DNA of 63,669 nucleotides, the filler included, from Hausera hauseri (lineage: Eukaryota): assembly GCA_046269625.1 (NCBI GenBank). It is 13 parts of 13 records of this genome, joined end to end, with 100 filler letters (N's around TTAATTAATTAA, not from the genome) between each part and the next. Parts side by side here need not be neighbours in the genome. Positions count along the whole stretch, not along the records: positions 29,329 to 34,436 come from JBJURY010333383.1; 12 more parts are not named here. The stretch is one strand, 5' to 3'. How positions within the stretch are numbered: the first letter of the stretch is position 1; each line of letters begins with the position of its first letter. Position numbers and translations under genes: made by a program. Below the pieces are notes generated by a model. It was not told the origin of the DNA, ran no database searches, and worked only from the letters and a program-made list of their open reading frames with translations. This document shows positions 1 to 63,669 of this stretch, piece after piece.

Positions 1-400
1 CTAAATCTACTGACAAATTTAACAGTAGTTTATTTTGTGAAATTATATAGAATTTTGTCAATTTAGACCTTCATTCAAATATGTTTTTGGACTGAAATAT
101 ACAACTTTTAAGCTAAATTTTTTTTTACAGTTTATAGAGGAGGAACTGGGCTACAAATTCCATCTTGTCTCCACCAAGTTAGCATGATCAGAAACATGAA
201 AAAATTGTGTTCAAAAATACCCCAAAATTCGTGAAATTTGACTAATTTGAGAAATTTTGATTACAATGAATTGAACCAGTACTTCCAATCTTGGTATTGT
301 AAGAATTACCTAATTTACCCAAATGTACACAAAAAATGCAACACACTGTGAAAAGAAATTTTGTCGGTAACCAAACTATAAAACTCAGATATTAGCGATT

Positions 401-1930
401 ATGATTACAATCATGTGCAAAATGTATGACAAGCCTTTCAATTTTATAACGATTGGTAACTACAACGATACATATGTTAAAACTGATGTGATATTTCTTG
501 CCAACATATTTGGCAGCTTTAGAGATGTTTCCATGGAAAATCATAAACTGAATCTCGAATATTTTCTTACTTCTTCGGAAATGCCATTGGAGGAAATGAT
601 CAGATGTACTGGAGTAAAATTGCAGATACTCAAGAACTACATTATGATATTGATGCTCAAAAGGCTGATTCATGGAGGAATGTGTCAGGTAGTCCATCAA
701 CATGCAGAGGCAAATAATCATTATGTCCAATTATTATGAAACAAAACCACCATCTTTCATCGCATATCTGGATGGAAACAACTTGTACGGTTGGGCAATG
801 AGCCTCAGCCTTCCATATGATAATTTTATATGAGTAGAATATCTGGATAGCATAGATATCATGAGCATTACCGACGATACTGAAACGGGATACATCTTTG
901 AGGTAGATATTCACTACGATTAGGATCAACAAGCAGAACATGATCAGTTACCTTTCCTACCAAAATGAAAAAAAAACCACCAGGAGGAAAGTTTAGAAAA
1001 TTATTAATCAATTTGGGTGATAGGGATCGATACATAGTGCATTATATAAATTTGTATCAGGCTATCCGGAATAGTTTCATTGTCACCAACGTGCATTTGG
1101 CTCTGCAATTCCGTCAATCCAAATGGTTTTAGCCATATATTTAATTCAATACATATCTTCGAACAAATGCGACAAAAAATTTGAAAAAGATCAATTCAAA
1201 TTATGCATCAACTCGGTTTTTGAAAAAACTATGGAGAATATAAGAAATAGGCTGTCAATTGAGTTGGTCAACGACTGGACAAGAGCAGGAAAGTTAACTG
1301 CAAAGCCCAATTTCTTACACAGCACTATTTATTCGGGAAATCTTGCTAGTATCAAAATGCAAAAAACGATTCCGAATTTCAATAAGCCGATTTATGTTGG
1401 AATGTCCATACTTGATTTGTCAAAAACACTCATGTATGACTTCCACTATGTCATGAAGCCAAATTTTCCAGACATTCAACTAATGTATATGGATACTGAT
1501 TCATTCATATATCATATTTAATAGGATTATATATTCAATGATTTTTATAATTTGGCAAATTTCTTCGATATATCACATTATCCGAAGGATCATAGGAACT
1601 TCTCCTTGTCAAATAAAAATGTATTAGGGAAATTTAAGGACGATGTAAACAGCAAAATTATTACTGCTTATGTTGGACTTCGTTCAAAAATGTACGCTCT
1701 TGATATGCCTGGCAAATCAAGAAAAGGGCCAAAGGTGTTCAGAGAGCTACACGTGAGAAACATATCTCGTTTCAAGATTATATTTCGGTCCTTAACAATC
1801 AATCAGACATGCGGCGAATTTTGTTACATGATCATGTCGTGACGACAAATCCACTACGAAAGAAAAGTCTGAGCTTCTTCGATGACAAACAATTTATTTA
1901 AGCATCGCCTTATGGACACTTTTACTTTAT
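401..1930 (+). pseudogene. Decayed protein-primed DNA polymerase B, C-terminal half (Polinton/Maverick/adintovirus type)
   Basis: Fragments contain NSVFEK (motif B-like), KPIYVGMSILDLSKTLMYDFHY, YMDTDSFIY (motif C), LGKFKDDVNSKII and GLRSKMYA. There are multiple frameshifts and stops. Collinear with the PolB at 50658-54111. Confidence 0.93.
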
Positions 1931-3539
1931 GTAATTAAATAAAATTTTGAATGTGTTGTTTTATTTTTGTAAATTTATTTTTGAATTTTAAAACTTCATA
2001 TTGTTGTTACTTTGTAAAGAAAAAACAAAATATTATTTTATACATTTTTATTAAAATACATAACACCAAATCCAAGTATGATTGCAAATAAATTTACAAT
2101 CATTGTCTTCCGTATTTGCCATTCTACAGAAATAGTTTTACATGTTTCATTAATCATAATGCATCGACATATAAATTTTGCATTTTGATGAAATGTACAT
2201 GGTACATTTGATATTGGTAAAAATCTTTTATCACCTATTACTTCATTTACAGAAATATCTGTGAGCTTTCTTTCGCGTTTCGACTGGCAATCATAATCCT
2301 TAAATTATCTTCCAATCTTGGATAATTTGGTATTTCTGTATTGCACGTTGGTTGGAGGTTTTTCTGCTACGTAATCAAAATCACACTAAAACCAATTATA
2401 AGGTGATTAAAAATAAACCGTAAGCATTACTTTTATTTCATCACCAGATAATAAAGTGCAAGACGGTGATTGTTTCACTCTTTTGTTTATTTGAATGTTT
2501 TTTGCTTATATCAAAATAACCTTAAATGACCTTGACCTCATATGACCTTAATTGAGTTAAGGAATAAGTACAAATTCCGGATCCCCCAATCGTTACCCAA
2601 TATATTTTATCGAATCTATTTAATTAATTTGGGTGGGGTAGGAATTTGCTCCAGTGCCCATTTTTCCTCTACAGGATTTAGTTATTTACATATATTGTAG
2701 TTGTTTCTTCATAAGGTACTTTATTTGTCTTCTCTCATGAATTTTGGGATGACTTTGACTTTTTATCAGATGATATACAAATTGAGGAAGTAGGAGGACA
2801 CATACAAGCGAATCCTTAGTATGAAATTGTACGCGAAACACTTAAATCAGAAATTGACTTACGGGAAACGATTTGAAGTTCGAATTACCGTTCCGCGCGA
2901 CTAGGCCAATCGTACCAAAGGCTGGAAATCACCAAATTCTTCATCAACAAAGAACGGTGATTATTCCAAATCGACATCTAAATTGTTAAAACAAACACGA
3001 ATAAACGTTTCGAAGGAAAATTATCGGCATTACAAATGACAAAAGTATTCATCAGAATCGTCATAGGATTTTTCATATCACAAAATCGATTCGCGTAATA
3101 AACGATCAATAAATGAAGCAAGCTCAAAAGATCGATCTGATTATAATCGCAAAAGAACTCGTTCAAGATGTAGATCACGATCTTTGAAAAAATCCAAGGA
3201 TTTCTGCAGAGCGGATTCACGAATCAACAGCTCGAAATCCAAGTACTATTATAATTCCGAAGGAAAATCACGCTATGTCAATGAATCTGAATAATTTAAA
3301 CAGTATAGAAGTCATCATCATTATGAATACACGGATCCAAAGAAAAGAACTAGCTCATGGGACAGTGCCGAGTACCGTGGTAGAACGAAGTTTTCTAATA
3401 GATATCATAAACTCATATCAAATGTTCAACGATCGTCCTTAGTTACGAAACAATTAAATCATCGAAACCTTCAACAAGATTAATCGATTCTTATATTAAG
3501 CGCAATAAATATACCGGCAGTTCGTCGAATTCTCATCTG

Positions 3540-4416
3540 TTGCGTTCAGTTGCAAAGGAAATAAACAAACGCAACGACACCAACGAATCCGAAAAGAAAG
3601 TTCAATCTATTGACTTGTCTTCTACTAACGAAAAAAGTAAAATGGACAAGGAACTCTTGCGATTGGAAAATCTTCGGATGAAACTTATTGCGCAGATTCG
3701 GAAAAATTTCAATTTACCCCATGGTCCATTAACGCCAATTTCAGTTTCGGATCCGACTGATGGTTTCTGTGATAATCGACGAAATACGGAAAGGCTATCA
3801 GCTTCACAAACGGAAGAAAAAAGTTCGTCAAAACCCAAAAACCGACTATCAGTCATTCATAAACCCCAAAGTGATTCGGCACTCGTTGATTTCCTCGACT
3901 TGCCTTTACCGAATAATGCCGACATTCTTCAGAATGACCTGTCGAATGACGAACACAATCCAGAAATAACTAAGACATGGATAACTAAAAACCATCGAAC
4001 TCCGAGCTGCCTTATTCATCAAGATGCTTCTTTGAACTACAGTAAATATAATCCATCATCTTTATACACTCTTTCAAATTCGGAAATTGACAAGGAGAAA
4101 AGTCTTTCAAAGCGCAAAATAAAATCACCGACCGTATCAAAACCCAACGGCGATTCAATACCTGTTGACTTTCCAAACATACCTTTACCGGATGACATAT
4201 CCGACTTAGAAGAAGCTTCTACTCCACGATTTCTTACTGGTGATCGAACATTCACTTCTCCGCAGTTCTTGAAATCATTGGGTCTGTCAACGTTTATTTC
4301 GCCGAACAAACTCCCCTATGACGAATGTCCGCCAATCGACGATATTTCTACTGATGGCAATGAATATTTAATTAACTCGCGTTTATTTCAAAATTCTAAT
4401 CAGTATTTGGACGATA
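3540..4416 (+). CDS. Ser/Lys-rich low-complexity protein of unknown function, open at the contig end
   Basis: ORF of about 290 codons with an internal repeat (DSALVDFLDLPLPNN / DSIPVDFPNIPLPDD). The upstream Arg/Ser-rich frame is broken by stops. Confidence 0.4.
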
Positions 4417-4516
4417 NNNNNNNNNNNNNNNNNNNNNNNNNNNNNNNNNNNNNNNNNNNNTTAATTAATTAANNNNNNNNNNNNNNNNNNNNNNNNNNNN
4501 NNNNNNNNNNNNNNNN
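4417..4516. other. Assembly linker (N44-TTAATTAATTAA-N44), first of 12
   Basis: The same N-padded linker recurs at about 11750, 16158, 20654, 24914, 29229, 34437, 38729, 45660, 49937, 54112 and 59464. It has stops in all six frames, so adjacency across it is not biological. Confidence 0.98.
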
Positions 4517-4632
4517 ATGAAGCCGAAGTATCTCTCGCATTTTCCAATAAACGTTTTCACGTTGTCACCTTTCTGAAACTCTTTTGGCATCAATTTCTTC
4601 TCGAAGAAGTCTCTTGAAGCGTGGTTTGCCAT
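4517..4632 (-). pseudogene. N-terminus of a retrotransposon gag (inverted second copy)
   Basis: MANHASRDFFEKKLMPKEFQKGDNVKTFIGKCERYF. Bases 4517-4557 are a near-perfect reverse complement of 4864-4904. Confidence 0.55.
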
Positions 4633-4863
4633 GTTAGTAGATCGAGTCTCTACGATGCAAACCCCAACCTGACTTGATGATTGTAAAACATAATTATTCA
4701 TAAGATATTTATTATAGAACTTGGTATAACATTTTTTTCCTTCATTAGGGAAATGAGCTTTATTTTCCTTCTTTTTTGAATTTCCTAACTTTTTGTTGTC
4801 TGTTTACTGAATTACCTTTGAAATAAATTTAAACCTTAATATCCGTTTCAATTCCTCCCCACA

Positions 4864-5863
4864 GAAACCTTTATTGGAAAATGCGAGAGATACTTCGACT
4901 TCATAAAGATGTGGGAGACGGACCGGGAAACTGCGTTCCTGTGCCTTTTGGCAGAAGAAGCACAGGAGAAATACAATCTGGTGTGCCAGAAGGTGAAAGG
5001 ATACCAAAACCTTCTCAAAACCGACAACGCTGTGTGGAGATCTGCAGGAGGCCTTGGACTACAGAATGAGTGGGGGGCAGAACCGGCTGCCTATTTTAAT
5101 AAAAGTGAACAGCTGGAGAGTACATCTTTAACCACAAAATAACACTGTAAGCGCTAACAGAGGAATTGACGGTCTACTGTTGTGACGATCCGGAGATGAG
5201 AAAAGAAATCTACCGCAGTGACGAAAAAAACATAGAACAAATCAAAGAAAAAATACATAAAGTTCACGAAGTGGAAAAGAAGACGCAAGAGATATACACA
5301 GTCAAAGAATATACTAGAGAGGTTGACGGAGTTACCGGGATGTGGCAATGCAGAAACTTGACAAACAAAGACAGTAAAGGAGGGATTCCAGACCTCAAAA
5401 TACGCAAATAAAGAATATGGTGAAATGCTGGTCGTGCCAGAAGGACGGGCATACAAGCAGTACATGCAACCTCCAACAAGCACCAATATGCTTTGGTTGC
5501 GGAAAAGAAGGGCATATTAACAAGAATTGCCCAGAAAGGAAATTCATAATATGCTACGGGTGCGGCCAGAAAGAACACGTAAGGCGAAATTGCATAAACA
5601 TAAAATGCAATACGTGTCACAATAGAGGACACAGGGAAGAAGAATGTTATGCAAAATTGGACAAGAGCAGAAGAGGACAAAAAACGTATACCGACAATTA
5701 CAAAAGGGCGGGGTATAGTCAAAAAAGATGTGGAGAGAGAGTGAACATCAGGCACGCATACGTTGCAAATGTTGACGAGGGCTATGAAGAATTTATCACA
5801 GAGTCGACAAACCAAAAAGGAAGAGCCTCAACAGCAGTGGAGCTAGTCGGGGAATTACATTAA
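4864..5863 (+). pseudogene. Decayed LTR-retrotransposon gag with four CCHC zinc knuckles
   Basis: Knuckles CWSCQKDGHTSSTC, CFGCGKEGHINKNC, CYGCGQKEHVRRNC and CNTCHNRGHREEEC. The upstream gag-like part is broken by stops. Confidence 0.75.
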
Positions 5864-5959
5864 ACACCTCCAAACGCTCGATTGGTTTGTGTTAGGCTGT
5901 TGAGTGATATTTTGTGATGGAAGTTTTGTGTGATTGTGTGATTCAATGTGTGGTAATGC

Positions 5960-8900
5960 TTATAATGTCAGTGATGGGGACACAGGAGGCGATACCATTG
6001 AAGGAGATGAAACAGTCGATGTAGACAAAGAAGGCAAAGAAAGTGGTGGAGATAGCAAAAGGGAGGAACAGAAATGTGATTGATGCAATGGCGCAAAGAC
6101 ATTTTGAAAGTTAGAAGGCGTAGGAGTTGATTTTGAATTGGAGGTAGAATTGGCACCCGGAATGTCATCAATGAAGAAAGCGGGCTTCAAGTTCGAAATA
6201 TAAATGTTGTAAGGTTTATCTTGACGTAAGATGACAGCTGTGTGAGATAAAAGATATATTAAGGTCTAAAGCCCGAACGTGATTAATCCTTTAGACACAC
6301 AAACTTGGTTGATTATAAGTCCTTCGGAATGTAGGATTTATTGTTGTAAAAGAGACGACAGAATGAATCTGAGCTGACCTCGACGATTTGAGATTGTGCT
6401 GCACGAATATTTCGTCTGTGGGGTCGTCATCGATATCACAAAGTTCAAATACGGCCCGAATTGGAGTCCCAAAGAGTGCTTCGGCTAGAGCACAACCGGT
6501 AGTGGTAGAGGGTGTGTTGCCCCAACCTAGTAGAAAAAATGGTAGAATGAACATCCAATTAAAATGAGTGTCAGCTAGGATTTTTAAAGAAACTTTCATT
6601 GTTCGATGGAACCTTTCAAGGAGGCCATTTGCTTGAGGATGATATGGAGCTGTATGGAAAAGAGATATCCCCAAGTGTTGCACAAGCGATTTGAAGAGTT
6701 CCGATTCAAATCGTGGACCTTGAACCGTTATTATATAACGTGGGAACCAAATCGACTGATCCAGATTTTTATAAAGGTGTCAGCCACTGAATCAGTGTTC
6801 GTTGAACGAAGAGGAACGGCTTCAGGCCAGCGAGAAACACGACCCGTCATTGTAAGGATATATTGATATCCGTTATCAGAAGGTAAAGGGCCAACGAGAT
6901 TAAGATGAACTGTATAAAAGCGTGATGTACAGAGGAAATGGTAAAGCGGCGGCTTAAGCTGTTTGTTGATTTTGTATTTTTGACAGGCTACGCATTCTTT
7001 AACCCAGCCCTGTACTTCTTTGCGCATTGATGGCGAAACTACATGGCATTGAAGCAGGCGAAAGGTTGCTTTCTAACTTGGATGATGGAGTGAATGCGTA
7101 TGAACGAAAGCTGGCTTTTGTAAAGGTGGTGCTAGAATGATATTTTTATTACCGGTACTCGACGTATTAAAAGCAATGCCATCAATGATCTCGAAGGATT
7201 TGAAGGAGCTAAGGAAGTCAGCAGAGGAAGATTTGCCCTTAAAACTTCGGATGAGAAAATCGGCTCAACTGTAATGGAGCCAACCGACCTCGATAGAAAA
7301 TATGCTATCAAATTATCTGTGCCTGAGATGTATTTCAAAACAAAACTGAATGTAGACACGTATGATGTATGTCGCTCTTGCCTCGGCGATGGTTGTTTTA
7401 ACGACATGATGTGCAGGAGCGGCTTGTGGTTAGTTTGAATAACAAATGGATGAGAAAGAAGTAGGTGTTTGAAATGTTTTACTGCCAGAACTATGGCGAG
7501 TAACTCACGGTCAAATGTAGAGTAACGGCTTTCGGGTTGTGCAAGTTTTCGGGAGTAAAATTTTAATGGTTCATCAACCCCGTTGGAAATCTGGTGTAGT
7601 GCTGCACCGGTAGCAGTGGCTGAGGCATCGGTCGTAAGTATAAGATCTGCCTTTGGCTTCGGATAGACTAGTGTTTCTACGGTTTTTAGGCCTTCACGTA
7701 AGTGATTAAAGTTGGTGACTAAATCAGGAGTCCAGTGGATTAATTGCTTCCTTTTCCCCGAAGATAGATGTGAAGATAGATAGCTCAGAACAATGAGGTA
7801 CGTATTTGTGAATGAAGTGGAGTATGCCTAAGAAGCTGCTCATATCCGTAGTAGTCGTTGGTAGCGTTATGTTTTTCAATTGTTGTAGTCGATTCGGTTG
7901 TGGAGAGTGGCCGTGAGGAGTGATTACGTGGCCTAGGAAATTAACACGTTTTTGAAAGAAATGACACTTAGAGAAGTTGACTTACAAATTGCTGTGATGT
8001 AGTCTGTGAAAGATAATACGAAGGTGTTCTTGATGTTGTTTAACAGATGTAGAGGCATATAATATGTCATCAATGTATAGATGAGCAAAGTCAAGGCCTG
8101 AGAGAACGGTATCAATGTTTCGTTGAAAAGTTTGGGAAGCACTACATGAACCAAATTGCATAAAGACATATTCATAGAGGCCAAATGGAGTAATAGCAGC
8201 AGTTTTTGGAATATCATCAGGTGCAACCGGAATATGATGATACGTTTTATGCAAGTCAATTGTGGAGTACATGTTAGTATTGGTAAGACTGTGCAGGATG
8301 TCCTTTATGAGAGGTAAAGGGTAAGTATCCAGGGCTATTAGGTTGTTTAACTGCATATAGTCACCACATGGTCTGTAAGTGCCATCCTTCTTTGTCACTA
8401 CATGCAAAGGTGAAGCCCATGGTGATTTGGATCTTCGAATAATGCCAGCCTTTTTGAGTTCATTGAATTCTGATTCAACGGCTTTTCGCCTACGAGGTGA
8501 CAGTGGTCTGACCTTTTGTCTGATAGGTCTTTGTTGTTCGGTGATTATGTGGTGATACGTTGTAGAATGCGGCTTGAAATTTACGTCCTTCTTGAAAGTG
8601 CGGAAACAGTAAGTTTTGATGTAGGATTTAAGATTGGATTCCAACGATAAGAATGATGAGGGCATATTATTGGAAGAGTCATTGGCTGTAATTGATGTAA
8701 AATGACTGAACACTTCATTAACGACATTCGGTTCAACCGACTGTTTCAAGATTGATTAGTTCCCACTTGACGAATTTGAAAATATGGATGAATTATTAAG
8801 CGTATTGTTATCAGCCGATGAACAGCGTGTCAATTTGACATTTGAATGAATTGAGGAGGACAAAAAGGTGTACGACTGGTCGTCTGGTAAACATTTATTG

Positions 8901-10260
8901 GTATTTGCAACGCAATTTCTGCACAGGAGACATCTATGCTTACAATCGACTAGCAAATCGTATGCAGCCAGGAAATCGGAGCCTATTGTGGGCGATCTAA
9001 TATTGGCTATGTGAAATTTCCAAAAGAATTTCCCTGGTAGGTTGGAGAATGTGAAGGACAGTTGTGTGGTACCTACAATGTTCAAGGGTTGACCACAGGC
9101 TGTGAAGAGTGGAGGAGAGAAAACTGTGTTAGATGTAGGAACGAAAGACAAAGAAAGAAGTGAAAAGGCAGCTCTTGAATCGATAAGGAAGTATATGTGT
9201 GAGGTGTCTTCAAACAACAGTTCAGCTTTTAACAGAAAGGCTGCATAGGCGGTGCTGAAATGGCCACAAGATTAAGCCATATTGCCTATACCAGAATGTG
9301 CCATGGAATCTGGTGGCATTATTAATTTTTTGAGGCTTGTTGGGAAAAAGAAGAGGAATGATAAGTACGAGGAGGCAAAGACGATGAAGAAAAACTAGAA
9401 TTCTTTTTATAAAATTATATTCTGGCACACATGACCTAGCCTTGGACGTTCGTCGTAAAATCGACAGCCCAAAAGAAATTTTTTTCAATCTCTATGGAAT
9501 TTGTTATGATAAAAGCAAATTATTCTTCCATGTCGAGATTTGGATCGAAAGGAATGCTTGGAAAGGCTAGAATTGCGCGAGACACGGTTTCCGCTTCTTT
9601 GAGGAACAGATAAATCACTGAGTTGGGCTGTAATCGCAGAAATTGCCTGTTGGAGTGTGTCGAACTCTTTCTGCATCATTTGCAGTTGTTGTGAAACTAA
9701 AATGTTATCTGTGTGTGATGGTGTGTCAGTGGATGCCGCAGCTACTGATTCTGAACCATTTGATTGCAAGATGTCGAAACTTTTGTCTTTCAGTAAGACG
9801 AGTTTGTCGAGAGCCGTTAAATCTTTTACTACAGTAAGCAACGCTGTGATAGAGGTGGGTAAAGAATAAAGAAAATACTGGCAAAGGAGATTGGCATTGT
9901 TTGTAGGAGTGATGCCTAATGAGCTCAGCTGAGAAATTGCAGTTTTAAGGAAATCCGACAGTTCTTGAGTTCCGATAGCATGCTCATTGAAGTACTTTTG
10001 TATTATGCTGTCAATGGAAGGGTCGGTAATATGTAGGACTGATTCATAAAGCATGTCATATAGATTAGAAGAGGTGAGTATATCTCAAGATTATTGATTT
10101 GCTGCTTGATATTTTTTGGAAGAAGCAGCAGCAAGCTCTTTGCCCGTAAGAAAGAATTTGTGATGTGATTGGCGTTAAGCCATTGCAAATGGAATTATAA
10201 CCAAGTGCGACTCGAATTCGTTTTGTCGAGAAAAATATCTGTGCAAGGAAGATTTGGAGA
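5960..10260 (-). mobile_element. Decayed Ty3/Gypsy LTR retrotransposon (gag-PR-RT-RNaseH-IN)
   Basis: gag 9485-10260 ending ICFYHNKF. Protease FLIDSRAAFSLL (8756-9217). RT SPWASPLHVV..YRPCGDY..YIDD (7982-8749). RNase H TTDASA..YSTFDRELLA (about 7130-7700). Integrase VKECVACQ, HLNLVGPLP, TAPYHPQANGLLERFHR (6291-7027). Confidence 0.95.
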
Positions 10261-11239
10261 TTCAGTTGGTGTGGGGTGGGCAGGACTACGACCAAATCTG
10301 GTCTTGGTGGGGTTTTCAGCCTAAGAAGGATCTGGGTCCGATCCACCCCGTAGACAAAAGTGGAGAGTGACGCGGATAATTTTGGGGGAAAATGCAGAAT
10401 ATTGGTCATTGATGTTACGTATTGAGCCATGATACGAGATAAAAGCCTGGGGAGTGGAGGAGGAAGGATAGATATATGTAGGCGATGTAAAGTATCCATG
10501 TGTGTCGCACTGAAGGTATAGAGGTGTATATTATTGAAACAGACAAACAGGGATTAGGGACGTGGTGCATCGGGGGTAGTCATGCTCGGTTCCCCAAACA
10601 AATCATTCACTGGTTGCGCATTAAGACCGGAAACACTTCTCGATGATGAAAAGACAGATCTTTTCTGATTAGGAGTATCATAGCTCTGAGATGACATATG
10701 ACACTCATGTGAATCACCAGCATCGTTTCGCATTCTAAATGATGGAATATCGATATGTAAATATCTATTATAATTACCTTTTAATAGAGGTGACTCGGGC
10801 AATCCTTCTTGGGATGTTGTCATTTGATGTTTATGATTATTGTATTTGAATGGATCATAATAAATAGGTATGTTTGATTTGGTAATTGACTTTGCCGCAC
10901 ACATTTGAGATAGATGTGTAGCATTGTTACGTAAACGGGAATAAAGTGACCTTGTTGTATTGGTCGTCGGTAAAGTACAGTTCAGAATATTTTTATACAA
11001 ACTTTCGCTGATTGTTAGTATGTGTTTGGATGTTAATTTCCATAGACTTCTTACTTTAGTTGTATAGGTATTATTTAATGCGCTATATGTATCAAGATTA
11101 GTCTCCTTTTAAATTGATATTTCATCTCAGTCCCCGTATCGATATATGTTTCTTTGAATGATGCGTACAACGTTTTATGGGAAAAAATATATTCGTTGGA
11201 CTTTTTACAGGTGATAAAACATCAACTACAGAAACACTT

Positions 11240-11749
11240 TTGCAACAGGCTCTAGTGGAAGACAGAAAATTGATGATATAAGCTAAAATTCTACGGCGAC
11301 TTTTTTGTTCGTTTATCGACGCGGATGTTTTAGAAAATAAATTCTGCAGGAACCTTTTGTGATCAGTGAATACATCATTTGTGCATTTGTCGGTATCAAT
11401 TGCGAAACGTTCATTGCATTTTGTGGTGACTGGTACGGCAAAGTAGAATTTTGTATTGTCGTTGCATGAGTCACCAGACGTTGCCGAAAGTAAATGTCCG
11501 ATTTCATTGCCGAAAAGTTAGCAATAATGGTATGATTTTTAAAAAACAGAATATTATTCAAATTTATAAATAACACTCGCTTATTTTCAAAGAAATTACA
11601 CAGTACCTGTGTAGGCTTTGGTGATACTGGGGAGATTGATTTTGTGCTGAGTGACGTATTTATATCGGATGTTGTGGGTTTCGTAGTTGATTCAGTTGTT
11701 GAACAGCCGCACTTTTGGGGACAAAATTCCTGTGCGCTTGATTGGAAAC
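11240..11749 (-). CDS. Probable host exons of a Cys-rich secreted protein (ShK-like end plus Thr-rich linker)
   Basis: The minus strand reads AQEFCPQKCGCSTTESTTKPTTS, then a GT donor-like site, then further Cys-containing sequence. Confidence 0.3.
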
Positions 11750-11999
11750 NNNNNNNNNNNNNNNNNNNNNNNNNNNNNNNNNNNNNNNNNNNNTTAATTA
11801 ATTAANNNNNNNNNNNNNNNNNNNNNNNNNNNNNNNNNNNNNNNNNNNNGAGATGGAACGAAGATAATCTAAAAGACTTGCATGTTTAGTGTATTTATTA
11901 GTAAACTGTTATATAATAAAACTTTTATGTGTTTTGTGTTCTATAACAATAAAAACAACAAGTCACTGATTACAAGATTTATTATATTACAAATATCAT

Positions 12000-14267
12000 T
12001 GTCCATATTTAGTAAAGTCATTAATTACATTGTTCAGTTCCTTCTGACTGTTTTGCAATTCTTCTACCATTCCGATTATTTTACCGATCATTGGACTGAT
12101 ATTAATCAATCTGTTTCGTATAATTTCTAGCAATATCTCCGGTGCCACATACAGAAGATCGTCATTTGTAACGAACAAGTTTTGCACTTCATTCAATGCA
12201 CTGAATTTCTTTCAACTGTATCAATACTGAAACAGCAGTCATTCACATTTTGAAATAAGAAAGTTTTTGAGTCAGTTGCCTGAGACATTTTACATTCATC
12301 TGTTTTTAAGGCGTAGATTTATACTAGGCCACCATTATTAAAACAAAATTTTTTGCGCGGCAAATTCGAACTTTCATACCTACCTAAATCCTTGCAATAC
12401 ACAAACTTCACTTGCTTCTCATACACATGCACCACCCATCTTCGCCCTATTAACCGTGCGTGTGTAGCATTTTTCCTACCCCATGACTCATCCTCGAACC
12501 ACCGTTTATTTCCTTTCCTGAGGGGGGTTGATGCCATGCGCTCACTTCTATCTACTTATAGGTATTTTCATATACCTCTCGTGCTGGCGTGGTTTCGATA
12601 TAGAACATTGCTTCTTTAATCTTGTGACTATAGTGTTCAGTGGTTACTAAAATTCGGGTGCGATCTTTATCTGTTTCGAAATGTACATCTTGTATGTGCC
12701 GTTTGCTAAGTACATTCACTCCAGTGATCACTTGCTGGATTTTATCTTCCGGATCCTCATGTCCGATTACCATCCTTGTTGGGCTTTCTATAGTCATAGT
12801 TTCCATTCGTCTGGATTTCATTGGGGGATTGTCTGCTTCTTTCGAAAATTTGGGTGCCTTATTCGTCTTTTTGAATAGGTAGTCATGGAAGGCCATTTTC
12901 TTTTTTAATACTTGGATTGGGATTTCTAACCCTTTTTTTCTTCGGGATTTGTGGAACTTTAAATACTCCGTTTGTAGTTGTTTCCTGGGCTATTGTTTCA
13001 GGTTCTTTGTGACTGGCACTAGGTAATTCATCAGAAGCTGATTTCGGGATGTTTCCTTGGATAGTTATCCGAAGATCGTCTGGTTCCATAGGCTCGACCG
13101 TTCTACAGGGGATGTATGGACAATATTGTTTTTGGTATTTTCTATTTATGACTTCCGGATCTGACGAGCTTCGGAGATTTTGCCCAGGGTTATTAGGGAT
13201 TTATTCATTGTCCCATTTTAAACCCACATAAATGTCACGGAGGTATTGGGTACGTTGACTCGCCGTCAACATCTTGCTGATCTTAATATGGCCATTACTC
13301 ATGACATCCATGATTATTGGCATTTGATAGTCTCTTTCTCGCAATAATTTCTTGATTTGCTCGGCGACTACCGAGTGTGTCCTGATTTCTCTTATCCCTG
13401 CGAGGTTTGATTGGGGTATTTCCAATAATTCCATACTTTCAATTACGCGGTATCCGACAACGATATATCCATATGGGCAGTGTGCCAACTCAGTATATAC
13501 CAGTTTAGTATCTTTTCTGCTTTGGAGGGTTTCTTTGCGAATTCCCGTTAGATCAGTGTGTATCTCTGACAAGCCTTCTAGGACTGATAATCGTGCGGTA
13601 TATTTCCATGCCGTTGGTTTCTCTAATCGACACCTCCATCGGGATTTTTTTTGTGTCACTTCCTTCTCCGCAGTTGATGGCCCCAACCCTTGTATTTTTG
13701 CATCTGGAACTAATCTGTAAGATTGTAGAGATCTCTAGCTCTTCTTCCGAAGGTTTATGCTGGACTTCCAAGGGCGGCAGCAGAATATAGGATCGTTCCT
13801 CATAAGTTACTTCAAACATTATCTTGACGGGAAGGGCCGCTATCCGAAATTCCTTTTCAGAGTTGCAAGTCCTTAATACGTAGCTCGAGGGTGCTGAACC
13901 TGTACTCCATTCTTGACCTCTAAATCTGTAGTATATCTTGCCGTCGGCTAGATAAATGTAGATCTTTCGACTGAATTCAGTCTATCATTTGTCGGAGCGA
14001 GTATGCCTTGACGTTTTTATCTTCCCTCATAGCATAAAGATAAACGATCCTCTTTTCTATGACACCTTTTAGATCATTAGGAAGGGTGTGAACCTAATCG
14101 TATTTTATAGAAGACTTCCCCTGTAACTCATTGTGAATTTCTCTGTATATGGCGTTGGAATTTGGAAGGAGTACGATAGCATACTTCTGGAGGAATTCGT
14201 TGATACTATGTCGGCATTCCGGAGCGATTTCTCCTCTTGGTTCGTGGATGCTACGTCGTCCGGTCAT
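12000..14267 (-). pseudogene. Long novel accessory ORF of the complex Gypsy (copy A), fragmented
   Basis: The blocks HSINEFLQKY, YIYLADGKI, HCPYGYIVVGYRV, MLTASQRTQYLRDIYVGLKWDNE and TRILVTTEHYSHKIKEAMFY all match 21922-23740 in the same order. Confidence 0.75.
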
Positions 14268-14369
14268 GTTCTTGTTTTTATATCTGAAAAATAAACAGTA
14301 AGGGTTACTCTTACAATAAACGAGGTTTTTAAAATTAAACCAATGACAGAATAACCCATTCTGTAGTTG

Positions 14370-15520
14370 TCAGGTTATTCTATCATATGGGTCTACCGTG
14401 GGTTCCAACTCCTTTAGTTCCCATTCTGTGATTTTAGGACGCCTAGAATAGTAATTTTTTGTAGCCAACCGAACAATCGCAATTAATATAATGAGAACAA
14501 ACGTTGAGTATGATAATGGATATGATCGGTAAAGTGGTTAACCCCATTGGTGCTTGTGTGGTGACTGGAGTTGTGATTTCATCGTCTATGTGATTCATAT
14601 GCGATTCTGCACGAATTTAATCTAGAGTACGCAATGCAATTGTTTGATTTTGTTTATTCTCTCCGTATACTTGTATTATATAATCGTATTATGGTTTTAA
14701 CAAACTGCATTGTCTGGTAAGTGTCTTTAAGTAATGTTACGATTTGATTATTATACGTTGTTCGGCAGCTTATATGTATATCGTAATTTAGTTTTTCTTC
14801 TACAAAGAACAATTTTAAATTGATGTGCCGAATATTTAACAGGTATACTTTCTAATTCTCTTCTAGGCACACTGCTTGACGTAACGGTTTCCGTAAAGGT
14901 ACTAACTTGAGAGGTCGGCTTTTTGGTTGTTGTTTCTATTGAGATCCTCCATATTCTATTCTCTGGGTAATAAGTTCGCAAGTGCCTGCTTGATTTATCC
15001 GGCCGTACTTCATATGAGTCAAATTTTATTTTGAATTCTTGGTTTACGGGTAACTTACAACACGGGTGTTGCACAACGGCATGAACAGAACAGTATTCTA
15101 TTTTCGGGGGTTTTCCGTTTACTGCTTCGAAAACAATACTAATTTTTTGACTAATAGTTAATCCTGTTCGAGCATCTACTTGGATGAATAATTTATTTTG
15201 GCTTACGGAGATCACTTGGATATTTCCATTTAATAGCCTTATATTTAGGTTGGTGGATTGTAGCATTTCGTCAAGTTTTACTTCGAATCGTCTGGTCCAA
15301 GTGGAAATAATTAACTGAAGTTGTGGGTTTACTTCGATATAGACTTCTGATGAGTCTGGTAAGTACAATCGATAAGTAAGGATGTAGATGTGACCATAAT
15401 CTATGTCACAGCACTGTGTATAATCTCCGGGTGCAAAATCCGTTTTTCACTTCTTTTGTTGTTACTTTGTATAGTACAACTTGAAAATTTCCGAAATCAT
15501 GATTTGTCTCCACGTTTTAA
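14370..15520 (-). pseudogene. Type I membrane protein of the complex Gypsy (copy A)
   Basis: IEYCSV..LPVNQEFKIKFD..HLRTYYPENRIWRISIETTTKKP aligns with 21061-21816. It has a frameshifted TM segment (LPIISII / TFVLIILIAIVRL) and ends YDRIT-stop. Confidence 0.75.
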
Positions 15521-16157
15521 ATGCAACACACAGAGTCGGGCGAAAAGTAATGAGCCTTCATTGATTGTAACAAAATAGTGTCTTTTCGTTTTTGTATCTC
15601 TTCGGCCGGTGGTTTATTTTCTGTTATAATGGTTTTCGGCTTAAATCCGCTCTTCCGAATTCCATATACATCTCCTAGCGTAGTTTCATCGTCCCACCAC
15701 TGAGTTTGTGTTTTCGGGATATAAGAAGCAATTAACGACAGTGTTAAAACTATGTGAACGTATGAGATCGGTCTGGCAATTATTGAAGAAGTTTTTATCT
15801 CACGTTGTCGTAAATTGTAATGTTTGTTGGGTCGTATATCTGTTTTAACGACTCTCTGTACTGATATGACCTCTTCCTTTCCATTCTTGTTGATATACGC
15901 CGTAGTTGGCATAACTTTAGTAACTTCGTACGGTCCTCTGCATGTACGAGTCAGTTTTAACGACATAACTTTTTAGCTCCTGGGTAATGTACATAAACCC
16001 TATTTACTTGTTCTAAATCGTGTGACTTTGTTTTTTTATCATATTACTTTTTAAACTGTTCTTGATATTCTTGCGATAATTCTTTGTCAATTTCCCAACA
16101 TTTTCATAGTCGCGTCGTAGCACTTCTGCAAAATTCTGATCTAAATATTCGGGGTTA
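15517..16157 (-). pseudogene. Gypsy integrase C-terminus (GPY motif) running into a signal-peptide-like segment; complex Gypsy copy A
   Basis: RGPYEVTKV..ISVQRVVKT followed by ISYVHIVLTLSLIASYIPKTQTQW. Clearly homologous at DNA level to 33830-34436. Confidence 0.85.
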
Positions 16158-17399
16158 NNNNNNNNNNNNNNNNNNNNNNNNNNNNNNNNNNNNNNNNNNN
16201 NTTAATTAATTAANNNNNNNNNNNNNNNNNNNNNNNNNNNNNNNNNNNNNNNNNNNNAGTATTTATTGACAAAATACTACGTAAACAAAAAACAAAAACA
16301 TATTACGATCTAATGATTTCATGTTTGTGGGTACTGATGAACGTAATGACGAATTCGTTCTCGAATGACTCACTTGATTGTAGCCCTTAATGGAAAATTT
16401 AAATAAAGTAAATTGAACAATAAATTTCTCATCTGGGTGAAAAATATCCATTGAGTCCATCTTTTGTTTGCTTGTAACTGAAGGACAGAATGAATATTTC
16501 ATTAAACTATTGTCAAAGAAGAAATTCTCTTAGTCAATACGTGACGTTACTACAAATTCAATAGAAAGTATGAAATGTACACTAAACATTAAAAACGTGA
16601 TCTCTATCATAAAAGTTGATGAAAATCAAAGTTTGCCTTGGTTGGTCTAAAAGTAAAATTTCATAAATACATCAAACTTAATGATAAAAATCAAATATTT
16701 AGTTACTTATTTGCTGTGTGTTACATTATATCACAAAAAAACAATTTACGATAAAGATAAGTGCAAACAGACATTCGGAATCCGAACTACAGGGTGATAT
16801 TCGTTTGTTTAAATTATGTATCTTGATTTTGTTGCCATGGATCTAAACTACATAATATTAAAGTTTCGAAAAACTTGGAAACTTTTTTATAACCAAGTAT
16901 AAATTTCCTTCTCATAGTTTCTGATATTTTATCTTTAATAGACTACATAATTATTATTATAACACAATGTAGTCCGGACCATGGTAACAAGATCAAGATA
17001 TTTAATTTAAACAAACGAATAATCAATATTTTACTGATCATCATATAGTCTAACGGAGAAACTTTGTTTAAATGATTGATTTTGTTGAATAATAAAACTA
17101 GCAAAATGTTGCCTCTAATACAAACGGTTTTAATTGGAGTCATGAGGAGTCATAGAAGCATGCTACAAATCATTGAACGATTAGACATTTATGATCCTGT
17201 ATGGATTGATAGTTGGTTCTGTAGGATTATAGCTTAAATTTTACACCTACCAGTCAAAACAGTTTATTTAAATAACATAAATTCTCCTTCATGGATTCGC
17301 CACTAGAAACGCTCGTAGTTATCGTGCCAAGCCGGAGCGCGCCTCGTTTACTTGAAATGAGCCACCATCCAAGAAAGAATTCGCTTCTCTTAAGCCTGA

Positions 17400-18950
17400 A
17401 TCGTGGTTCCTCCGCGCATGGTTTGTATTACGTGGAATTGTATTTATTTCTACTGTGTGGTGACTTTGATACTCTCGGAATATCACTCCCTGCATCCTGT
17501 GGTTTCGAATGCTGCTCCGTTACGATGAGTTCCTTTCAAAACCTTCGCAGTCTGTTAAAAAAGTAAATGCATGAAACTTTCCCATCCTTTTTGGAGTAGT
17601 GCTGCAGAAAAGCACCATATATGTTATACTTCCGCAAGAGCGTGCCGCCATACCTTTGATAGTTCGATTATTTCTTTTGATTATACCATTTCCCTGCGGA
17701 TACTATGCACATCGAAAATGGACGTTGACTTTCTACTTTTTCAGACCATCAGCAACAGCTGCAGAACGGAAGGTTGTTGAATTATCTAATACAATTTCGT
17801 TTTGATGGTCCGAACTAACACAAAATTACTGATACACTGTTGGCACACATTCACAGCTGTTTATTGAATTAACTCCCTCCAAATGGTAAATCGAGATGGC
17901 CCATAATCGATCATGGTCAGAAAGATCTCATGACCATAATGGGTGACATCCGACGCAACACGACTACAGATATTTCGAACATCCAATTTTCCTTTTTCTC
18001 ACCTTGTCGAATTCGGATCAGTGGAAAGACACGTTGAGCATTTCAATATAATCTCGCTTCTACTATCTCAAGAAATAAATATAAACGTCTTTCACCATCG
18101 CTTCCGAGAATTCAAAAGGTTTAACATTTTGGCCTTCATCACCGTTGATGTTAGACATAAAACTACTGCCACAGAATCCAACATAAGACATCTCTTTTTA
18201 GGGCCCCGTTTAATGTCTGACTCGAACTCCGCCAAATTTATATAAGTAACATCATCTGCCTTCCACAACAAACAAGCATTTTCCACTAAATACCCTCCAA
18301 TATCAATGCATACTCCAAACTGCAATGTAATGGCGTCGCATCAAACGACCACTTTTGTTGAATTTTCTACAGCACAGATACCCTTTACCGGGTCGTTCTG
18401 CCTCATAAGAGAAATCAACTCCATTATTCACTGCTTGGTAGCCGAAGGAACCTGATCTTTCCTTTTCTAGATCTTTCCTTCGCTTATTGAAGTTGCTGCA
18501 GGAACGCAACCAAGAACATATTGGATAGTGACCAACCAATTTACCATACAATGAAAAACGTCCTCTTTTGTTAAACTTTCCGTATCACGATCATTAATTG
18601 AAGCGAATTATCTCGCCATCACCGAAATAATTGTCCTTTTCTGCCCACTCTCAACCCAAAAACTCTAGCTCCACCTAACTCCTGGATCTCGTTTGCTTTA
18701 AGACCATAATCAAGCAACAACATTCGTAGGCATACGAGGATACTACATTCCCATTTCTGACTTGTGGGCAAAAAGCTTTTTCTACAATAACTGTCATTAT
18801 TTTTGGAGCTATATTCATGCATAACCCCTGTGGTGCCCCCGGGTGTTGCGGCACCCTGGCTTTTCGGCCAGGCACAATTGGGCACGGTAGCTTTGCCCGT
18901 GTTGTGCCGTGTGTTGGGGGTTTGTTTTCGCTTATCGGAGAATTTGGCTG
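17400..18950 (-). mobile_element. Heavily decayed and internally deleted LTR-retrotransposon pol (RT-RNaseH-IN remnants)
   Basis: FGLRVG (RT), GKLVGHYPICSWLR, CDA..KADDVTYINLAEF (RNase H), DVTHYGHEIFLTMIDYGPSRFTIWR and YPQGNGII (integrase). Confidence 0.75.
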
Positions 18951-20753
18951 CTTTGAAGAATTCGGAACAGGAAGAGAAATCAAATGAATTTGGGAAATAT
19001 GTATTTTTTTTTCTGTTCAAAGACAAAAATTCAAGGACACACTTATTCATAAAATTTATATACTCTATTGTTGACATGGTATTTCGTATTCGTTATGGAA
19101 TAAAATTAAAAGCGAAAATATATCAACAGTAATGCTCGATTACAATCAACTGTTGAACAACTTTCAATTTAGTCATCAATCTAGGAAACCCGCCTCATTC
19201 CGTTCGGCCAATAAACGAAAAGCCATACTCGTACAACAATATCAATAATCTTGAACATCGAACCGTTTTCAAATATTCAAAGTTTACAAAGCGCGAATCC
19301 GTTTCAAACAGTAATATTAGTAACAGTAATCAGAATCACAGTTCCTTGTCCTACACCGAAAATCAGTTTCTACACATGCAATTAAAAATACCAGTAAAAC
19401 ATTAACTGCATCGACAACCGAATCAGCGCAACAAAGCAAACCAAGTCAACAGACTAAAAAACAAATACACCGATCACAGAATTGATATTTATCGGAAATA
19501 CTAAAGAAAAAAACCGCGGAACGTCAATTCCATTGATCGACGCATCACAAATATAAACTTCATAGATTGCGCAATAAAAACAGAAAATATGGTAGAAAAA
19601 CTGAAATCGATCAAATTCGACATTGCCAGTCAACGATTTTCCGTGCAAATATTCAGACTAATGTAAACAAGCGTCGAAAATTGGCACATGGTCGATTTGC
19701 CCAACCTTAATAATTTTTCGTAATATTGCAAGATTTTTTTTCTTGTTTAAAATTTAAAAAATTTTAAATAAATACTTCATTTCGCAAGAATTTTCGAGTT
19801 CTATTTTTATCAATCCGATGATGACTATTACCCACAGAACTCAGAACCAATTTTCCGATGATAACAAAATTGGGGGCTTTGAGTCAGAGTTCTATCAGGG
19901 CGCAATCAAACCCCACGAAAAGTCTGACAATTACTATTTTAAGATTTCTTGTCAAATGATTCAGGGAAAATTCCCATTCCGTTTGGAACTAACACCCATC
20001 AGGGCGTTTAACACATTCAAACAAAGAAGTACATATATGCAAGGGATTTACTATTTATATACAATAGATACAATAGTCACCGTTTAATTGTCTGTGCTGC
20101 ACAAAATATTTTATCAGTGTTCTTTTCTGTTAAATTCGGATTGCCGATAAAAAATATCAATTTTGTTAATATGGAATGCATTGAAAATTTGCACTATATA
20201 CTGTGTATACTGGTTTGGGTTTGAATTTTTGAATTTCGAATTTTGTTTTTGGATTTTTTCAAACATTCGAGATTTTTGATTTCGAGTTTTCATCGAATTT
20301 TAAATTTTTATTTCGGGTTCATTTATTAAGGAATCCTAACAGTTTCATGCTGTAGCAATTCTATTTTTCCTCGAGGTTGAATTATTTCATTGATTTTATG
20401 TTTCAATAAAGCTATCGTATCCAATTCCTTCATCCTTAGAGCATTAAAATCGTGATTATATTGTTGGAGAGTAACTATTATTTTGGGGTTTTCTCCGACC
20501 GTTCTTACTCTGTCTGAATACCAGTAAATTATATATCGTATAACATTCTGAAAGGGGCTTTTGCCAGCAACATATACTAACATGTCTAATAGATTGGCGA
20601 ACTGTTGATGGCTAACTGTAGGTCAAAATAACATTGAAATATCTTGTCTGAACNNNNNNNNNNNNNNNNNNNNNNNNNNNNNNNNNNNNNNNNNNNNTTA
20701 ATTAATTAANNNNNNNNNNNNNNNNNNNNNNNNNNNNNNNNNNNNNNNNNNNN

Positions 20754-21816
20754 GCGGAGCTCATAGAAAATGTTGTAATTTGGATTTCGGACAAACCTAC
20801 CGATACAAATTTCAAATGTTCTATTATAATCAGCCCAGAACCCAAGCCTATATAATTACTGAATTCTTAATAAGAATGTCTCAACGAAATTACACGAATC
20901 GAGCCAAGACGGATGAGATAATCCTAAATACTGACCCATTAAAAGGCTGTTAGATTATAACATTATAGGGATTTCCAAGGACTTAAAGAACTAATGTATT
21001 CGAATTGAGACCAAAATAGAACTGCCAAGAGATAGGCAAATTCCTGTCCGATTTATACCAGTGAACGCCTCGGTTCCTATTCCGGAGTATTGCTATATCG
21101 CACGACGACGGCTTACTGTGTCATATAGATTACAATTAGGACAAAACTACCAGTTACAGTTCGATCTGTTCAACAATTACTTTAAAGAACCGAGTACTTA
21201 CTTACGAGGATACCGCCCAAAAATCGGAATATGGAAGCTTCCATTTCCAACCACTACGAGGAAACCATTCACTGTTCCAAGTACAACTCTCACTACTGCG
21301 ATCGTCACCTCTGATGAAATGCTCAAAAAAGAACTAGGAAGAATACTGGTTACGATTTTGGCAAAAAATAATAAAATTCTATTTTACGTTGAAGAAACGT
21401 TAAACCAAGACGTCAAAATTAAATGTCACACCCTGCAAACCAATCAAATTATAATCCTAAGAAAGAATAGTCAGGGAACTGAATGCAGGTCATTACGACA
21501 GCAGCATAATTATATAGACCGAATAACCGCAAAGGGTAGGAAATCTATGACTTTTGCAGTGCGAACCCCAAATAACAAAATTGAAATAATGCAGTATAAA
21601 GAACTTAGTACCCAAAATGCGTTTACCACGAGAAGTTCTATTGAGTCGAACAATTTACCGATAATATCTATATTTGGTTTGTCAGTTTTTGTTCTTGTCA
21701 CCTTATCGGCGATGATTTTTCTAGTTTCCAAAAATTGTAATAAACGCAGTAAAAATCGAAAGGGAAATAAACGGGTAAAAGGGTGCCGAGACGAACTTTA
21801 TGACAGCATAACTTGA
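20754..21816 (+). CDS. Type I membrane protein of the complex Gypsy (copy B), 5' part broken
   Basis: 251-aa ORF with a Thr-rich linker (PTTTRKPFTVPSTTLTT), a TM segment (LPIISIFGLSVFVLVTLSAMIFLV), a basic tail and terminal YDSIT. Homologous to 14370-15520. Confidence 0.8.
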
Positions 21817-21822
21817 CAATTA
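21814..21822 (+). promoter_or_regulatory. Candidate stop-codon readthrough signal TGA-CAA-TTA
   Basis: Matches the CARYYA leaky-stop context. Copy A has TGA-CAA-CTA at 14372-14364. Both copies stay open in frame into the next ORF. Confidence 0.65.
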
Positions 21823-21921
21823 CAGATCAGGTTATCCTATCATCAGACAGAGAAAATGTTTTGTTTCAAAACAATAATCTGTCTTAGGATTGACCTTTAT
21901 TTTTATTTTAGCAGAGTAAGT

Positions 21922-24379
21922 ATGGCCGAAAAGGCGAAGAATTCAGCCATCAACTCCAGTCATGACATCGACGATTTCCTGCAACAACATGTAACATTCT
22001 TCAAGCCACTATCGAAAAGCTTATATCGTCAAATTGGAGAAAATCTGAAAAACAAAACTTATGTCGAAATCGATCAGGAAAGTAAAACACCAAATGGGTT
22101 GAAATGGAGTTTAAAGGAAAATCGACTGATTAGGCTATACGCAATGCAAAGCCCCAGAGATGCACAAGAATACCTCTTGAGAGATATGATTCCACATGAA
22201 TCGACATATTAGCAATTGTACATACATGTCGCTGATGGAAAAATTCAACACAGGATCGTAGGACAATCCTGGAGCACACAAAACGGACAACAATGGAAAT
22301 TTAGCACTTATAAGTTATATTGCTATAGTCTTATGAACTATGCTTTGGAATTCAGAATCTCAGAACTTTCAACCAAACTCATGTTCGAAATGACCTGGCG
22401 AATAGAAGTAATAAAACCGCTACCACCATTATTATGTATACAAAAGCCTTCAGAAGATGAAATAGAACAGAATGGAGAATCTTACAGACTAGTTCCAGAC
22501 GGCAGAAATACTTGAATTTTAGCCGTGAACTATGGAGAAAAGGGTGATGGATGATATACACCGATTGAAGTCTCTATTCGAAGCACAAACGGAGAACTTA
22601 TAAAAAAACAATTGCACCTAAAACTAGGGTGAAGGATACCTTTCCCGATCTCACTGGAATTACAAAAATACAATTTGAAAAGGGAAAAGATTTCTTGGAA
22701 ATCCAGGAAGATATAAGCCATTGCTTATATGGATGCATTATAACCGGATTCCGAGTGTACGAAATGTTAAAAAGACTAGGAATTAGACAAGAGTATATAG
22801 TCAGAATTCATGAACTGAGTCGAAATCCAACAGTTGTAAGTCAGGTAGAAAATACCTTAATGAGAAAAAGAGAATGTCTCCTTCCGTCAGCGTCAAGTGA
22901 ATCACAGTTCAAAATGACGCAAGAAGCCATGAATGATGAGCAGTTCAAATTTCCTAAATTGATGTCAGCAAGTCAACAAACAAAGCTTATAAATGATATT
23001 TATGTCGCACTACGATGGGAATATGAGCGGAAGCTTAGGAACCCTACACAAAATGTGATGTCAGACAACAATCCACGAATTTTAATACAAAAATTCGGAA
23101 AAGGATTTAGCGAATACCCAATATATATACAAGTTGAGCCTCAAGGACACAACAGATTTCAAGTGACTGTTTACAACAACTCAGTTAGAACGACCAGCAA
23201 CCAACAAAACCATCGATTAGCCAAGCCCAAAATGAAATAGAAATGGTTTCCAAAAGAGCAACAGGAAATCTGAAATCGAGTATCAGAGAAGTTCCGAAAG
23301 GACAAAAGACGAAGACTTCCTTCTTGGAGTATATTAGCAAAAAGAGAAGTAAAACCAGTAAGAACCTGGGCGAAGAAATAAAATCATCTGCTGGCCGCCC
23401 CATGCTCGACGAACAAGTAAACAGATCCAAGGAAAAACCCAAAAGGAAGGAGCCCGAGAATTCCGAGGGGATAAAGACGAGAACTGCCGACACAAAGTCC
23501 CGTAAGACAGAAGTAAACATTCTTAGGAAGAATTAAGAAGAAGATGAACCGATCATAGTAACGGAATTTGGCCAAGTAAAGGAATATACCAGAATGCTCG
23601 TCATGGCCGAATATTACAGCAAAGGCATGATCAAGGAAGCCATATTTTACGTATCCACTATTCCTAGGCGAATCGTAAGTGGAAACGGATACGCCCGGGA
23701 GGACGCAATCATTGGCAAATACTTAGCTCCAATATTCTAGTTGAAAAACGGTACCAATAGACTAACCATTCCGTTAGATACCCAAGTCCGAATACAATTA
23801 AAAAGGCAATATAAGAAAACCGGGATACCAGACTTAGACCAACAAAAAATCGTCGAATGGACGTCATTTACAGTGTCATATGACCTCAAGAAAGGTTCTA
23901 TCGACCTAAAACAAAAACGACTATATGGATACCTATATCAAGATAAAAAAGGATTAGTATTTGAACGAATAGAAATTGACGAAAATCTCGTGGACATATA
24001 TGGAGGAGAAAAAGAAGATTGCCCTGTTTGTGACGCCGATCTCTATGAAGGATTTGTGGTGCTGGACAATAAAGACTGTACTCACAAGTACTGTCAATAC
24101 TCTTTAGAAACGTAGACCCTGAAGAATGGGAAAACTACCTGCCCTGTATGTAGAGCTGAAGCCACAAGACTGAGATACTACGCCAATGGAGAAAATAAAA
24201 GGGTAGTGGAGATATTGCCCCCAAAACCTACTACATCCTACTACTTTGAACCGCAATCACCACAAGATGAATCAGATTTGGAAGCGGACTTACGTGGACA
24301 AAAGAACCGGTTACGCGGCACCTCTTCTGACGCAATAGGCACATCCGAGAATGCCGTTCAGGGAGGAGAAATGTTGTAA
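21922..24379 (+). pseudogene. Long novel accessory ORF ending in a RING finger (copy B), fragmented
   Basis: ORF pieces at 21856-22515, 22629-23240, 23243-23536 and 23741-24115. The RING reads CPVC..CTHKYCQYS..(W to stop)..CPVC at 24020-24151. The frame ends in the PPT/LTR (QGGEML-stop). Confidence 0.75.
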
Positions 24380-24913
24380 AATGGCCGTAAAACGTGAACT
24401 GTTTATATGTAAATCAAAACGAAACTGAAAAACGAAACCGAAAGTAAAACTGAAACTAAATATTTGACATTAGAAATTGAGAATGAAAAATTATTATTAT
24501 CCAGAATTAACCACTGAATGTGCAGGAAATCTGTAAATATGAAAATAGTTTATTGGAAAGGAGAATTATTGATTATTCCTTAAATAACGGAAAAATTAAA
24601 TGAAAATTGTGGAAAATTGTTTGTAAATAATAATTGGAAAATTATTGCTTTTGACTGCCAACTATATAAGGCAGTACAAAATCAGTTAACACGACCATAG
24701 TGAACATTGTGAAGTTTGAGTTGAACATAAATTAGAAGTTGAATTGAATTGAGCTATTGGAACAGCTCCGTTATCCAGATATTCTTGAAGATTGAATTTG
24801 TTCGAGCTATTGAAGTGCTCTACGATTTGGATATTCCTCGAAGGATTCCGCAGTTGAATTATTGAAAACTTGAAGCAGTTATTACTTATTAATCCGACGA
24901 CTATATCGTCTGG
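24360..24913 (+). repeat. Polypurine tract plus start of the 3' LTR of the complex Gypsy
   Basis: AGGGAGGAGAAA is immediately followed by TGTTGTAAA at 24372. Short repeats (GAAACTGAAA; GGAAAATT) and a TATA box (TATATAAGG, about 24663) follow. Confidence 0.75.
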
Positions 24914-25013
24914 NNNNNNNNNNNNNNNNNNNNNNNNNNNNNNNNNNNNNNNNNNNNTTAATTAATTAANNNNNNNNNNNNNNNNNNNNNNNNNNNNNNN
25001 NNNNNNNNNNNNN

Positions 25014-25763
25014 ATTCGATAAAATGCTTCGTAGAGATGGTTTGTGTTTAGCAACAATGGACCGTCCGCCACCGGTTTGACCGAATTCTCGTTTATTAAA
25101 ACCCAGATTTCTTGACAATAGTTCATCAAAGGCAAAACATGTAACATTATCGTGTAGTGTAAACGAAATACGACCATCAGAATTTAATTAAAATATCTTG
25201 AGAGCCAGTTTAGTTACTGCTTTGATGGTTACACACAATTCTGCTTCCGTTTCCGTAAGAAAACCCATTCCTGTTGTATGAGAGTAAAAGAGTGATTCAG
25301 TCTTTTGCCAATTCACTGTAATATCGGTGGTTTTCGCAGTGGAAAAGTTCAATTTTTCACTAATTATACTCTGCCCACCGAGCTGTCGGATAGTGATTTA
25401 AATTGTAATTCAATCGGATGTTTGTGTTTTAGCACCAATCGATTGTTTAAATGAAAAATATAAACCGGGAAATATTGTCGTTTGTAATTGCGAACGTAAA
25501 ATGTTCCATTAGTCTCGAACTAACTGCAAACGACTAGATGCAGGAGATTGTCTTACTAGGGTATAGTATATTCCACTGTTCTCATGTACTGTTATTGGTG
25601 AAAATGTAAACGTGAATTCCGCCAAAGCCACTTCCCAGGCTCCCTGGCGTAAGTCGAACGGCTGGTCCAACGCCATGGTAAACCGTTCAGCGGTATTGTT
25701 ATTGTTGTTGTTGTCATGTTCTGATAATCTGTTACTATCAAGTATCAAATATGTGCTAATCAC
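25014..25763 (-). pseudogene. Polinton/adintovirus minor capsid (penton-like) protein, partial
   Basis: YLILDSN..NTAERFTMALDQPFDLRQGAWEVALAEFTF is the typical N-terminal pattern of Polinton minor capsid proteins. Confidence 0.7.
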
Positions 25764-26810
25764 TCAATCTGTGATGCAAAAATCCAACTCGGTGTAGTGT
25801 ATCCGTGCCACTTGACGAGATATTGTTTATTCGAACCTTTGCCGCGTGAACGTAGAATTCCCTGAATACGATACACATCAGGTTTTTCCGGTAGTACTTG
25901 CAGTTCCTGTTCGTAAAATTTGCCACGTATTTCGTCACCATTTTCATTTTCTAAAACGTACATAACCGGACTTTGCTTTGTGTTGATTGTTAAAATTCGG
26001 AAAACCTCATCGTTCCAGTTTTGATTGAAATTCTTAGTGAATGGCGTCGTACTGAGCTTGGAAATACGTACATAATCACCGATTTTATATTTTTGGTGAC
26101 GCTTAATCGCCTGTCGTCTTCGTTGTGTTGTTCGGTTGTTTTGATAAAGCCACATGTTTAAATCATCGATTACGTCAACCGGCTGTAATCCATTGATAAC
26201 ACGGCGTGTCGAATGATTGTATGAATTAATAATATCCGGTAGTACATCTATTCAGCGTTTGTTGCCTTGCTTCGTAAAGAATTTGGTTAGGCGACCGCAC
26301 AATGTTCGATTAAATCATTCAACGAGTGCAGCCTGGTATTGGGAAAACACCGAGTAGTGGTTTACGCCGAACTGTTTCAAGACTGTTGCAATGTGGGCGT
26401 TGTAAAATTCCTTACCCAAATCCGTTTGTAAGTTCTTCGGTTGTTGTTGTTGTTGCATCAGCGTCTGAACAGCGTCGGCAATCTCTTTACAAGATTTAGA
26501 TTTCACGGCAATTGCACGTGCAAAACGACTAAACACAACAAAACATGTGAGCACGTACCGATACCCATCATTGATGTTAGCGTACGGAATCATTTCCATC
26601 AGATCCATTTGCAATACATTATTTACACCGGCAGCACGATATGCACGAGTTGGAAACCGCCTTCTTATCGGTTTGTTTAGTCTGTATGCTAACTGTTTCC
26701 CGAACCAATGTTGGGTCTGTTACCGAGTCTGTTTGACGGTCTTTGCCAGTTTGTCGACGCCAGTATAGCCGACGGGATGACGCGGGTCGAGCCACACATC
26801 GCCCATCGTT
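25760..26810 (-). pseudogene. Polinton retroviral-like (rve) integrase with C-terminal chromodomain
   Basis: DPRHPVGYTGVDKL, QMDLMEM..YRYVLTC..FSRFA, LQTDLGKEFYN, YKIGDYVRISK..FTKNFNQNWNDEVF and QYLVKWHGY. Confidence 0.92.
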
Positions 26811-26962
26811 GTAGTCGTCGATTGTGTCGGTTTTGCTGATGCTTGCATTACAACAATGAGAACGAAACGTAAATGAAATATTCGGTAAACTGGGACAAAA
26901 AGATGAAAACCATGCACCCATATCGCCGAATCATCACATACTTACCGTCATTGTTTATACTA

Positions 26963-27346
26963 TCATGTTGTTGCAGAACCAATGAGTCCACCCACTAATG
27001 ACGCGACAATCGGTAGAATTGTGCCAAGGAATCTACCGTCTTGCTGGTACATAACCTCTCGTTTCAGTCGTTTACTGCGGGTGTTGGCAAGGCCAATGAG
27101 TGGTTTTCGATACTTTAGTAAATTCCGCTTTCCACTACCAATGTCAATGTGACCCACGACAATATTGTATAAAATTTCCATCAAATCGTCTATTACAAAC
27201 TGTGGGAATGATCGCAGCATGTGTCGCTTATGTCTCGTAGGTGCCTTGAGCAAACCAATAAAGTACGGTTGACTACGTTTGAATCGCATGCTTTTTTGTG
27301 GACGTATTGATGTTGATGAGATGTATTTATTTATAACCGTTGCCAC
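26963..27346 (-). CDS. Polinton/adintovirus small conserved protein with amphipathic C-terminus (pX-like)
   Basis: EILYNIVVGHI..QQDGRFLGTILPIVASLVGGLIG is a variant of the GGFL..L..L pattern usually found next to the Polinton ATPase. Confidence 0.65.
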   Translation of the reverse strand: MATVINKYISSTSIRPQKSMRFKRSQPYFIGLLKAPTRHKRHMLRSFPQFVIDDLMEILYNIVVGHIDIGSGKRNLLKYRKPLIGLANTRSKRLKREVMYQQDGRFLGTILPIVASLVGGLIGSATT

Positions 27347-27507
27347 TTTGACGGTAATTTGCGTCTACTTGCTGCTGCTGTTGTTTGAAGCACAGAATTG
27401 ATTAATCGCTTCACTGTAGCAGTTCGTTTTGATACACGTTACTTTCCGGACACCCGCTTGGTAGTAGATTGTTTACGTTTAACAAATGTTTTTCGGAAAT
27501 TCTTCAT
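27331..27507 (-). pseudogene. Small basic Lys/Arg-rich Polinton ORF with one internal stop
   Basis: MKNFRKTFVKRKQSTTKRVSGK*RVSKRTATVKRL..RRKLPSKWQRL. Confidence 0.35.
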
Positions 27508-27544
27508 TTTTTATCATAATCATGTAGTCGATTTTCGAATTTGT

Positions 27545-28170
27545 TTATATAACACATACACCACCTTTCTGATTGAAAATATCTGTGCGTATACGCATGT
27601 CATCGGGATACTGTTGTGTAAAGTCAATGAGCAAGTATCCGTGTGGTTCGGTCGTAGCATCATGATATGCATCTATCAAGTAGGCCTGATTGTGAAGAAA
27701 TGCTTGTCGTGCAACATAATCAATGATAGTTTGATCACGGCGATTTCTGAACAACACCAAATAGTGTACGTTTAGATTTCTTGTTCGATGCTGCCCACCC
27801 TGATGGAATATTTTTTGCGTAATGAAAATAACCGTTACGCCACGGTGTCGTGCAATCTTCGTGAACAGGTTGTTGAAATCCTATTGTTTCGAGGCTTCTT
27901 GAAATAAATCGTCAATGACAATAACGTCACCGCTGCGTAATCGTTCAGACCAGTTCTTATCAGACCCATCAATTACCGTTATCGATTTTAGTTTACAAAA
28001 TTCCCCATGTGTCAAACCGGACTCACCATCATCGCAAACACCCTGATGCTAGTAAATGTGATTGTACCGCGGTAAATGGAACATGTCACGGTAGTTCTTC
28101 AATAGTTTACACACAAAGTGTGTTTTGCCAGTTTCACTGGGGCCTACAATCTGGAAAATAGCATCATTCT
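27545..28170 (-). pseudogene. A32/FtsK-like DNA packaging ATPase of a Polinton
   Basis: Walker A in IVGPSETGKTHFV, Walker B in VIVIDDL, plus VLFRNRRD..DAYHDATTEPHGYLLIDF. Frameshifted. Confidence 0.92.
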
Positions 28171-28276
28171 GCAGCTTTATCAAATAATAATACAACCTTT
28201 CCTCATCACATGATTTGTTTATAATCATTTTACACTCGCGCATATAAATAGTTATAGTATAAACACTGTTTCCATA

Positions 28277-29080
28277 ATGACAGCTAATATCAATTATCTC
28301 GGACATGTTGCTAGGTGGTGTGAAATTAACACCGTACCTTTTATTCCGTGGAAGCCGCCGGATTTTACATGTATCCTATTTCAATCGGGAAAGTGTCGTA
28401 TTATGGGCTGTTGCAAACTAATCACATCTGACAACAGTAAACTGCTGCCATTCGGAATTGTCATTGACAAAATCCAATCAATAACGGTAAAGACTCAGTT
28501 AGACTACCACCAAACAATTAATCTGTACAAATTATCAATGGCCGCTGCTACTGAATGTACGTATGAAGCCGAATTGTTTCCTGCACTGAGATTGACATCG
28601 TTTTGCCCACTTTGTGTCAATGCGTTTAGCAGTGGAAAAACTGTTGTACTCGGTATATGGATAGTGGACTATGAACCGATTATTAATCAAATTAAAAATC
28701 ACATAAATACTTTACTGAATCAAAATAATGTACATGGCACAACAACAACAAACTGTAAATACCATTCCCATGCCCATTCAGACATTACTGCCATGGAAGA
28801 TGACGCCAAAACAATTCTACTCAATGATGACAATGATGCCAATGATGATGATGATGAAAGTTCAGATTGGTCGTGGTTGTTTGGCTACAACAAAAAGGAC
28901 GATTCTAATGTCAAACTGCTAGAACCACTTGTCCAACAATTAGAAAAGCAAGGTGATTGTCTGCAGGCCGATTGTCTGGAAACAAAGCAGGAACTTGCTC
29001 GGAAAGCAGCAGCAAAACCGACGTTAAAAAGGCAAAATGCAATGATTGGTGGACTACGTAAACGAAAATCAAAATCGTAA
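28277..29080 (+). CDS. Divergent TATA-binding-protein-like protein with an acidic/basic C-terminal extension
   Basis: Two TBP-like repeats: TCILFQSGKCRIMG, and IQSITV..INLYKL..YEAELFPALRL..VNAFSSGKTVVLG. Compare canonical LIFSSGKMVCTG and YEPELFPGL..IFVSGKVVLTG. Confidence 0.8.
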   Translation: MTANINYLGHVARWCEINTVPFIPWKPPDFTCILFQSGKCRIMGCCKLITSDNSKLLPFGIVIDKIQSITVKTQLDYHQTINLYKLSMAAATECTYEAELFPALRLTSFCPLCVNAFSSGKTVVLGIWIVDYEPIINQIKNHINTLLNQNNVHGTTTTNCKYHSHAHSDITAMEDDAKTILLNDDNDANDDDDESSDWSWLFGYNKKDDSNVKLLEPLVQQLEKQGDCLQADCLETKQELARKAAAKPTLKRQNAMIGGLRKRKSKS

Positions 29081-29328
29081 GCGTCGCGGCAAACACAGAT
29101 ATTTTTACCGAAACGAATTTTTCGCAAGTACGAAATGCATTTTCTGCAAATGCCCGTACTGATTTCATTGAATGATCCCGTGTCTCTATGTGTACCCAAG
29201 TACAACTTTCGTGTAAAACGGATTTCGGNNNNNNNNNNNNNNNNNNNNNNNNNNNNNNNNNNNNNNNNNNNNTTAATTAATTAANNNNNNNNNNNNNNNN
29301 NNNNNNNNNNNNNNNNNNNNNNNNNNNN

Positions 29329-30262
29329 CCCCAATAATTCCCATGAGAGATGGAATTTTCGGTCGAGTTACGGGAGAGGTATTATTAACTTATGAATGCG
29401 AAAAGAGAGATGTACCCATCAGCGTTGAAGAAAAACGTTGCATTCAGGAACTTCCCGTTATTTACCAAACTACTCCAAGGTTAGCTACACCACTGACAAG
29501 AGTGTTATTGGATAACGCTACCCAACCAACCATCCTTAAAAATTGTAAAGCAAGCTTAGGAGAATTCATGTTTAGACATAGCGAGACGGACTGGGTCAGC
29601 TTACCAAATGGGAGTATTATTGCTGCTCCAAGTAAATTGACAGGAACAAATCTCGCGAAAGGAAATACCGACGATAAATTTCAAGACACCTTATCGAAAG
29701 GCATATACGACAACGAACACACGAGCTAAATCGAGCCATAGCATCAGTAGTAGATGATACACGATACCAGGCTAAATGGGAATCTTTACTTGGCGTAAAT
29801 CATTATCAGCGAGTAACCACAGAAATACTCTACAAAATTTGGGGAAAATTCTTAATTTTTGAACAAGCCGCATCCGGATTTTTAGCGATATATTTTTTGA
29901 TACCAGCTGTAATTAATGGGTATGAGATATTTACGTTGACTGGATTTTCTTGCAAAATACTGACTGCGATCGTAACACCCTTTGAAAGATTCTTAAAGGC
30001 ATACAAAGAAAACAGATGGAAATCGGACGTAGAACGTCATGTCGGATATTACAATCGTAAAGGAAGAAGAAGACCTATATTTCTGCGGAAGCGGAAATTT
30101 ACAAAACATAATACGCGAAGAAATGATTCAGACGATGACGAGCCAAAGGGAGGAGAAGTATTTTCGGGAATAAATAAATATAAAGCCTATTCGGTTATTA
30201 AAGCGCCACTACCTATGTTGCCTCCTACTGCTACAACTTATGAGGACTGCGACAAACGATAG
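29329..30262 (+). pseudogene. Class III (chuvirus/Jingchuvirales G-like) fusion glycoprotein, C-terminal part; env-like
   Basis: GIFGRVTGEVLLTYEC..RCIQELPVIY..LATPLTRVL..C..F..W, then a TM segment and the INGYEIFTLTGFSCKILTAI block that resembles chuvirus G tails. One frameshift. Confidence 0.75.
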
Positions 30263-30532
30263 GTGAGTTCCTATCAGACAGAGGTTTATAAAAGAACGAT
30301 TAATGTAGAAGACCCTTATGAAGGAACGAAACGATAGGGGATCCTGCGGAAAATTTGTTACCGACAATCTACCGACGGGCCAAAGATGCTATAGTCTCCT
30401 AGAGAGCCCAAAAATATAGAGATTAGGTCAAAGGTATGGGACAATCCAAGGTTGAAAACTTTTTAAAATACCGAATTACATACTAACAATCGAGAACCAT
30501 TAATTAGTACACACGAGACGGCAGAATTCTAT

Positions 30533-33500
30533 ATGGAAAACAATGAATTATATCCAAATGAAGAATTGAGACATTTATCGGAGAACATGGTATTCTCCCC
30601 AGAGATCCGAATAAATGGACATAAAATATCGGCAGTAGAACGTTCGAAAGATACATTGAAATGCTTGGGTACAGTAATAGAAGGAAGGCCTTTCGCCAAA
30701 ATCATTATTAAAGATTGGGAAGTCTACGCATTAATCGATACAGGATCCGAGATGTCTTACATAAAAAACGATTCAATTCCTAAAACGCTGAGAGGACAAT
30801 TGTACCCACCGTCCACAAAAGATCCACGAAGTACAGGAGCTTTTGGCCAAATGTCTAAACCTATGTTTAAATGGAATCCAGAAGTTCAAATAGTTGGATA
30901 ATTTTTCCACCACGAATTTGCAGTTATGGAACCATTAACCGATGACATAATTTTAGGATGTGATCTACTGAAAAGACTACCGAATATAGCAGTTGACTTG
31001 CAAACAGGGAAATTGATAGAAATCAGAACAAATAAAGGCGTGAAAAATGCTAAAGATAGAAAATTTGGAGAGGTCTGGATACCAGTAGATGAAGATATTC
31101 CACCAAGAACAGAGTTAATAATTTACGCACAAATTCAGCAAGATGACGATCAACCAGTATACTTTGAACCAAGAGAGACATTAAATCCAAATATAATACT
31201 TAGTAACATACTGACAAGAGTACATTCCGGTCGTGTGCCAATAAGAATAGCTTACAATGCACCAATCCCCATTAAACTCTATGCTTATACTACTCTAGGA
31301 GATACGTATACAGTGTCATCAATAACTATTCAAGAGAAACCTTACAAGTATGCCGAAGTTCCACCTCATGTCGAAACTAAGTTTTCTCCCGAATCTTATT
31401 GTCGATTTTATGAATTATTATTTTACTAAAAATCGATCATCGTTAAAGACGACGAAGATATCGGTAGGACAAAAACATTAAAGCTAACTATTCCTCTAAA
31501 TAAAAAGCCAGGTTCGAATGAAGAAATAGACATTGAGGATCAAAAGACGCCGAAATGGTATCCTCCACCACATTCGTTAAGACCTGAGATAACAAAGGAA
31601 GTCGAACGAATACTTAAAGCCGATATAATCAGGCCCAGTTACAGATCTTGGTATTCATCAATCCTCGTGGTTAAAAAGAAAGGTACCACAAAACATCGAT
31701 TTTGTTTTGACTACAGAGCTTTAAACAATCTTATGATGAAAGACTCTTTCCCATTGCCATCAGTAAAAGAAGCTTTAGATAGACTCTCAGGCGCAAAATG
31801 GTTTATTACTCTGGACTTACAATCCGGATATTGGCAAGTGGAAATTGAAGATGAAGACCGATATAAGACAGCATTTAAGACGCACGATGGTGTATATGAA
31901 TTTAACGTCATGCCGTTCGGTATTACTACCAGGCCAGCTATATTTAAAGGATGATGAATAAGATGTTAATGGGACTGGATCAAGCTTTTGCGTACTTAGA
32001 CGACGTAATTATAGCATCAAAAACGGAAGAAAAACACCTAAAGCACATTGAACACACTAATGCGTCTGGAGCAAGCCGGATTGAAATTAAACCCAAAGAA
32101 ATGCAAGTGGGCACAATTGGTAGTATACTACCTTGGCCATATAGTTGGAGAAGGAGGATCGAAACCGGATAAATCATTATTAAGTAAAATATCAGATTGC
32201 ATGGACCCGCAAAACCAAAAAGAATTAAGGCACTGGCTAGTATTATGCGGTTATTATGCAAACTATGGGTCAGATAATTCAAAGATAAACACACCCCTAT
32301 ATTGTTTACTTAAAAAAGGAATAAAATAGAAATGGACGGACGTCGAACAAAAAGCTTTTGGTGAGATGAAGAAGATATTAACAAGCGAACCCGTTTTACG
32401 ATATCCAGATTTTAGCTTACCTTTCATAATCAAGACAGACGCCAGTAAGGAAGGCATCGGATAAGAATTAGCGCAGAAGAGAGATGATGAAGAATTAGAA
32501 CGCCCGATTGCTTATGGAGGACGATCCTTGAAGAAGGCCGAGAGAAACTACTCTGTCACCGAGTTGGAAACTCTAGCCGCAAAAGAAGCACTTCGCCACA
32601 TCAACGTTTATGTATACGGGCAGAAAATTATAATCGTTACCGATCACAAGGCCGTTACGACTTTGAAAGGCCGGGCAAATAATCCGACATGCAGACTTAA
32701 CAGACGGATTGAAGAAATATCAAGATACAATACCAAATTTCAATATAAGCCAGGGAATAAACATGTAGACGCGGACGTATTATCGAGATAAAAGACCAAA
32801 ACCAGCGCAATCACTGTAATGCAAAAGAGTCAACTTGAAGAAATAATAGACCGACAACGCGCTTTAACAATGGATAAGGTCATAAAAATTTCAAGGGAAC
32901 AAAGAAAGGATAAGGTCATTCAGCAGATTATAGAATTTGCTAAGAAGGATGTCATACTGAAAGGACGACAGCTTAAGAAGCATTTACGCAGACACGGACA
33001 TAAATACTGCATCTTAAACGACAAGAATAATGAGAATATTTTATATTACGAAAGGAAAGGAAGAAAATTGATAGTTATTCCAAAAGGGTTATGAACCGAA
33101 GTATTGATGTCAGAATACAATTCATATTTAGCCGGATATATGTCCTGGAAGAAAACGTTATAGAAAATAATGAGCAAATATTTTTGGCCTAATATGTATA
33201 TTGACGTGAAGAATTAAGTACATGCATGAGAAGTATGTGCAACTAAACTAAAGAAGACGAAAAATTACATAACTGAATTAAAACCAATTGATGAAGCCGA
33301 TAGGCCCATGCAAGCCATGTCGATGGATATTGTAGGACCTCTCCTTACAAACCGTAAAAATAACAAGTATATCTTGACGTGTATCGATCGACTAACTCAT
33401 TTTGTCGAATTTATAGCATTAATCGATCAAAGGGCTGAAACCTTAGCAGAAGCCGTAGTAAGAAGACTTATTTACCGATACGGACCCCCAGTTAAGGTGC

Positions 33501-34140
33501 TTACAGATCGAGGAAGAAATTTCAGCAGTAAACTTTTTGTGAAGATTTCCAAAATACTTGAAATCGAAAGGTTGACGACTACTGCTTATCATCCTTAATG
33601 CAATGGAATGGTCGAGCAAATGAACGCTACCGTCAAACGTGTATTATCTACGGTAGTAGCCAAAGATCAGAAAGATTGGGATGAGTTTTTAGAAGGAATA
33701 CAATTTGCAATTAATACTACACCACACCCGGCGACAGGATTCACACCAATTTTATGATGTGTGGACGTAAAGCCGTATTACCCACAGATTTAGGAATGAC
33801 ACCATATACGGTCAATCTTGAGGACTTAGAACAAAATTTTGCAGAAGTGTTACAGACACGATTACGAAAATGTTGGGAGATCTCTAAGGAGTTATCTCAA
33901 GAATATCAAGAGCAGTTTAAAAGATAACATGACAAGAATGCAAAACCGCACGATTTAGAACAAGGAAATTGGGTTTATGTACATTATCCAGTAGCTAAAA
34001 AAGGTACCTCATTAAAATTAATTCGTACCGGCAGAGAACCGTACGAAGTCACCAGGGTTACGCCAACTACAGTGTATATCAACAAAAATGAAAAGAAAGA
34101 AGTGGTATCAATACAAAGAGTTGTAAAGACGGAGATACGG
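30533..34140 (+). mobile_element. Ty3/Gypsy pol (PR-RT-RNaseH-IN), decayed; complex Gypsy copy C
   Basis: ALIDTGSEMSYI; RFCFDYRALN; LDLQSGYWQV..KTAF..VMPFG; YLDD; TDASKEGIG..NYSVTELE..VTDHKA; SMDIVGPL..LTDRGRNF..TTAYHP. Confidence 0.96.
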
Positions 34141-34436
34141 CCCAATAATTTACGCCAACGTGAAGTAAAGACTTCTTCAATAATTGCTAGACTAATATCG
34201 TACGTTCAGAGAGTTTTGGAATTATCGCTAATTGCTTTTTGCATTTTAAGAACACAAGCGGAATGGAAGCATAAAGAACCTGTCGTAAAAGATAATTACA
34301 GAATTAAGAAAAATGAGGCGAGGTGGGAGACTCTTAAAACGGGGAAGACACTGACAGTGGAAGAAAAGCAAAGATAAGAAGATGTCAGATTATTATAGTC
34401 AATAATAATAAACTATTATTCGCCCAACTCCACATG
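34140..34436 (+). CDS. In-frame post-integrase signal-peptide-like segment and start of the membrane protein
   Basis: LRQREVKTSSIIARLISYVQRVLELSLIAFCILRTQAEW matches copy A. Confidence 0.7.
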
Positions 34437-34559
34437 NNNNNNNNNNNNNNNNNNNNNNNNNNNNNNNNNNNNNNNNNNNNTTAATTAATTAANNNNNNNN
34501 NNNNNNNNNNNNNNNNNNNNNNNNNNNNNNNNNNNNTTCCCGCTTATTAGTTTTAATCT

Positions 34560-36400
34560 CTATACTTATAATATATGGTTGTTTTCGTCTTAGGTCTCTT
34601 CCAAGAGCTTAAAAATTTTCGTGCGGCTGAAAAGCAGAATTCGTCATCTTTTGTTAATGGCAAGAGTAATTGTGCACATTCTATTCGACTAGTTAATGGT
34701 AGTGACTCATATTGTCGTAAGGCATTTCATACTTCATTAGATGCTGAATCAGACATTTGTAATTTAGCTTCAATTACTTTAGTTATTGATTCTAGAGGTT
34801 CATCGTATATTATAGAACCTGGTGGTATATTCATTTCCGGAATATCTTTTGGATTTTCGATTGATGATAGTGTAGTTCCAGGATACTGGAAAATATCCGG
34901 TTTAGGTATGAGTTCATCGTCTTCTAAGATTTCAAATATTTCATCATCATCAACTACTTGTAGTTCCTTCTTGGATTTACTTGGCTGTATTGAATCTCAG
35001 ATACTTTCGAATAATGTCGGTTGTTGGAGTGGAACCTTTGGTTGTAAAAGTGGTGCAACTAATCTATCGTTATAAGGTTCTATCCATTCTCCAGTCGGTC
35101 TTGTTCTGACAAGCTCATGTGAATATTCATCAGAGTCTATATCAGGACGTCTTTGAGCAATTGCTTCGATTACTGGAATTACTCTTGCTTCCTCAGTTTT
35201 CTCGAGTTTTTGTATTGCTGGAAAAGCTACTCGTAATGTCTTCTGACTCTCTATTATCCATGGTATATTGTATTCTACTCGCACAGTTTTTAGGTATTCA
35301 TCTATGCATCTTTGTGCCATAATTTCTGAATTATGACCATGGTATAGATCCAAACCTTTGTAGGTTCTGTTAGTCTGTTCCAGGTCGTAGATGGCGGTTA
35401 GATTTACTGGATTTATTCTCAATGTATTTAATAGTTCCGGTAACTGGCGTCCGATGATTACTTTTCCTGGTAAGTATTTGTTCATGAATTTACTTACTGA
35501 CTCTTGTCGTTGAGGATTAAACCGTCTACTGTATTCAGTGTACTTTGTAGTATCTGGTATGTTTGGATACACATGAATATTAAGGATTGTTTTACCTCCT
35601 AGGTTTTTGGCAATTACTTGGGTAAATCCTTTCTGGTTTCTTTTGGTTATGCATCAGCAGGCAAGAATTATTTCACTATTTTGTGTTACAGGTTTATCCA
35701 TGGTTATCTTCGGTGTTTCCTTAAGCCATTGTATTAAGCATATAGGATAATTATCTAAAGGTTCAATTTCACAATCTCCTTCATAAGGATAATTAGGAAA
35801 TATCATAGTTTCTTTTGAAATAATTACTGTTTTATTGTTGATTTGTAACCGTGCCTCTCCTTAGTTAGTAATTACAGCACATGGCGGATCGTTTCTTTTA
35901 AACTGAATATCTGTTTCCTTCAAATGCAGTTGTTTAAATAACCATGGTAAATTTATTTCAACGATAAGTTTTCCACAGAGCAGTTGTCTAAGGTTTTCAT
36001 AACATTTTTCTTTTTCTAGGTGTACATTGTCTAGCTCAATTATCAAATCACCTTCGATGTTCTCTATTCTTATTCGATTAATTTCTATCTCCTGCTCATC
36101 TTCGATAGTTTTTTCTACTTCTACAAAGGTTAAAAGTAAATTTTTAATTTCTTTAGTTTCTGTCCATAAAATATATGGGCGTGTATTATTTTGGATGTCT
36201 GGTACCCTTCGTTCTGCTTAATCCAAGTAATTTCTAGTTATGAAGGGCTTTTCCCAAATGGAAATGTTGGATGATGGTTTGGATCAACTTGGTAATGTTC
36301 TACTATTGGTTTTTCCATTAATAAGCCCGTGAAGGTTGGTTTAGTTTGTTCATTGAAAGTTACCGAACGACGGGGTGAGACGTTCCTTTCGTCGTTACTA
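34560..36400 (-). pseudogene. Long unknown ORF (about 600 codons, broken) downstream of gag
   Basis: Pieces at 35861-36046 and 34997-35572 plus an acidic continuation to about 34560. No protease motif was seen. Confidence 0.5.
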
Positions 36401-36499
36401 TTTTTTTATTATCTGAAGAGTTTCCTTTTTCTTTTGTGGAACTGTTATAAGATGGCATTGTTGAGTCCAACTTTCTTTCATTTAGGTACTTAGAATATT

Positions 36500-38155
36500 C
36501 CGCTGTCGTATTTCTACCGTATCTGGATGGGGAAATATTTCTATTTATCGGTGAGTCATTTGGTCTGAAACTATAATCTGCGTTTGATTAGTGCATAAAG
36601 GTGTTTCCTCTATTCGGGTTGCCATTCGTCGGGTATATTCTATCAGCTTATTAATACTATTTGCTGTGTGGAATTTGACTCCTTCTTGTAAAGGTGGTAA
36701 AAGTCCAAGTACAAATTGTTTCATGATCATGGCGCCAAAAGCGTGTGCGCTCGGGCCAAAGTATCTATTCATTGCTGTTTTAAATCTATTAATATATGTA
36801 AATACTTCTTTATTTGGTTTTTGTTTACAATTTTGGAATTTTAAATATCGACTATCTTGTATGTTTACATTTTAATTTTGTAAAATCCTTTCTCGATGTG
36901 CTCAAGTCTCGTCTGGTCGTCTAAGTAGGCAATTTATTGCCATTCTCAAATCATTAGTCACATGCACTGGTTAGAGAGATATTTTCTTTGCGTCATCCCA
37001 ATGCATAGCTGTTGCCAGTGAACCATATCAATCTAAGAAATCCTCGAAGTCTGATACTCGCCCTTCATATGGTTGAAGGGGAGAAATCATTTGGTATTTC
37101 TCTTCTCTTCTTCTTTCATTGAAATTTAATAAGCCGTAACCGGCATTGTTATTTGGATCACAGTTGCGCTCATCCTGGTGAGCCAACGGGTCTTGGTTAT
37201 TCCTTAGCGGCTCAATGTTGTTGCTATCGATGTCCGAAGTTTCATAAGATATGGAACTCTGTTCCGTGGAAAACTCTGGTGATTGTATTCCTTCCTGCCG
37301 TCGAGTTATCATTTCCTCTGTCCATACTTGTTCGAGACGTTCATTTAATTGATTTATACCTCGGGTTAACGTTTCTATTTGATTTCTGGTATGATTATTT
37401 TCCACTTGTATTTGCTCTCTTTCTCGCATACTATAATTGAAACTTGATTTTGTATTTCATTTAATCGTCGACTAGCTTGTCTTTTTTTGTTATCAATCTG
37501 CTCTCTATTTCTATGTACTGTGGCTATATTATCAACAGTCTGTTGTTGTAAATTATGTATGTCTGGAATGGGTATTTATATTTTGTGCAAGTTGGTCAGT
37601 TCTCTTTTCCAATTCGTTTAAGCTTATGTTATTATCGTTCACTTTCTGTTTTATTTGTGCAATTCTCTCTTCGACTCTATCCAATTTTATACAATTATTC
37701 GTGGCATTTGTCACTATTGTGTCATCTACTCCTTGTCAAGGTATATCTTGTATTTCTCTAATTAACTGTCGAATACTATCGTCCGTCTGATTCTGTTTTA
37801 TTCTTAAATAATTTACGTTTACTTGATGTATTTCGTATCGTGTTCGGCAGTCTAATTCTTGATTAATTATTCTCTGTGTTAACTGTCTTGGATTAGGCTT
37901 GTTGCGATATTGTCCTCTGAGTGGCCTTCGTCGCCCACTAACTCCTCGTACCCACTGGTGTTGTACTGGAGCGGGATATAATTGTAGTGAATCAATGTCA
38001 ATTAATGATTCTGGAGTTGATATTGTACTTAAGGTGTCTGAACTGTTAGCAGAACTAGTGTTTTCTTCGTTTGAATCGATTTCATTAATTCCTGTTAATT
38101 GATTCTGTGTTAATCGTCCTCGGGATAGGGTATTGTATTGGTGTCCCTGAACCAT
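36500..38155 (-). pseudogene. Retrotransposon gag with a long coiled-coil N-terminal extension
   Basis: ISPLQPYEGRVSDFEDFL..AMHWDD, YINRFKTAM..KQFVLGLLPPLQEGV (capsid-like). Upstream Gln/Arg/Glu-rich helical ORFs. Confidence 0.65.
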
Positions 38156-38224
38156 TGTTATTAAAAAAAATTACGTTATTATCCATCTTATTATATGTAT
38201 ATTGTACAAATTTTTTCTATGGAT

Positions 38225-38345
38225 AATTCACACAGTACATTTCGATAACGTAGAATCTTTAGGAACACAGTTTTTACAATGAATAATGTGTCCGCATGGT
38301 AGGTAAATTGAATTTGATTGATTTTTCTACAAATTAAACAGGTAC
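38225..38345 (-). pseudogene. C3HC4 RING finger (IAP-type) remnant upstream of gag
   Basis: CLIC-(frameshift)-NSIYLPCGHIIHCKNCVPKDSTLSKCTV-stop; the stop replaces the last Cys. Confidence 0.7.
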
Positions 38346-38828
38346 AAATTATACGGCCAACATATGTACATCTTTTTCCACTTCCTCCTCTTTTTCCTTT
38401 AATATTGAAACCAAGTGTTGAATTCTTTGATAATAGTCGTCATCCGTTAATTGCATTTGGTATATATTGGTAATCATTTTTGGTAATGCTTCATATTCAG
38501 CCTTCTAGTCAATTTTAATAGCAATCATCGTGAGGTCTTTGGTGTATCCTAGCTCGATTACTTTATTGAGTACGGGATTATTATACAGTTTGTATCATCC
38601 ACAAATTATTTCAGGCGGTTGATTCTTTATTGTAAGTAATTGGGTTGTCCTATTGCTGAGATTGGTCAAAGTCATACTGTTGGTGTCCAATAATTCTATA
38701 AACAAATTTGTTCAATTTTATTACAATANNNNNNNNNNNNNNNNNNNNNNNNNNNNNNNNNNNNNNNNNNNNTTAATTAATTAANNNNNNNNNNNNNNNN
38801 NNNNNNNNNNNNNNNNNNNNNNNNNNNN

Positions 38829-39110
38829 TAGGGACAGGTACTTCTTCATCGTTGTTGGAATTATGGATAGTTCCCAGTGTGGAAATTCGTTTATGGCCAA
38901 TTTCAGGATATGGTGACAGTCATAACCTTGAAAGTTATAAAATATCACCAGTAGGAATGGCCGAACACGCCTTGCAAAATTGCATGCATTACGTGCTGAT
39001 CCCAGGTATCGTCCGGTAAAGTAGTCGTGATCACGTACAAGCCGTTCCTGTAGATCTAACCGCAATATTTTGTGGCACAGGCAACATTCGTCAGTGTGGT
39101 GACCACAACG
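38829..39110 (-). pseudogene. pPolB fragment (endonuclease VII-like region and start of exonuclease)
   Basis: CCLCHK..VRDHDYFTGRYLGSARNACN..IFYNFQGYDCHHIL. Confidence 0.85.
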
Positions 39111-41699
39111 GCTGGTGCCCTCTGGCCCATTTGGTTGGGCACGGTTTGGCCTCCGATATCGTCGCGTTGGATCCATAGTCGGACCTAATTTTTGCCTCAA
39201 AATTCACAATTTTCCTATGCTGACATCTACACTTTCCCGAAATGCCGAGATTGATTTGTATTTTTACAAACACCAACTTTGATTTTGCTACCCAAACAAA
39301 CAGCAAATGTACAATGTTAAAACTACAAAACTGATTTCCCGTGGAATGATTATTTCTTTACGTTCGAGTGTTAAAGAAATATTAGACGATAACAATCAAA
39401 TGACCAAATAGGCACTAGATAAGATGCTCCAAGAACTATCACATGGTCAATCAAACCAATTTTGGCAACTCTCGAATCAGACAGCCTATGTTAAAAATCA
39501 TCTCTTGTCCATGGGAAAATCGATTTAACACGACCAAAAAAAGATGTTACCACTTTCAAGTCTAGAGTACTACAAATCTCCTATTTGCGAAATTTTCGAA
39601 TCTTAAAAATTGCGCGAAATTCGTTCACTGATCGTTACATCCAATCATCTTAATATCCCTGTAATTAAGTTGCCTCCAACGGCCCGATTAGATAAGCTTT
39701 TGAACGATACACTAGAATTTCTATTTCGATCATCTCTAAAAAATAGGAAAGTTTTGTATTATATTGCATACGAGCATTGAAGTACTCTCTATCGTTGAGT
39801 GATGCTTAATTATTCACTTTTCTAAATAATTAATGCGAATAGGCATTATATCAGCAACACATTGTCGCATAAATAAAGGACATCTTTTGAATCATCAACG
39901 GAAGATATTTCAAGGAAAGCTAAACTGATATTAAAAATAACGGAGCATCTTAAGTCTGACCAATCGAGATTGAATTAAGAACAATTTCACTTATGATCAA
40001 TTGTTATATGTTGTAATAAACAAAAAAAACGTTTGCTATTTCGAGAATGACAGTATTTATCAAACTAGTTCAATCCACTTCCAAATGTGGTACAATGCTC
40101 AGACCAAATAGACTAACATTAATTTAAATATAGTTTACCGTGCATGTATGCGACCGAATCAACAACGCACTTAATCAATTGTCCACTTCAAAATTTGTAT
40201 GTGATTACAAACAGACAGACACAGCTCTTCATTCTGATAGGCCGTTCTATAATATGCAGTACAACCAATTCTTATTAACAAATTGACAATGAAAAAAATC
40301 CTTTTGAAAATGGTAAATCGCTTACTACGAAGTAAACAAGCATTCGTCATTCTAAAGATCGTTTGCTTTTCTGTATTATCAGTGCCAATTCCACCAAGGA
40401 ACATATCATTCGAATATCGTCAAATTCGATATACAATCGAGCAATAAAAATTCAGTAACGACAACAACAGCAAGTACAATTCAAAGTTCATACTCATCGG
40501 TGTTTGTTAATGTCAATTATTTGCTTATGATTTGGATTTCAAGTTACCTTTTATGCTAATTACTACTGTTATTTACTCTACTTAACATTCTTATACTGTA
40601 TTCCGTTGACAACGAATGGTTTGATTGGATTATTGAATATGCATGTCTTCATATGTATATAGATTTTTGTTAGTTGATTTAAAGAGAATTAAGTTGTTTT
40701 AATAATAGTTTTTTCAACTTTTTCAATTTTGAAATTACTCTCGCCATTTTAAGTTATTATTTACTTACAAATATTCTATTGAATTTGTAATATTTTGGTT
40801 ATTGCGTGAAATCTCGTAAAGTTACCAGGTCCTGTTTTCTTGGACATATTATTAGATTTTAAGATTTTTGCGGATTTTATTTATGAACTCAGATAACGTA
40901 TCGGTTTTAAATTTGGAAAATTGCCAATCGCTAAATGAATTACTGCAAAAGTTATTCAAAAGATCCGTATTTCTTTGCAAACCGTCGTCATCACCGGCTC
41001 CGTATGTTAAATATTACAACTGTTCAAATGCGTCGAAATTTGTGGAGATATTAATCGTTCAGTCGGACGGCAACATTTTGATCGATTGTGGAACGAATTT
41101 TGTTCATGGGCGAATTTTAAAAAATCGTGTACCGGTTTATGTGCAGGGATTGTGCAACGGATGAGGCGCGCGTTTTGTGCCGGAATTGTTTTATAAATAG
41201 TCAACATACTAAACATGACTATCAGATGAATATATCAGGCGGCGGCGGTTGTTGAAACTGCGGTGACACCGAAGCATGGAAATCCCAACCGAGCTGTACG
41301 TTACATGGCGGTGTGGATAGTCAATCAGAACGCAGGGAATCAATTAAAGATAACGATAAATATCTGACACAGACATCGGAAAACGTCAGAAAACGGTTCA
41401 TTGAATTGGCGATAGTTATCATTGATGATGATCGACGATTTGTTATGACTCCGTTGTGCGAAGGCATCGAAGACGTCTGGGATGAAGCGCTGAAAAAAGT
41501 AATGGACATTCACCAAACGGAATTCCCGACGATGAAAACTCAAAAGCTGACATTTGCCTTGTACAACAATGAATATCATGATTTCGATCGGGTCACCATT
41601 CTGTTCAAACTCCATCTGCAGTGTTCCTCGCAGGGTCTACGTTTTGAAAGCATAACAGAAAACAATAGTCAGTAGCAGCGAAAAGCAGCGATTCATTTT

Positions 41700-42923
41700 T
41701 GTCTGTCCAGCCCAATGGCTTCGTGCTGTTTTTCAGATACCACGGTGCAATTTCCGTTTGAACTATTGTCTCCAACTGATACAGGAAATCGCGAACACAG
41801 TTCTATCTGTGGAAAACATAGTATTTTGGTTGTCCGTTGACTTTAATTGGCACAACCAGCATGCCGACGGCGATTGGGACGTGCTTTTGGTTGTAGATAT
41901 TGTGCCGTGGTAAAATTGCCTCGATATCGGCATATACCATATATGCCGTACTGTCGATTTTGGACCAGTCACTGAATCTCAGTTTCTTTTTGACTGGCAT
42001 GACACATCGTTGTTCCTGTTGCATTTTTCCTGCACAGCGCCACATGCTTTTCCCATATTGCTTCTAACCTAAAGTCATGTAGACATATGGGACACAATTT
42101 GCAGCGTATGCGCTTTTTGGACAAACTGGTCATAATCCATGTTTAGTAGTCTATCCAAATTTGTTACTGCCAAATAATGAAAGTTTTTTGCATTCTCCAA
42201 CAGCAGCAAATTTACTGGGCATCCATTTGGGTTCCGACTGTGGTAGATTATGTGTACATAGGGATTTTTGTATATTTCTTCATCTGCCGGTATCTATATG
42301 ATTGTGTTGTACCGGGACATGTTTATTGACAATGTTGGATTGCAACGTTTAAATGCCGGAATGGTTTTGAGTTTCTTCGGCATCCAGCTTTCGTCGTAGA
42401 CCAATTAGGCGAAATAACTACTGTACTGCTTTGGAAAATTTGTACGATGTCTGGACACTCGATCATATTTTAATACGATTAGAATACTGTAAAGAAAATA
42501 GTATTCATCATCCGTATTTTGCACACTCACAACCACCAGAGACTGCTTCAAGGCTGTAGGTGTCGGCGTGAATGACCGTCCGGACAGGTATATCATGTCA
42601 CTTGACTTTATAATAAAGCTGAGAGTGACAATCTTTACAAATCGCCATCTGCTGACTTTTTCCGTATAGATAATGATTTTCTCATGAAGATTTTCGCCAA
42701 TGTCCTCAACAAAATCTTCGGTATATGGTACAAATCGATGTGACAGGTACCACTGTTTCCTGTGACCTTGCACGTTTTCGAATTCTTCAAGTGCATAATA
42801 CTGCACATTGCAGTGTTTGAGTTTCCGTACTTCAACTTCCATTCGGTTTCGCACACTGGAAGGGGCATGTCTCAATTGCATTGTTGTTGTCGTTGCCGCT
42901 GACATGTCCACCTTCATGTCCAC
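41700..42923 (-). pseudogene. pPolB N-terminal region of a second Polinton lineage
   Basis: SGRSFTPTPT..VSVQNTDDEYYFLYSIL, LLLL..HYLAV, CPICLHDF, YMVYADIEAIL..HVPIAVG. It continues at 39110 after an interruption. Confidence 0.8.
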
Positions 42924-43111
42924 GTACGATCTGTTAAATCGTACTTGACGGTTTTAATTGCATCTGTAATAAATCCATATAATCCAGTAATAGATTCAAT
43001 TCACAAGAAAAAAATCCAGATTATAAGACGCTTTTATTATAAGACGTTGCTGAATAAATAAGCTGCTGAATTAATTCAGAATTCAATTACCAATAACCAA
43101 AAATCAATTAT

Positions 43112-44668
43112 TTATACAATCAAATATATAGAATTATTCTTTGGGTGGGCCAATGTTGGCACTACAAAGGTAATGGGTAGTTCCTGTTGGTCCTGTTGCT
43201 GCTGCTTACTACTACTGCTTTGCGCGTATTTGTCAAGGCTTGTGGATGCTTGACGTTTCCAACTGGTTGTTGTTGTTCTTGTTGTTGAGGGGATGCTTCT
43301 TTTTGTTGAGTCCATGACTAGTTGCTTTTGGGACCGCTTAAACTGGTTTAAGTGGTCCCGTTTACCGTGCTGCGTTGTGCCATAGTACTGCTCCATTGCA
43401 GTATGGCAACCATCAACGTTATGCGCTCTACTAGTAAACTAACGTGGGTATGTGTGGCAATGCGCAAGCATCTTCTTCTTGGACCGCGTAAACGGACTGA
43501 GATGATGCTTGTGCATCTCGTAAAAGTCGGCGTACGGGCACTGGGTTGACGTATTGCACGTGGGACATAGATATGTGTCCGTCCGCACAACGTAATACTT
43601 CGCCACCTGCTGATGGCACTGTTCCTCGTCCACGTGTATGCGTGATACGCAATACACGGAATAACAATTGCAGTTCTGAATGAGAAACAAATTAAAGTAA
43701 GTGTAAAATGCAATATACGTTAAATCATTTAAATTAAAACAAATCGCTACTTCTAAAGCAATGATGGTTTTGGTTTAAGGGCGACTATAAATATTGTTCA
43801 CTCAATGTCACCACAAGTAAACAGATGGAAGAGTACATAGAAAGCGAAATTCAGAGATTGACAGATGCATTTTGACCGGACATGTGTTTGACGTACAGTA
43901 CCTATATGAGCTATCAGAAACAAGAATAATGAGCAGACGAGAGTACATTGAATTAATAGTCCGGTCTCTTTTCGTGAAACGCATAGAAGATGAGGTGAAC
44001 CAAAAGCAACGACGGATTAAAATTTTTATCGGACTCGTATTTTCCGTTTCATTTTGTATTGCAATGAAAAAGTTGATTGAACTTATTTAACTGCATTTGT
44101 ATTATAATATATAATTTTCTATGTATTTGTTTTTATACGTTAATGTATTGTATTTCATGTTCTGGCTACATAGCAGTAGTATAAATGTTTACTATGTTAC
44201 CTGTGGGATTATAAAATGTCCAATTTGACGCAACTCATTGCTCTGTATCACTCATTCGACGGTCTATTGAGTCACTTTTACAATCTTGATCGAACTTTAG
44301 ATAATGACGCTGGGCGTTCGTCTCCCGAAAAGATGGTCCTGCGTGAAGAGGAGAATTGGAAGACACGGGACCCCTATGTACGCCACATTAAACATATTGT
44401 TGGTGATATGAATGTGTTATTCGGTGCGCTTTTTCATGCGTATCAAAAATTAGCGGATGGCTAAGCGTTGTGCGATAATAAGCGTCAAATACGGTTTCTG
44501 AATGGTTTTACGAAACGTGATGATCCGGTTGAATTTGTTCCAACGTGGCAGTCAGAGAATCAGATTTGCTTGAGGCAACATTGCAATGTGATTACTTCCG
44601 ATGGTTTTGATCACTCTCCTACCGTATTGGTTAATCCCTGTGGATTATGTAATTCGATTAAATTTTAA
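43112..44668. other. Cluster of short Polinton-like accessory ORFs with TATA boxes
   Basis: A Cys/His-rich minus ORF at 43439-43690 and plus ORFs at 43872, 44216 and 44468. TATAAA motifs at about 43786 and 44179 precede ATGs. Adjacent to pPolB. Confidence 0.4.
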
Positions 44669-44789
44669 TGGCTAAGTTGCAGAAGTGGTGATTCTATATT
44701 AGACGAAAACAACGAAGAAATATAATAAACGTTTAATGCAGACTTTGTTTCCACTACTCAACAAGACCGTTAAAGCATGAAGGGTAAGC

Positions 44790-45080
44790 AAATACTGGTG
44801 TCCGAAAACTGGGTCAAACAAAAATATTCCCAGAAATTTTGTCAAATATTTGTTATAATCAGATAGGTCGGAAAATGTGGTTATCCGTAAGTAGGTCAGT
44901 CCAAAAAGTTTTCCGAGTAAACTCACTTTGCTGAGTCCAAATATGCAGTTGTCCGAACTAAATCAGTCCAAATATTTTCCCATCCCAATTCACCTCGCTG
45001 ACTCCAAATATGCAGGTGTCCGAAACTAGGTCAAACCAAAAAATTCTTCCGACCCACCTCATTTCGTCAATAACCGATCC
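44790..45080. repeat. Degenerate tandem repeat (about 65-70 bp unit), possibly Polinton subterminal repeats
   Basis: Recurrent CCAAATATGCAG.TGTCCGAA(A)CT..GTCAAAC/AGTCC motifs. Confidence 0.5.
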
Positions 45081-45583
45081 AAAAATAAAACTATACCAAA
45101 AAATAATAAAATAAATAAATAAAGTAATTTAAATTAAAATAAAATTATAAATCAAGGACAAAACTTACGTGGTCCATTGTTTGACAATAACGAATTCGTA
45201 GAAATGACTACTAGCTTAAAGATGGGATATTATATATTTGTTAGTGTGTGTCTTGGTATTGCTTTACTGACAAGCACTGTTGACTTTGAAAACAGTGACT
45301 CTAAAATAAAACTGCATCTAACCAAATGTCCATTATTTCGACACACTGCCCTTTACACCACTAGCAATAGAACGAATCATGAGAAAATGTATGACATTTC
45401 TATTAGTATGAGCTTTTGGATGCACACACACAGGCTTTACGTCACAACTCACAGTTTCCTTTTGATTGCATGCATACATGCATGCACATTTTCAGTGTGG
45501 CGGGTAACGCACACTTCTTTCACGTCACGCGTCACCATTGCACGCGTCAACTAGTTGTCGTACCTGTGCTCACGATGACGGCG

Positions 45584-45593
45584 ATGATGATGC

Positions 45594-45654
<61 letters not shown>

Positions 45655-45659
45655 GATGA
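45584..45659 (+). repeat. (GAT)n microsatellite at the contig end
   Basis: More than 20 GAT units; these explain the poly-Met ORF. Confidence 0.95.
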
Positions 45660-45759
45660 NNNNNNNNNNNNNNNNNNNNNNNNNNNNNNNNNNNNNNNNN
45701 NNNTTAATTAATTAANNNNNNNNNNNNNNNNNNNNNNNNNNNNNNNNNNNNNNNNNNNN

Positions 45760-46400
45760 TGGCCTGTGATGCTGCATTGAGTAGCCCATGTTTCAAACAC
45801 ATGGAACCACTTCAATGGCGTTCCGTCCGAACCTATAAAGAAGGTTGGACATGCTAATTTTGGGGGTTTGGCCGGTGCTGATGATGCAGTTTCGGCTTTT
45901 TTGTCGGGCGTGTGAGTGTCGATGCCTCCTTTCATTCTGGGGTCGCTAGTATGGTGTTGTTTGAAGTGAATATTGTGCTGATTTCGCAATTATTCTTACG
46001 CATTAATTTTCCATTATGAGAAAACGTATGCTCGGAATATTGTTGTTGTAGAACTTCCTGCATACCCGACATGTCTAGGGTAGGTGGAAAGCGATAAGCT
46101 TTTGTCTGATGCCAATTTTGTACAATAAGTTGTACTTCGTTTGGTGTACTATCGGTCGATGTTGTTTCACAATAGTGAATTTTGTTGGCGATTTCAATCC
46201 ACTGACGATTGGGTAAATGGTTGAGTAGCGACTTTTCGCTTGTTATATGTGCTAACTTGGCACGATTAGAATACTCTGGTTTGTATTCCGATTTTACGAT
46301 GTCGGTGCGTGTCTTAGTGCTAGGATATTTTAGCACTTGTTCAGAATCGCTCATTGTAATAGCCGTAGAGTTAGCGGGTCTCGTGTTATCACTTTTAGTG
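45760..46400 (-). pseudogene. 5' ORF/gag start of an LTR retrotransposon
   Basis: KPPKLACPTFFIGSDGTPLKWFHVFETWA (gag-like), downstream of a PBS. Confidence 0.6.
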
Positions 46401-46501
46401 ATGTGAGTATTTGTGGCAGGATTGTTTTCGACGGCTGAGTTTATCGAAATACCCTAACCAGTATGTACGGTTTTGTGCGAAAGGGACGTGTGTGCGGTAT
46501 T

Positions 46502-46512
46502 CACTGCCACCA
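46502..46512 (-). promoter_or_regulatory. Primer-binding site TGGTGGCAGTG (tRNA-Leu-like)
   Basis: Lies 1 nt after an LTR-like end (..CTACA) on the minus strand. Confidence 0.7.
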
Positions 46513-46513
46513 T

Positions 46514-47771
46514 TGTAGTGTTAGCATCTTTGTGGATGGAACTTTTAAATATAAAAAGGACAAACATGTAAACACAGTCGAACAAAACGATTGAAACAAA
46601 CACTGATAAGAAGAAAAAAACAATGAGAGTAATTTTTATTCAGTTCTCGCAAATCGTCCGCCGAGACGTACGATTCCTCGGTTCAGGATGGTGCCGGGTT
46701 AATCCACGGATTTTTGCGCGGGCAAGTCGGAACGTCGTCCGAACTGGAATCGGTTAATGTTGGTTCAAGTCTTGTCGGCTCCAACCGGCGTCGACGGCGC
46801 GGTACGGGAACTTCGTCTGGGCTGGAGCTGACTGTCCTAGAATGCGGCTTATCAGCGGTTCGACGGTCAGGAATCAACTGTCTCTCCGATGGAGCCAGCG
46901 ATTCGTAGAGGCGTTCGGCGGCCGCCACCAGTCTTAAGAAGACCAGCAAGGAAACCGACGAGTCGAAAAAAACGCCGATTTTCCCCGTCCTCATAAAACC
47001 TATGGAGTATTCCACAGGGTAAAGAATAGGGGTCGTTCCGTCCCAGCCTGGTTAAGTGCCGTACGAAGCGGCTCCGTTGCAGTAGCTCCCGTTCCGTCAG
47101 AAAACCCGAGTAGGACCGGTACGCAGTTCGCTTGCCGGTGTTGCGGCGTCATCTTTCTCAGGAGGCGGTATCTCGCCGGATCAGGCACGGCTGGTCAGTC
47201 TTGACTGTCGAGGTGGTACGCCTGTCGGTATTGGTTTCTTCTTCGGCGTGTGTGGGTCGGAGTACCTTCGGGACTCGGTATCCCGGATTGATAATGTTCT
47301 TTTCGTCACTAACTGTGGAGTCTAATTTAACGGCTGCATCGGCTGGTAGGGCCCTTGTGTCGTCTCTAACGATTGGTTCGCCGGGTTTCGCTGTTCTGGT
47401 CGTGTGAGTCCTCATTTCATTGCTACCACCAGCGATATCGACTCGTATTGTTTTCGTGCCTTCTTTGGTGATGGATACATCGTTTTTCGATAACCTGGTT
47501 ACTGTGTTCGACATTTCTGGCATGTTTGGGGATATCTTTTGAATAATACTAATTCTTTGTGAACTGTGGATTTAAGCAAATGGATGTGAATCCACAGATT
47601 TTGAATGTTGATAATTTTTGCAAGTGCTGGTCACTTCGGCACTTGTAATCCCGATTTTTAATTTTTCTTTTACTTTTTATTTTTGTGCATACTTGGAATG
47701 AATCCGTGATATTAAGTGATTTAGTTTAACTTACATAAATTAAATGTTTTTATGTAAGGTGGAACCTTACA
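46514..47771 (-). repeat. Putative 1.26-kb 5' LTR (TGTAAGG...CTACA) inserted into another Gypsy RT
   Basis: TG..CA ends, a following PBS, and a start exactly where the RT frame ..RPCGDYRQLNTITTMDA breaks. Confidence 0.65.
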
Positions 47772-48720
47772 GCATCCATTGTTGTTATGGTATTTAGTTG
47801 GCGGTAATCACCGCATGGGCGAAACGTGCCATCTTTTTTGGAACCACATGTAGTGGTAAAGACCAGGGTGATTTTGAAATTCTGATTATGCCTGATTTTT
47901 CCAGTTTGAGGAACTCAGCCTCCACTGCCTCTCTGCGGGCGGACCTTTTGTCGTATTGGTTTTTAATGTGCTGTTACTATGTGATAAAAGGTGGATTGAG
48001 GTGGTATGAATGATTTGTCCTTTTGCAACAGACGCGTGCAAGACGACGAAATGTATTGCTGTAGATCAGAAGGGAACGATGAAAAGTTATCCGATGGTAT
48101 AGATGCATCGTGACTGGATGCAATTGAGGTATGAGTTATAGACGAGGTGGTATTTGGTGCAGGATGTTCGTGTTGAAGATGATGTTGGAAGCTATGCTAT
48201 TAGTAATAGGTGCCACGCAGTTGGCAATATCTTATTTGTCACCGTAGTAAAAATTTCTGTATAATGAGTAATTATAAAAATAATTTAGGTCGGAAGTCGT
48301 TTGCTTCAGTATCGACTTGTTGGAGGCGATCGTCCGGGTGGTCATCGAAATGCATTTTAAGGAACATTGTTTGCAATCTACAAGTAAAATGTAGTGTGAC
48401 AGAAAATCTGAACCAAATATAGATGTGCGTACATTGGCTACTGTAAATTTCCATGTGAATGTGTTTGGGAGGTGTGGAAGAGTAAATGTTAATTTGGCAA
48501 CTCCACAAATTTGTAAAAGTTCACCGGACGCAGTAAACAGTTGCTTTTGTGAAGTGTAATTGTGTTGTATGTGTTGTATTGGTGGCAGTAGAGAGATTGC
48601 TGCACGGGTGTCTATAAGAAAGTTGATGCTTTGCATTTTTGGAGTAATGACTGCTGCTTCCAACGTGAATACAGCAAAGGAAATGTGTCGGCTGTTTCTG
48701 CAGGTTGTTACTGTGGTGCC
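47772..48720 (-). mobile_element. Gypsy protease and RT start, same family as 5960-10260
   Basis: FLIDTRAAISLLP..FTWKFTVANVRTSIFGSDFL; SPWSLPLHVVPKK..RPCGDY. Confidence 0.88.
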
Positions 48721-48729
48721 CACATTGCC

Positions 48730-49066
48730 TCACGCAAAATAGCAGTCAACAGAAGACACCGTTGTATTGAATGAAATATTCGGTCCATCCAAAATAATTC
48801 CCTGTGTCCAAAGAGTGGATCTATTCACCAATGCTATGGTATTTTATCTCAATGAAACGAAAGATCCGTTTAAGATACCGTGGAGCAAACAACAACGTTC
48901 TGTAAGAACTCCATCTTTTATTTTTTATTGCTAAATATCAATACATTAGAAGCCCAGTCGGAAAATCATAATTTACATTGCATTGGGAATACTTTCCGCT
49001 GTGATTATACTCGTTGGTAGTGTTTTGTGTTACAGGAAGAAATATAAAGGATTTGAATTTAATCGG
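48730..49066 (+). CDS. Host exons encoding a single-pass membrane protein C-terminus
   Basis: A short GTAAG..TTAG intron, then KIIIYIALGILSAVIILVGSVLCYRKKYK. Confidence 0.45.
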
Positions 49067-50657
49067 GTATTGATTTTGTTATATTTTAAATATGCGTAAA
49101 ATATTACACACTCGACTTACTAACGCAGATCATAAATTTAAAATCCATTTGTCCATGGCATTTTATTGCTACAATCACTAAAATACTGGTCGATTAGCAA
49201 ACCCCAGGCAAGAATAGGTCTACGTTTGGTCTCATGGTTCGCCGCAAATTATTAGAATTACATAGGGCGTCGGTGTCTTCCTTTTGTTTAGCCAGTCTCT
49301 AAGACATCCATAGTTAAGGTGAAAGTTATCTTGTTTTAGATGACCCACTGCAGATATTTATGGGTTATTTAAAGAAGGAAGCTAGCAGTTTAAACTAGTG
49401 AAGAATGACTAATGTAGGTGTGTGTAAAATTCTAGCAAGACAGTAAGTTTCTATAATAATCAACATAGTATCATTCAGCGGATACTATGGTTACTATGGA
49501 AAGTGTCGTTAAGGGCTGGACACATTGAATGAAACTTACTGTATAATTCAATTGATTCATTTAAACAAAATTAAGGAATATTCTAGAAGACCATGGAAAT
49601 GTAAAATTTGCTAACAGTGTTCGTCCTCCGAGTTTTGTTATCTTGTCAATAATCATCAACTTCAGTTAGAATGCTCTGGCGAATGGGATTTAGAAGATGG
49701 AGTTTTTAGCCGGGTGAATCCGGAAATTTTTATTTTTATTATTTACTTTCAGTTTTTGAATCGTTCTTTTACCTTAAGCTCCGAGAATCCCGAAGTGAAA
49801 CAAATGTTCATTTTATTTCGACAGATGACAAACTCGAATTAGATTTTTGAAATATTCACTTATTATTTAGCTAGAGCAATGGTGTGGAACGGTTAAAACG
49901 AACATGTTTTTATTTCATCATTTGGGGTATGTAAAGNNNNNNNNNNNNNNNNNNNNNNNNNNNNNNNNNNNNNNNNNNNNTTAATTAATTAANNNNNNNN
50001 NNNNNNNNNNNNNNNNNNNNNNNNNNNNNNNNNNNNAAATGTAATAGCTTACAAGTCGAATACTTACCTATTCGAACTCGAAAACTCGGTCAAACATGCA
50101 TTACTCAAAAAATCTAATGACGTCATTCGATTCCCCATGGTCGAAAACCTATTTGAATTTGGCCGCGCCTTTTATTTAATTTAATTGATGCATTAAAACA
50201 AAAGCGCATTAAAACCAATCAATAAGCGAAGCAGCACATGGTGATATGACTATATTTTTCATTATTTCCAATCTCACTTCAACGAATGCCGAGTTTTTTA
50301 ATTGTGCTGCTCAAATAATTGGCTGATTTTAGATGTGCAAACTTTACAGCGAATATTTGGCTCAAATCCACGAGCCGGAAAATTGTCACAATGTTATGAA
50401 GAAGAACTTTGGCCATAGGTACAACAGGGTTCAGTATTATATACGCCCTACATGTGAGGTTGTGTGCTAAATAAATTATGAAGACTTTTACAATGTCGAT
50501 AAACAGCACTTAATTTCCTTCACCAAGTCGAAAAAACAATATACCAATATGCCAATAACTGTTTCATGCCAAAGGAAAATAGAGGGTGCAGCTCATGTGT
50601 ATTGCACATGTGTAATAAACAAGCCCCAGAATTGCCATAATTCAATGAGGAGTTATT

Positions 50658-53600
50658 ATGGACACAAATTCAACAGGATCATTTATTATATCTGCCCAGG
50701 ATGTGAGGCTATGTGATGGAGAATACATACAGTTTTATGATGATCACAAACATCATTTGACTGACTTCGCATCAAAGTCAAAGATCATATTTAATGAACA
50801 TAAGCCAGTTGCACAACCTGCAGTACCACGGCTTGTAGTACCACGGCCTGCAGTACTGCAGCCTGCAGTACAGCCAGATGCAGGACTAAAACGCGCATTA
50901 GGCGTATCAAGAGTAGCGGCTCCAACAAAAAGTCAAAGACCGGCCAGTTGATGTAGTTGCACTGAAGAGCGAAGTGCGGCGATACTTCATAGCAGCAGTG
51001 GGACAGACTTCGCTCCATGAATTCCTGGAATATTCAGAGGAGGAGGCAGCAGGAATTTTTCATGGTAACTTGTTGGAGCTGAAGGCCCTTAAGGTGAACT
51101 TCAAATTTGAAGCCACCTTCACCAATGTCAAAGGAGAGCTGTCTAAAAGAGCCTTCAAGACAAAGAACAGGCCACTATTAAAATCCTTTAACATTAAGGA
51201 TTTCATAACAGAGGACTATGCAAGGTTCATCCGTGAAGCCAAAGAAAGCCAGGACAAGAAGGGTGGTTGGACTTTGGCAACAATAAAGGGGTTACTTGTG
51301 CATGTGCACAAGTATTGTCCCATGAGAGGCAGGTCCTACATACCGCTTCTTGAATAGATAGTTAAGAAAAAGGCATGTGTTAATGTGCATAATAATGACA
51401 ACATATGTTTTATGTATGCCATTTGATCAAAACTAGTCCAAGATGAACATAATGCTTCCCGAGTTTGGATATATGACAAAGTGCAGCACACATACGACTT
51501 CAGTTGTATTTCATTCCCTCCGAGCCTAGATGAAGTCGTGAAATTTGAAAGCGTGAACAACATCTCAATCAACATCTTCGGATTGGAGGAGGACAAATTT
51601 TGTCCATTACATGTGTGCAAGGAGGAATTGGAGGATCATAGGGATCTACTCCTGCTAGATGACGGAGAAACGAGGCATTTCATCTGGATCAAGAATTTTG
51701 AGTGCCTCGTAGGATCCCAAATATCCAAGCATAAATCAAGGCTGGAAATATGCTAGAGATGCTGTACCCATTTTAATGGGGAGACAGCCGCAGAAAAGCT
51801 GGTGGAGCACAAGACCTACTGTAATACAAACTACTGCATCCGAGCAGAATTCCCCAAGGAGAATTACCTGGAATTCAAGGAGTTTGAGAAGATGCAGAAG
51901 GTACCGATTGTCGTCTATTGTGATTTTGAGGCCATCCTCAGCCCAGTTCACAGCTGCAGCCCTAATTCCCAACATAGCAGCACAACACCATGCTAATATC
52001 ATGAACTCTCATCATATTGTATATATGCCAGAGGACTGAACAGTGAACCATTTCTATTCAGAGGACCAGACGCAGCAGCACATTTTATGAAGAGATTAGA
52101 AAACATAGCTCATAGGCTTGAAAACATGCTTCAGCAGAATAGGGATACAATGAGCATGTCGAAGCAGCAAGAACATGAATGGCGCAAGGCAACAACATGT
52201 TACTTGTTTGACAAGTCCTTCACCAAGGATAACTATAAAGTCAGGGATCATTGCCATTTTACAGGCAAATATCGAAGTGCAGCATGCAACAACTGCAACT
52301 TACGCTGCAAACATGCACATATGTGCCTGTAGTGTTTCACAATCTCAGTGGCTATGATTACCACTTCATTGTTCGGGAACTGGGTAATATTGAGGGGAAC
52401 AATGATGTCATTTCAAACAGTGAGGAAAAATATATCACCTTCACTAAGCATGTGGGCCACATTAGACTTCGATTTATAGACAGCTTCCGCTTCACGAGTT
52501 TGTCACTGGATAGTTTAGTAAAGAACCTGCATGCATAAGAACTCAAGGAGACGAAGCGGTTCTTCCCCATTGCATTTGACCTTGTCAAGAGGAAAGGCGT
52601 GTTCCCCTATGACTATGTAACGTCATGGGAAACACTGGATGAAGAAGCATTACCATACAAGAAGGAATTTTATAGTCAGTTGTCATCCAGTCATATTAGC
52701 GATGCTGACTATGTGCATGCCCAAAGAGTATGGCAAACCTTCAAGTGCAAGCAATAGGGGAATACAGTGATATCTATCTCCTCACAGATGTACTGCTGAT
52801 TACAGATGTCTTCGAAAGCTTCCGGGATGTCACAATGAAGAGCCATGCTTTGGATCCAGCCCATTTCTTTACAGTTCCAGGAGTGAGCTGGGCGGCGATG
52901 CTGCGCTATACCGGCATAAGGCTCCAGGTATTGAAGGATTACAATATGGTCCTCATGATTGAGAGAGGCATCAGGGGTGGAAAATGCCAGGCCATTCACA
53001 GGTACAGTAAGGTCAACAACAAATAAATGACAGATTATGATCCATCAAAAGAATTCTCATATATATCATATCTGGATGCCAACAATTTGTATGGATGGGC
53101 AATGAGCAACCCATTGAACTATGATAACTTCAAATGGGTCGAGAATCCTGAAGACATCTCAATATTGGGCTTAGATCCCACTGGAGATACGGGCTATATG
53201 CTGGAGGTGGATGTTGAATACCCACATAGCATCCACACAAGGCATGAGCAGCTGCTATTTCTGCCGGAGAGCAAGATGCCATTAAATGGTAAGCATAAGA
53301 AGCTGCTCTGCCATCTCGAAAACAAGAAAAGGTATGTACTCCAGTACATCAGTCTTTAACAGGCCATCCAAAATGGGCTCAGAGCCATCAGGATTCATCG
53401 GTTCCTGCAGTTCATCCAGTCCAAATGGCTGAATCCATTCATAGACCTCAATACTCAGTTGAGGGCCAATGCCAAGAACGAGTTTGAAAAGGATCAATTC
53501 AAACCTTACAACAACTCGGTCTTTGGAAAAATTATGGAAAACATCCGGAACCGGATAAACATTGATTTGGAATGTGACTGGAAGAGGGCAAAGAAACTCA

Positions 53601-54111
53601 TCGCAAAGCCCAACTTCCACAACAGCACAATCTACACAGAGAACCAGGTGAACATCCATATGCTCAAGACATCGCTTGAGTTCAACATGCCTATATATGT
53701 GGGCATGTCAATATTGGATCTATCCAAGACCTTGATGTATGACTTTCATTACAACATCATGGTCCCCGCATTCAAGGAGCTCCACCTAATGTACATGGAC
53801 ACGGACAGTTTTATATACCAGATCCGCACAGATGATGTCTTTGAAAAGTATGCAAAATTGGAGCAGTATATGGATACACCAGACTATCCGAAGGATCATC
53901 CAAATTATTCAATTACCAATAAGAAGGTCCTCTGGAAGTTTAAAGATGAGGTGAATGGGAAGATCATTACCCGTTTCGTGGCACTGAGATCAAAAATGTA
54001 CGCCATCGATGTAAGTGGTCAGGCAAAGAAGCGGGCCAATGGAGTTCAAAGGGCCACATTAGCTAAAGACATTGGCTTTGGAGATTTTGAAAGTGTTGCG
54101 GGAGCAAAGTT
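50658..54111 (+). pseudogene. Nearly full-length protein-primed DNA polymerase B (Polinton/adintovirus) with several stops and frameshifts
   Basis: RGRSYIPL, VYCDFEAIL, RDHCHFTGKYRSAACNNCNL, FHNLSGYD, FIDSFRF, RKGVFPY, YLDANNLYGWAMS, NSVFGK and YMDTDSFIY. Confidence 0.96.
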
Positions 54112-55083
54112 NNNNNNNNNNNNNNNNNNNNNNNNNNNNNNNNNNNNNNNNNNNNTTAATTAATTAANNNNNNNNNNNNNNNNNNNNNNNNNNNNNNNNN
54201 NNNNNNNNNNNTGAAAAATCAATTATTTTAATAACAAAATTAGAAATGTTAGAATTTACAATTTCTAATGTTGGATTTGCATTAATTCGAATATTACAGT
54301 TGTTACGAATTGCTGAGTCATTCCAATTCATCATGATGAGTCATTGATATTTATCTCATTAGATAATCATCAGTGATTGGTGGTTTTTGTAAAAATGATT
54401 GTTGATGAGATTTCCTTATCTGATTAGTTAGAATGTCACACAAGTAGGAGATGCCGACGTTAGTTTGATACAGAGTATCACAGGGATGTGTTTTCCTTTT
54501 GTATAATCCTATAAGAGAAATGACGAAAGAGGGATTCGTAGATAACAGAAGTGTACTCTACCAAATGAGTCATTGATAGTGAGATTCAAAAATAGTGCAA
54601 TTCAAATATTCTGACGGTAGACAGGAATTCGATTTTTATCGAAATGCAGAAATTGTTTCCGATTTATCAACTACAAAAATTGTACATAATGAAAGTGCTG
54701 AATGATAAATACTAAACCTTTCATTTTGACATCTGCATGGAACATGTCAATAACACACCGTCATTTTAATTTAATAATTAAATTTTTCATAAACTAACTG
54801 CAGAGTTCAATAAAATTTGTTTTACCATCAAATATTTAGTGCTAAACATCTTTCGATGATTTATATTATCAATATGACGGCATAGAATCCACACATCAAA
54901 TTTAATTTGTTCCATCATTTTGTGGGTGATGTTGGGTGCATATTTGCATAGGATATAATGGAGAAATTATGCTAAATGAAACAGAAGAACAAAAGATGAA
55001 ACGAAAACAATATCAAGTTGAATAAAGAACAAAATGCAATGATAAAAAATCAAATCAAATCATGCAAATTCAAATGATATCTG

Positions 55084-56019
55084 ATGAGCATGGTACAGGT
55101 TCAGATTCGAATTAAAAAACGACTGAAAAAATTGAGAAGTAATCCATCATTGCATGAAAGTGAAATTTATCGACCGAAATTCAATGCAAAACGTAAGTCT
55201 AAAACTGAAATAGATGCATGTATAAAACAATTTTGTATTGATCGAAGAGAAAAGGAACCAGAAACAGAAATTGCTAGGCAACGAATTTTACGGCGCATCC
55301 AATATTACAATCGCAAACGAAATAAGACTGAAGAACAAATATTAAAAGAAAAAATAAGGACAATGCGAAAACAAAATAAAACTGAAGAGAAAAAGTTAAA
55401 ACGAAACCAATATCAAACTAAATATCGATTGAAGTGTTTACAAAATGAAACAGAAGAACAAACTCGGATACGAAAACAACGTAATATTGATTATTATAAA
55501 AAACGTAAACAAAACGAAACACAAGATGCAAAACTGATACGAAGGCAATACAATCGTGAATACTATCATAAACGAATGCAAAACGAAACAGAAAGGATAA
55601 AACGAAGACAATATCAATTTGAATACCGTTATAAAAAATCCAATAAAATCACACAAATTTATCAAAATGAAATCGTGACAAACAATCAATCAATACAAAA
55701 CATTTCTGAATTAGTAAATCGAGCATTCTTACAAATTGACAATATTAATAAACGACGAGAAAGACTATCGAATTTTTATCGTGAATTGGTAAAGAAGAAG
55801 CTGGAAAATATGCCAAATTTAAGAAACAACTTTGAAGACAAACAAAAAGAAATGATTAAACTAAAACTGCAGGAGAATGAAATTCGTAATAAAAGTCAAA
55901 CAGTGAAAAGAAATTGCCAACCAAAATATGTTCGCAAGCGAATTCCAAATGGAACTGAAGAAGAAGCAACCAATTTGGTTGAATATTCAAACACCAAGGA
56001 AACGATTGAATGTTCATAA
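55084..56019 (+). CDS. STPR-like 23-aa repeat protein (putative DNA-binding)
   Basis: Tandem 23-residue units KTEEKKLKRNQYQTKYRLKCLQN, ETEEQTRIRKQRNIDYYKKRKQN and ETQDAKLIRRQYNREYYHKRMQN. An AATAAA follows the stop. Confidence 0.7.
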   Translation: MSMVQVQIRIKKRLKKLRSNPSLHESEIYRPKFNAKRKSKTEIDACIKQFCIDRREKEPETEIARQRILRRIQYYNRKRNKTEEQILKEKIRTMRKQNKTEEKKLKRNQYQTKYRLKCLQNETEEQTRIRKQRNIDYYKKRKQNETQDAKLIRRQYNREYYHKRMQNETERIKRRQYQFEYRYKKSNKITQIYQNEIVTNNQSIQNISELVNRAFLQIDNINKRRERLSNFYRELVKKKLENMPNLRNNFEDKQKEMIKLKLQENEIRNKSQTVKRNCQPKYVRKRIPNGTEEEATNLVEYSNTKETIECS

Positions 56020-56229
56020 AATGTTTGTAAATAAAATATCTGTGTCTTCAATTAGTCTCTTTATTCAGATCAATATTTAATACATTCACGAACTGTCCCA
56101 CACCAAATTTAACAAACAATGAAACATGTTAAAATAAAAACTTTGTCAAAACGTGCGAAACGTCACCGTATCCAAGTGTCTCGTAACAAAACTTACATTG
56201 AAATAACAGATGAACCAATTTTAATTATT

Positions 56230-56601
56230 TTTAGCACGAACATCACGTTCAAGTCGGGGCTGGATAGACGCCATTCCTCCTTTGTAAGAAATGACGTTGT
56301 GGTCTTTCAGTCACTTTTGAGTGCTTTTGCTGGTATGAGATGGTGCTCCGTCCGGATTTCTTCTCTCATCCTCTTGATCAAGTCCATGGTCCTCACTGTG
56401 AGCTTTCGGCTTTGACCATGACGGATCTTGATGCTTCCGATTTCCATGTGTCGTATTATGGTCCTTTGAACGAACATTTTTTAACTGTGAACGTTTGCAA
56501 AGCGTAAATAGGCATTAGTACAAGTTTCAGCTTAAAAATGCACAACCGTAATTAGATACGCGGCTTTAAATTACAAGTAATACTTTGACCTGGTCACCCT
56601 G
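56230..56601 (-). mobile_element. Internally deleted Tc1/mariner remnant
   Basis: TA-CAGGGTGACCAG terminus at 56601, plus a WRLSSPDLN motif. Confidence 0.6.
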
Positions 56602-56734
56602 TATAGTTCATAAAGAAGTAATCATAAAAATAGTCTTATTTTATTTTTCGATACAAGATCCATTAGCCGCGACACATTTGTTTCACCTTATATGTAGATG
56701 CACTTTTGAAAAACTTTTTGGATTCTGGAATGTA

Positions 56735-57840
56735 CAGTGTCGATCATCAGACCCCCGACGTTGAAAATCTCAGTTAATTAGACACTAACTTCATCTATCA
56801 GGTAGTAATTTGTTTGATTTGGAGGTTTCTAACAGTTTTTTAACAAATTTGTTTGCCTAGTGAAGGGTAAAAATAAGCAACTTAATGATGTTATTAAAGG
56901 GCAGATCATTGCGTTAAAGGAACATTCTTCTAAATCAACAAGGGAAATTGACAATTATTAAATATTTCCCAAAGCTCCGTAGTTTCATGGGTCAAAATGC
57001 ACAAAAAGACTGGTTCAACCAAATCCAAAGTAAAATCTGGAAGACCCAGAAAAACAACAAAACGGTTTGACAGGCAATTAAGACGTGAAGCCATGAAACA
57101 CCCTTTTGCCACTGCAAATGAAATGAAAGCGAAGTTAGGTTGTACAGTTTCCGTAAGCACAATAAAAAAGCGATTACATAACGATTTTAACTTGATTGCT
57201 AAGCGTCCCAGGAAGAAACCTCTAACAATGTTGGCAATGAAGCAAAAGCGGTTAGAATTCCGCCGGAAGTTCAAAGATTGGGGTCAGAATCAATGGCCGA
57301 GAGTCATGTTCAGCGACGAATACTCCTTCGCATGTCTCAAACCTCAAAACCAGTTTGTCAGAATTCCTTGTTATGTCTCACCATTAAATCCACATTAGAC
57401 TTTTAAGGCAACAAAGCATCCTGATTCTGTTATGGTTTGGGGCTGCTTTGGATAGGAAGGTCATGGAGCATTAACCTTCTTAAACCAAAAATAACAATGA
57501 ACACCCAACATTATTTGGAAATACTTGACGAAAAGCTTAAACATTTATGGATATTTTGAACTGCAACATTTATCAACTGGACTCTGTATCCACAGTAGCC
57601 TTAGCATGGTTCCGAACACATCGGATTGAGGTCTTTGACTGGCCAGGAAACAGCCCAGACCTCAATCCGATTGACAAACATGTGGCGAATTGTCAAGAAC
57701 GAGTTGCATTCAACAGATGAACTCAAATGTGCTATTACAAATATTTGGTGCCGGTAAATAACGCCGGAGATCTGCAAAATCACTTATTAACAGCATGCCC
57801 AGACGAATTAATACTATAATGTGCTATTTTGCTTATTCAA
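56735..57840 (+). mobile_element. Decayed Tc1-family transposase
   Basis: TA-CAGTG start; GRPRKTT, SVSTIKKRL, VMFSDE, KHPDSVMVWGCF and WPGNSPDLNPI. Confidence 0.92.
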
Positions 57841-60232
57841 TAAAATCAATAAATTTTTTACGTTTTAAACCAAAACATTCAAAAGATTCAAAAAAATTAT
57901 CGTAAGTGTAAACTTATGAGCAACATTGTTTCATCAACAGAAACAATTTTATTTAATAAAAAAACCCTACTTCCTCCAAAACATTTAAATTCTCATGACA
58001 ACAGGCGAGACTATCTAATTTCATGTCAGCAGTCAGCAACACGGACACAAACTTCGACGAAATCTTCGAATAACCTGAATGATGAAGAATCTTATGACAT
58101 CAACTTTCAGAAATTGATAATTTTTCACTTAATTCTGCCTTTGTTATTCGCAAATCTTCAAGTCGCTCTATTTTTGTCTAACAGTCAAAATTATTTGGAC
58201 GCCCGGTGTTTGGTTCATCATGAACATCGGTTCTCCCACATTTAAATTGATTTATCCATCTATAGATTGTTGATCTGTAAGGACAGCTATCATCAAATCC
58301 TTCTTTCAACATTCCAGTTATTGTTTCATTATCCTTTTTCAGTTTCACTAAAATTTGATGAAACTGGGCACTTCACAAGAATCATAATCAGAAATACTTC
58401 CAAAATAAACAAAAACATCAATTATTTTTAAAACTGCAACTAAAATATGATGAAGTCGTGCAAGTTTCTACAAACTAATGTTTCCACAGAATTCCATGCA
58501 TCGTGTTATCGTTAGAATATGCGTACTGTTAAGTTTTAAGGTCATGAAAGAAGTTTGAGTTTCGAAACCTCAAATTTATGCTCTTATTTATCTCTGATAA
58601 TTAGCCTGGAATTTCTATTTCTGCGATGCTCGGATATTTAATTAGTCTTTTTAGCATCCTGTGGGATTGCCTTAGGTTATTAGTTGATCTTATGGTGAAT
58701 ACCGTTTAGCAGGGACACTGACGGATTGCCGCTTTGTTAATGGTCGGAATACAAAAAAGGGTCCGCTATTTATTGAATTAATTAACCCATATTACTACAA
58801 GATTACTTAATTGTCATTCCAATATTAGTAAAAAAAATTAATCAGTAAAAATAAAATGAAAATAAGAGAACATCATGCCAACAAGAGTCATAACGATGCA
58901 TCATAACGTCGAAAAAGTTGTCGTGAATCAGTTTATGGTAGATGCATGTACAGCTAATCTAGGAGTGCATATGGTTCATAAAAATTGTAGTAAAATGTTA
59001 TCACCTTTATAGAAATACAATAAAAATTCCAATGAAATATAAAAAATTTTTCATAAAATAGGGTTTTCAGTATATTCCAAAATGAAAAAGTTATTGATCA
59101 ATATCAGGTAACAGTTTGCTTTATTTTATTGTTTTTGTTGCAGGTGTCGCACTGCTCAACTACTCAACTGCTCAACAGTACGATTTTTGGTCTAGTCGCA
59201 TTAATTGTTGAATGTAACATATGTTAACAGACATATTGCATGTAAGTGTTGTAATATAGCTTAGTAGTACCTTAATAGCAACAAGCTAATGAAATTAAGA
59301 TCTTGTGATGGTTAATGAATAAGTGCCGTATGGTCTAGACTTGATTTTTCCTATGACCATTTTGTACCCAAAAATAGCTTATTTTTTCTGCACCATTTTC
59401 TACCACCTTTTCTAACCGTTACTTAGAATAGCAACATTTTCTTAATAGAAAATGTCACCAAAANNNNNNNNNNNNNNNNNNNNNNNNNNNNNNNNNNNNN
59501 NNNNNNNTTAATTAATTAANNNNNNNNNNNNNNNNNNNNNNNNNNNNNNNNNNNNNNNNNNNNGATTTGCAGAACTCACTGATCGACCTGCGAAGTTTGT
59601 AACGACTTTAAATTTTGCACTTCAATGGTAAAAGAAACGTGGTTTTACATGAATTTTACTCAATTTTCTTTGGGATCATGAATCCGGAGTACTTACAACC
59701 CGGAAATGCAAACATGTACATCAACTCGTAAGTTCTATCAAAAAAAATAATTAATACACTTGTATGTGAAATGCGATCTTATAAAAACTCGAGCTAGACC
59801 TTGTTACTATGTCTCGAGACAAAGTCTCTATCCAAACATCAATATATGATCAATAAGTAAAAGATCAGGACTTGGTAAACAACTTGCTCATTTTGTCTTC
59901 TAATATTAATGGTGAGAACTTTGACCAGACACGGCCCTTGTTATGAATCTCTAAAAACATAAAGGAGTGTCAACAATTAGTCGAAGTACATAATGTTGCA
60001 TCATTCAATCAATACAAAGCTGATTAAGAAGTGGGAATATAAAAACTATTTCAATTTTATTAATGAAAATATCCCCGCCCCACCCCTCAAAAATACATAA
60101 CACATCACATAAAACTTTTGCATTGGGATCTCCAACCAAAGTGGAATTTCAATGGCAATCGGAATACCGTAATCTTTACTAAATTCATGGTAAACAAATA
60201 GAAAAAAATATTAAATTCTATATGATTTCATT

Positions 60233-60955
60233 TTACAATTTTTTGAATTTTGCTGTCAGCCAAATTCGATACATTTTCGACTGTTTGGCCCGATTGACGA
60301 TGAGTCTTCTGTCGGTATACATTTGCACTTTTTCAAACAACATACCATCAATTGTTCCGAACAGCTGCTCGACGTCCTCTAAAGATACCTAAGGATTCAA
60401 CGAAATATACCGTCGAACCTTCAGTAAATAAATACGCCAAAGTTCCATCACCACGCACGTACAAATTATCGTCCAAGCAACGGCCGCTTTTGAAACGAGT
60501 TTGTACCAAATCGAATCGACCGTAATCACGGAATAAAAACAATCCACCCGGTTTTAAATATTTTGCTAACGATTTAACAGCAATTTTCATTCTTAATGAA
60601 AATGAATTAATTGCATTAAGAAACAACGAGTACTTTTCTGGTGTAATTGCAGATAGAACGAAAATTAATGTAATAGCATCAAGACTATTCGGTGGAAATG
60701 GATACTCTTGATATGGTTTTGTGACATCAGCAACAAATGCCATACAGCTGTTATTTTCATTGTACAATTCGTGAGCCTAATTTCTCAATTGAAACATCAA
60801 AATGACAAAAGTTTACCTTCAAAATGCTCACTGCCGCTTCTGACAAATCGCAACCGTAAAGATACATTTTTTCTCTAATAACAGAAATCAGTTAAAGTAT
60901 TTATTGTAATGAATTAAATTCCAACCTATTTCGAGCGATCAATGGAATAGGACAA
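60233..60955 (-). CDS. METTL2/METTL6-family tRNA m3C methyltransferase, 3' exons
   Basis: Spliced product NCPIPLIARN / YGCDLSEAAV / LIFVLSAI..LKPGGLFLFRDYGRFDL..RF..YVRGDGT / DRRLIVNRAKQSKMYRIW. GT-AG introns at 60777-60816 (40 nt) and 60875-60925 (51 nt), plus two of about 40 nt. Confidence 0.9.
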
Positions 60956-63669
60956 TTGAACGTAAAGTAGAGAGCACATTTTAATGATTCATCTGCGCGT
61001 TAGGTATAAAATCCTTTCCATGTTTTGTGCGAATATATGCTCGGCAATTTCTCTGTGAGCTCCAATGCTATATATGTCCTAAAAGAGCTCCTCTTCTGTT
61101 ATTCCATCCATTTAAGAAAAATGCTCATCATCTCGTCTCTGCGTTACTGCTGTTGCAGATGTGCATTCCTTCTCCTTTTTGGAAACTCGATAAATTAGCA
61201 GTCTGTCCAGCCAACATTGAACATTGTACCAGGAAATACATACAAACAAATTTCCTTTAGCGACATGAAAATTATAGGTCGGTTAAAATGTTACTTTTTG
61301 GTTGCATGACAAGCGAGAAGCGATACTGCACAAGTACCTCTTTAAGATCACCGACAATTCCTCTATGTACGATTAGTACAGGTAGAGCCTCCATCGAGTT
61401 TTAACCGTTTGCAAACATGCTCCAATATTCTCAGTTTACTAACCGTTCTACTGTATTTCTAATTTGGAACATATTAAGATATATCCTCTTTTCTGATGAT
61501 GTTTCGTGTATTACTCTGTCGCACGGCCTTCTCCGATGATATTCTGCAGATCATCTTTAATATATTATATTGAGTGGAATTCACTGATTTCCCAAAGAAA
61601 TGTACCCATAAAATAGGAATTCTATGAAATTCCCAAAAATTCTACAAACGCATTAAAACGTTTGATTTTCAACAATACTCAGTGGACAAATTATTCAAAA
61701 TATTCCTAGTTAAGTTACGATCTAATTCGTTGCCAAAACGTTCACCAAATTTTTAACCAAATCAAATAGATCAAAATATGCAACAAACATATCACAACAG
61801 AAAGACTTAACAGAAAATGTACACGACAAGATGATGATAAATTTGAATATTGCATAGTGTCTCTCTGAGACATCAAATTAATATAATACATGAAACATAA
61901 AACATTTCCCTTTGAGTTTGTCTGCCGAACTTCCATTCGTAAGTACAAGTCGGTACTGTCAAACTCTTGAATCACCTGCAGACGACTATCTTTATACATG
62001 TAAATCAAATAGATAATCAACATACCAGAAAATAATTCTGTCAAAAGAAGTCACGAATTGTTTCTCTGTTGTTTACAATTGCTTGCTCGACTCGATTGGA
62101 ATTTTCTGTTAACATTTTACACAAGAAACTGCTGAATAGAAAATATCATCCTGAAATGGAATATACCATCCGAACATGGCCATTTTGTTTTTCCGCATTT
62201 GAAACGACATTTTCTAATAATCAATTTTGATGTTATGAATGTTTGTGATTTTCTGAAATTATTTTTTATATAGATTTTATAATTTGGATATTTCAAATAT
62301 TGCATTGTTAGCATTATATTTTATTCTGATTGAACTATTTTTTTCACGTTTCTGGTCATAAATTGTCATCAAGAGTTCATATGGCATTGCAGTTTACTTT
62401 TACAATCACCCTATGAGGTATCAAAACAATTAAAATTAATATTTTTATTTTATTAAGTAAGCCTAATTTACGAAATGTGCCCCAAAAAACGGCACTTAGG
62501 AAGTATGCTTTAACTACCATTGCATTATGAAGATCTAATTAGATTTTTCTTATGTTCTTGGTTTTCTAAAGTTATTGAAATAAATGCTGCATTTAAACTT
62601 CGAATTTAAAACCAGACTTGATATAGACAAGATCACAGAATTTTTGCAGAATTTCCAAAATTTAATTGACGCAATTATACAACGATTTGTTATTTATGAT
62701 GGATTACCCTGTAGCATTGGGACTAAGAAATCTACGCCAAACAGCCATATACAATGACTAATTCCCGAGTATACAACATTTTAACATGAAAGACGCAAAT
62801 AAATGGCCCACAGATCCCAAAAAAGAACACAAGATAACAAATAAGTCATGAAGCCAATTTATGAAAAAACACTAACCGAGTTGCACCCGAATCAAAACGA
62901 TCAAGCCGTTCCATAATAGAAAATCGTCTATTTTCATTTATGATTTATGCGAATGTGTTCTTGCGACGTTTAATAATTACGTTTTTATTCTATGCCATTG
63001 CTCCCCACATGATCAATTCCCGTTCTATCATGACCATTACGAATATATTTGCTCGTTCAGACGTCGTCGGCGTATATCCTATTCTACGAGAGCTATAACA
63101 TCAAACAAGCCAGCTACCAGAATTGACAGCTGTTTGTGTTGTCGATAACTCGTGTGTGTCTCTGTGCCAACGACAGACGTCTGCACTGCAATATTTGCTT
63201 TCTGGTTTTCACTGCTTCGGCCGGAGATAGAATTACTTTCAAATAAATTATTGTCTTTTTCCATTTGGTCTTGAGTTGTTTTTGATTATTTTTTTCAATG
63301 GTAACTTTCGGATATTGTCAGGGATCGTAACAATGTGTGTTTTCAGAAAATTTTATTTAAATATTTTCATGGAACTTCTTCACTATCCCTAGCCAATAAG
63401 TTCATAAAGTTCACTATCATTTATGCGCCGTCATTCTTCTGGCAAACTAAAAAATTTCCACCTGATATTTCGTGGCTTATGTTTGAAAGAAGTTATGACT
63501 TTATATTAGGTGGAAATCCTTTCATTTTTACAGAACATTGAAATCTAAAGAAGCTCAAAAATACGGAAGAAACAATTATGAATAAGTGATTGAAAGTGCG
63601 TTGTATCACAATTCAGAAGTCCCAATTATTTAAATTATATTGTTTTTTACATATTGGTAAATATCCGGA

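Follow-up and report, generated by a model that had tools for sequence, protein, structure and literature searches.

In TMV type I readthrough (the Beier-Grimm type, UAG-CAR-YYA), the stop codon and the bases behind it read UAG CAA UUA CAG AUU (PMC13517186, table 1), and the motif has been reported as functional with all three stops in plants and yeast (PMC13517186). In the stem type, known from the UGA readthrough of alphaviruses and coltiviruses, a UGA-CUA or UGA-CGG context is combined with a conserved 3' stem; the stimulatory stems of VEEV, CTFV and SINV begin at +12 to +16 (PMC13517186), and a readthrough of 10.1% was measured in cells for UGA-CAA-UUA followed by the VEEV stem (PMC3159437). 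Among LTR retrotransposons, the Ty1/copia element SIRE1 employs stop codon suppression at its pol-env junction (PMC2829016). GAG-ENV-POL errantiviruses, with the env-before-pol order and an HSV/gB-type env, are described from Nematoda, Bryozoa and Platyhelminthes (PMC13524379), and the planarian element Burro has env between gag and pol (PMC6431247).

We analysed a window of 63,669 nucleotides from Hausera hauseri (GenBank assembly GCA_046269625.1), made up of 13 short contigs joined by N-spacers, with mainly decayed eukaryotic mobile elements as its content. Two copies of one retroelement, A and B, carry UGA-CAA-YUA at the end of a membrane protein, and we consider it probable (roughly 0.75), judging from sequence features, that the UGA ending this second membrane protein of the element bears a programmed stop-codon readthrough signal. 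The signal resembles both TMV type I and the alphavirus stem type, without strictly belonging to either. With type I it shares CAA-YUA after an in-frame stop, the match on to CAG-A and an open frame (PMC13517186, PMC3159437), but it uses UGA instead of UAG, has a compensated stem where type I needs none, and belongs to an animal retroelement. With alphavirus and coltivirus readthrough it shares the UGA, a basal stem of 10-11 bp at +16, a variable structured loop and compensatory changes (PMC3159437, PMC13517186), whereas CAA-YUA here replaces CUA or CGG, a rival hairpin lies over the stop, and a membrane protein would be extended rather than a polymerase.

SIRE1 is alike in being an LTR retrotransposon with a downstream ORF reached via a leaky stop; here, however, the element is an animal Ty3/gypsy one, and the stop ends the membrane protein with a cytosolic accessory behind it, which reverses the layout. 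The pol-env stop of SIRE1 is said to lie in a CARYYA context. The GAG-ENV-POL errantiviruses are matched by a gB-type glycoprotein 5' of a Ty3/gypsy pol on one contig of the window (29329-34436), but two modules are added here after the integrase, a type I membrane protein and a DnaQ-like/RING ORF. Rotifer Juno and Vesta (PMC5408684) and planarian Burro and GYPSM1 (PMC6431247) are likewise invertebrate gypsy elements with captured domains (DEDD nuclease, membrane or ubiquitination-linked). A text search of these two papers gave no match for readthrough, one of the main text of PMC13524379 gave none for readthrough, RING or exonuclease, and our literature search found no report of an animal gypsy element with readthrough at a junction of this kind.

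The element and its second membrane protein

11850-16157 (-): contig of copy A
20754-24913 (+): contig of copy B
29331..34374 (+): third family member, on the separate contig 29329-34436, with gB-type glycoprotein, PR-RT-RH-IN and the start of the same membrane protein in frame with the integrase
14370..15972 (-): copy A, integrase C-terminus and membrane protein, with signal-like stretch (~15783-15727), ectodomain, transmembrane helix (~14516-14460) and YDRIT end; broken by stops and frameshifts
20995..21816 (+): copy B, C-terminal 273 aa of the membrane protein, with transmembrane helix (~21670-21726) and the tail end YDSIT
24360..24913 (+): copy B, polypurine tract, then TG and likely 3' LTR, the LTR being inferred and a second LTR absent from the contig

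On contig 29329-34436, we identified a gB-type glycoprotein (PF24664, E 5e-8 and 6e-9), with protease, RT, RNase H and integrase following downstream in this order. A gB-type env thus stands 5' of a Ty3/gypsy PR-RT-RH-IN, as in GAG-ENV-POL gB-type errantiviruses. The end of this contig is 56-58% identical to the start of copy A, which links the env-before-pol arrangement to copy A. The element of copies A and B is likely to be an env-pol Ty3/gypsy errantivirus of which the contigs are fragments, and the sequence following the copy B polypurine tract is likely its 3' LTR. Both copies are decayed, each with many stops and frameshifts, and their flanking proteins are only 30-44% identical. At 30260-30535 (+), the TAG that ends the gB ORF directly adjoins a donor-like GTGAGT, and a perfect TACTAAC lies about 50 bases 5' of the Pol ATG; Pol may be expressed on this contig by splicing round env.

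Both in copy A and on contig 29329-34436, the integrase C-terminus continues in frame into a hydrophobic signal-like stretch. A single transmembrane helix lies about 30 residues before the stop, with a hydropathy of 2.65 in copy B and 2.06 in copy A, against 1.22 and 0.2 for the respective spacers behind the stop. With one helix before the stop and an N-terminal signal, any extension would be cytosolic. An Atlas search with the membrane protein returned weak Ig-like leads only, under the recognition threshold. The tail ends in YDxIT, which we take to be a YxxPhi-like sorting motif. Pol and the membrane protein would arise as a single polypeptide that is separated at the internal signal peptide, and the majority of chains would end at YDxIT. 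Searches with RT and Pol found generic Ty3/gypsy proteins, the best of which, P0035, is 35% identical over the whole of Pol. P0035 has the same layout: Pol is followed by signal, ectodomain and transmembrane helix and then by a tail rich in proline and tyrosine, which lacks the YDxIT end. The fusion of Pol to a membrane protein seems to mark a wider lineage.

Stop context, open spacer and relatives

21814..21825 (+): copy B, leaky stop context UGA CAA UUA CAG
14361..14372 (-): copy A, leaky stop context UGA CAA CUA CAG
21817..21921 (+): copy B, spacer of 35 open codons, in frame with both ORFs
14268..14369 (-): copy A, spacer of 34 open codons

The first-pass annotation had read YDSIT-TGA-CAA-TTA in copy B and YDRIT-TGA-CAA-CTA in copy A, and both readings stand, at 21814-21822 (+) and 14372-14364 (-). 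Its description of a TMV-type leaky stop was borne out by the CAA-YUA hexamer and by a match that extends well beyond it: both copies read UGA-CAA-YUA-CAG-A, and agree with TMV at the first 11 bases after the stop (copy B) or at 10 of 12 (copy A). The sole difference between the copies within the hexamer is the permitted Y, which is synonymous. The 9-mer TGACARYYA occurs 8 times in the window against an expectation of 5.9, which is no enrichment, so that the motif has weight only through its position. CARYYA follows 17 of the 6770 stop triplets in the window and CAAYTACAG only two, which are those of copies A and B. As in type I, CAR-YYA is directly 3' of an in-frame stop in both copies; the stop is UGA in each, not UAG. 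Since the motif is reported to act with all three stops, the signal would work like type I, as a variant of it.

The frame was said to continue without a stop for 34-35 codons to the next ATG, and it does so, over 35 codons to the ATG at 21922 in copy B and 34 to that at 14267 in copy A. Copy B has an earlier in-frame ATG at 21856. Three of the remaining four frames (two per copy) contain stops, frame 1 of copy A being stop-free; when the spacer of either copy is shuffled, about 6% of the results contain no stop. The spacers had also been said to differ; this holds in part, as 37 of the 48 bases from -18 to +29 are identical without a gap, and the two are thus not simply different. At 21916-21921 (+) in copy B, a perfect donor, GTAAGT, lies just 3' of an acceptor-like AG. 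It encodes VS, which is kept in the two database relatives described below and missing in copy A.

A profile search of 1.84 billion proteins identified two relatives, P0033, an intact accessory protein of 870 aa, and P0034, of 333 aa and apparently cut at its C-terminal end. Both gene calls begin inside the spacer and read open through it; the first inner Met is at residue 55 in P0033 and residue 68 in P0034 (after 54 and 67 open codons), and neither has a Met at the position of the copy B ATG. P0033 starts in the spacer and is not fused to the membrane ORF, which implies a genuine stop 5' of it, in an element that is intact. The N-terminus of P0034 aligns to the copy B spacer ungapped at 9 of 25 residues (7 of 23 outside the anchor, shuffle p 0.0004). 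P0033 aligns to it given a one-codon indel, and an ungapped alignment was rejected (2 of 21). The first 19 residues of P0033 are hydrophobic (2.07), and its spacer could touch the membrane. Further searches were negative: viral contigs contained no relative when searched with the middle piece of copy B or with P0033, none of the 23 loci from a metagenome pattern scan had a tblastn match to the element, and a word-based search with the N-terminal accessory piece of copy B found none among 392 candidates.

We additionally compared copy B with X1, the one read run found to contain the family; no RNA run was among those listed, which has no bearing on expression. Over 21300-22600, where 1652 X1 contigs were aligned, no variant fell at 21814-21828 among the 40 of 350 listed. 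About 99% of the depth at 22210 lacks the stop found there in copy B, which is thus a private lesion of that copy. A comparison of 393 X1 contigs over 21795-21930 covers the middle of that interval, 3' of the stop and hexamer; it gave 12 variants at a share of at least 1%, all within 21829-21892, and no indels at that share in the covered middle. None of the 12 makes a stop, a weak result given that 58% is expected by chance. The net length of the eight longest X1 records was unchanged in four, +9 in two and shifted in two (+1, -2), so that the frame is kept in six of the eight. With the spacer open in all four sequences available (A, B, P0033 and P0034), the frame is conserved across most of the further copies examined. 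Depth reached 100,619 over the stop region; in the flanks it was mostly between hundreds and a few thousand. The peak is suggestive, but since depth is governed by seeding and does not allow parts to be ranked, it does not count here as evidence.

Predicted RNA structures and competing readings

21829..21896 (+): copy B, predicted 3' stem-loop P2, arms 21829-21839 and 21885-21896 with inner hairpins between, z -5.6
14302..14357 (-): copy A, predicted 3' stem-loop P2, arms 14357-14348 and 14311-14302, z -4.7
21800..21843 (+): copy B, alternative hairpin P1 over the stop, 13 of 15 pairs, z -2.0
14343..14386 (-): copy A, alternative hairpin P1, 15 of 15 pairs, z -5.9
21890..21914 (+): copy B, acceptor-like site with branch-like motif inside the P2 3' arm, T-rich tract and tandem AG; phase 2
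14284..14308 (-): copy A, acceptor-like site with branch-like motif inside the P2 3' arm, T-rich tract and AG; phase 2

P2 begins at +16 in both copies (counting the U of the stop as +1). It is fully paired, at 10 of 10 positions in copy A and 11 of 11 in copy B, with two double compensatory changes between the two sequences compared. The fold windows were picked after the stems had been seen, which flatters the z-scores. Of the features of the stem type, a conserved 3' stem at about +12 to +16 with compensatory changes is thus present (in two sequences), and a UGA-CUA or UGA-CGG context is not, the context here being UGA-CAA. In P1, the last five codons of the membrane ORF pair with the 5' arm of P2, with the stop at the top of the stem, and there is no double change between A and B. 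Free RNA folding favours P1 in copy A (0.99) and P2 in copy B (0.81); when the stop region is constrained to be unpaired, as under a ribosome, P2 folds in both. Nine of the X1 variants fall at paired or pairable positions, where four keep a pair, one creates a pair and four break one, one of these four (all scored on copy B pairs) having a share of 81%. Two near-fixed differences between copy B and the other contigs, at 21804 and 21813, are at synonymous third positions on P1 pairs, at which copy B has a mismatch or wobble. Rfam gave no match at E up to 1 in 11850-24913, SECIS included, and a selenocysteine UGA was rejected on this ground.

The conserved block could instead be a splice acceptor, with a phase-0 CAG 10-12 bases after the stop and a TAAC/TGAC branch site. 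Either an exon from further 5' or a flatworm spliced leader whose last three bases are AUG would then be joined at this CAG and read in frame via the spacer, and there would be no membrane-anchored form. An acceptor here would account equally well for the open spacer and for the missing Met in P0033 and P0034, and P1 holds the AG of the CAG in its loop. The flatworm leader does end in AUG, which can start translation and, among trans-spliced S. mansoni transcripts, has the right frame in 28% (PMC9851317), although our host may not be a flatworm; the introns of the host gene in the window are short. We nonetheless regard this as unlikely: it leaves unexplained the exact CAA-YUA hexamer, the TMV match beyond it, the terminator of the membrane ORF in the same frame and the compensated stem at +16, and a pyrimidine tract is missing. 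It also seems to us quite improbable that the accessory ORF is solely soluble, being translated from a subgenomic message spliced at the T-rich acceptor before its ATG, while the hairpins control that splicing or the packaging of the genome, and the hexamer and open frame are kept incidentally through conservation of the RNA. Branch-like motif, T-rich tract and AG do lie 5' of the ATG in both copies, the motif within the 3' arm of P2; a Met stands between the acceptor-like site and the conserved domain in four of four family members, and extra ORFs of LTR elements are typically expressed via spliced messages (PMC5408684). Such a message does not need an open in-frame spacer, yet all four are open and the indels of the relatives are in frame, and an acceptor of phase 2 would put a leader AUG out of frame. 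Splicing is otherwise compatible with readthrough, the low standing given here being for splicing without it.

That the UGA is a decay lesion in a once-continuous ORF, or the motif a product of chance, is very improbable. The many stops and frameshifts in both copies, and the lack of enrichment of the 9-mer by itself, would fit such an origin, but the stop has an identical position in two copies of such low identity, no near-fixed difference among the listed variants touches 21814-21828, the 22210 stop in comparison is private, and the intact P0033 call begins in the spacer instead of continuing from the membrane ORF. We also rejected a local intron with its donor at the GT at +18 and its 3' end at the T-rich acceptor. 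At 72, 81 or 84 bases it would preserve the frame in every case, but its joint is absent among the listed X1 variants, and a retroelement should lose an internal intron that is efficiently spliced. Programmed readthrough is favoured jointly by the stop context, by the frame, by a 3' stem with compensatory changes at a typical distance from the stop, and by the spacers of two relatives, which are open; together these features support, at the probability given above, the annotation's proposal of a membrane-anchored long form.

In programmed readthrough, a ribosome reaching the stop would melt P1 and release the shared arm for P2, and a minority of ribosomes would pass the UGA by way of the TMV-type context and the predicted stem at +16. 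The accessory ORF would thereby be added to the cytosolic tail of the element's second membrane protein. Beside this product, we lean towards the existence of a soluble form from a spliced message. A more tentative and rather doubtful idea is that the spacer, of 110 bases, forms a two-state RNA switch coupling splicing and recoding. P1 over the stop would free the branch site and allow the spliced message, giving a soluble pseudonuclease-RING; a ribosome on unspliced RNA would flip P1 to P2, hiding the branch site and driving readthrough into a membrane-anchored, receptor-like ubiquitin ligase of an invertebrate retrovirus.

The accessory protein and the surrounding contigs

21922..24379 (+): copy B, accessory ORF with N-terminal domain, DnaQ-like domain, linker and RING (~24020-24151); broken, first stop at 22210
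12450..14267 (-): copy A, accessory ORF; broken, reaching the polypurine tract without a RING region

The RING profile PF00097 matches P0033 above the cut-off (E 2.6e-7), as a RING of C3HC4 type, and matches a remnant in copy B below it (E 1.2e-4); none was found in copy A. The DnaQ-like stretch of P0033 matches DnaQ (E 8e-4) and PolC (E 3e-3), the DnaQ-like fold is an Atlas lead at 0.86, copy A has weak ISG20L2 and PolC matches, and a Pfam search with this region of P0033 gave no match. Structure models were of too low confidence for use (pLDDT 34.5 and 33.1). The first motif of DEDDh exonucleases is D-x-E. Here it reads, by eye, N-x-G or N-x-A, with the acidic residues missing, and the nuclease fold is probably inactive; in Juno and Vesta, in contrast, the nucleases keep their catalytic residues and are encoded in separate ORFs (PMC5408684).

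At 12450-12560 (-), the accessory ORF of copy A lacks the last 230 residues of P0033, including the RING, and its polypurine tract follows about 30 codons past the region matching P0033 residue 637. The accessory ends at the polypurine tract are similar (GxxKML/GGEML). Copy A represents either a RING-less subfamily or a deletion. The first-pass annotation had placed an accessory/RING region on the cytoplasmic side of the membrane; the transmembrane helix does place the extension there, and the RING part of the claim applies to copy B only. The long form would thus be a membrane-anchored, probably inactive nuclease fold, with a RING as well in the B-type subfamily, where it would be a receptor-like ubiquitin ligase, probably acting on host defence or trafficking proteins. 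If readthrough is correct, an animal retroelement would join the short list of its users, and the cassette of about 130 bases would be a natural pairing of the strongest known context with a 3' stem, so far mainly a laboratory hybrid. Recoding would then shift the location of an accessory protein between cytosol and membrane, and an invertebrate endogenous retrovirus would possess a membrane-anchored ubiquitin ligase.

Elsewhere in the window, a Gag-like ORF at 34556-38170 (-) has a long coiled region at its N-terminus; the roughly 550 codons behind it encode a protein of unknown kind, for which Pfam gave nothing beyond weak matches. This piece may belong to the 5' end of the present element or of a different large one. 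Decayed Polinton/adintovirus-like pieces are found on four contigs, at 371-1839 (+), 25763-29077, 38829-42953 (-) and 50649-54109 (+), and carry protein-primed polymerase B, packaging ATPase and integrase (named by eye). Finally, a host methyltransferase gene lies at 60290-60830 (-), with a weak Pfam methyltransferase match, and is presumably METTL2-like. Its introns are about 40 bases long by eye, with lenient donors and, in one of them, an A-rich acceptor; this length suggests a flatworm host.

Follow-up and report, generated by a model that had tools for sequence, protein, structure and literature searches.

Why would a Polinton carry a gene for a TATA-binding protein (TBP), and what would that protein do there? 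The question arises from a 63,669-nucleotide stretch of Hausera hauseri DNA (GenBank assembly GCA_046269625.1; hereafter the window), which is made of 13 short contigs joined by N spacers. On the contig at 25014–29228, the initial annotation had described a two-repeat TBP-like open reading frame (ORF) transcribed divergently from a block of packaging ATPase, integrase and minor capsid genes.

A decayed TBP gene among broken Polinton genes

The ORF (28277–29080, plus strand) is intronless and reads through 267 amino acids with no interruption. Its residues 65–126 exceeded the curated cut-off for the Pfam TBP family (E = 2.4e-8). Identity of the protein to cellular TBP is 20–26%. An AlphaFold model was confident over residues ~1–150 and of low confidence over the remaining ~115. 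Compared with the PDB using Foldseek, the model matched TBP chains throughout the matches listed (best E = 2.3e-7; 44 matches counted at E ≤ 0.001). The TBP fold was thus borne out, but the two-repeat description holds only in part: only residues ~1–150 are TBP, and the first repeat is partial in this subfamily, to which this copy adds a 7-residue in-frame gap after residue 27 relative to its nearest relatives. The tail of ~110–115 amino acids is absent from close relatives; we found no homologue of 28733–29080 (the Atlas gave no usable match), and the tail may represent a gene of its own downstream, beginning with the ATG at 28796. The coding features of the contig are:

28277..28732, plus strand: TBP-like domain, amino acids 1–152, short subfamily of Polinton TBPs (Pfam, AlphaFold/Foldseek, alignment)
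28733..29080, plus strand: acidic/basic low-complexity tail, read in frame, with the internal ATG at 28796
27530..28189, minus strand: A32/FtsK-like packaging ATPase in three pieces (profile E = 1.7e-51, 7.7e-11 and 8e-10)
26963..27289, minus strand: conserved ~110-amino-acid gene of cluster c4, which in relatives sits between the ATPase and the integrase
26619..26921, minus strand: small ORF with an MG start and a CC motif, whose span overlaps the 5′ end of the integrase
25757..26854, minus strand: rve integrase with a C-terminal chromodomain, broken
25014..25763, minus strand: putative minor capsid (penton) remnant, labelled from position and size

The ATPase, integrase-chromodomain and putative minor capsid pieces all lie on the minus strand, head-to-head with the TBP ORF. 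The putative penton remnant had a profile match over 25512–25763 only (E = 5e-13) and no Pfam match; likewise, clusters c5 and c7, the putative capsid genes of related loci, were named by size and position and had no Pfam match. Both the rve integrase and the FtsK/A32 packaging ATPase, hallmarks of Polintons and adintoviruses, are thus on the contig in broken form. Protein-primed polymerase B (PolB) and the adenain protease are absent from these 4.2 kb, which include no element end; among TBP-bearing relatives, PolB occurs in locus L058 and protease in L033, and PolB pieces sit on other contigs of the window.

Stops and frameshifts disrupt the genes neighbouring the TBP, and in a quick tree the terminal branch of the window copy measured 0.29, compared with 0.04–0.06 in its nearest relatives. 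On the strength of this branch, the in-frame gap and the disrupted neighbouring genes, we judged the copy to be decayed, and it is probably no longer functional, a state that the initial annotation had overlooked. Its conserved-column departures (1 in 31 columns) equal the family median and are not unusually degenerate. Contigs from four runs in four studies matched nearly the whole stretch at 85–99% identity (38,574 records in X1), some of them carrying extra bases at the site of the TBP gap. Given these multiple copies, the gap, the tail and the branch, the window TBP is one decayed member of a multi-copy family.

Polintons encode a conserved TBP family

Using residues 1–150 as query, we recovered 90 relatives at 35–66% identity among 109 candidates; the best two were 65–66% identical to the window TBP and 149–160 amino acids long. 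A profile search gave 547 matches among 2580 candidates, of which the best 120 were listed and the remainder may include cellular TBPs. In a metagenome scan, 105 of 389 pattern matches were confirmed and 80 loci kept. The family is typically ~150–170 amino acids long (median 156 among 180 non-redundant relatives). A hallmark gene (ATPase, integrase, putative penton or hexon, protease, PolB or PLA2) was present in 41/80 TBP loci, and in 26/32 of those of at least 3 kb. These results confirm that the Polinton-encoded TBP is a real conserved family and not a quirk of the window copy.

The linkage of TBP to Polintons is conserved; the head-to-head layout is not. A survey of Polinton synteny, as the initial annotation had proposed, showed TBP recurring in Polinton loci, but the ATPase was co-oriented with TBP in 25/28 related loci, so that the divergent arrangement seen correctly in the window is an exception. 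Several conserved genes (c2, c3, c16–c18) flank TBP, none of them common to all TBP loci. TBP-bearing elements also encode ubiquitin-conjugating, RING, KilA-N and LRR genes (L016:225–719, L068:13315–13893, L058:7016–7873 and L031:1918–3327).

The TBP family is under purifying selection as estimated from coding sequences: median dN/dS was 0.165 (~0.17) over 46 pairs from 63 genes, filtered for at least 62% identity and a measurable dS >0.1, compared with 0.08 for the ATPase. TBP and ATPase distances were correlated across 20 loci (Mantel rho 0.61; 0/2000 permutations as high). In the quick tree (78 rows, composed without TRF2, archaeal or nucleocytovirus TBPs), 11 cellular TBP cores were split off by a branch of 2.5 changes per column (SH-aLRT 100).

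Searches elsewhere were largely negative. The IMG/VR pattern scan for the family gave 0/49 stretches and IMG/VR held no close hexon relative, while an ATPase scan there returned 4 distant loci among the matches listed. No ATPase relative was found in prokaryote genomes, and Pfam found no TFIIB among the 56 element ORFs scanned. There was no sign of a family member fused within a protein of 469–2000 amino acids: the 22 matches were mostly named cellular TBPs, a weak indication.

The family keeps the TBP saddle and alters its DNA face

The family comprises a long subfamily (165–190 amino acids), which keeps both repeat-1 helices, and a short subfamily including the window copy, in which helix H2 and most of H1 have gone. 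For one long-subfamily relative, the model (pLDDT 93.6) aligned with human TBP (1cdw) over 166 residues at Z 16.9 and 3.0 rmsd. As modelled, the family has the TBP saddle fold of two pseudo-symmetric repeats, the first being partial in the short subfamily.

We counted residues in yeast-equivalent numbering across 180 non-redundant relatives. The register N4 = N69 and N6 = V71 was set by hhalign on the long subfamily; MAFFT placed strand S1 four residues off. Kept across the family are F116, F190, F207, P191, N69, E186 and E188. The initial annotation had called for a check of the intercalating phenylalanines: three of the four that kink DNA are kept (F35, F101 and F117 of the window copy correspond to F116, F190 and F207), but F99 is lost, its column being proline in 99% of 135 sequences. 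The stirrup glutamates occur together with F190/P191 in 167/180 relatives, and the window copy has them as E97/E99.

The DNA face carries near-invariant polar residues. V71→N was found in 170/180 relatives, F116 with V122→R and T124→M in 172/180, I194→R in 162/180, and V203→C/S with L205→N and F207 in 177/180; each of V71→N, V122→R, T124→M, N159→S, V161→T/S, I194→R, V203→C/S and L205→N reached at least 162/180. [quoted passage not shown] All three positions are changed in the Polinton TBP, to residues other than those of TBPm3.

The N-lobe is also trimmed: the N69–F116 spacing is mostly 34–45 residues (47 in cellular TBP) and the G125–Q158 spacing mostly 17–23 (32 in cellular TBP). According to PMC7221094, this lobe of TBP binds TFIIA, TAF1, Mot1, NC2 and Brf, and E284/E286 of human TBP contact TFIIB. 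The basic N-lobe surface for TFIIA/TAF1/Mot1/Brf1 is missing from the family: short-subfamily members have no H2, and the H2 of long-subfamily members is not basic. Read from residue identities, the pattern suggests that the protein has acquired a different sequence specificity and shed host regulation while keeping its contact with TFIIB.

A YATAAAC box marks one of two putative promoter classes

We counted motifs within 80 nt upstream of ATG-started ORFs of at least 90 amino acids in the TBP-bearing loci, after removing near-duplicates (TBP 71 to 54, ATPase 26 to 23); a few of the TBP starts so counted are internal ATGs. YATAAAC, a motif discovered and counted on the same, mutually related loci, lay upstream of 22/23 ATPase genes, compared with 0 on the reverse strand and 0.8 in shuffles. 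Across gene clusters the counts were:

Frequent: c4 11/14; c3 10/16; putative hexon 8/10; putative penton 7/12; PLA2 7/8; protease 4/5; LRR 5/5
Rare: TBP 0/54; integrase 4/12; c2 2/17; ZnF 0/8; c19 1/5; c27 0/3; c28 0/3

The 80 loci contain 273 YATAAAC sites, 136 of them at most 80 nt above an ORF start, as against 10/148 for YATAAAG, and the distance from box to ATG peaks at 25–34 nt. Upstream of the TBP gene, canonical TATA was present in 26/54 cases (9.3 in shuffles) and an Inr-like motif in 28/54 (3.4 in shuffles), mostly 30–32 nt apart; c16, c11 and c18 tend, like TBP, toward canonical TATA with an Inr-like motif, and the spacing was 30–32 nt in 19/28 pairs. The seventh position of the box was C in 61/95 regions of the YATAAAC (late) class and 4/69 of the TATA (early) class, the classes having been defined on the same data; the box itself lies 20–50 nt above 4/69 early-class genes.

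Nine Polinton loci from IMG/VR gave no TBP hit; their ATPases had the box in 0/9 cases and canonical TATA in most. This control amounts to a single contrast because the nine are partial contigs of one lineage with a distant virion module, their ATPases being 62–89% identical to each other and 20–25% to those of TBP-bearing loci; TBP and box are thus confounded with virion-module ancestry.

In the window, the initial annotation had correctly pointed to TATA motifs in the intergenic region (TATAAATA at 28243–28250 and TATAAACA at 28258–28265), but had overlooked the minus-strand box at 28216–28223. The promoter elements are:

28243..28278, plus strand: TATAAATA and, ~31 nt downstream, the Inr-like TCCATAAT, together a putative early-class core promoter for TBP
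28258..28265, plus strand: TATAAACA box within the promoter of TBP, 12 nt upstream of its start codon
28216..28223, minus strand: YATAAAC late-class box ~27 nt above the start of ATPase homology
27542..27549, minus strand: YATAAAC box in the ATPase 3′ end, 35 nt above a 22-amino-acid basic ORF and upstream of the c4 region
26952..26959, minus strand: YATAAAC box 31 nt above the MG...CC ORF

The window as a whole has 12 YATAAACR sites, below the 16.2 expected by chance, and 4 of the 12 fall on the 4.2-kb contig. The box within the TBP promoter was seen in 0/54 relatives; it is either a possible autoregulatory site or a chance occurrence.

Three further observations concern the box. It often overlaps the final codons of the gene that precedes it, a placement that may account for the YKQ with which the ATPase recurrently ends (ATPase C-termini in L002–L080; 27542–27549, minus strand, in the window). 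Boxes starting with C were found in 15/33 long-subfamily and 6/44 short-subfamily loci, a difference confounded with ancestry and GC content. MG...CC ORFs with YATAAAC 25–31 nt upstream occurred in eight related loci (L002, L014, L016, L018, L020, L024, L026 and L048), in a search conditioned on the presence of the box, and lie just above or overlap the integrase 5′ end. We take the MG start and CC motif to be a possible myristoyl/palmitoyl signal.

A predicted early-to-late switch

We consider it likely that the protein is an early, element-encoded TBP that binds YATAAAC and recruits host TFIIB and Pol II to late genes in a two-step cascade, with binding being a prediction. The TBP gene would be expressed early by host TFIID from its host-type TATA and Inr promoter. 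Its product would then bind the YATAAAC boxes, acting as promoters before most genes of the packaging and capsid modules, and its rewired N-lobe would recognise the C of the box. Once on the box, it would contact host TFIIB and, with Pol II, turn the late genes on, and its trimmed N-lobe surface may let it escape control by TFIIA, TAF1, Mot1 and NC2. The original suggestion of a TBP that redirects Pol II to element promoters gains support from a promoter class that appears to match the protein.

Taken further, a broad and old Polinton lineage would run an autonomous early-to-late cascade through one ~150-amino-acid TBP, rewired at the TBPm3 positions, that reads YATAAAC, binds host TFIIB and ignores TFIID and Mot1. 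The cascade would then have reinvented the TATT switch of herpesviruses independently, and would point to a helper-independent virion programme. We put this larger claim only slightly above even.

Alternative explanations

We take the AdMLP C(−25) variant to be TATAAAC. Wild-type TBP has been crystallised on that variant, going by the title of PDB entry 1qn3, and host TBP can accordingly bind it; host TFIID might read YATAAAC as a weak TATA variant, leaving the element TBP to serve as a decoy or repressor, either by sequestering TFIIB or by blocking promoters of the host or of the early class. Kept TFIIB glutamates on a trimmed N-lobe are also expected of a dominant-negative protein, and a box does lie inside the window TBP promoter. 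A TFIIB sponge, however, needs no near-invariant new residues on its DNA face, and it would leave unexplained both the C at position 7, so unevenly divided between late-class and early-class regions, and the canonical TATA at the ATPase of the TBP-less control; we regard a decoy, the other suggestion of the initial annotation, as unlikely. The confounding with virion-module ancestry favours a second alternative, in which the box is a real late promoter but a helper virus or a different element protein confers its specificity; the TBP would then be one non-selective part of a larger complex, possibly one that bypasses TFIIB. The conserved genes flanking TBP could supply such partners, and ORF24 of the herpesvirus associated with Kaposi's sarcoma (KSHV) requires partners and is predicted not to bind TFIIB, as set out in PMC12529657. 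Yet no single flanking gene is common to all TBP loci, and the family retains its stirrup glutamates, which ORF24 lacks and for which PMC7221094 gives ~40% conservation among other viral TBPs; an accessory role of this kind seems to us improbable.

The remaining two explanations deny the TBP any part in the box, or the element any claim to the TBP. TATAAA and CATAAA are known poly(A) variants, which favours reading YATAAA(C) as a variant poly(A) signal, or as a bias of coding sequence, where the preceding gene ends; so does the finding that 62/273 sites begin at most 20 nt before a same-strand stop codon. This reading fails because the box occurs at only 1/41 co-oriented gene ends directly above the TBP gene. 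The window box, moreover, precedes the ATPase at a point where no co-oriented gene ends, and the spacing to the next ATG has its peak at 25–34 nt; we hold it very unlikely. That a host TBP retrocopy came to adjoin one element by chance would suit an intronless ORF in a decayed copy. It is refuted by the 90 relatives, far closer to the window TBP than cellular TBPs are, by the recurrence of the gene in Polinton loci under purifying selection and diverging along with the ATPase, and by thousands of similar contigs from four runs and four studies, and we give it almost no credence. The early TBP acting on YATAAAC at late genes is the reading that we carry forward.

Relation to cellular and viral TBPs

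The Polinton TBP shares with cellular TBP/TBPL2 (PF00352) the saddle fold, F116/F190/F207, P191, N69 and E186/E188, and differs in its low identity and trimmed N-lobe. Its closest functional parallel is probably the herpesvirus TATT-binding proteins, represented by Epstein–Barr virus (EBV) BcRF1, KSHV ORF24 and cytomegalovirus (HCMV) UL87 (PMC4893493 and PMC12529657), which are also virus-encoded TBP folds. Both have a polar DNA face, with V122, V161 and L205 changed in ORF24 as well (Table 1 of PMC12529657), and both pair a one-base TATA variant before late structural genes with host Pol II, a use that is predicted on the Polinton side. The box is YATAAAC in Polintons and TATT in herpesviruses, and EBV BcRF1 bound TATA and TATT alike in vitro (PMC4893493), which counts against our reading of the Polinton TBP. 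Unlike the herpesvirus proteins as described in these sources, in which the TBP domain lies within a ~750-amino-acid multidomain protein, the Polinton TBP stands alone at 150–170 amino acids and is still recognisable by sequence. It lacks F99 and keeps the TFIIB glutamates that ORF24 lacks, and it has no Pol II-binding N-terminal domain and no known six-protein complex, while the herpesvirus protein needs five partners. The Polinton TBP is therefore not a member of the herpesvirus class, but likely similar to it in mode of action.

Nucleocytovirus and mirusvirus TBPs (BFVD matches; PMC7221094) are likewise viral TBPs with an eroded N-lobe regulatory surface. According to PMC7221094, most of those have a viral TFIIB as partner, and the first of their stirrup glutamates is conserved in only ~40%, whereas the Polinton TBPs keep both glutamates almost throughout and the scanned element ORFs gave no TFIIB.

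In gene content, TBP-bearing elements resemble Polintons, Mavericks and adintoviruses, with an integrase, a packaging ATPase and a putative capsid module. A 'TBP' gene is labelled in at least one MELD virus or related element, going by the legend to Fig. 5 of Starrett et al. 2021 (PMC8502044), whose text, in the passages covered, offers no family, residue or promoter analysis; one supplement has no TBP/TATA text. Beyond that label, we found no description of the Polinton TBP family or its box among the literature matches listed, a survey of text rather than of figures and most supplements; a term search of the texts of PMC11131425, 10.64898/2026.10.13.758929 and 10.1101/2025.02.07.637071 gave no mention of TBP or TATA.

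Particles of vertebrate Mavericks had not been observed at the time of PMC8097293. A dedicated TBP with a cognate box offers a concrete, testable model of how Polintons and Mavericks express their capsid genes and whether they need a helper virus, and the box provides a sequence rule that sorts many uncharacterised genes into early and late classes. If the model is true, TBP expression would mark entry into the productive phase, and the protein would be a natural minimal altered-specificity TBP useful for studying core-promoter recognition.

Other features of the window

Fragments of PolB, reverse transcriptase and Tc3 transposase on the other contigs indicate a eukaryotic host, probably an animal. 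Among them, decayed pieces of PolB and integrase lie at 452–1931, 6294–7072, 33230–33754, 38829–39251, 41608–42953 and 51079–54049, and 43821–44087 is homologous to c18, one of the genes flanking TBP. At 29343–29729 and 30533–30901, a fragment of a Monjiviricetes-type fusion glycoprotein is found near one of a retroviral-type protease, and the two probably derive from an env-bearing LTR element. Finally, 15653–16116 and 33855–34310, on two contigs, have ~460 bp in common in inverted orientation at 70–82% identity and are probably copies of one repeat.

Follow-up and report, generated by a model that had tools for sequence, protein, structure and literature searches.

Introduction

Dezordi et al. 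2020 reportedly described mosquito Anakin (BEL/Pao) elements that carry a chuvirus-like glycoprotein. In Anakin elements, env lies after pol. A different order is found in the planarian Burro elements (Burro / GYPSM1), giant Gypsy-like elements with an internal region of up to 25 kb and a cargo of MATH, BIR, BCL2 and ankyrin domains, in which an in-frame env lies between gag and pol (PMC6431247, in the portions available). Decayed Burro fragments with stops and frameshifts are described in the same portions, in D. japonica too (PMC6431247). Ty3/gypsy elements of GAG-ENV-POL order with an env of the gB/chuvirus type are known from nematodes, bryozoans and flatworms, and 114 arthropod elements place chuvirus-like glycoproteins beside a gypsy pol; according to the same accessible sections, the GAG-ENV-POL elements are not monophyletic (PMC13524379). 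Earlier work in arthropods saw no clear Gypsy capture of a chuvirus glycoprotein, as far as its available text goes (PMC10084718).

Here we analysed a contig in which a chuvirus-like env precedes a Gypsy pol, an identity and gene order that we regard as nearly certain. The contig very probably represents a decayed fragment of a many-copy Burro-type Ty3/gypsy retroelement with its chuvirus-like fusion gene ahead of pol, likely read as one polyprotein.

Results

Contigs and features

The window, meaning the whole stretch of DNA analysed (63,669 nt), consists of 13 contigs of 4-7 kb joined by linkers of the form 100-base N-TTAATTAATTAA-N. The env/pol contig (29329-34436, 5.1 kb) starts inside env and ends just past the integrase. 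Both of its ends fall in coding sequence, and gag, the fusion-loop half of env, the LTRs and the primer site lie outside it. This copy is decayed, with one frameshift in env, four stops in the linker behind env, and 11 stops and three frameshifts in pol. The features identified here and in two related contigs were as follows.

29329..29729, + strand: C-terminal half of the Env ectodomain, piece 1, truncated by the contig start, frameshift near 29710 (PF24664)
29708..30259, + strand: Env piece 2, with stalk, WGKF, TM (~29849-29938), second hydrophobic stretch and basic cytoplasmic segment (PF24664)
30260..30532, + strand: env-protease linker, in one frame with pol and the env tail; probably coding sequence across the family; stops at 30260, 30335, 30392 and 30464
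30533..31020, + strand: aspartyl protease, DTG at 30737, one in-frame stop (RVP E 9e-4; tblastx to the L001 protease)
31060..31340, + strand: PR-RT insert, likely the dUTPase-like domain described for Burro (colinear with relatives; name from the available part of PMC6431247)
31559..32790, + strand: reverse transcriptase and RNase H, interrupted by stops and by two frameshifts (RVT_1 E 8e-17; RT_RNaseH E 2e-21)
33071..34140, + strand: integrase (zinc finger, core, C-terminal module), disrupted by stops and by a frameshift near 33751 (rve E 2e-14; tblastn, tblastx)
34141..34436, + strand: beginning of a second membrane protein in continuation of the integrase frame, with a signal-like hydrophobic segment at 34192-34248; cut by the contig end (hydropathy 1.77; tblastx to a sister contig)
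11850..16157, - strand: sister copy on another contig, with integrase end, membrane protein (signal-like segment at 15783, TM near 14516), accessory ORFs and an exonuclease-like ORF at 13204-13734 (nucleotide match and tblastx)
20754..24913, + strand: diverged third copy of the 3' region, with membrane protein (TM at 21670), accessory ORFs and a RING-like motif near 24020-24100 (tblastx)

Envelope gene and intact relatives

Both env pieces matched PF24664 (Monjiviricetes_fusion) above its curated cut-off of 27 bits, the first at 29331-29726 (31.9 bits, E 4.6e-8, profile positions 366-483 of 653) and the second at 29678-30259 (34.8 bits, E 6.1e-9, profile positions 517-605 of 653). The profile search for a class III fusogen family thus returned a match, and the chuvirus-like fusion glycoprotein proposed in an earlier note on this DNA is borne out as to family; judged by sequence family, env is of the gB/chuvirus type. 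The motifs named in that note were present in the place given and on the strand of the protease (DTG at 30737), with GEV starting at 29373, QELPV at 29445, PLTRVL at 29490, INGY at 29912 and TGFS at 29939; WGKF starts at 29840. The claimed TM segment (~29849-29938) aligned with clear TMs of relatives, but its hydropathy was borderline (best 19-mer 1.61). Piece 1 was 27-36% identical to the Env of Env-Pol polyproteins and keeps the conserved Cys together with the GEV/ELPV/R motifs. A PDB sequence search with the env alignment returned nothing below E 0.77, and a word-index search of the env piece against longer proteins found no relative among 162 candidates.

With env piece 1, phmmer gave 24 matches, and 18 of these were scanned; 15 contained PF24664, while three were unrelated repeat proteins. 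The long relatives scored 259-320 bits to PF24664. Eight of the 15 had a protease behind env in the same protein, the other seven being fragments or ending soon after env, and a search with the env region of P0127 found env and protease together in all eight proteins (8/8). We also observed that P0127 (HBK71150.1), an Env-Pol polyprotein, has been deposited under a Flavobacteriaceae MAG as a hypothetical protein; its source is likely a eukaryotic contig in that MAG bin, and a contig scan with P0127 found no locus.

The order in the intact relatives was Gag, internal signal, Env ectodomain, TM, protease(s), RT, RNase H, integrase, second signal, Ig/FN3-like domains, TM and tail, so that four hydrophobic segments occupy alternating positions of a single ORF. 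Relative L001 contains one ORF of 3,655 aa with Gag zinc knuckles, a ubiquitin-like domain, Env, two proteases, RT, RNase H, IN and a second membrane protein; this ORF is colinear with our contig (E 1e-154) and is followed at 11375-13473 by two accessory ORFs, a 222-aa unnamed protein and a 434-aa RNase_T-like exonuclease (E 9e-4). Gag was present upstream of env in P0141, P0143 and L001. A weak Bcl-2 match preceded env in P0136, and P0149 (4,844 aa) carried ankyrin repeats. At least two DTG-type motifs occurred in 12 of 15 relatives checked, with P0149, P0141, P0126 and P0140 having 3 to 8 DTG-type protease motifs, some of them 3' of the integrase.

Pol region

The RVP, RVT_1, RT_RNaseH and rve domains were all found 3' of env, in agreement with the earlier claim that env lies upstream of a Gypsy pol. 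Their order, PR-RT-RNase H-IN with a Gypsy-type RT, is that of Ty3/gypsy (Metaviridae), and the named matches of pol were Gypsy pols (17.6, Ty3 and 412 types). The protease match to RVP (20 bits) was slightly below the cut-off of 20.7, and the RT motif YLDD at 31993 sits in another frame. The PR-RT insert (31060..31340) had no Pfam match.

The env-pol junction in sister copies

A public sequencing run (X1) yielded 17,508 contigs on the 5.1-kb contig, of which 8,044 were less than 90% alike, and they covered 30 of 30 bins; X1 is one run that may be the source sample, and it demonstrates many copies, not an independent host. Pieces diverged by 13-20% tile 30214-30932, from the env tail to the protease, and diverged contigs extend across both the env stop and the linker (records 30214-30529 and 30254-30463). 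The same env-protease junction was therefore found in other copies, as the earlier note had suggested looking for, and env directly upstream of pol is common to several of them. No single X1 sister contig reaches from the env TM to the protease active site.

These contigs also bear on whether the junction arose by chance rearrangement, nested insertion or misassembly of two elements. Such an origin would be compatible with an assembly made of small, repeat-rich contigs and with the dip of summed sister depth in the linker. It is contradicted by the diverged contigs across the env stop and linker, and by the intact relatives of the same order, which are the best matches for env and pol alike. 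We consider a rearrangement or misassembly highly improbable and already largely refuted.

Reading frame of the env-protease linker

The env tail and pol share an identical reading frame. Reading in the env frame, one meets the first stop at 30260; the protease stretch then begins with an in-frame ATG at 30533, which matches the distance of about 270 bp that the earlier note gave between env and the protease ORF. To compare the linker among copies we used 622 contigs of X1 over 30170-30600. At each of the four linker stop codons, 64-95% of the sister-contig depth differed inside the codon, none of the listed sister readings at these positions was a stop, and no indel reached the 50% threshold in the interval. 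A total of 48 majority differences were found, and 28 of the 40 listed fell on third codon positions of the env/pol frame. Within the linker the figure was 21 of 29 (P=2e-5), or 18 of 24 when the stop codons were excluded (P 4e-5). Since most of the sisters lack these stops and the differences are biased to third positions, we infer that the linker evolved as coding sequence in the env/pol frame.

A single Env-Pol frame is thus strongly favoured for the family, as a statistical result for the family and not one read in a single intact copy. The distance noted earlier stands, but as a gap it does not, the 270 bp being likely coding sequence rather than spacer. The notion of env as a separate ORF ending before the protease is likewise abandoned in favour of one likely Env-Pol frame. 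Were env a separate ORF ending at 30260, with pol expressed on its own from the ATG at 30533 through splicing or read-through, one could account for that in-frame ATG and for the four stops among 69 linker codons, where the rate of decay in pol predicts 0.65 (P=0.004), and the WGKF-to-DTG distance of 299 aa is above that of the shortest relatives (range 131-669). In most sister contigs, however, every one of the four stop codons carries a difference, the differences are third-position biased in the env/pol frame and the relatives are single ORFs, leaving separate ORFs improbable. The stretch from the env stop to the protease site, at about 160 codons, would be too short for a usual gag.

Coding sequence after the integrase

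Sister contigs showed at least 4 kb more coding sequence after the integrase. The sister copy at 11850-16157 was 79% identical in nucleotides to 33826-34240 over 424 nt, and its integrase is followed by an ectodomain, a stalk rich in Thr and a TM, with more ORFs behind. The third copy (20754..24913) was colinear with it (tblastx E 4e-65); its RING-like motif near 24020-24100 is weak. The accessory ORF at 13204-13734 matched the exonuclease-like ORF of L001 weakly (23% over 121 aa, pairwise E 6e-4), and the same exonuclease-like match failed for the third copy (E 0.04).

Among relatives running well past the integrase, 7 of 8 had both signal-like and TM segments there, several of the seven being close kin, whereas of 53 other Gypsy pols whose tails reach at least 150 aa, 2 had any hydrophobic segment. 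The exception was P0157, with a 451-aa tail and no hydrophobic segment. A motif like C-x-x-L-x-P-x-T-x-Y was observed in the tails of 6 of the 7. A profile built on the relatives' tails picked the third copy among 78 frames (E 5e-5, next best 0.67), a match that comes partly from TM and stalk composition.

The Pfam search gave no name for the post-integrase membrane pieces of the window. Atlas features pointed to fibronectin type III (0.87), which we treat as a lead, all atlas matches to the window's post-integrase ORF being below 0.9. The single-sequence model of this ORF was unusable (pLDDT 43), and the model of P0151 was weak (pLDDT 41). Foldseek gave mostly uninformative beta-galactosidase rows along with weak monobody (FN3) rows, and VIA-align of residues 308-396 of the weak model returned generic Ig/FN3-like sandwiches (best Z 8.6, rmsd 2.7, 83 aligned). 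From these models the post-integrase ectodomain is likely of FN3 nature. We also considered a tandem or circular permutation of one env and rejected it; the post-integrase protein does not belong to PF24664 and is unlike the N-halves of the relatives' env. Summed sister-contig depth at 34288-34436 was about 13 in the last bin versus more than 1,000 in the preceding bin; the second membrane protein may change quickly from copy to copy, contig depth being no proof of this.

Other contigs of the window

Two Gypsy copies that lack env, 4517-11749 (-) and 45760-49936 (RVT_1 E 2e-19), are related to each other and distant from the element at 29329-34436. The decayed contig 34537-38728 (-) contained a RING-like motif (E 3e-4), a coiled-coil and a stretch resembling a gag capsid (Retrotrans_gag E 0.02), followed, at the place expected for protease or env, by a long unnamed ORF; there was no match to Burro-type relatives. 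By eye, 25014-29228 is Polinton-like, with a packaging-ATPase-like frame and an rve integrase (-, E 2e-10); a TBP-like ORF (28214-29080, E 3e-8) lies on the strand opposite to this integrase. Contigs 1-4416 and 50037-54111 are related (tblastx E 7e-136) and share a YLDxNNLYGWAM motif, which we take to be that of a type B DNA polymerase; 38829-45659 has a weak relationship to 50037-54111. A fragment of a Tc1-type transposase was observed at 56952-57398 (HTH_Tnp_Tc3_2, E 1e-12).

Placement among Gypsy elements

The initial pol search covered proteins up to 993 aa. The best 7 pol scores among 129 candidates belonged to Burro-type polyproteins, with 34-40% identity in pol. Both pol trees were quick searches. 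One of them (26 hand-picked of the 129 rows) placed the element beside the Burro-type clade with a support of 78 and a long branch, and the other placed it in a group of support 93 that also holds six other Gypsy pols. The relatives are tied to Burro by size, domains and by-eye match, not by name. P0149, at 4,844 aa, resembles Burro ORF1 of 4,873 aa as described in the available portions of PMC6431247, and the Env N-halves (domain I-II) of the relatives match by eye the Smed_errantivirus_1-6 / Platyhelminthes_C1a rows in the part of the PMC13524379 supplement at hand.

Since env leads to the same Burro-type relatives as pol does, the capture appears old and shared, not particular to this element; independence from the Anakin (BEL/Pao) capture, as the earlier note had it, is putative. 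A capture of its own, separate from the Burro-type elements and with the same layout reached by convergence, would be consistent with the long branch and weak support in the pol trees and with GAG-ENV-POL elements not being monophyletic (PMC13524379, in its available sections). Against convergence, env, pol, the PR-RT insert, the post-integrase membrane protein and the exonuclease-like ORF are all held in common and in the same order, and we judge it very improbable. The element is a divergent member, or a weakly supported sister, of the known Burro-type lineage and not a new capture. Two other identities were examined and set aside: an Anakin-type (BEL/Pao) element, as env lies upstream and pol matches Gypsy proteins, and Troyka, for which no env link was seen in the accessible text of PMC12440569.

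Discussion

The alternating hydrophobic segments of the relatives suggest how such a polyprotein could be arranged, in a scheme drawn from general knowledge of viral polyproteins. The four segments would thread the chain through the ER membrane, leaving Gag and Pol cytosolic and the two ectodomains luminal. Signal 1 would send Env into the ER lumen and the Env TM would return Pol to the cytosol; signal 2 would then send the Ig/FN3-like domains into the lumen, and the last TM would leave a cytosolic tail. Cleavage of the polyprotein into its parts would then fall to signal peptidase together with the protease of the element. This topology, predicted from sequence alone, is probable, and it presupposes that the second hydrophobic stretch behind the env TM does not cross the membrane. 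Particles would bud at the ER membrane carrying a trimeric class III fusogen, and a putative enveloped spread from cell to cell can be put forward tentatively. The second membrane protein would probably act in attachment or in placing assembly; for attachment specifically, we regard the role as putative and somewhat doubtful. The copy at 29329-34436 is itself dead, and none of the proposed products is made from it.

A more far-reaching reading is that a separate sister lineage of Burro represents a two-glycoprotein enveloped retrovirus of invertebrates, in which Pol is preceded by a class III fusogen and the integrase is followed by an Ig/fibronectin-like attachment protein, with accessory exonuclease-like and RING genes aimed at the host. 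We hold this to be unlikely as it stands. If true, one four-pass polyprotein would yield both proteins, dividing binding from fusion the way herpes- and paramyxoviruses do. Retained by elements whose pols are only about 35-40% alike, the second membrane protein would make an unusual partner in attachment for the fusogen of a retroelement. It is the addition for which the literature searched contained no description, the figures and some of the supplement of PMC13524379 being places that could bear on it; the Burro review, in its available portions, does not mention such a protein (PMC6431247).

The element resembles Anakin (BEL/Pao) in having a chuvirus-like glycoprotein in an LTR retroelement, and differs by its Ty3/gypsy pol and upstream env from the BEL/Pao pol and downstream env of Anakin as described. 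The bryozoan and nematode env rows in the accessible part of the PMC13524379 supplement look unlike the present env by eye, and for the non-canonical nematode ERVs (via PMC13524379) the nematode env rows are unlike the present lineage by the same kind of comparison. The GAG-ENV-POL 'ancient errantiviruses' (Smed_errantivirus_1-6) share with it a Ty3/gypsy pol, an env of gB/chuvirus type before pol and a multicopy state, as given in the available sections of PMC13524379, whereas the copy here is decayed and not intact. The main text of that paper, in the portion available, makes no mention of a fused or in-frame single-ORF polyprotein, fibronectin or accessory genes.

Likeness to Burro/GYPSM1 extends furthest, with a mononegavirus-like fusion Env in frame between gag and pol in Burro and an Env-Pol frame here, and with a PR-RT insert (dUTPase-like in Burro and likely so here), accessory ORFs, very many copies and decayed fragments in both (PMC6431247, as far as available). 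Differences from the Burro-type relatives include the pol identity of 34-40%, the long branch, and one protease between env and RT in place of the two or more DTG-type motifs of 12 of 15 relatives; unlike Burro, the stretch between env and RT has no ankyrin insert here. The order of env before pol, which the earlier note called unusual, is known in kind, an env of chuvirus type having already been published in this position in Burro and in GAG-ENV-POL Gypsy elements (PMC6431247 and PMC13524379, in the parts available), and to these the contig adds one divergent and very abundant family.

Follow-up and report, generated by a model that had tools for sequence, protein, structure and literature searches.

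A Ty3/gypsy element of Hausera hauseri whose integrase frame runs into the putative signal of a second, predicted FN3-like membrane protein

Three contigs of Hausera hauseri carry pieces of a single retroelement family: C at 29329-34436 (+), A at 11850-16157 (-) and B at 20754-24913 (+). Positions refer to the window, the whole stretch of 63,669 nucleotides that was analysed (assembly GCA_046269625.1), in which 13 separate contigs of 4-7 kb are joined by 12 artificial spacers of the form N44-TTAATTAATTAA-N44, the first at 4417-4516 and another at 34437-34536, so that adjacency across a spacer is meaningless. All three copies are decayed, none of them being intact from the integrase core to the transmembrane (TM) segment; contig C starts inside env and ends at 34436. 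The ectodomain and the downstream ORFs are common to A and B, with 26-44% protein identity. Besides, one public run contains 33% of the sampled words of contig C, and 17,508 contigs of that run align to C at a likeness of at least 80%, thereby indicating that the family is abundant and diverse. Among the listed runs that share words with contig C, none is an RNA dataset.

Pfam places on C, in this order, the last part of a fusion protein of chuvirus/gB type, protease (PR), reverse transcriptase (RT), RNase H and integrase (IN) (Table 1). The env tail and the protease are both in frame 1, with four stops between them in this decayed copy, and a frameshift near 33750 together with a stop at 33925 separates the integrase core from its tail. 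Between protease and RT lies an insert of about 100 residues that has no match in Pfam or the PDB. The PR-RT-RNase H-IN order and the gypsy-type domains assign the element to Ty3/gypsy (Metaviridae), and the closest relatives of its pol are gypsy polyproteins, with identities of up to 36%. In addition, a Monjiviricetes_fusion match above the cut-off lies upstream of the protease, as in the gB-type errantiviruses of GAG-ENV-POL layout, which occur in nematodes, bryozoans and flatworms (PMC13524379).

Table 1. Positions of the element's features on contigs C, A and B, in window coordinates.
Feature	Position	Strand	Remarks
C: gB-type (class III) fusion protein, C-terminal part, basic tail	29331-30073	+	Pfam Monjiviricetes_fusion E 5e-8, 7e-8
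C: hydrophobic anchor of gB-type fusion protein	29849-29914	+	
C: border motif 1, ISAV	30626-30637	+	19 residues before protease match; likely protease site
C: aspartic protease	30683-30979	+	Pfam RVP E 8e-6
C: border motif 2, VSSI	31313-31324	+	before RT; likely protease site
C: RT and RNase H, decayed	31670-32728	+	stops; short frameshifted piece near 31955-32040
C: border motif 3, TSAI	32801-32812	+	right after RNase H end; likely protease site
C: integrase (zinc-binding part, core, GPY/F-type tail to NLRQRE)	33077-34164	+	
C: border motif 4, TSSI	34171-34182	+	between integrase tail and signal; likely protease site
C: internal signal-like sequence	34186-34260	+	predicted cleavage after TQA
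C: mature second membrane protein, start	34261-34436	+	cut by contig end; z 14 vs copy A
A: integrase tail, TSSI motif (15781-15792), signal	15703-15972	-	
A: ectodomain (three FN3-like domains), Thr linker	14373-15702	-	stops, at least 3 frameshifts
A: TM	14472-14504	-	tail ends YDRIT
A: T-rich splice-acceptor-like site before the next ORF's ATG	14265-14305	-	best of 118 YAG sites
A: accessory ORFs	12552-14267	-	26-44% identical to those of B; no Pfam family
B: ectodomain, Thr linker	20756-21813	+	frameshift near 20940, stop at 20992
B: TM	21661-21726	+	tail ends YDSIT
B: T-rich splice-acceptor-like site before the next ORF's ATG	21890-21924	+	best of 115 YAG sites
B: accessory ORFs, common to A	21922-24400	+	RING finger near 24017-24154

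At the 3' end of C, positions 33928-34374 form an open frame of 149 codons, the two remaining frames holding 12 and 11 stops. This frame reads through the integrase tail, NLRQRE (34147-34164), KTSSIIAR, a hydrophobic stretch (34213-34248) and TQAEW. A matching run is present in copy A at 15520-15972 (-), where it shares 60% protein and 79% DNA identity with C, and a 9-base in-frame indel distinguishes the two copies. The integrase-signal junction is real in copies C and A, as had been claimed in a first-pass annotation of the same DNA, according to which the integrase tail continues without a stop into a hydrophobic stretch in both; the GPY-type tail of that description is found in A, whereas C reads EPY. 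Residues identical between C and A number 8/8 at the junction, 33/44 in the integrase tail, 12/20 in the signal and 13/41 beyond it. In C, the sequence from the GPY/F motif to the signal contains no Met, and in A none follows the KVM stretch. Stops occur in C at 34375 and 34396, and the Thr linker, the TM segment and the tail are all absent before the contig end.

The bases in which copies differ carry a mark of selection. Of the bases compared between A and C, 21% differ, mostly silently on both sides of the junction, which suggests that the fused form was replicated under selection. The differences of other copies in run X1 were also considered, of which at least 40 are listed and 39 fall within 33996-34220; among these 39 listed differences, 29 are synonymous (24/30 in the integrase tail, 5/9 in the junction and signal), and three of the four residue changes in the junction and signal increase hydrophobicity. 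Both alternative frames acquire stops from the same listed differences. The junction frame itself acquires no stop from them, and no indel is listed in this interval. Taken together, these differences indicate that the second membrane gene is real and under selection. The depth of run X1 contigs over C falls beyond 34260.

A complete view of the second protein is provided by an outside relative. With copy B as the query, a HMMER search of 1.84 billion representatives matched two proteins, P0107 (E 5e-39) and P0108, both singletons from ENA assemblies. P0107 is an unbroken protein of 479 amino acids with, in one frame, a signal, an ectodomain, a Thr-rich linker, a TM segment and a tail ending in YDRIT; P0108 is a C-terminal part and ends in YGRIT. 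P0107 is 62% identical to the signal of A over 47 residues and 45% identical to that of C over 49. A hand-made score combining the hydrophobic core with the -3,-1 rule places the top cleavage site at the same position in C, A and P0107 (2.97, 2.77 and 3.0, respectively), the best value among 117 sites of the pol frame being 1.97. The stretch after the integrase thus behaves as a signal peptide by this score, in agreement with the first-pass annotation, and hydropathy together with the same score gives P0107 the cleavable signal, single TM segment and cytosolic tail of a type I membrane protein. The continuous path from signal through ectodomain, Thr linker and TM segment to a YxxI tail, previously read in both C and A, is borne out in P0107 alone: C stops short of the linker, and in A the path is interrupted by stops and at least three frameshifts. 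Likewise, of the two tails that had been assigned to these copies, YDRI does belong to A, whereas YDSI belongs to the third contig, B, which lacks a start, begins inside the ectodomain and has no junction.

The sequence YxxI-T-stop is kept in 4/4 sequences, the tails of A and B being otherwise unalike (z -0.8), and fits the YxxPhi type of sorting motif. The DNA likeness of A and B extends about 30 bases beyond the stop (14330-14385 (-) and 21800-21860), so that part of the conservation of the tail may lie at the DNA level. These conserved bases are followed by the T-rich acceptor-like site and the next ATG, possibly reflecting a short intron or a cis signal, an arrangement that would resemble complex retroviruses.

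The N-terminus of P0107 reads MLDDSMGNN-M-ARPISY, with a Met exactly where the homology starts, and neither the integrase tail nor the border motif described below is found in frame upstream. The fusion is therefore not common to the whole family, and the comparison indicates that the second-protein module also exists unfused or else that the P0107 copy is frameshifted. Word-index protein searches with the copy B ectodomain and the junction, which cover long candidates only, gave no match; no relatives were found among viral contigs, nor any significant match in PDB sequence searches. Two metagenome loci were matched and rejected, both being a bacterial DEAD-box helicase reached via one shared 8-residue word. 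One bacterial contig reached by such a false match (L002) carries two tandem protein-kinase-like ORFs at 4192-7718 (-).

An AlphaFold2 model of P0107, built from this protein and three further rows after exclusion of a misaligned one, is of low confidence (mean pLDDT 52). It shows a helical stalk, three beta domains of seven strands each at about residues 77-142, 191-258 and 327-398, a Thr linker that is disordered and a single TM helix. With Foldseek, the top solved match is fibronectin FN7-B-8 (E 1.6e-8), with low TM-scores since the orientation of the domains is not modelled, and the listed rows are what we take to be proteins with FN3 arrays, such as gp130, Tie2, contactins and receptor phosphatases. 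With VIA, domain 3 matches fibronectin FN6 (Z 9.0, rmsd 2.2, 76 residues aligned) level with an Ig-like protein of de novo design (Z 8.8), domain 1 being barely probed. Both comparisons find the seven-stranded FN3 sandwich in this model of mean pLDDT 52. At the sequence level, domains 1 and 2 are repeats of each other (z 10), and domain 3 is weakly related to domain 2 (z 2.7) and not detectably to domain 1. No Pfam family exceeds its cut-off, fn3 being seen on P0108 only with E 0.12. Env families are absent from the Pfam matches, and the listed fold matches of the pLDDT 52 model are FN3 or Ig-like sandwiches; within the limits of so uncertain a model, this agrees with the earlier statement that the protein resembles no recognised env class. 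With moderate confidence, the model points to a type I membrane protein of FN3-like build, in which no fusogen can be recognised. The fold search also led to the rejection of a CUB-like reading made by eye, the model gives no support to a VWD domain, and the Atlas leads (this VWD domain and Ig-like viral glycoproteins) all score under 0.9. A single-sequence fold of copy B (pLDDT 34) was set aside.

How such a protein might be released from the integrase is suggested by a short motif. Between the env tail and the end of contig C, a span of 1587 residues, [IVT]S[SA][IV] is present at four places, each of them a domain border; 0.21 occurrences would be expected from composition and 0.44 from its frequency among 103 distant relatives, the pattern having been noticed before it was counted. 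None of the 103 relatives has four occurrences, and only 2/66 have the motif after RNase H, so that the pattern is particular to the element of C. Since the three ordinary borders alone define the identical pattern, the fourth motif, at the integrase-signal border, amounts to a prediction borne out (chance about 0.7% for 25 residues). Ty3-type proteases cut at such borders. The occurrence of the motif at four borders of the polyprotein thus makes it likely that the element's own protease frees the integrase from the signal. The first-pass annotation had proposed release by signal peptidase; the signal-like behaviour fits this part, but signal peptidase alone would leave the integrase tied to the membrane, and a likely site for the viral protease precedes the signal.

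Our preferred reading, which we hold to be somewhat better than even, is that the integrase frame runs into the signal of a second type I protein with three predicted FN3-like domains and that the product is cut twice. The first cut would be made by the element's protease just before the signal and the second by signal peptidase just after it. The enzymes would be made on the cytosolic side, held between the anchor of the gB tail and the signal until the protease frees them, and the second protein would travel to the surface of the cell or to the envelope of the particle, with its YxxI end possibly serving as a sorting signal. At the internal signal between C and prM of flaviviruses, the viral protease cuts on the cytosolic side and signal peptidase on the luminal side; flaviviruses are unrelated RNA viruses, so that this is an analogy only.

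As to the job of the second protein, adhesion or targeting beside the gB-type fusogen is the likeliest candidate, although it falls a little short of an even chance; a role as attachment partner, as put forward in the first-pass annotation, is plausible. With the same processing, the protein might instead be a captured receptor-like accessory gene acting on the host cell as a decoy or as a modulator of signalling or sorting, which we regard as rather unlikely. In its favour, FN3 arrays followed by a TM segment and a Tyr-containing tail resemble the ectodomains of cytokine receptors and adhesion proteins, weak Atlas leads point to the immunomodulatory glycoproteins K1 of KSHV and E3 of adenovirus (scores 0.82-0.83), a RING protein is among the neighbours of the second membrane gene, and apoptosis and ubiquitin domains are reported in Burro (PMC6431247). 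However, fusion to the Pol polyprotein would make such a protein in step with the particle proteins.

Downstream of the second membrane gene, A and B share at least three accessory ORFs without a Pfam family, one RING finger being seen in B. From the acceptor-like sites that precede them, these ORFs are likely spliced. The strong site before the next ORF in both copies makes it likely that the element splices, and splicing is the rule for the env of insect errantiviruses (10.1101/2023.08.03.551782). The second protein could then come mainly from a spliced subgenomic mRNA, in which a start codon further upstream is joined to an acceptor just before the signal in the manner of Drosophila errantivirus env, the shared integrase frame being secondary. 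A YAG does lie at 34189 in C and at 15774 in A, exactly at the start of the homology with P0107, and would leave a signal of normal length. Nevertheless, this YAG has 9/14 pyrimidines compared to 11 and 12 at the clear acceptors, at least 8 pyrimidines are reached by 28 of the 136 YAG sites on C, silent-site conservation at the junction YAG is not clearly higher (6/8 vs 19/33), and splicing would leave the protease-type motif and the integrase end unexplained. We consider splicing as the main route unlikely, though still a serious rival, and the spliced and polyprotein routes may coexist. Finally, it is quite improbable that the in-frame fusion arose by chance during decay, through loss of a stop or start in an ancestor of A and C, while the working element keeps a separate, P0107-like ORF: the sole unbroken sequence is indeed unfused and every copy in the window decayed, but the divergence between A and C is mostly silent, the eight junction residues are identical and the fourth motif matches the three other borders.

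The window holds other relics. The contig next in the window carries at 34570-38728 (-) one long frame, likewise decayed, that comprises a RING finger (E 0.004), a coiled-coil-like stretch, a weak match to gag (E 0.014) and 600 residues without assignment; it may represent the 5' portion of a Burro-like polyprotein. A Polinton-like relic with an integrase, a chromodomain and an NTPase-like match on the minus strand occupies 25014-29228, and the same contig has a TBP-like ORF at 28214-29077 (+) (Pfam TBP, E 3e-8). Positions 371-1842 and 50649-54109 are related relics (65% DNA identity) that look by eye like protein-primed DNA polymerase B, with an endonuclease VII-like match at 51997-52329. Mutually related, ordinary Ty3/gypsy relics, in which no env was seen, lie at 5900-10100 (-) and 47700-48730 (-), a piece of a Tc1-type transposase at 56952-57395, and an exon of a host methyltransferase gene at 60351-60776 (-).

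In the light of known systems, parts of this layout are familiar. The gB-type errantiviruses share with it the Ty3/gypsy PR-RT-RH-IN order and the gB/chuvirus-type fusion gene upstream of pol, but a second membrane protein after the integrase is not described in the text of that survey (PMC13524379). The survey, by Chary and Hayashi, did not seek other ORF layouts (PMC13524379), and the word "fibronectin" has no match in its text or in the searched portions of seven supplementary files. The giant planarian element Burro / GYPSM1, 25-30 kb long with a polyprotein of about 5000 aa, similarly has its Env in frame upstream of the protease, in one polyprotein, as well as RING and accessory domains; in the section of PMC6431247 on these elements, however, no post-integrase membrane protein is described, and Burro has between PR and RT a dUTPase-like domain, of which none was detected in C. 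In Atlas virus and related nematode belpaoviruses, one Gag-Pol-Env frame carries an attachment-like GN and a fusion protein GC after Pol, released by cleavage (PMC9094657). They differ in belonging to the Belpaoviridae, in their class II fusogen and in having both glycoproteins in tandem after Pol (PMC9094657), whereas in the element of C, Pol lies between the fusogen and the FN3-like protein.

Closer in kind are some of the distant gypsy polyproteins, 103 of which were screened, 95 with a locatable integrase core and 24 with tails of more than 300 residues. A hydropathy screen flagged three, of which two are real integrase-signal-Env-TM fusions and one, P0106, was dropped as a chimeric annotation; P0006 was added by eye among six tails, giving an integrase-signal-Env fusion in 3/95. 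In these three (P0008, P0011 and P0006), the frame of the integrase tail likewise continues through a hydrophobic signal into a membrane protein, but there it is this downstream protein that looks like the fusogen, and an upstream env is absent. Two of them have rhabdovirus-G matches that are weak and below the cut-off (E 0.002 and 0.0009), and P0006 is F-like by eye. The three are intact, with gag, pol, chromodomain, signal and Env in a single frame, two of these Envs being rhabdovirus-G-like. The fusion as such, put forward in the first-pass annotation, is thus real in C and A, but it is neither universal, given P0107, nor unprecedented, given Atlas virus and the 3/95 relatives. From the sources cited, neither fusion is new alone, env before pol being known from Burro and Gag-Pol-Env from Atlas virus. 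The combination of an FN3-like membrane protein after the integrase with a fusogen before Pol, and with likely spliced accessory ORFs including a RING finger further downstream, was not found in the literature searched, which included the text and supplements of the survey by Chary and Hayashi.

The gB-type fusogens of herpesviruses require separate partner proteins for cell binding and for the triggering of fusion. We tentatively suggest, as an idea that is still on the unlikely side, that the element represents a two-glycoprotein entry lineage, in which Pol would be preceded by a class III fusogen and followed by a dedicated FN3 attachment protein, all in one polyprotein with Pol held between two anchors until the viral protease frees it, and whose sister lineages would switch between the fused and the free-standing form. 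Being no recognisable fusogen, the second gene would be missed by Env-centred searches. From the repeated border motif, a testable processing map can be drawn for a polyprotein in which two membrane proteins flank Pol, and a further surface protein encoded in that polyprotein is a concrete candidate for how the Envs of gB-type errantiviruses find their target cells.
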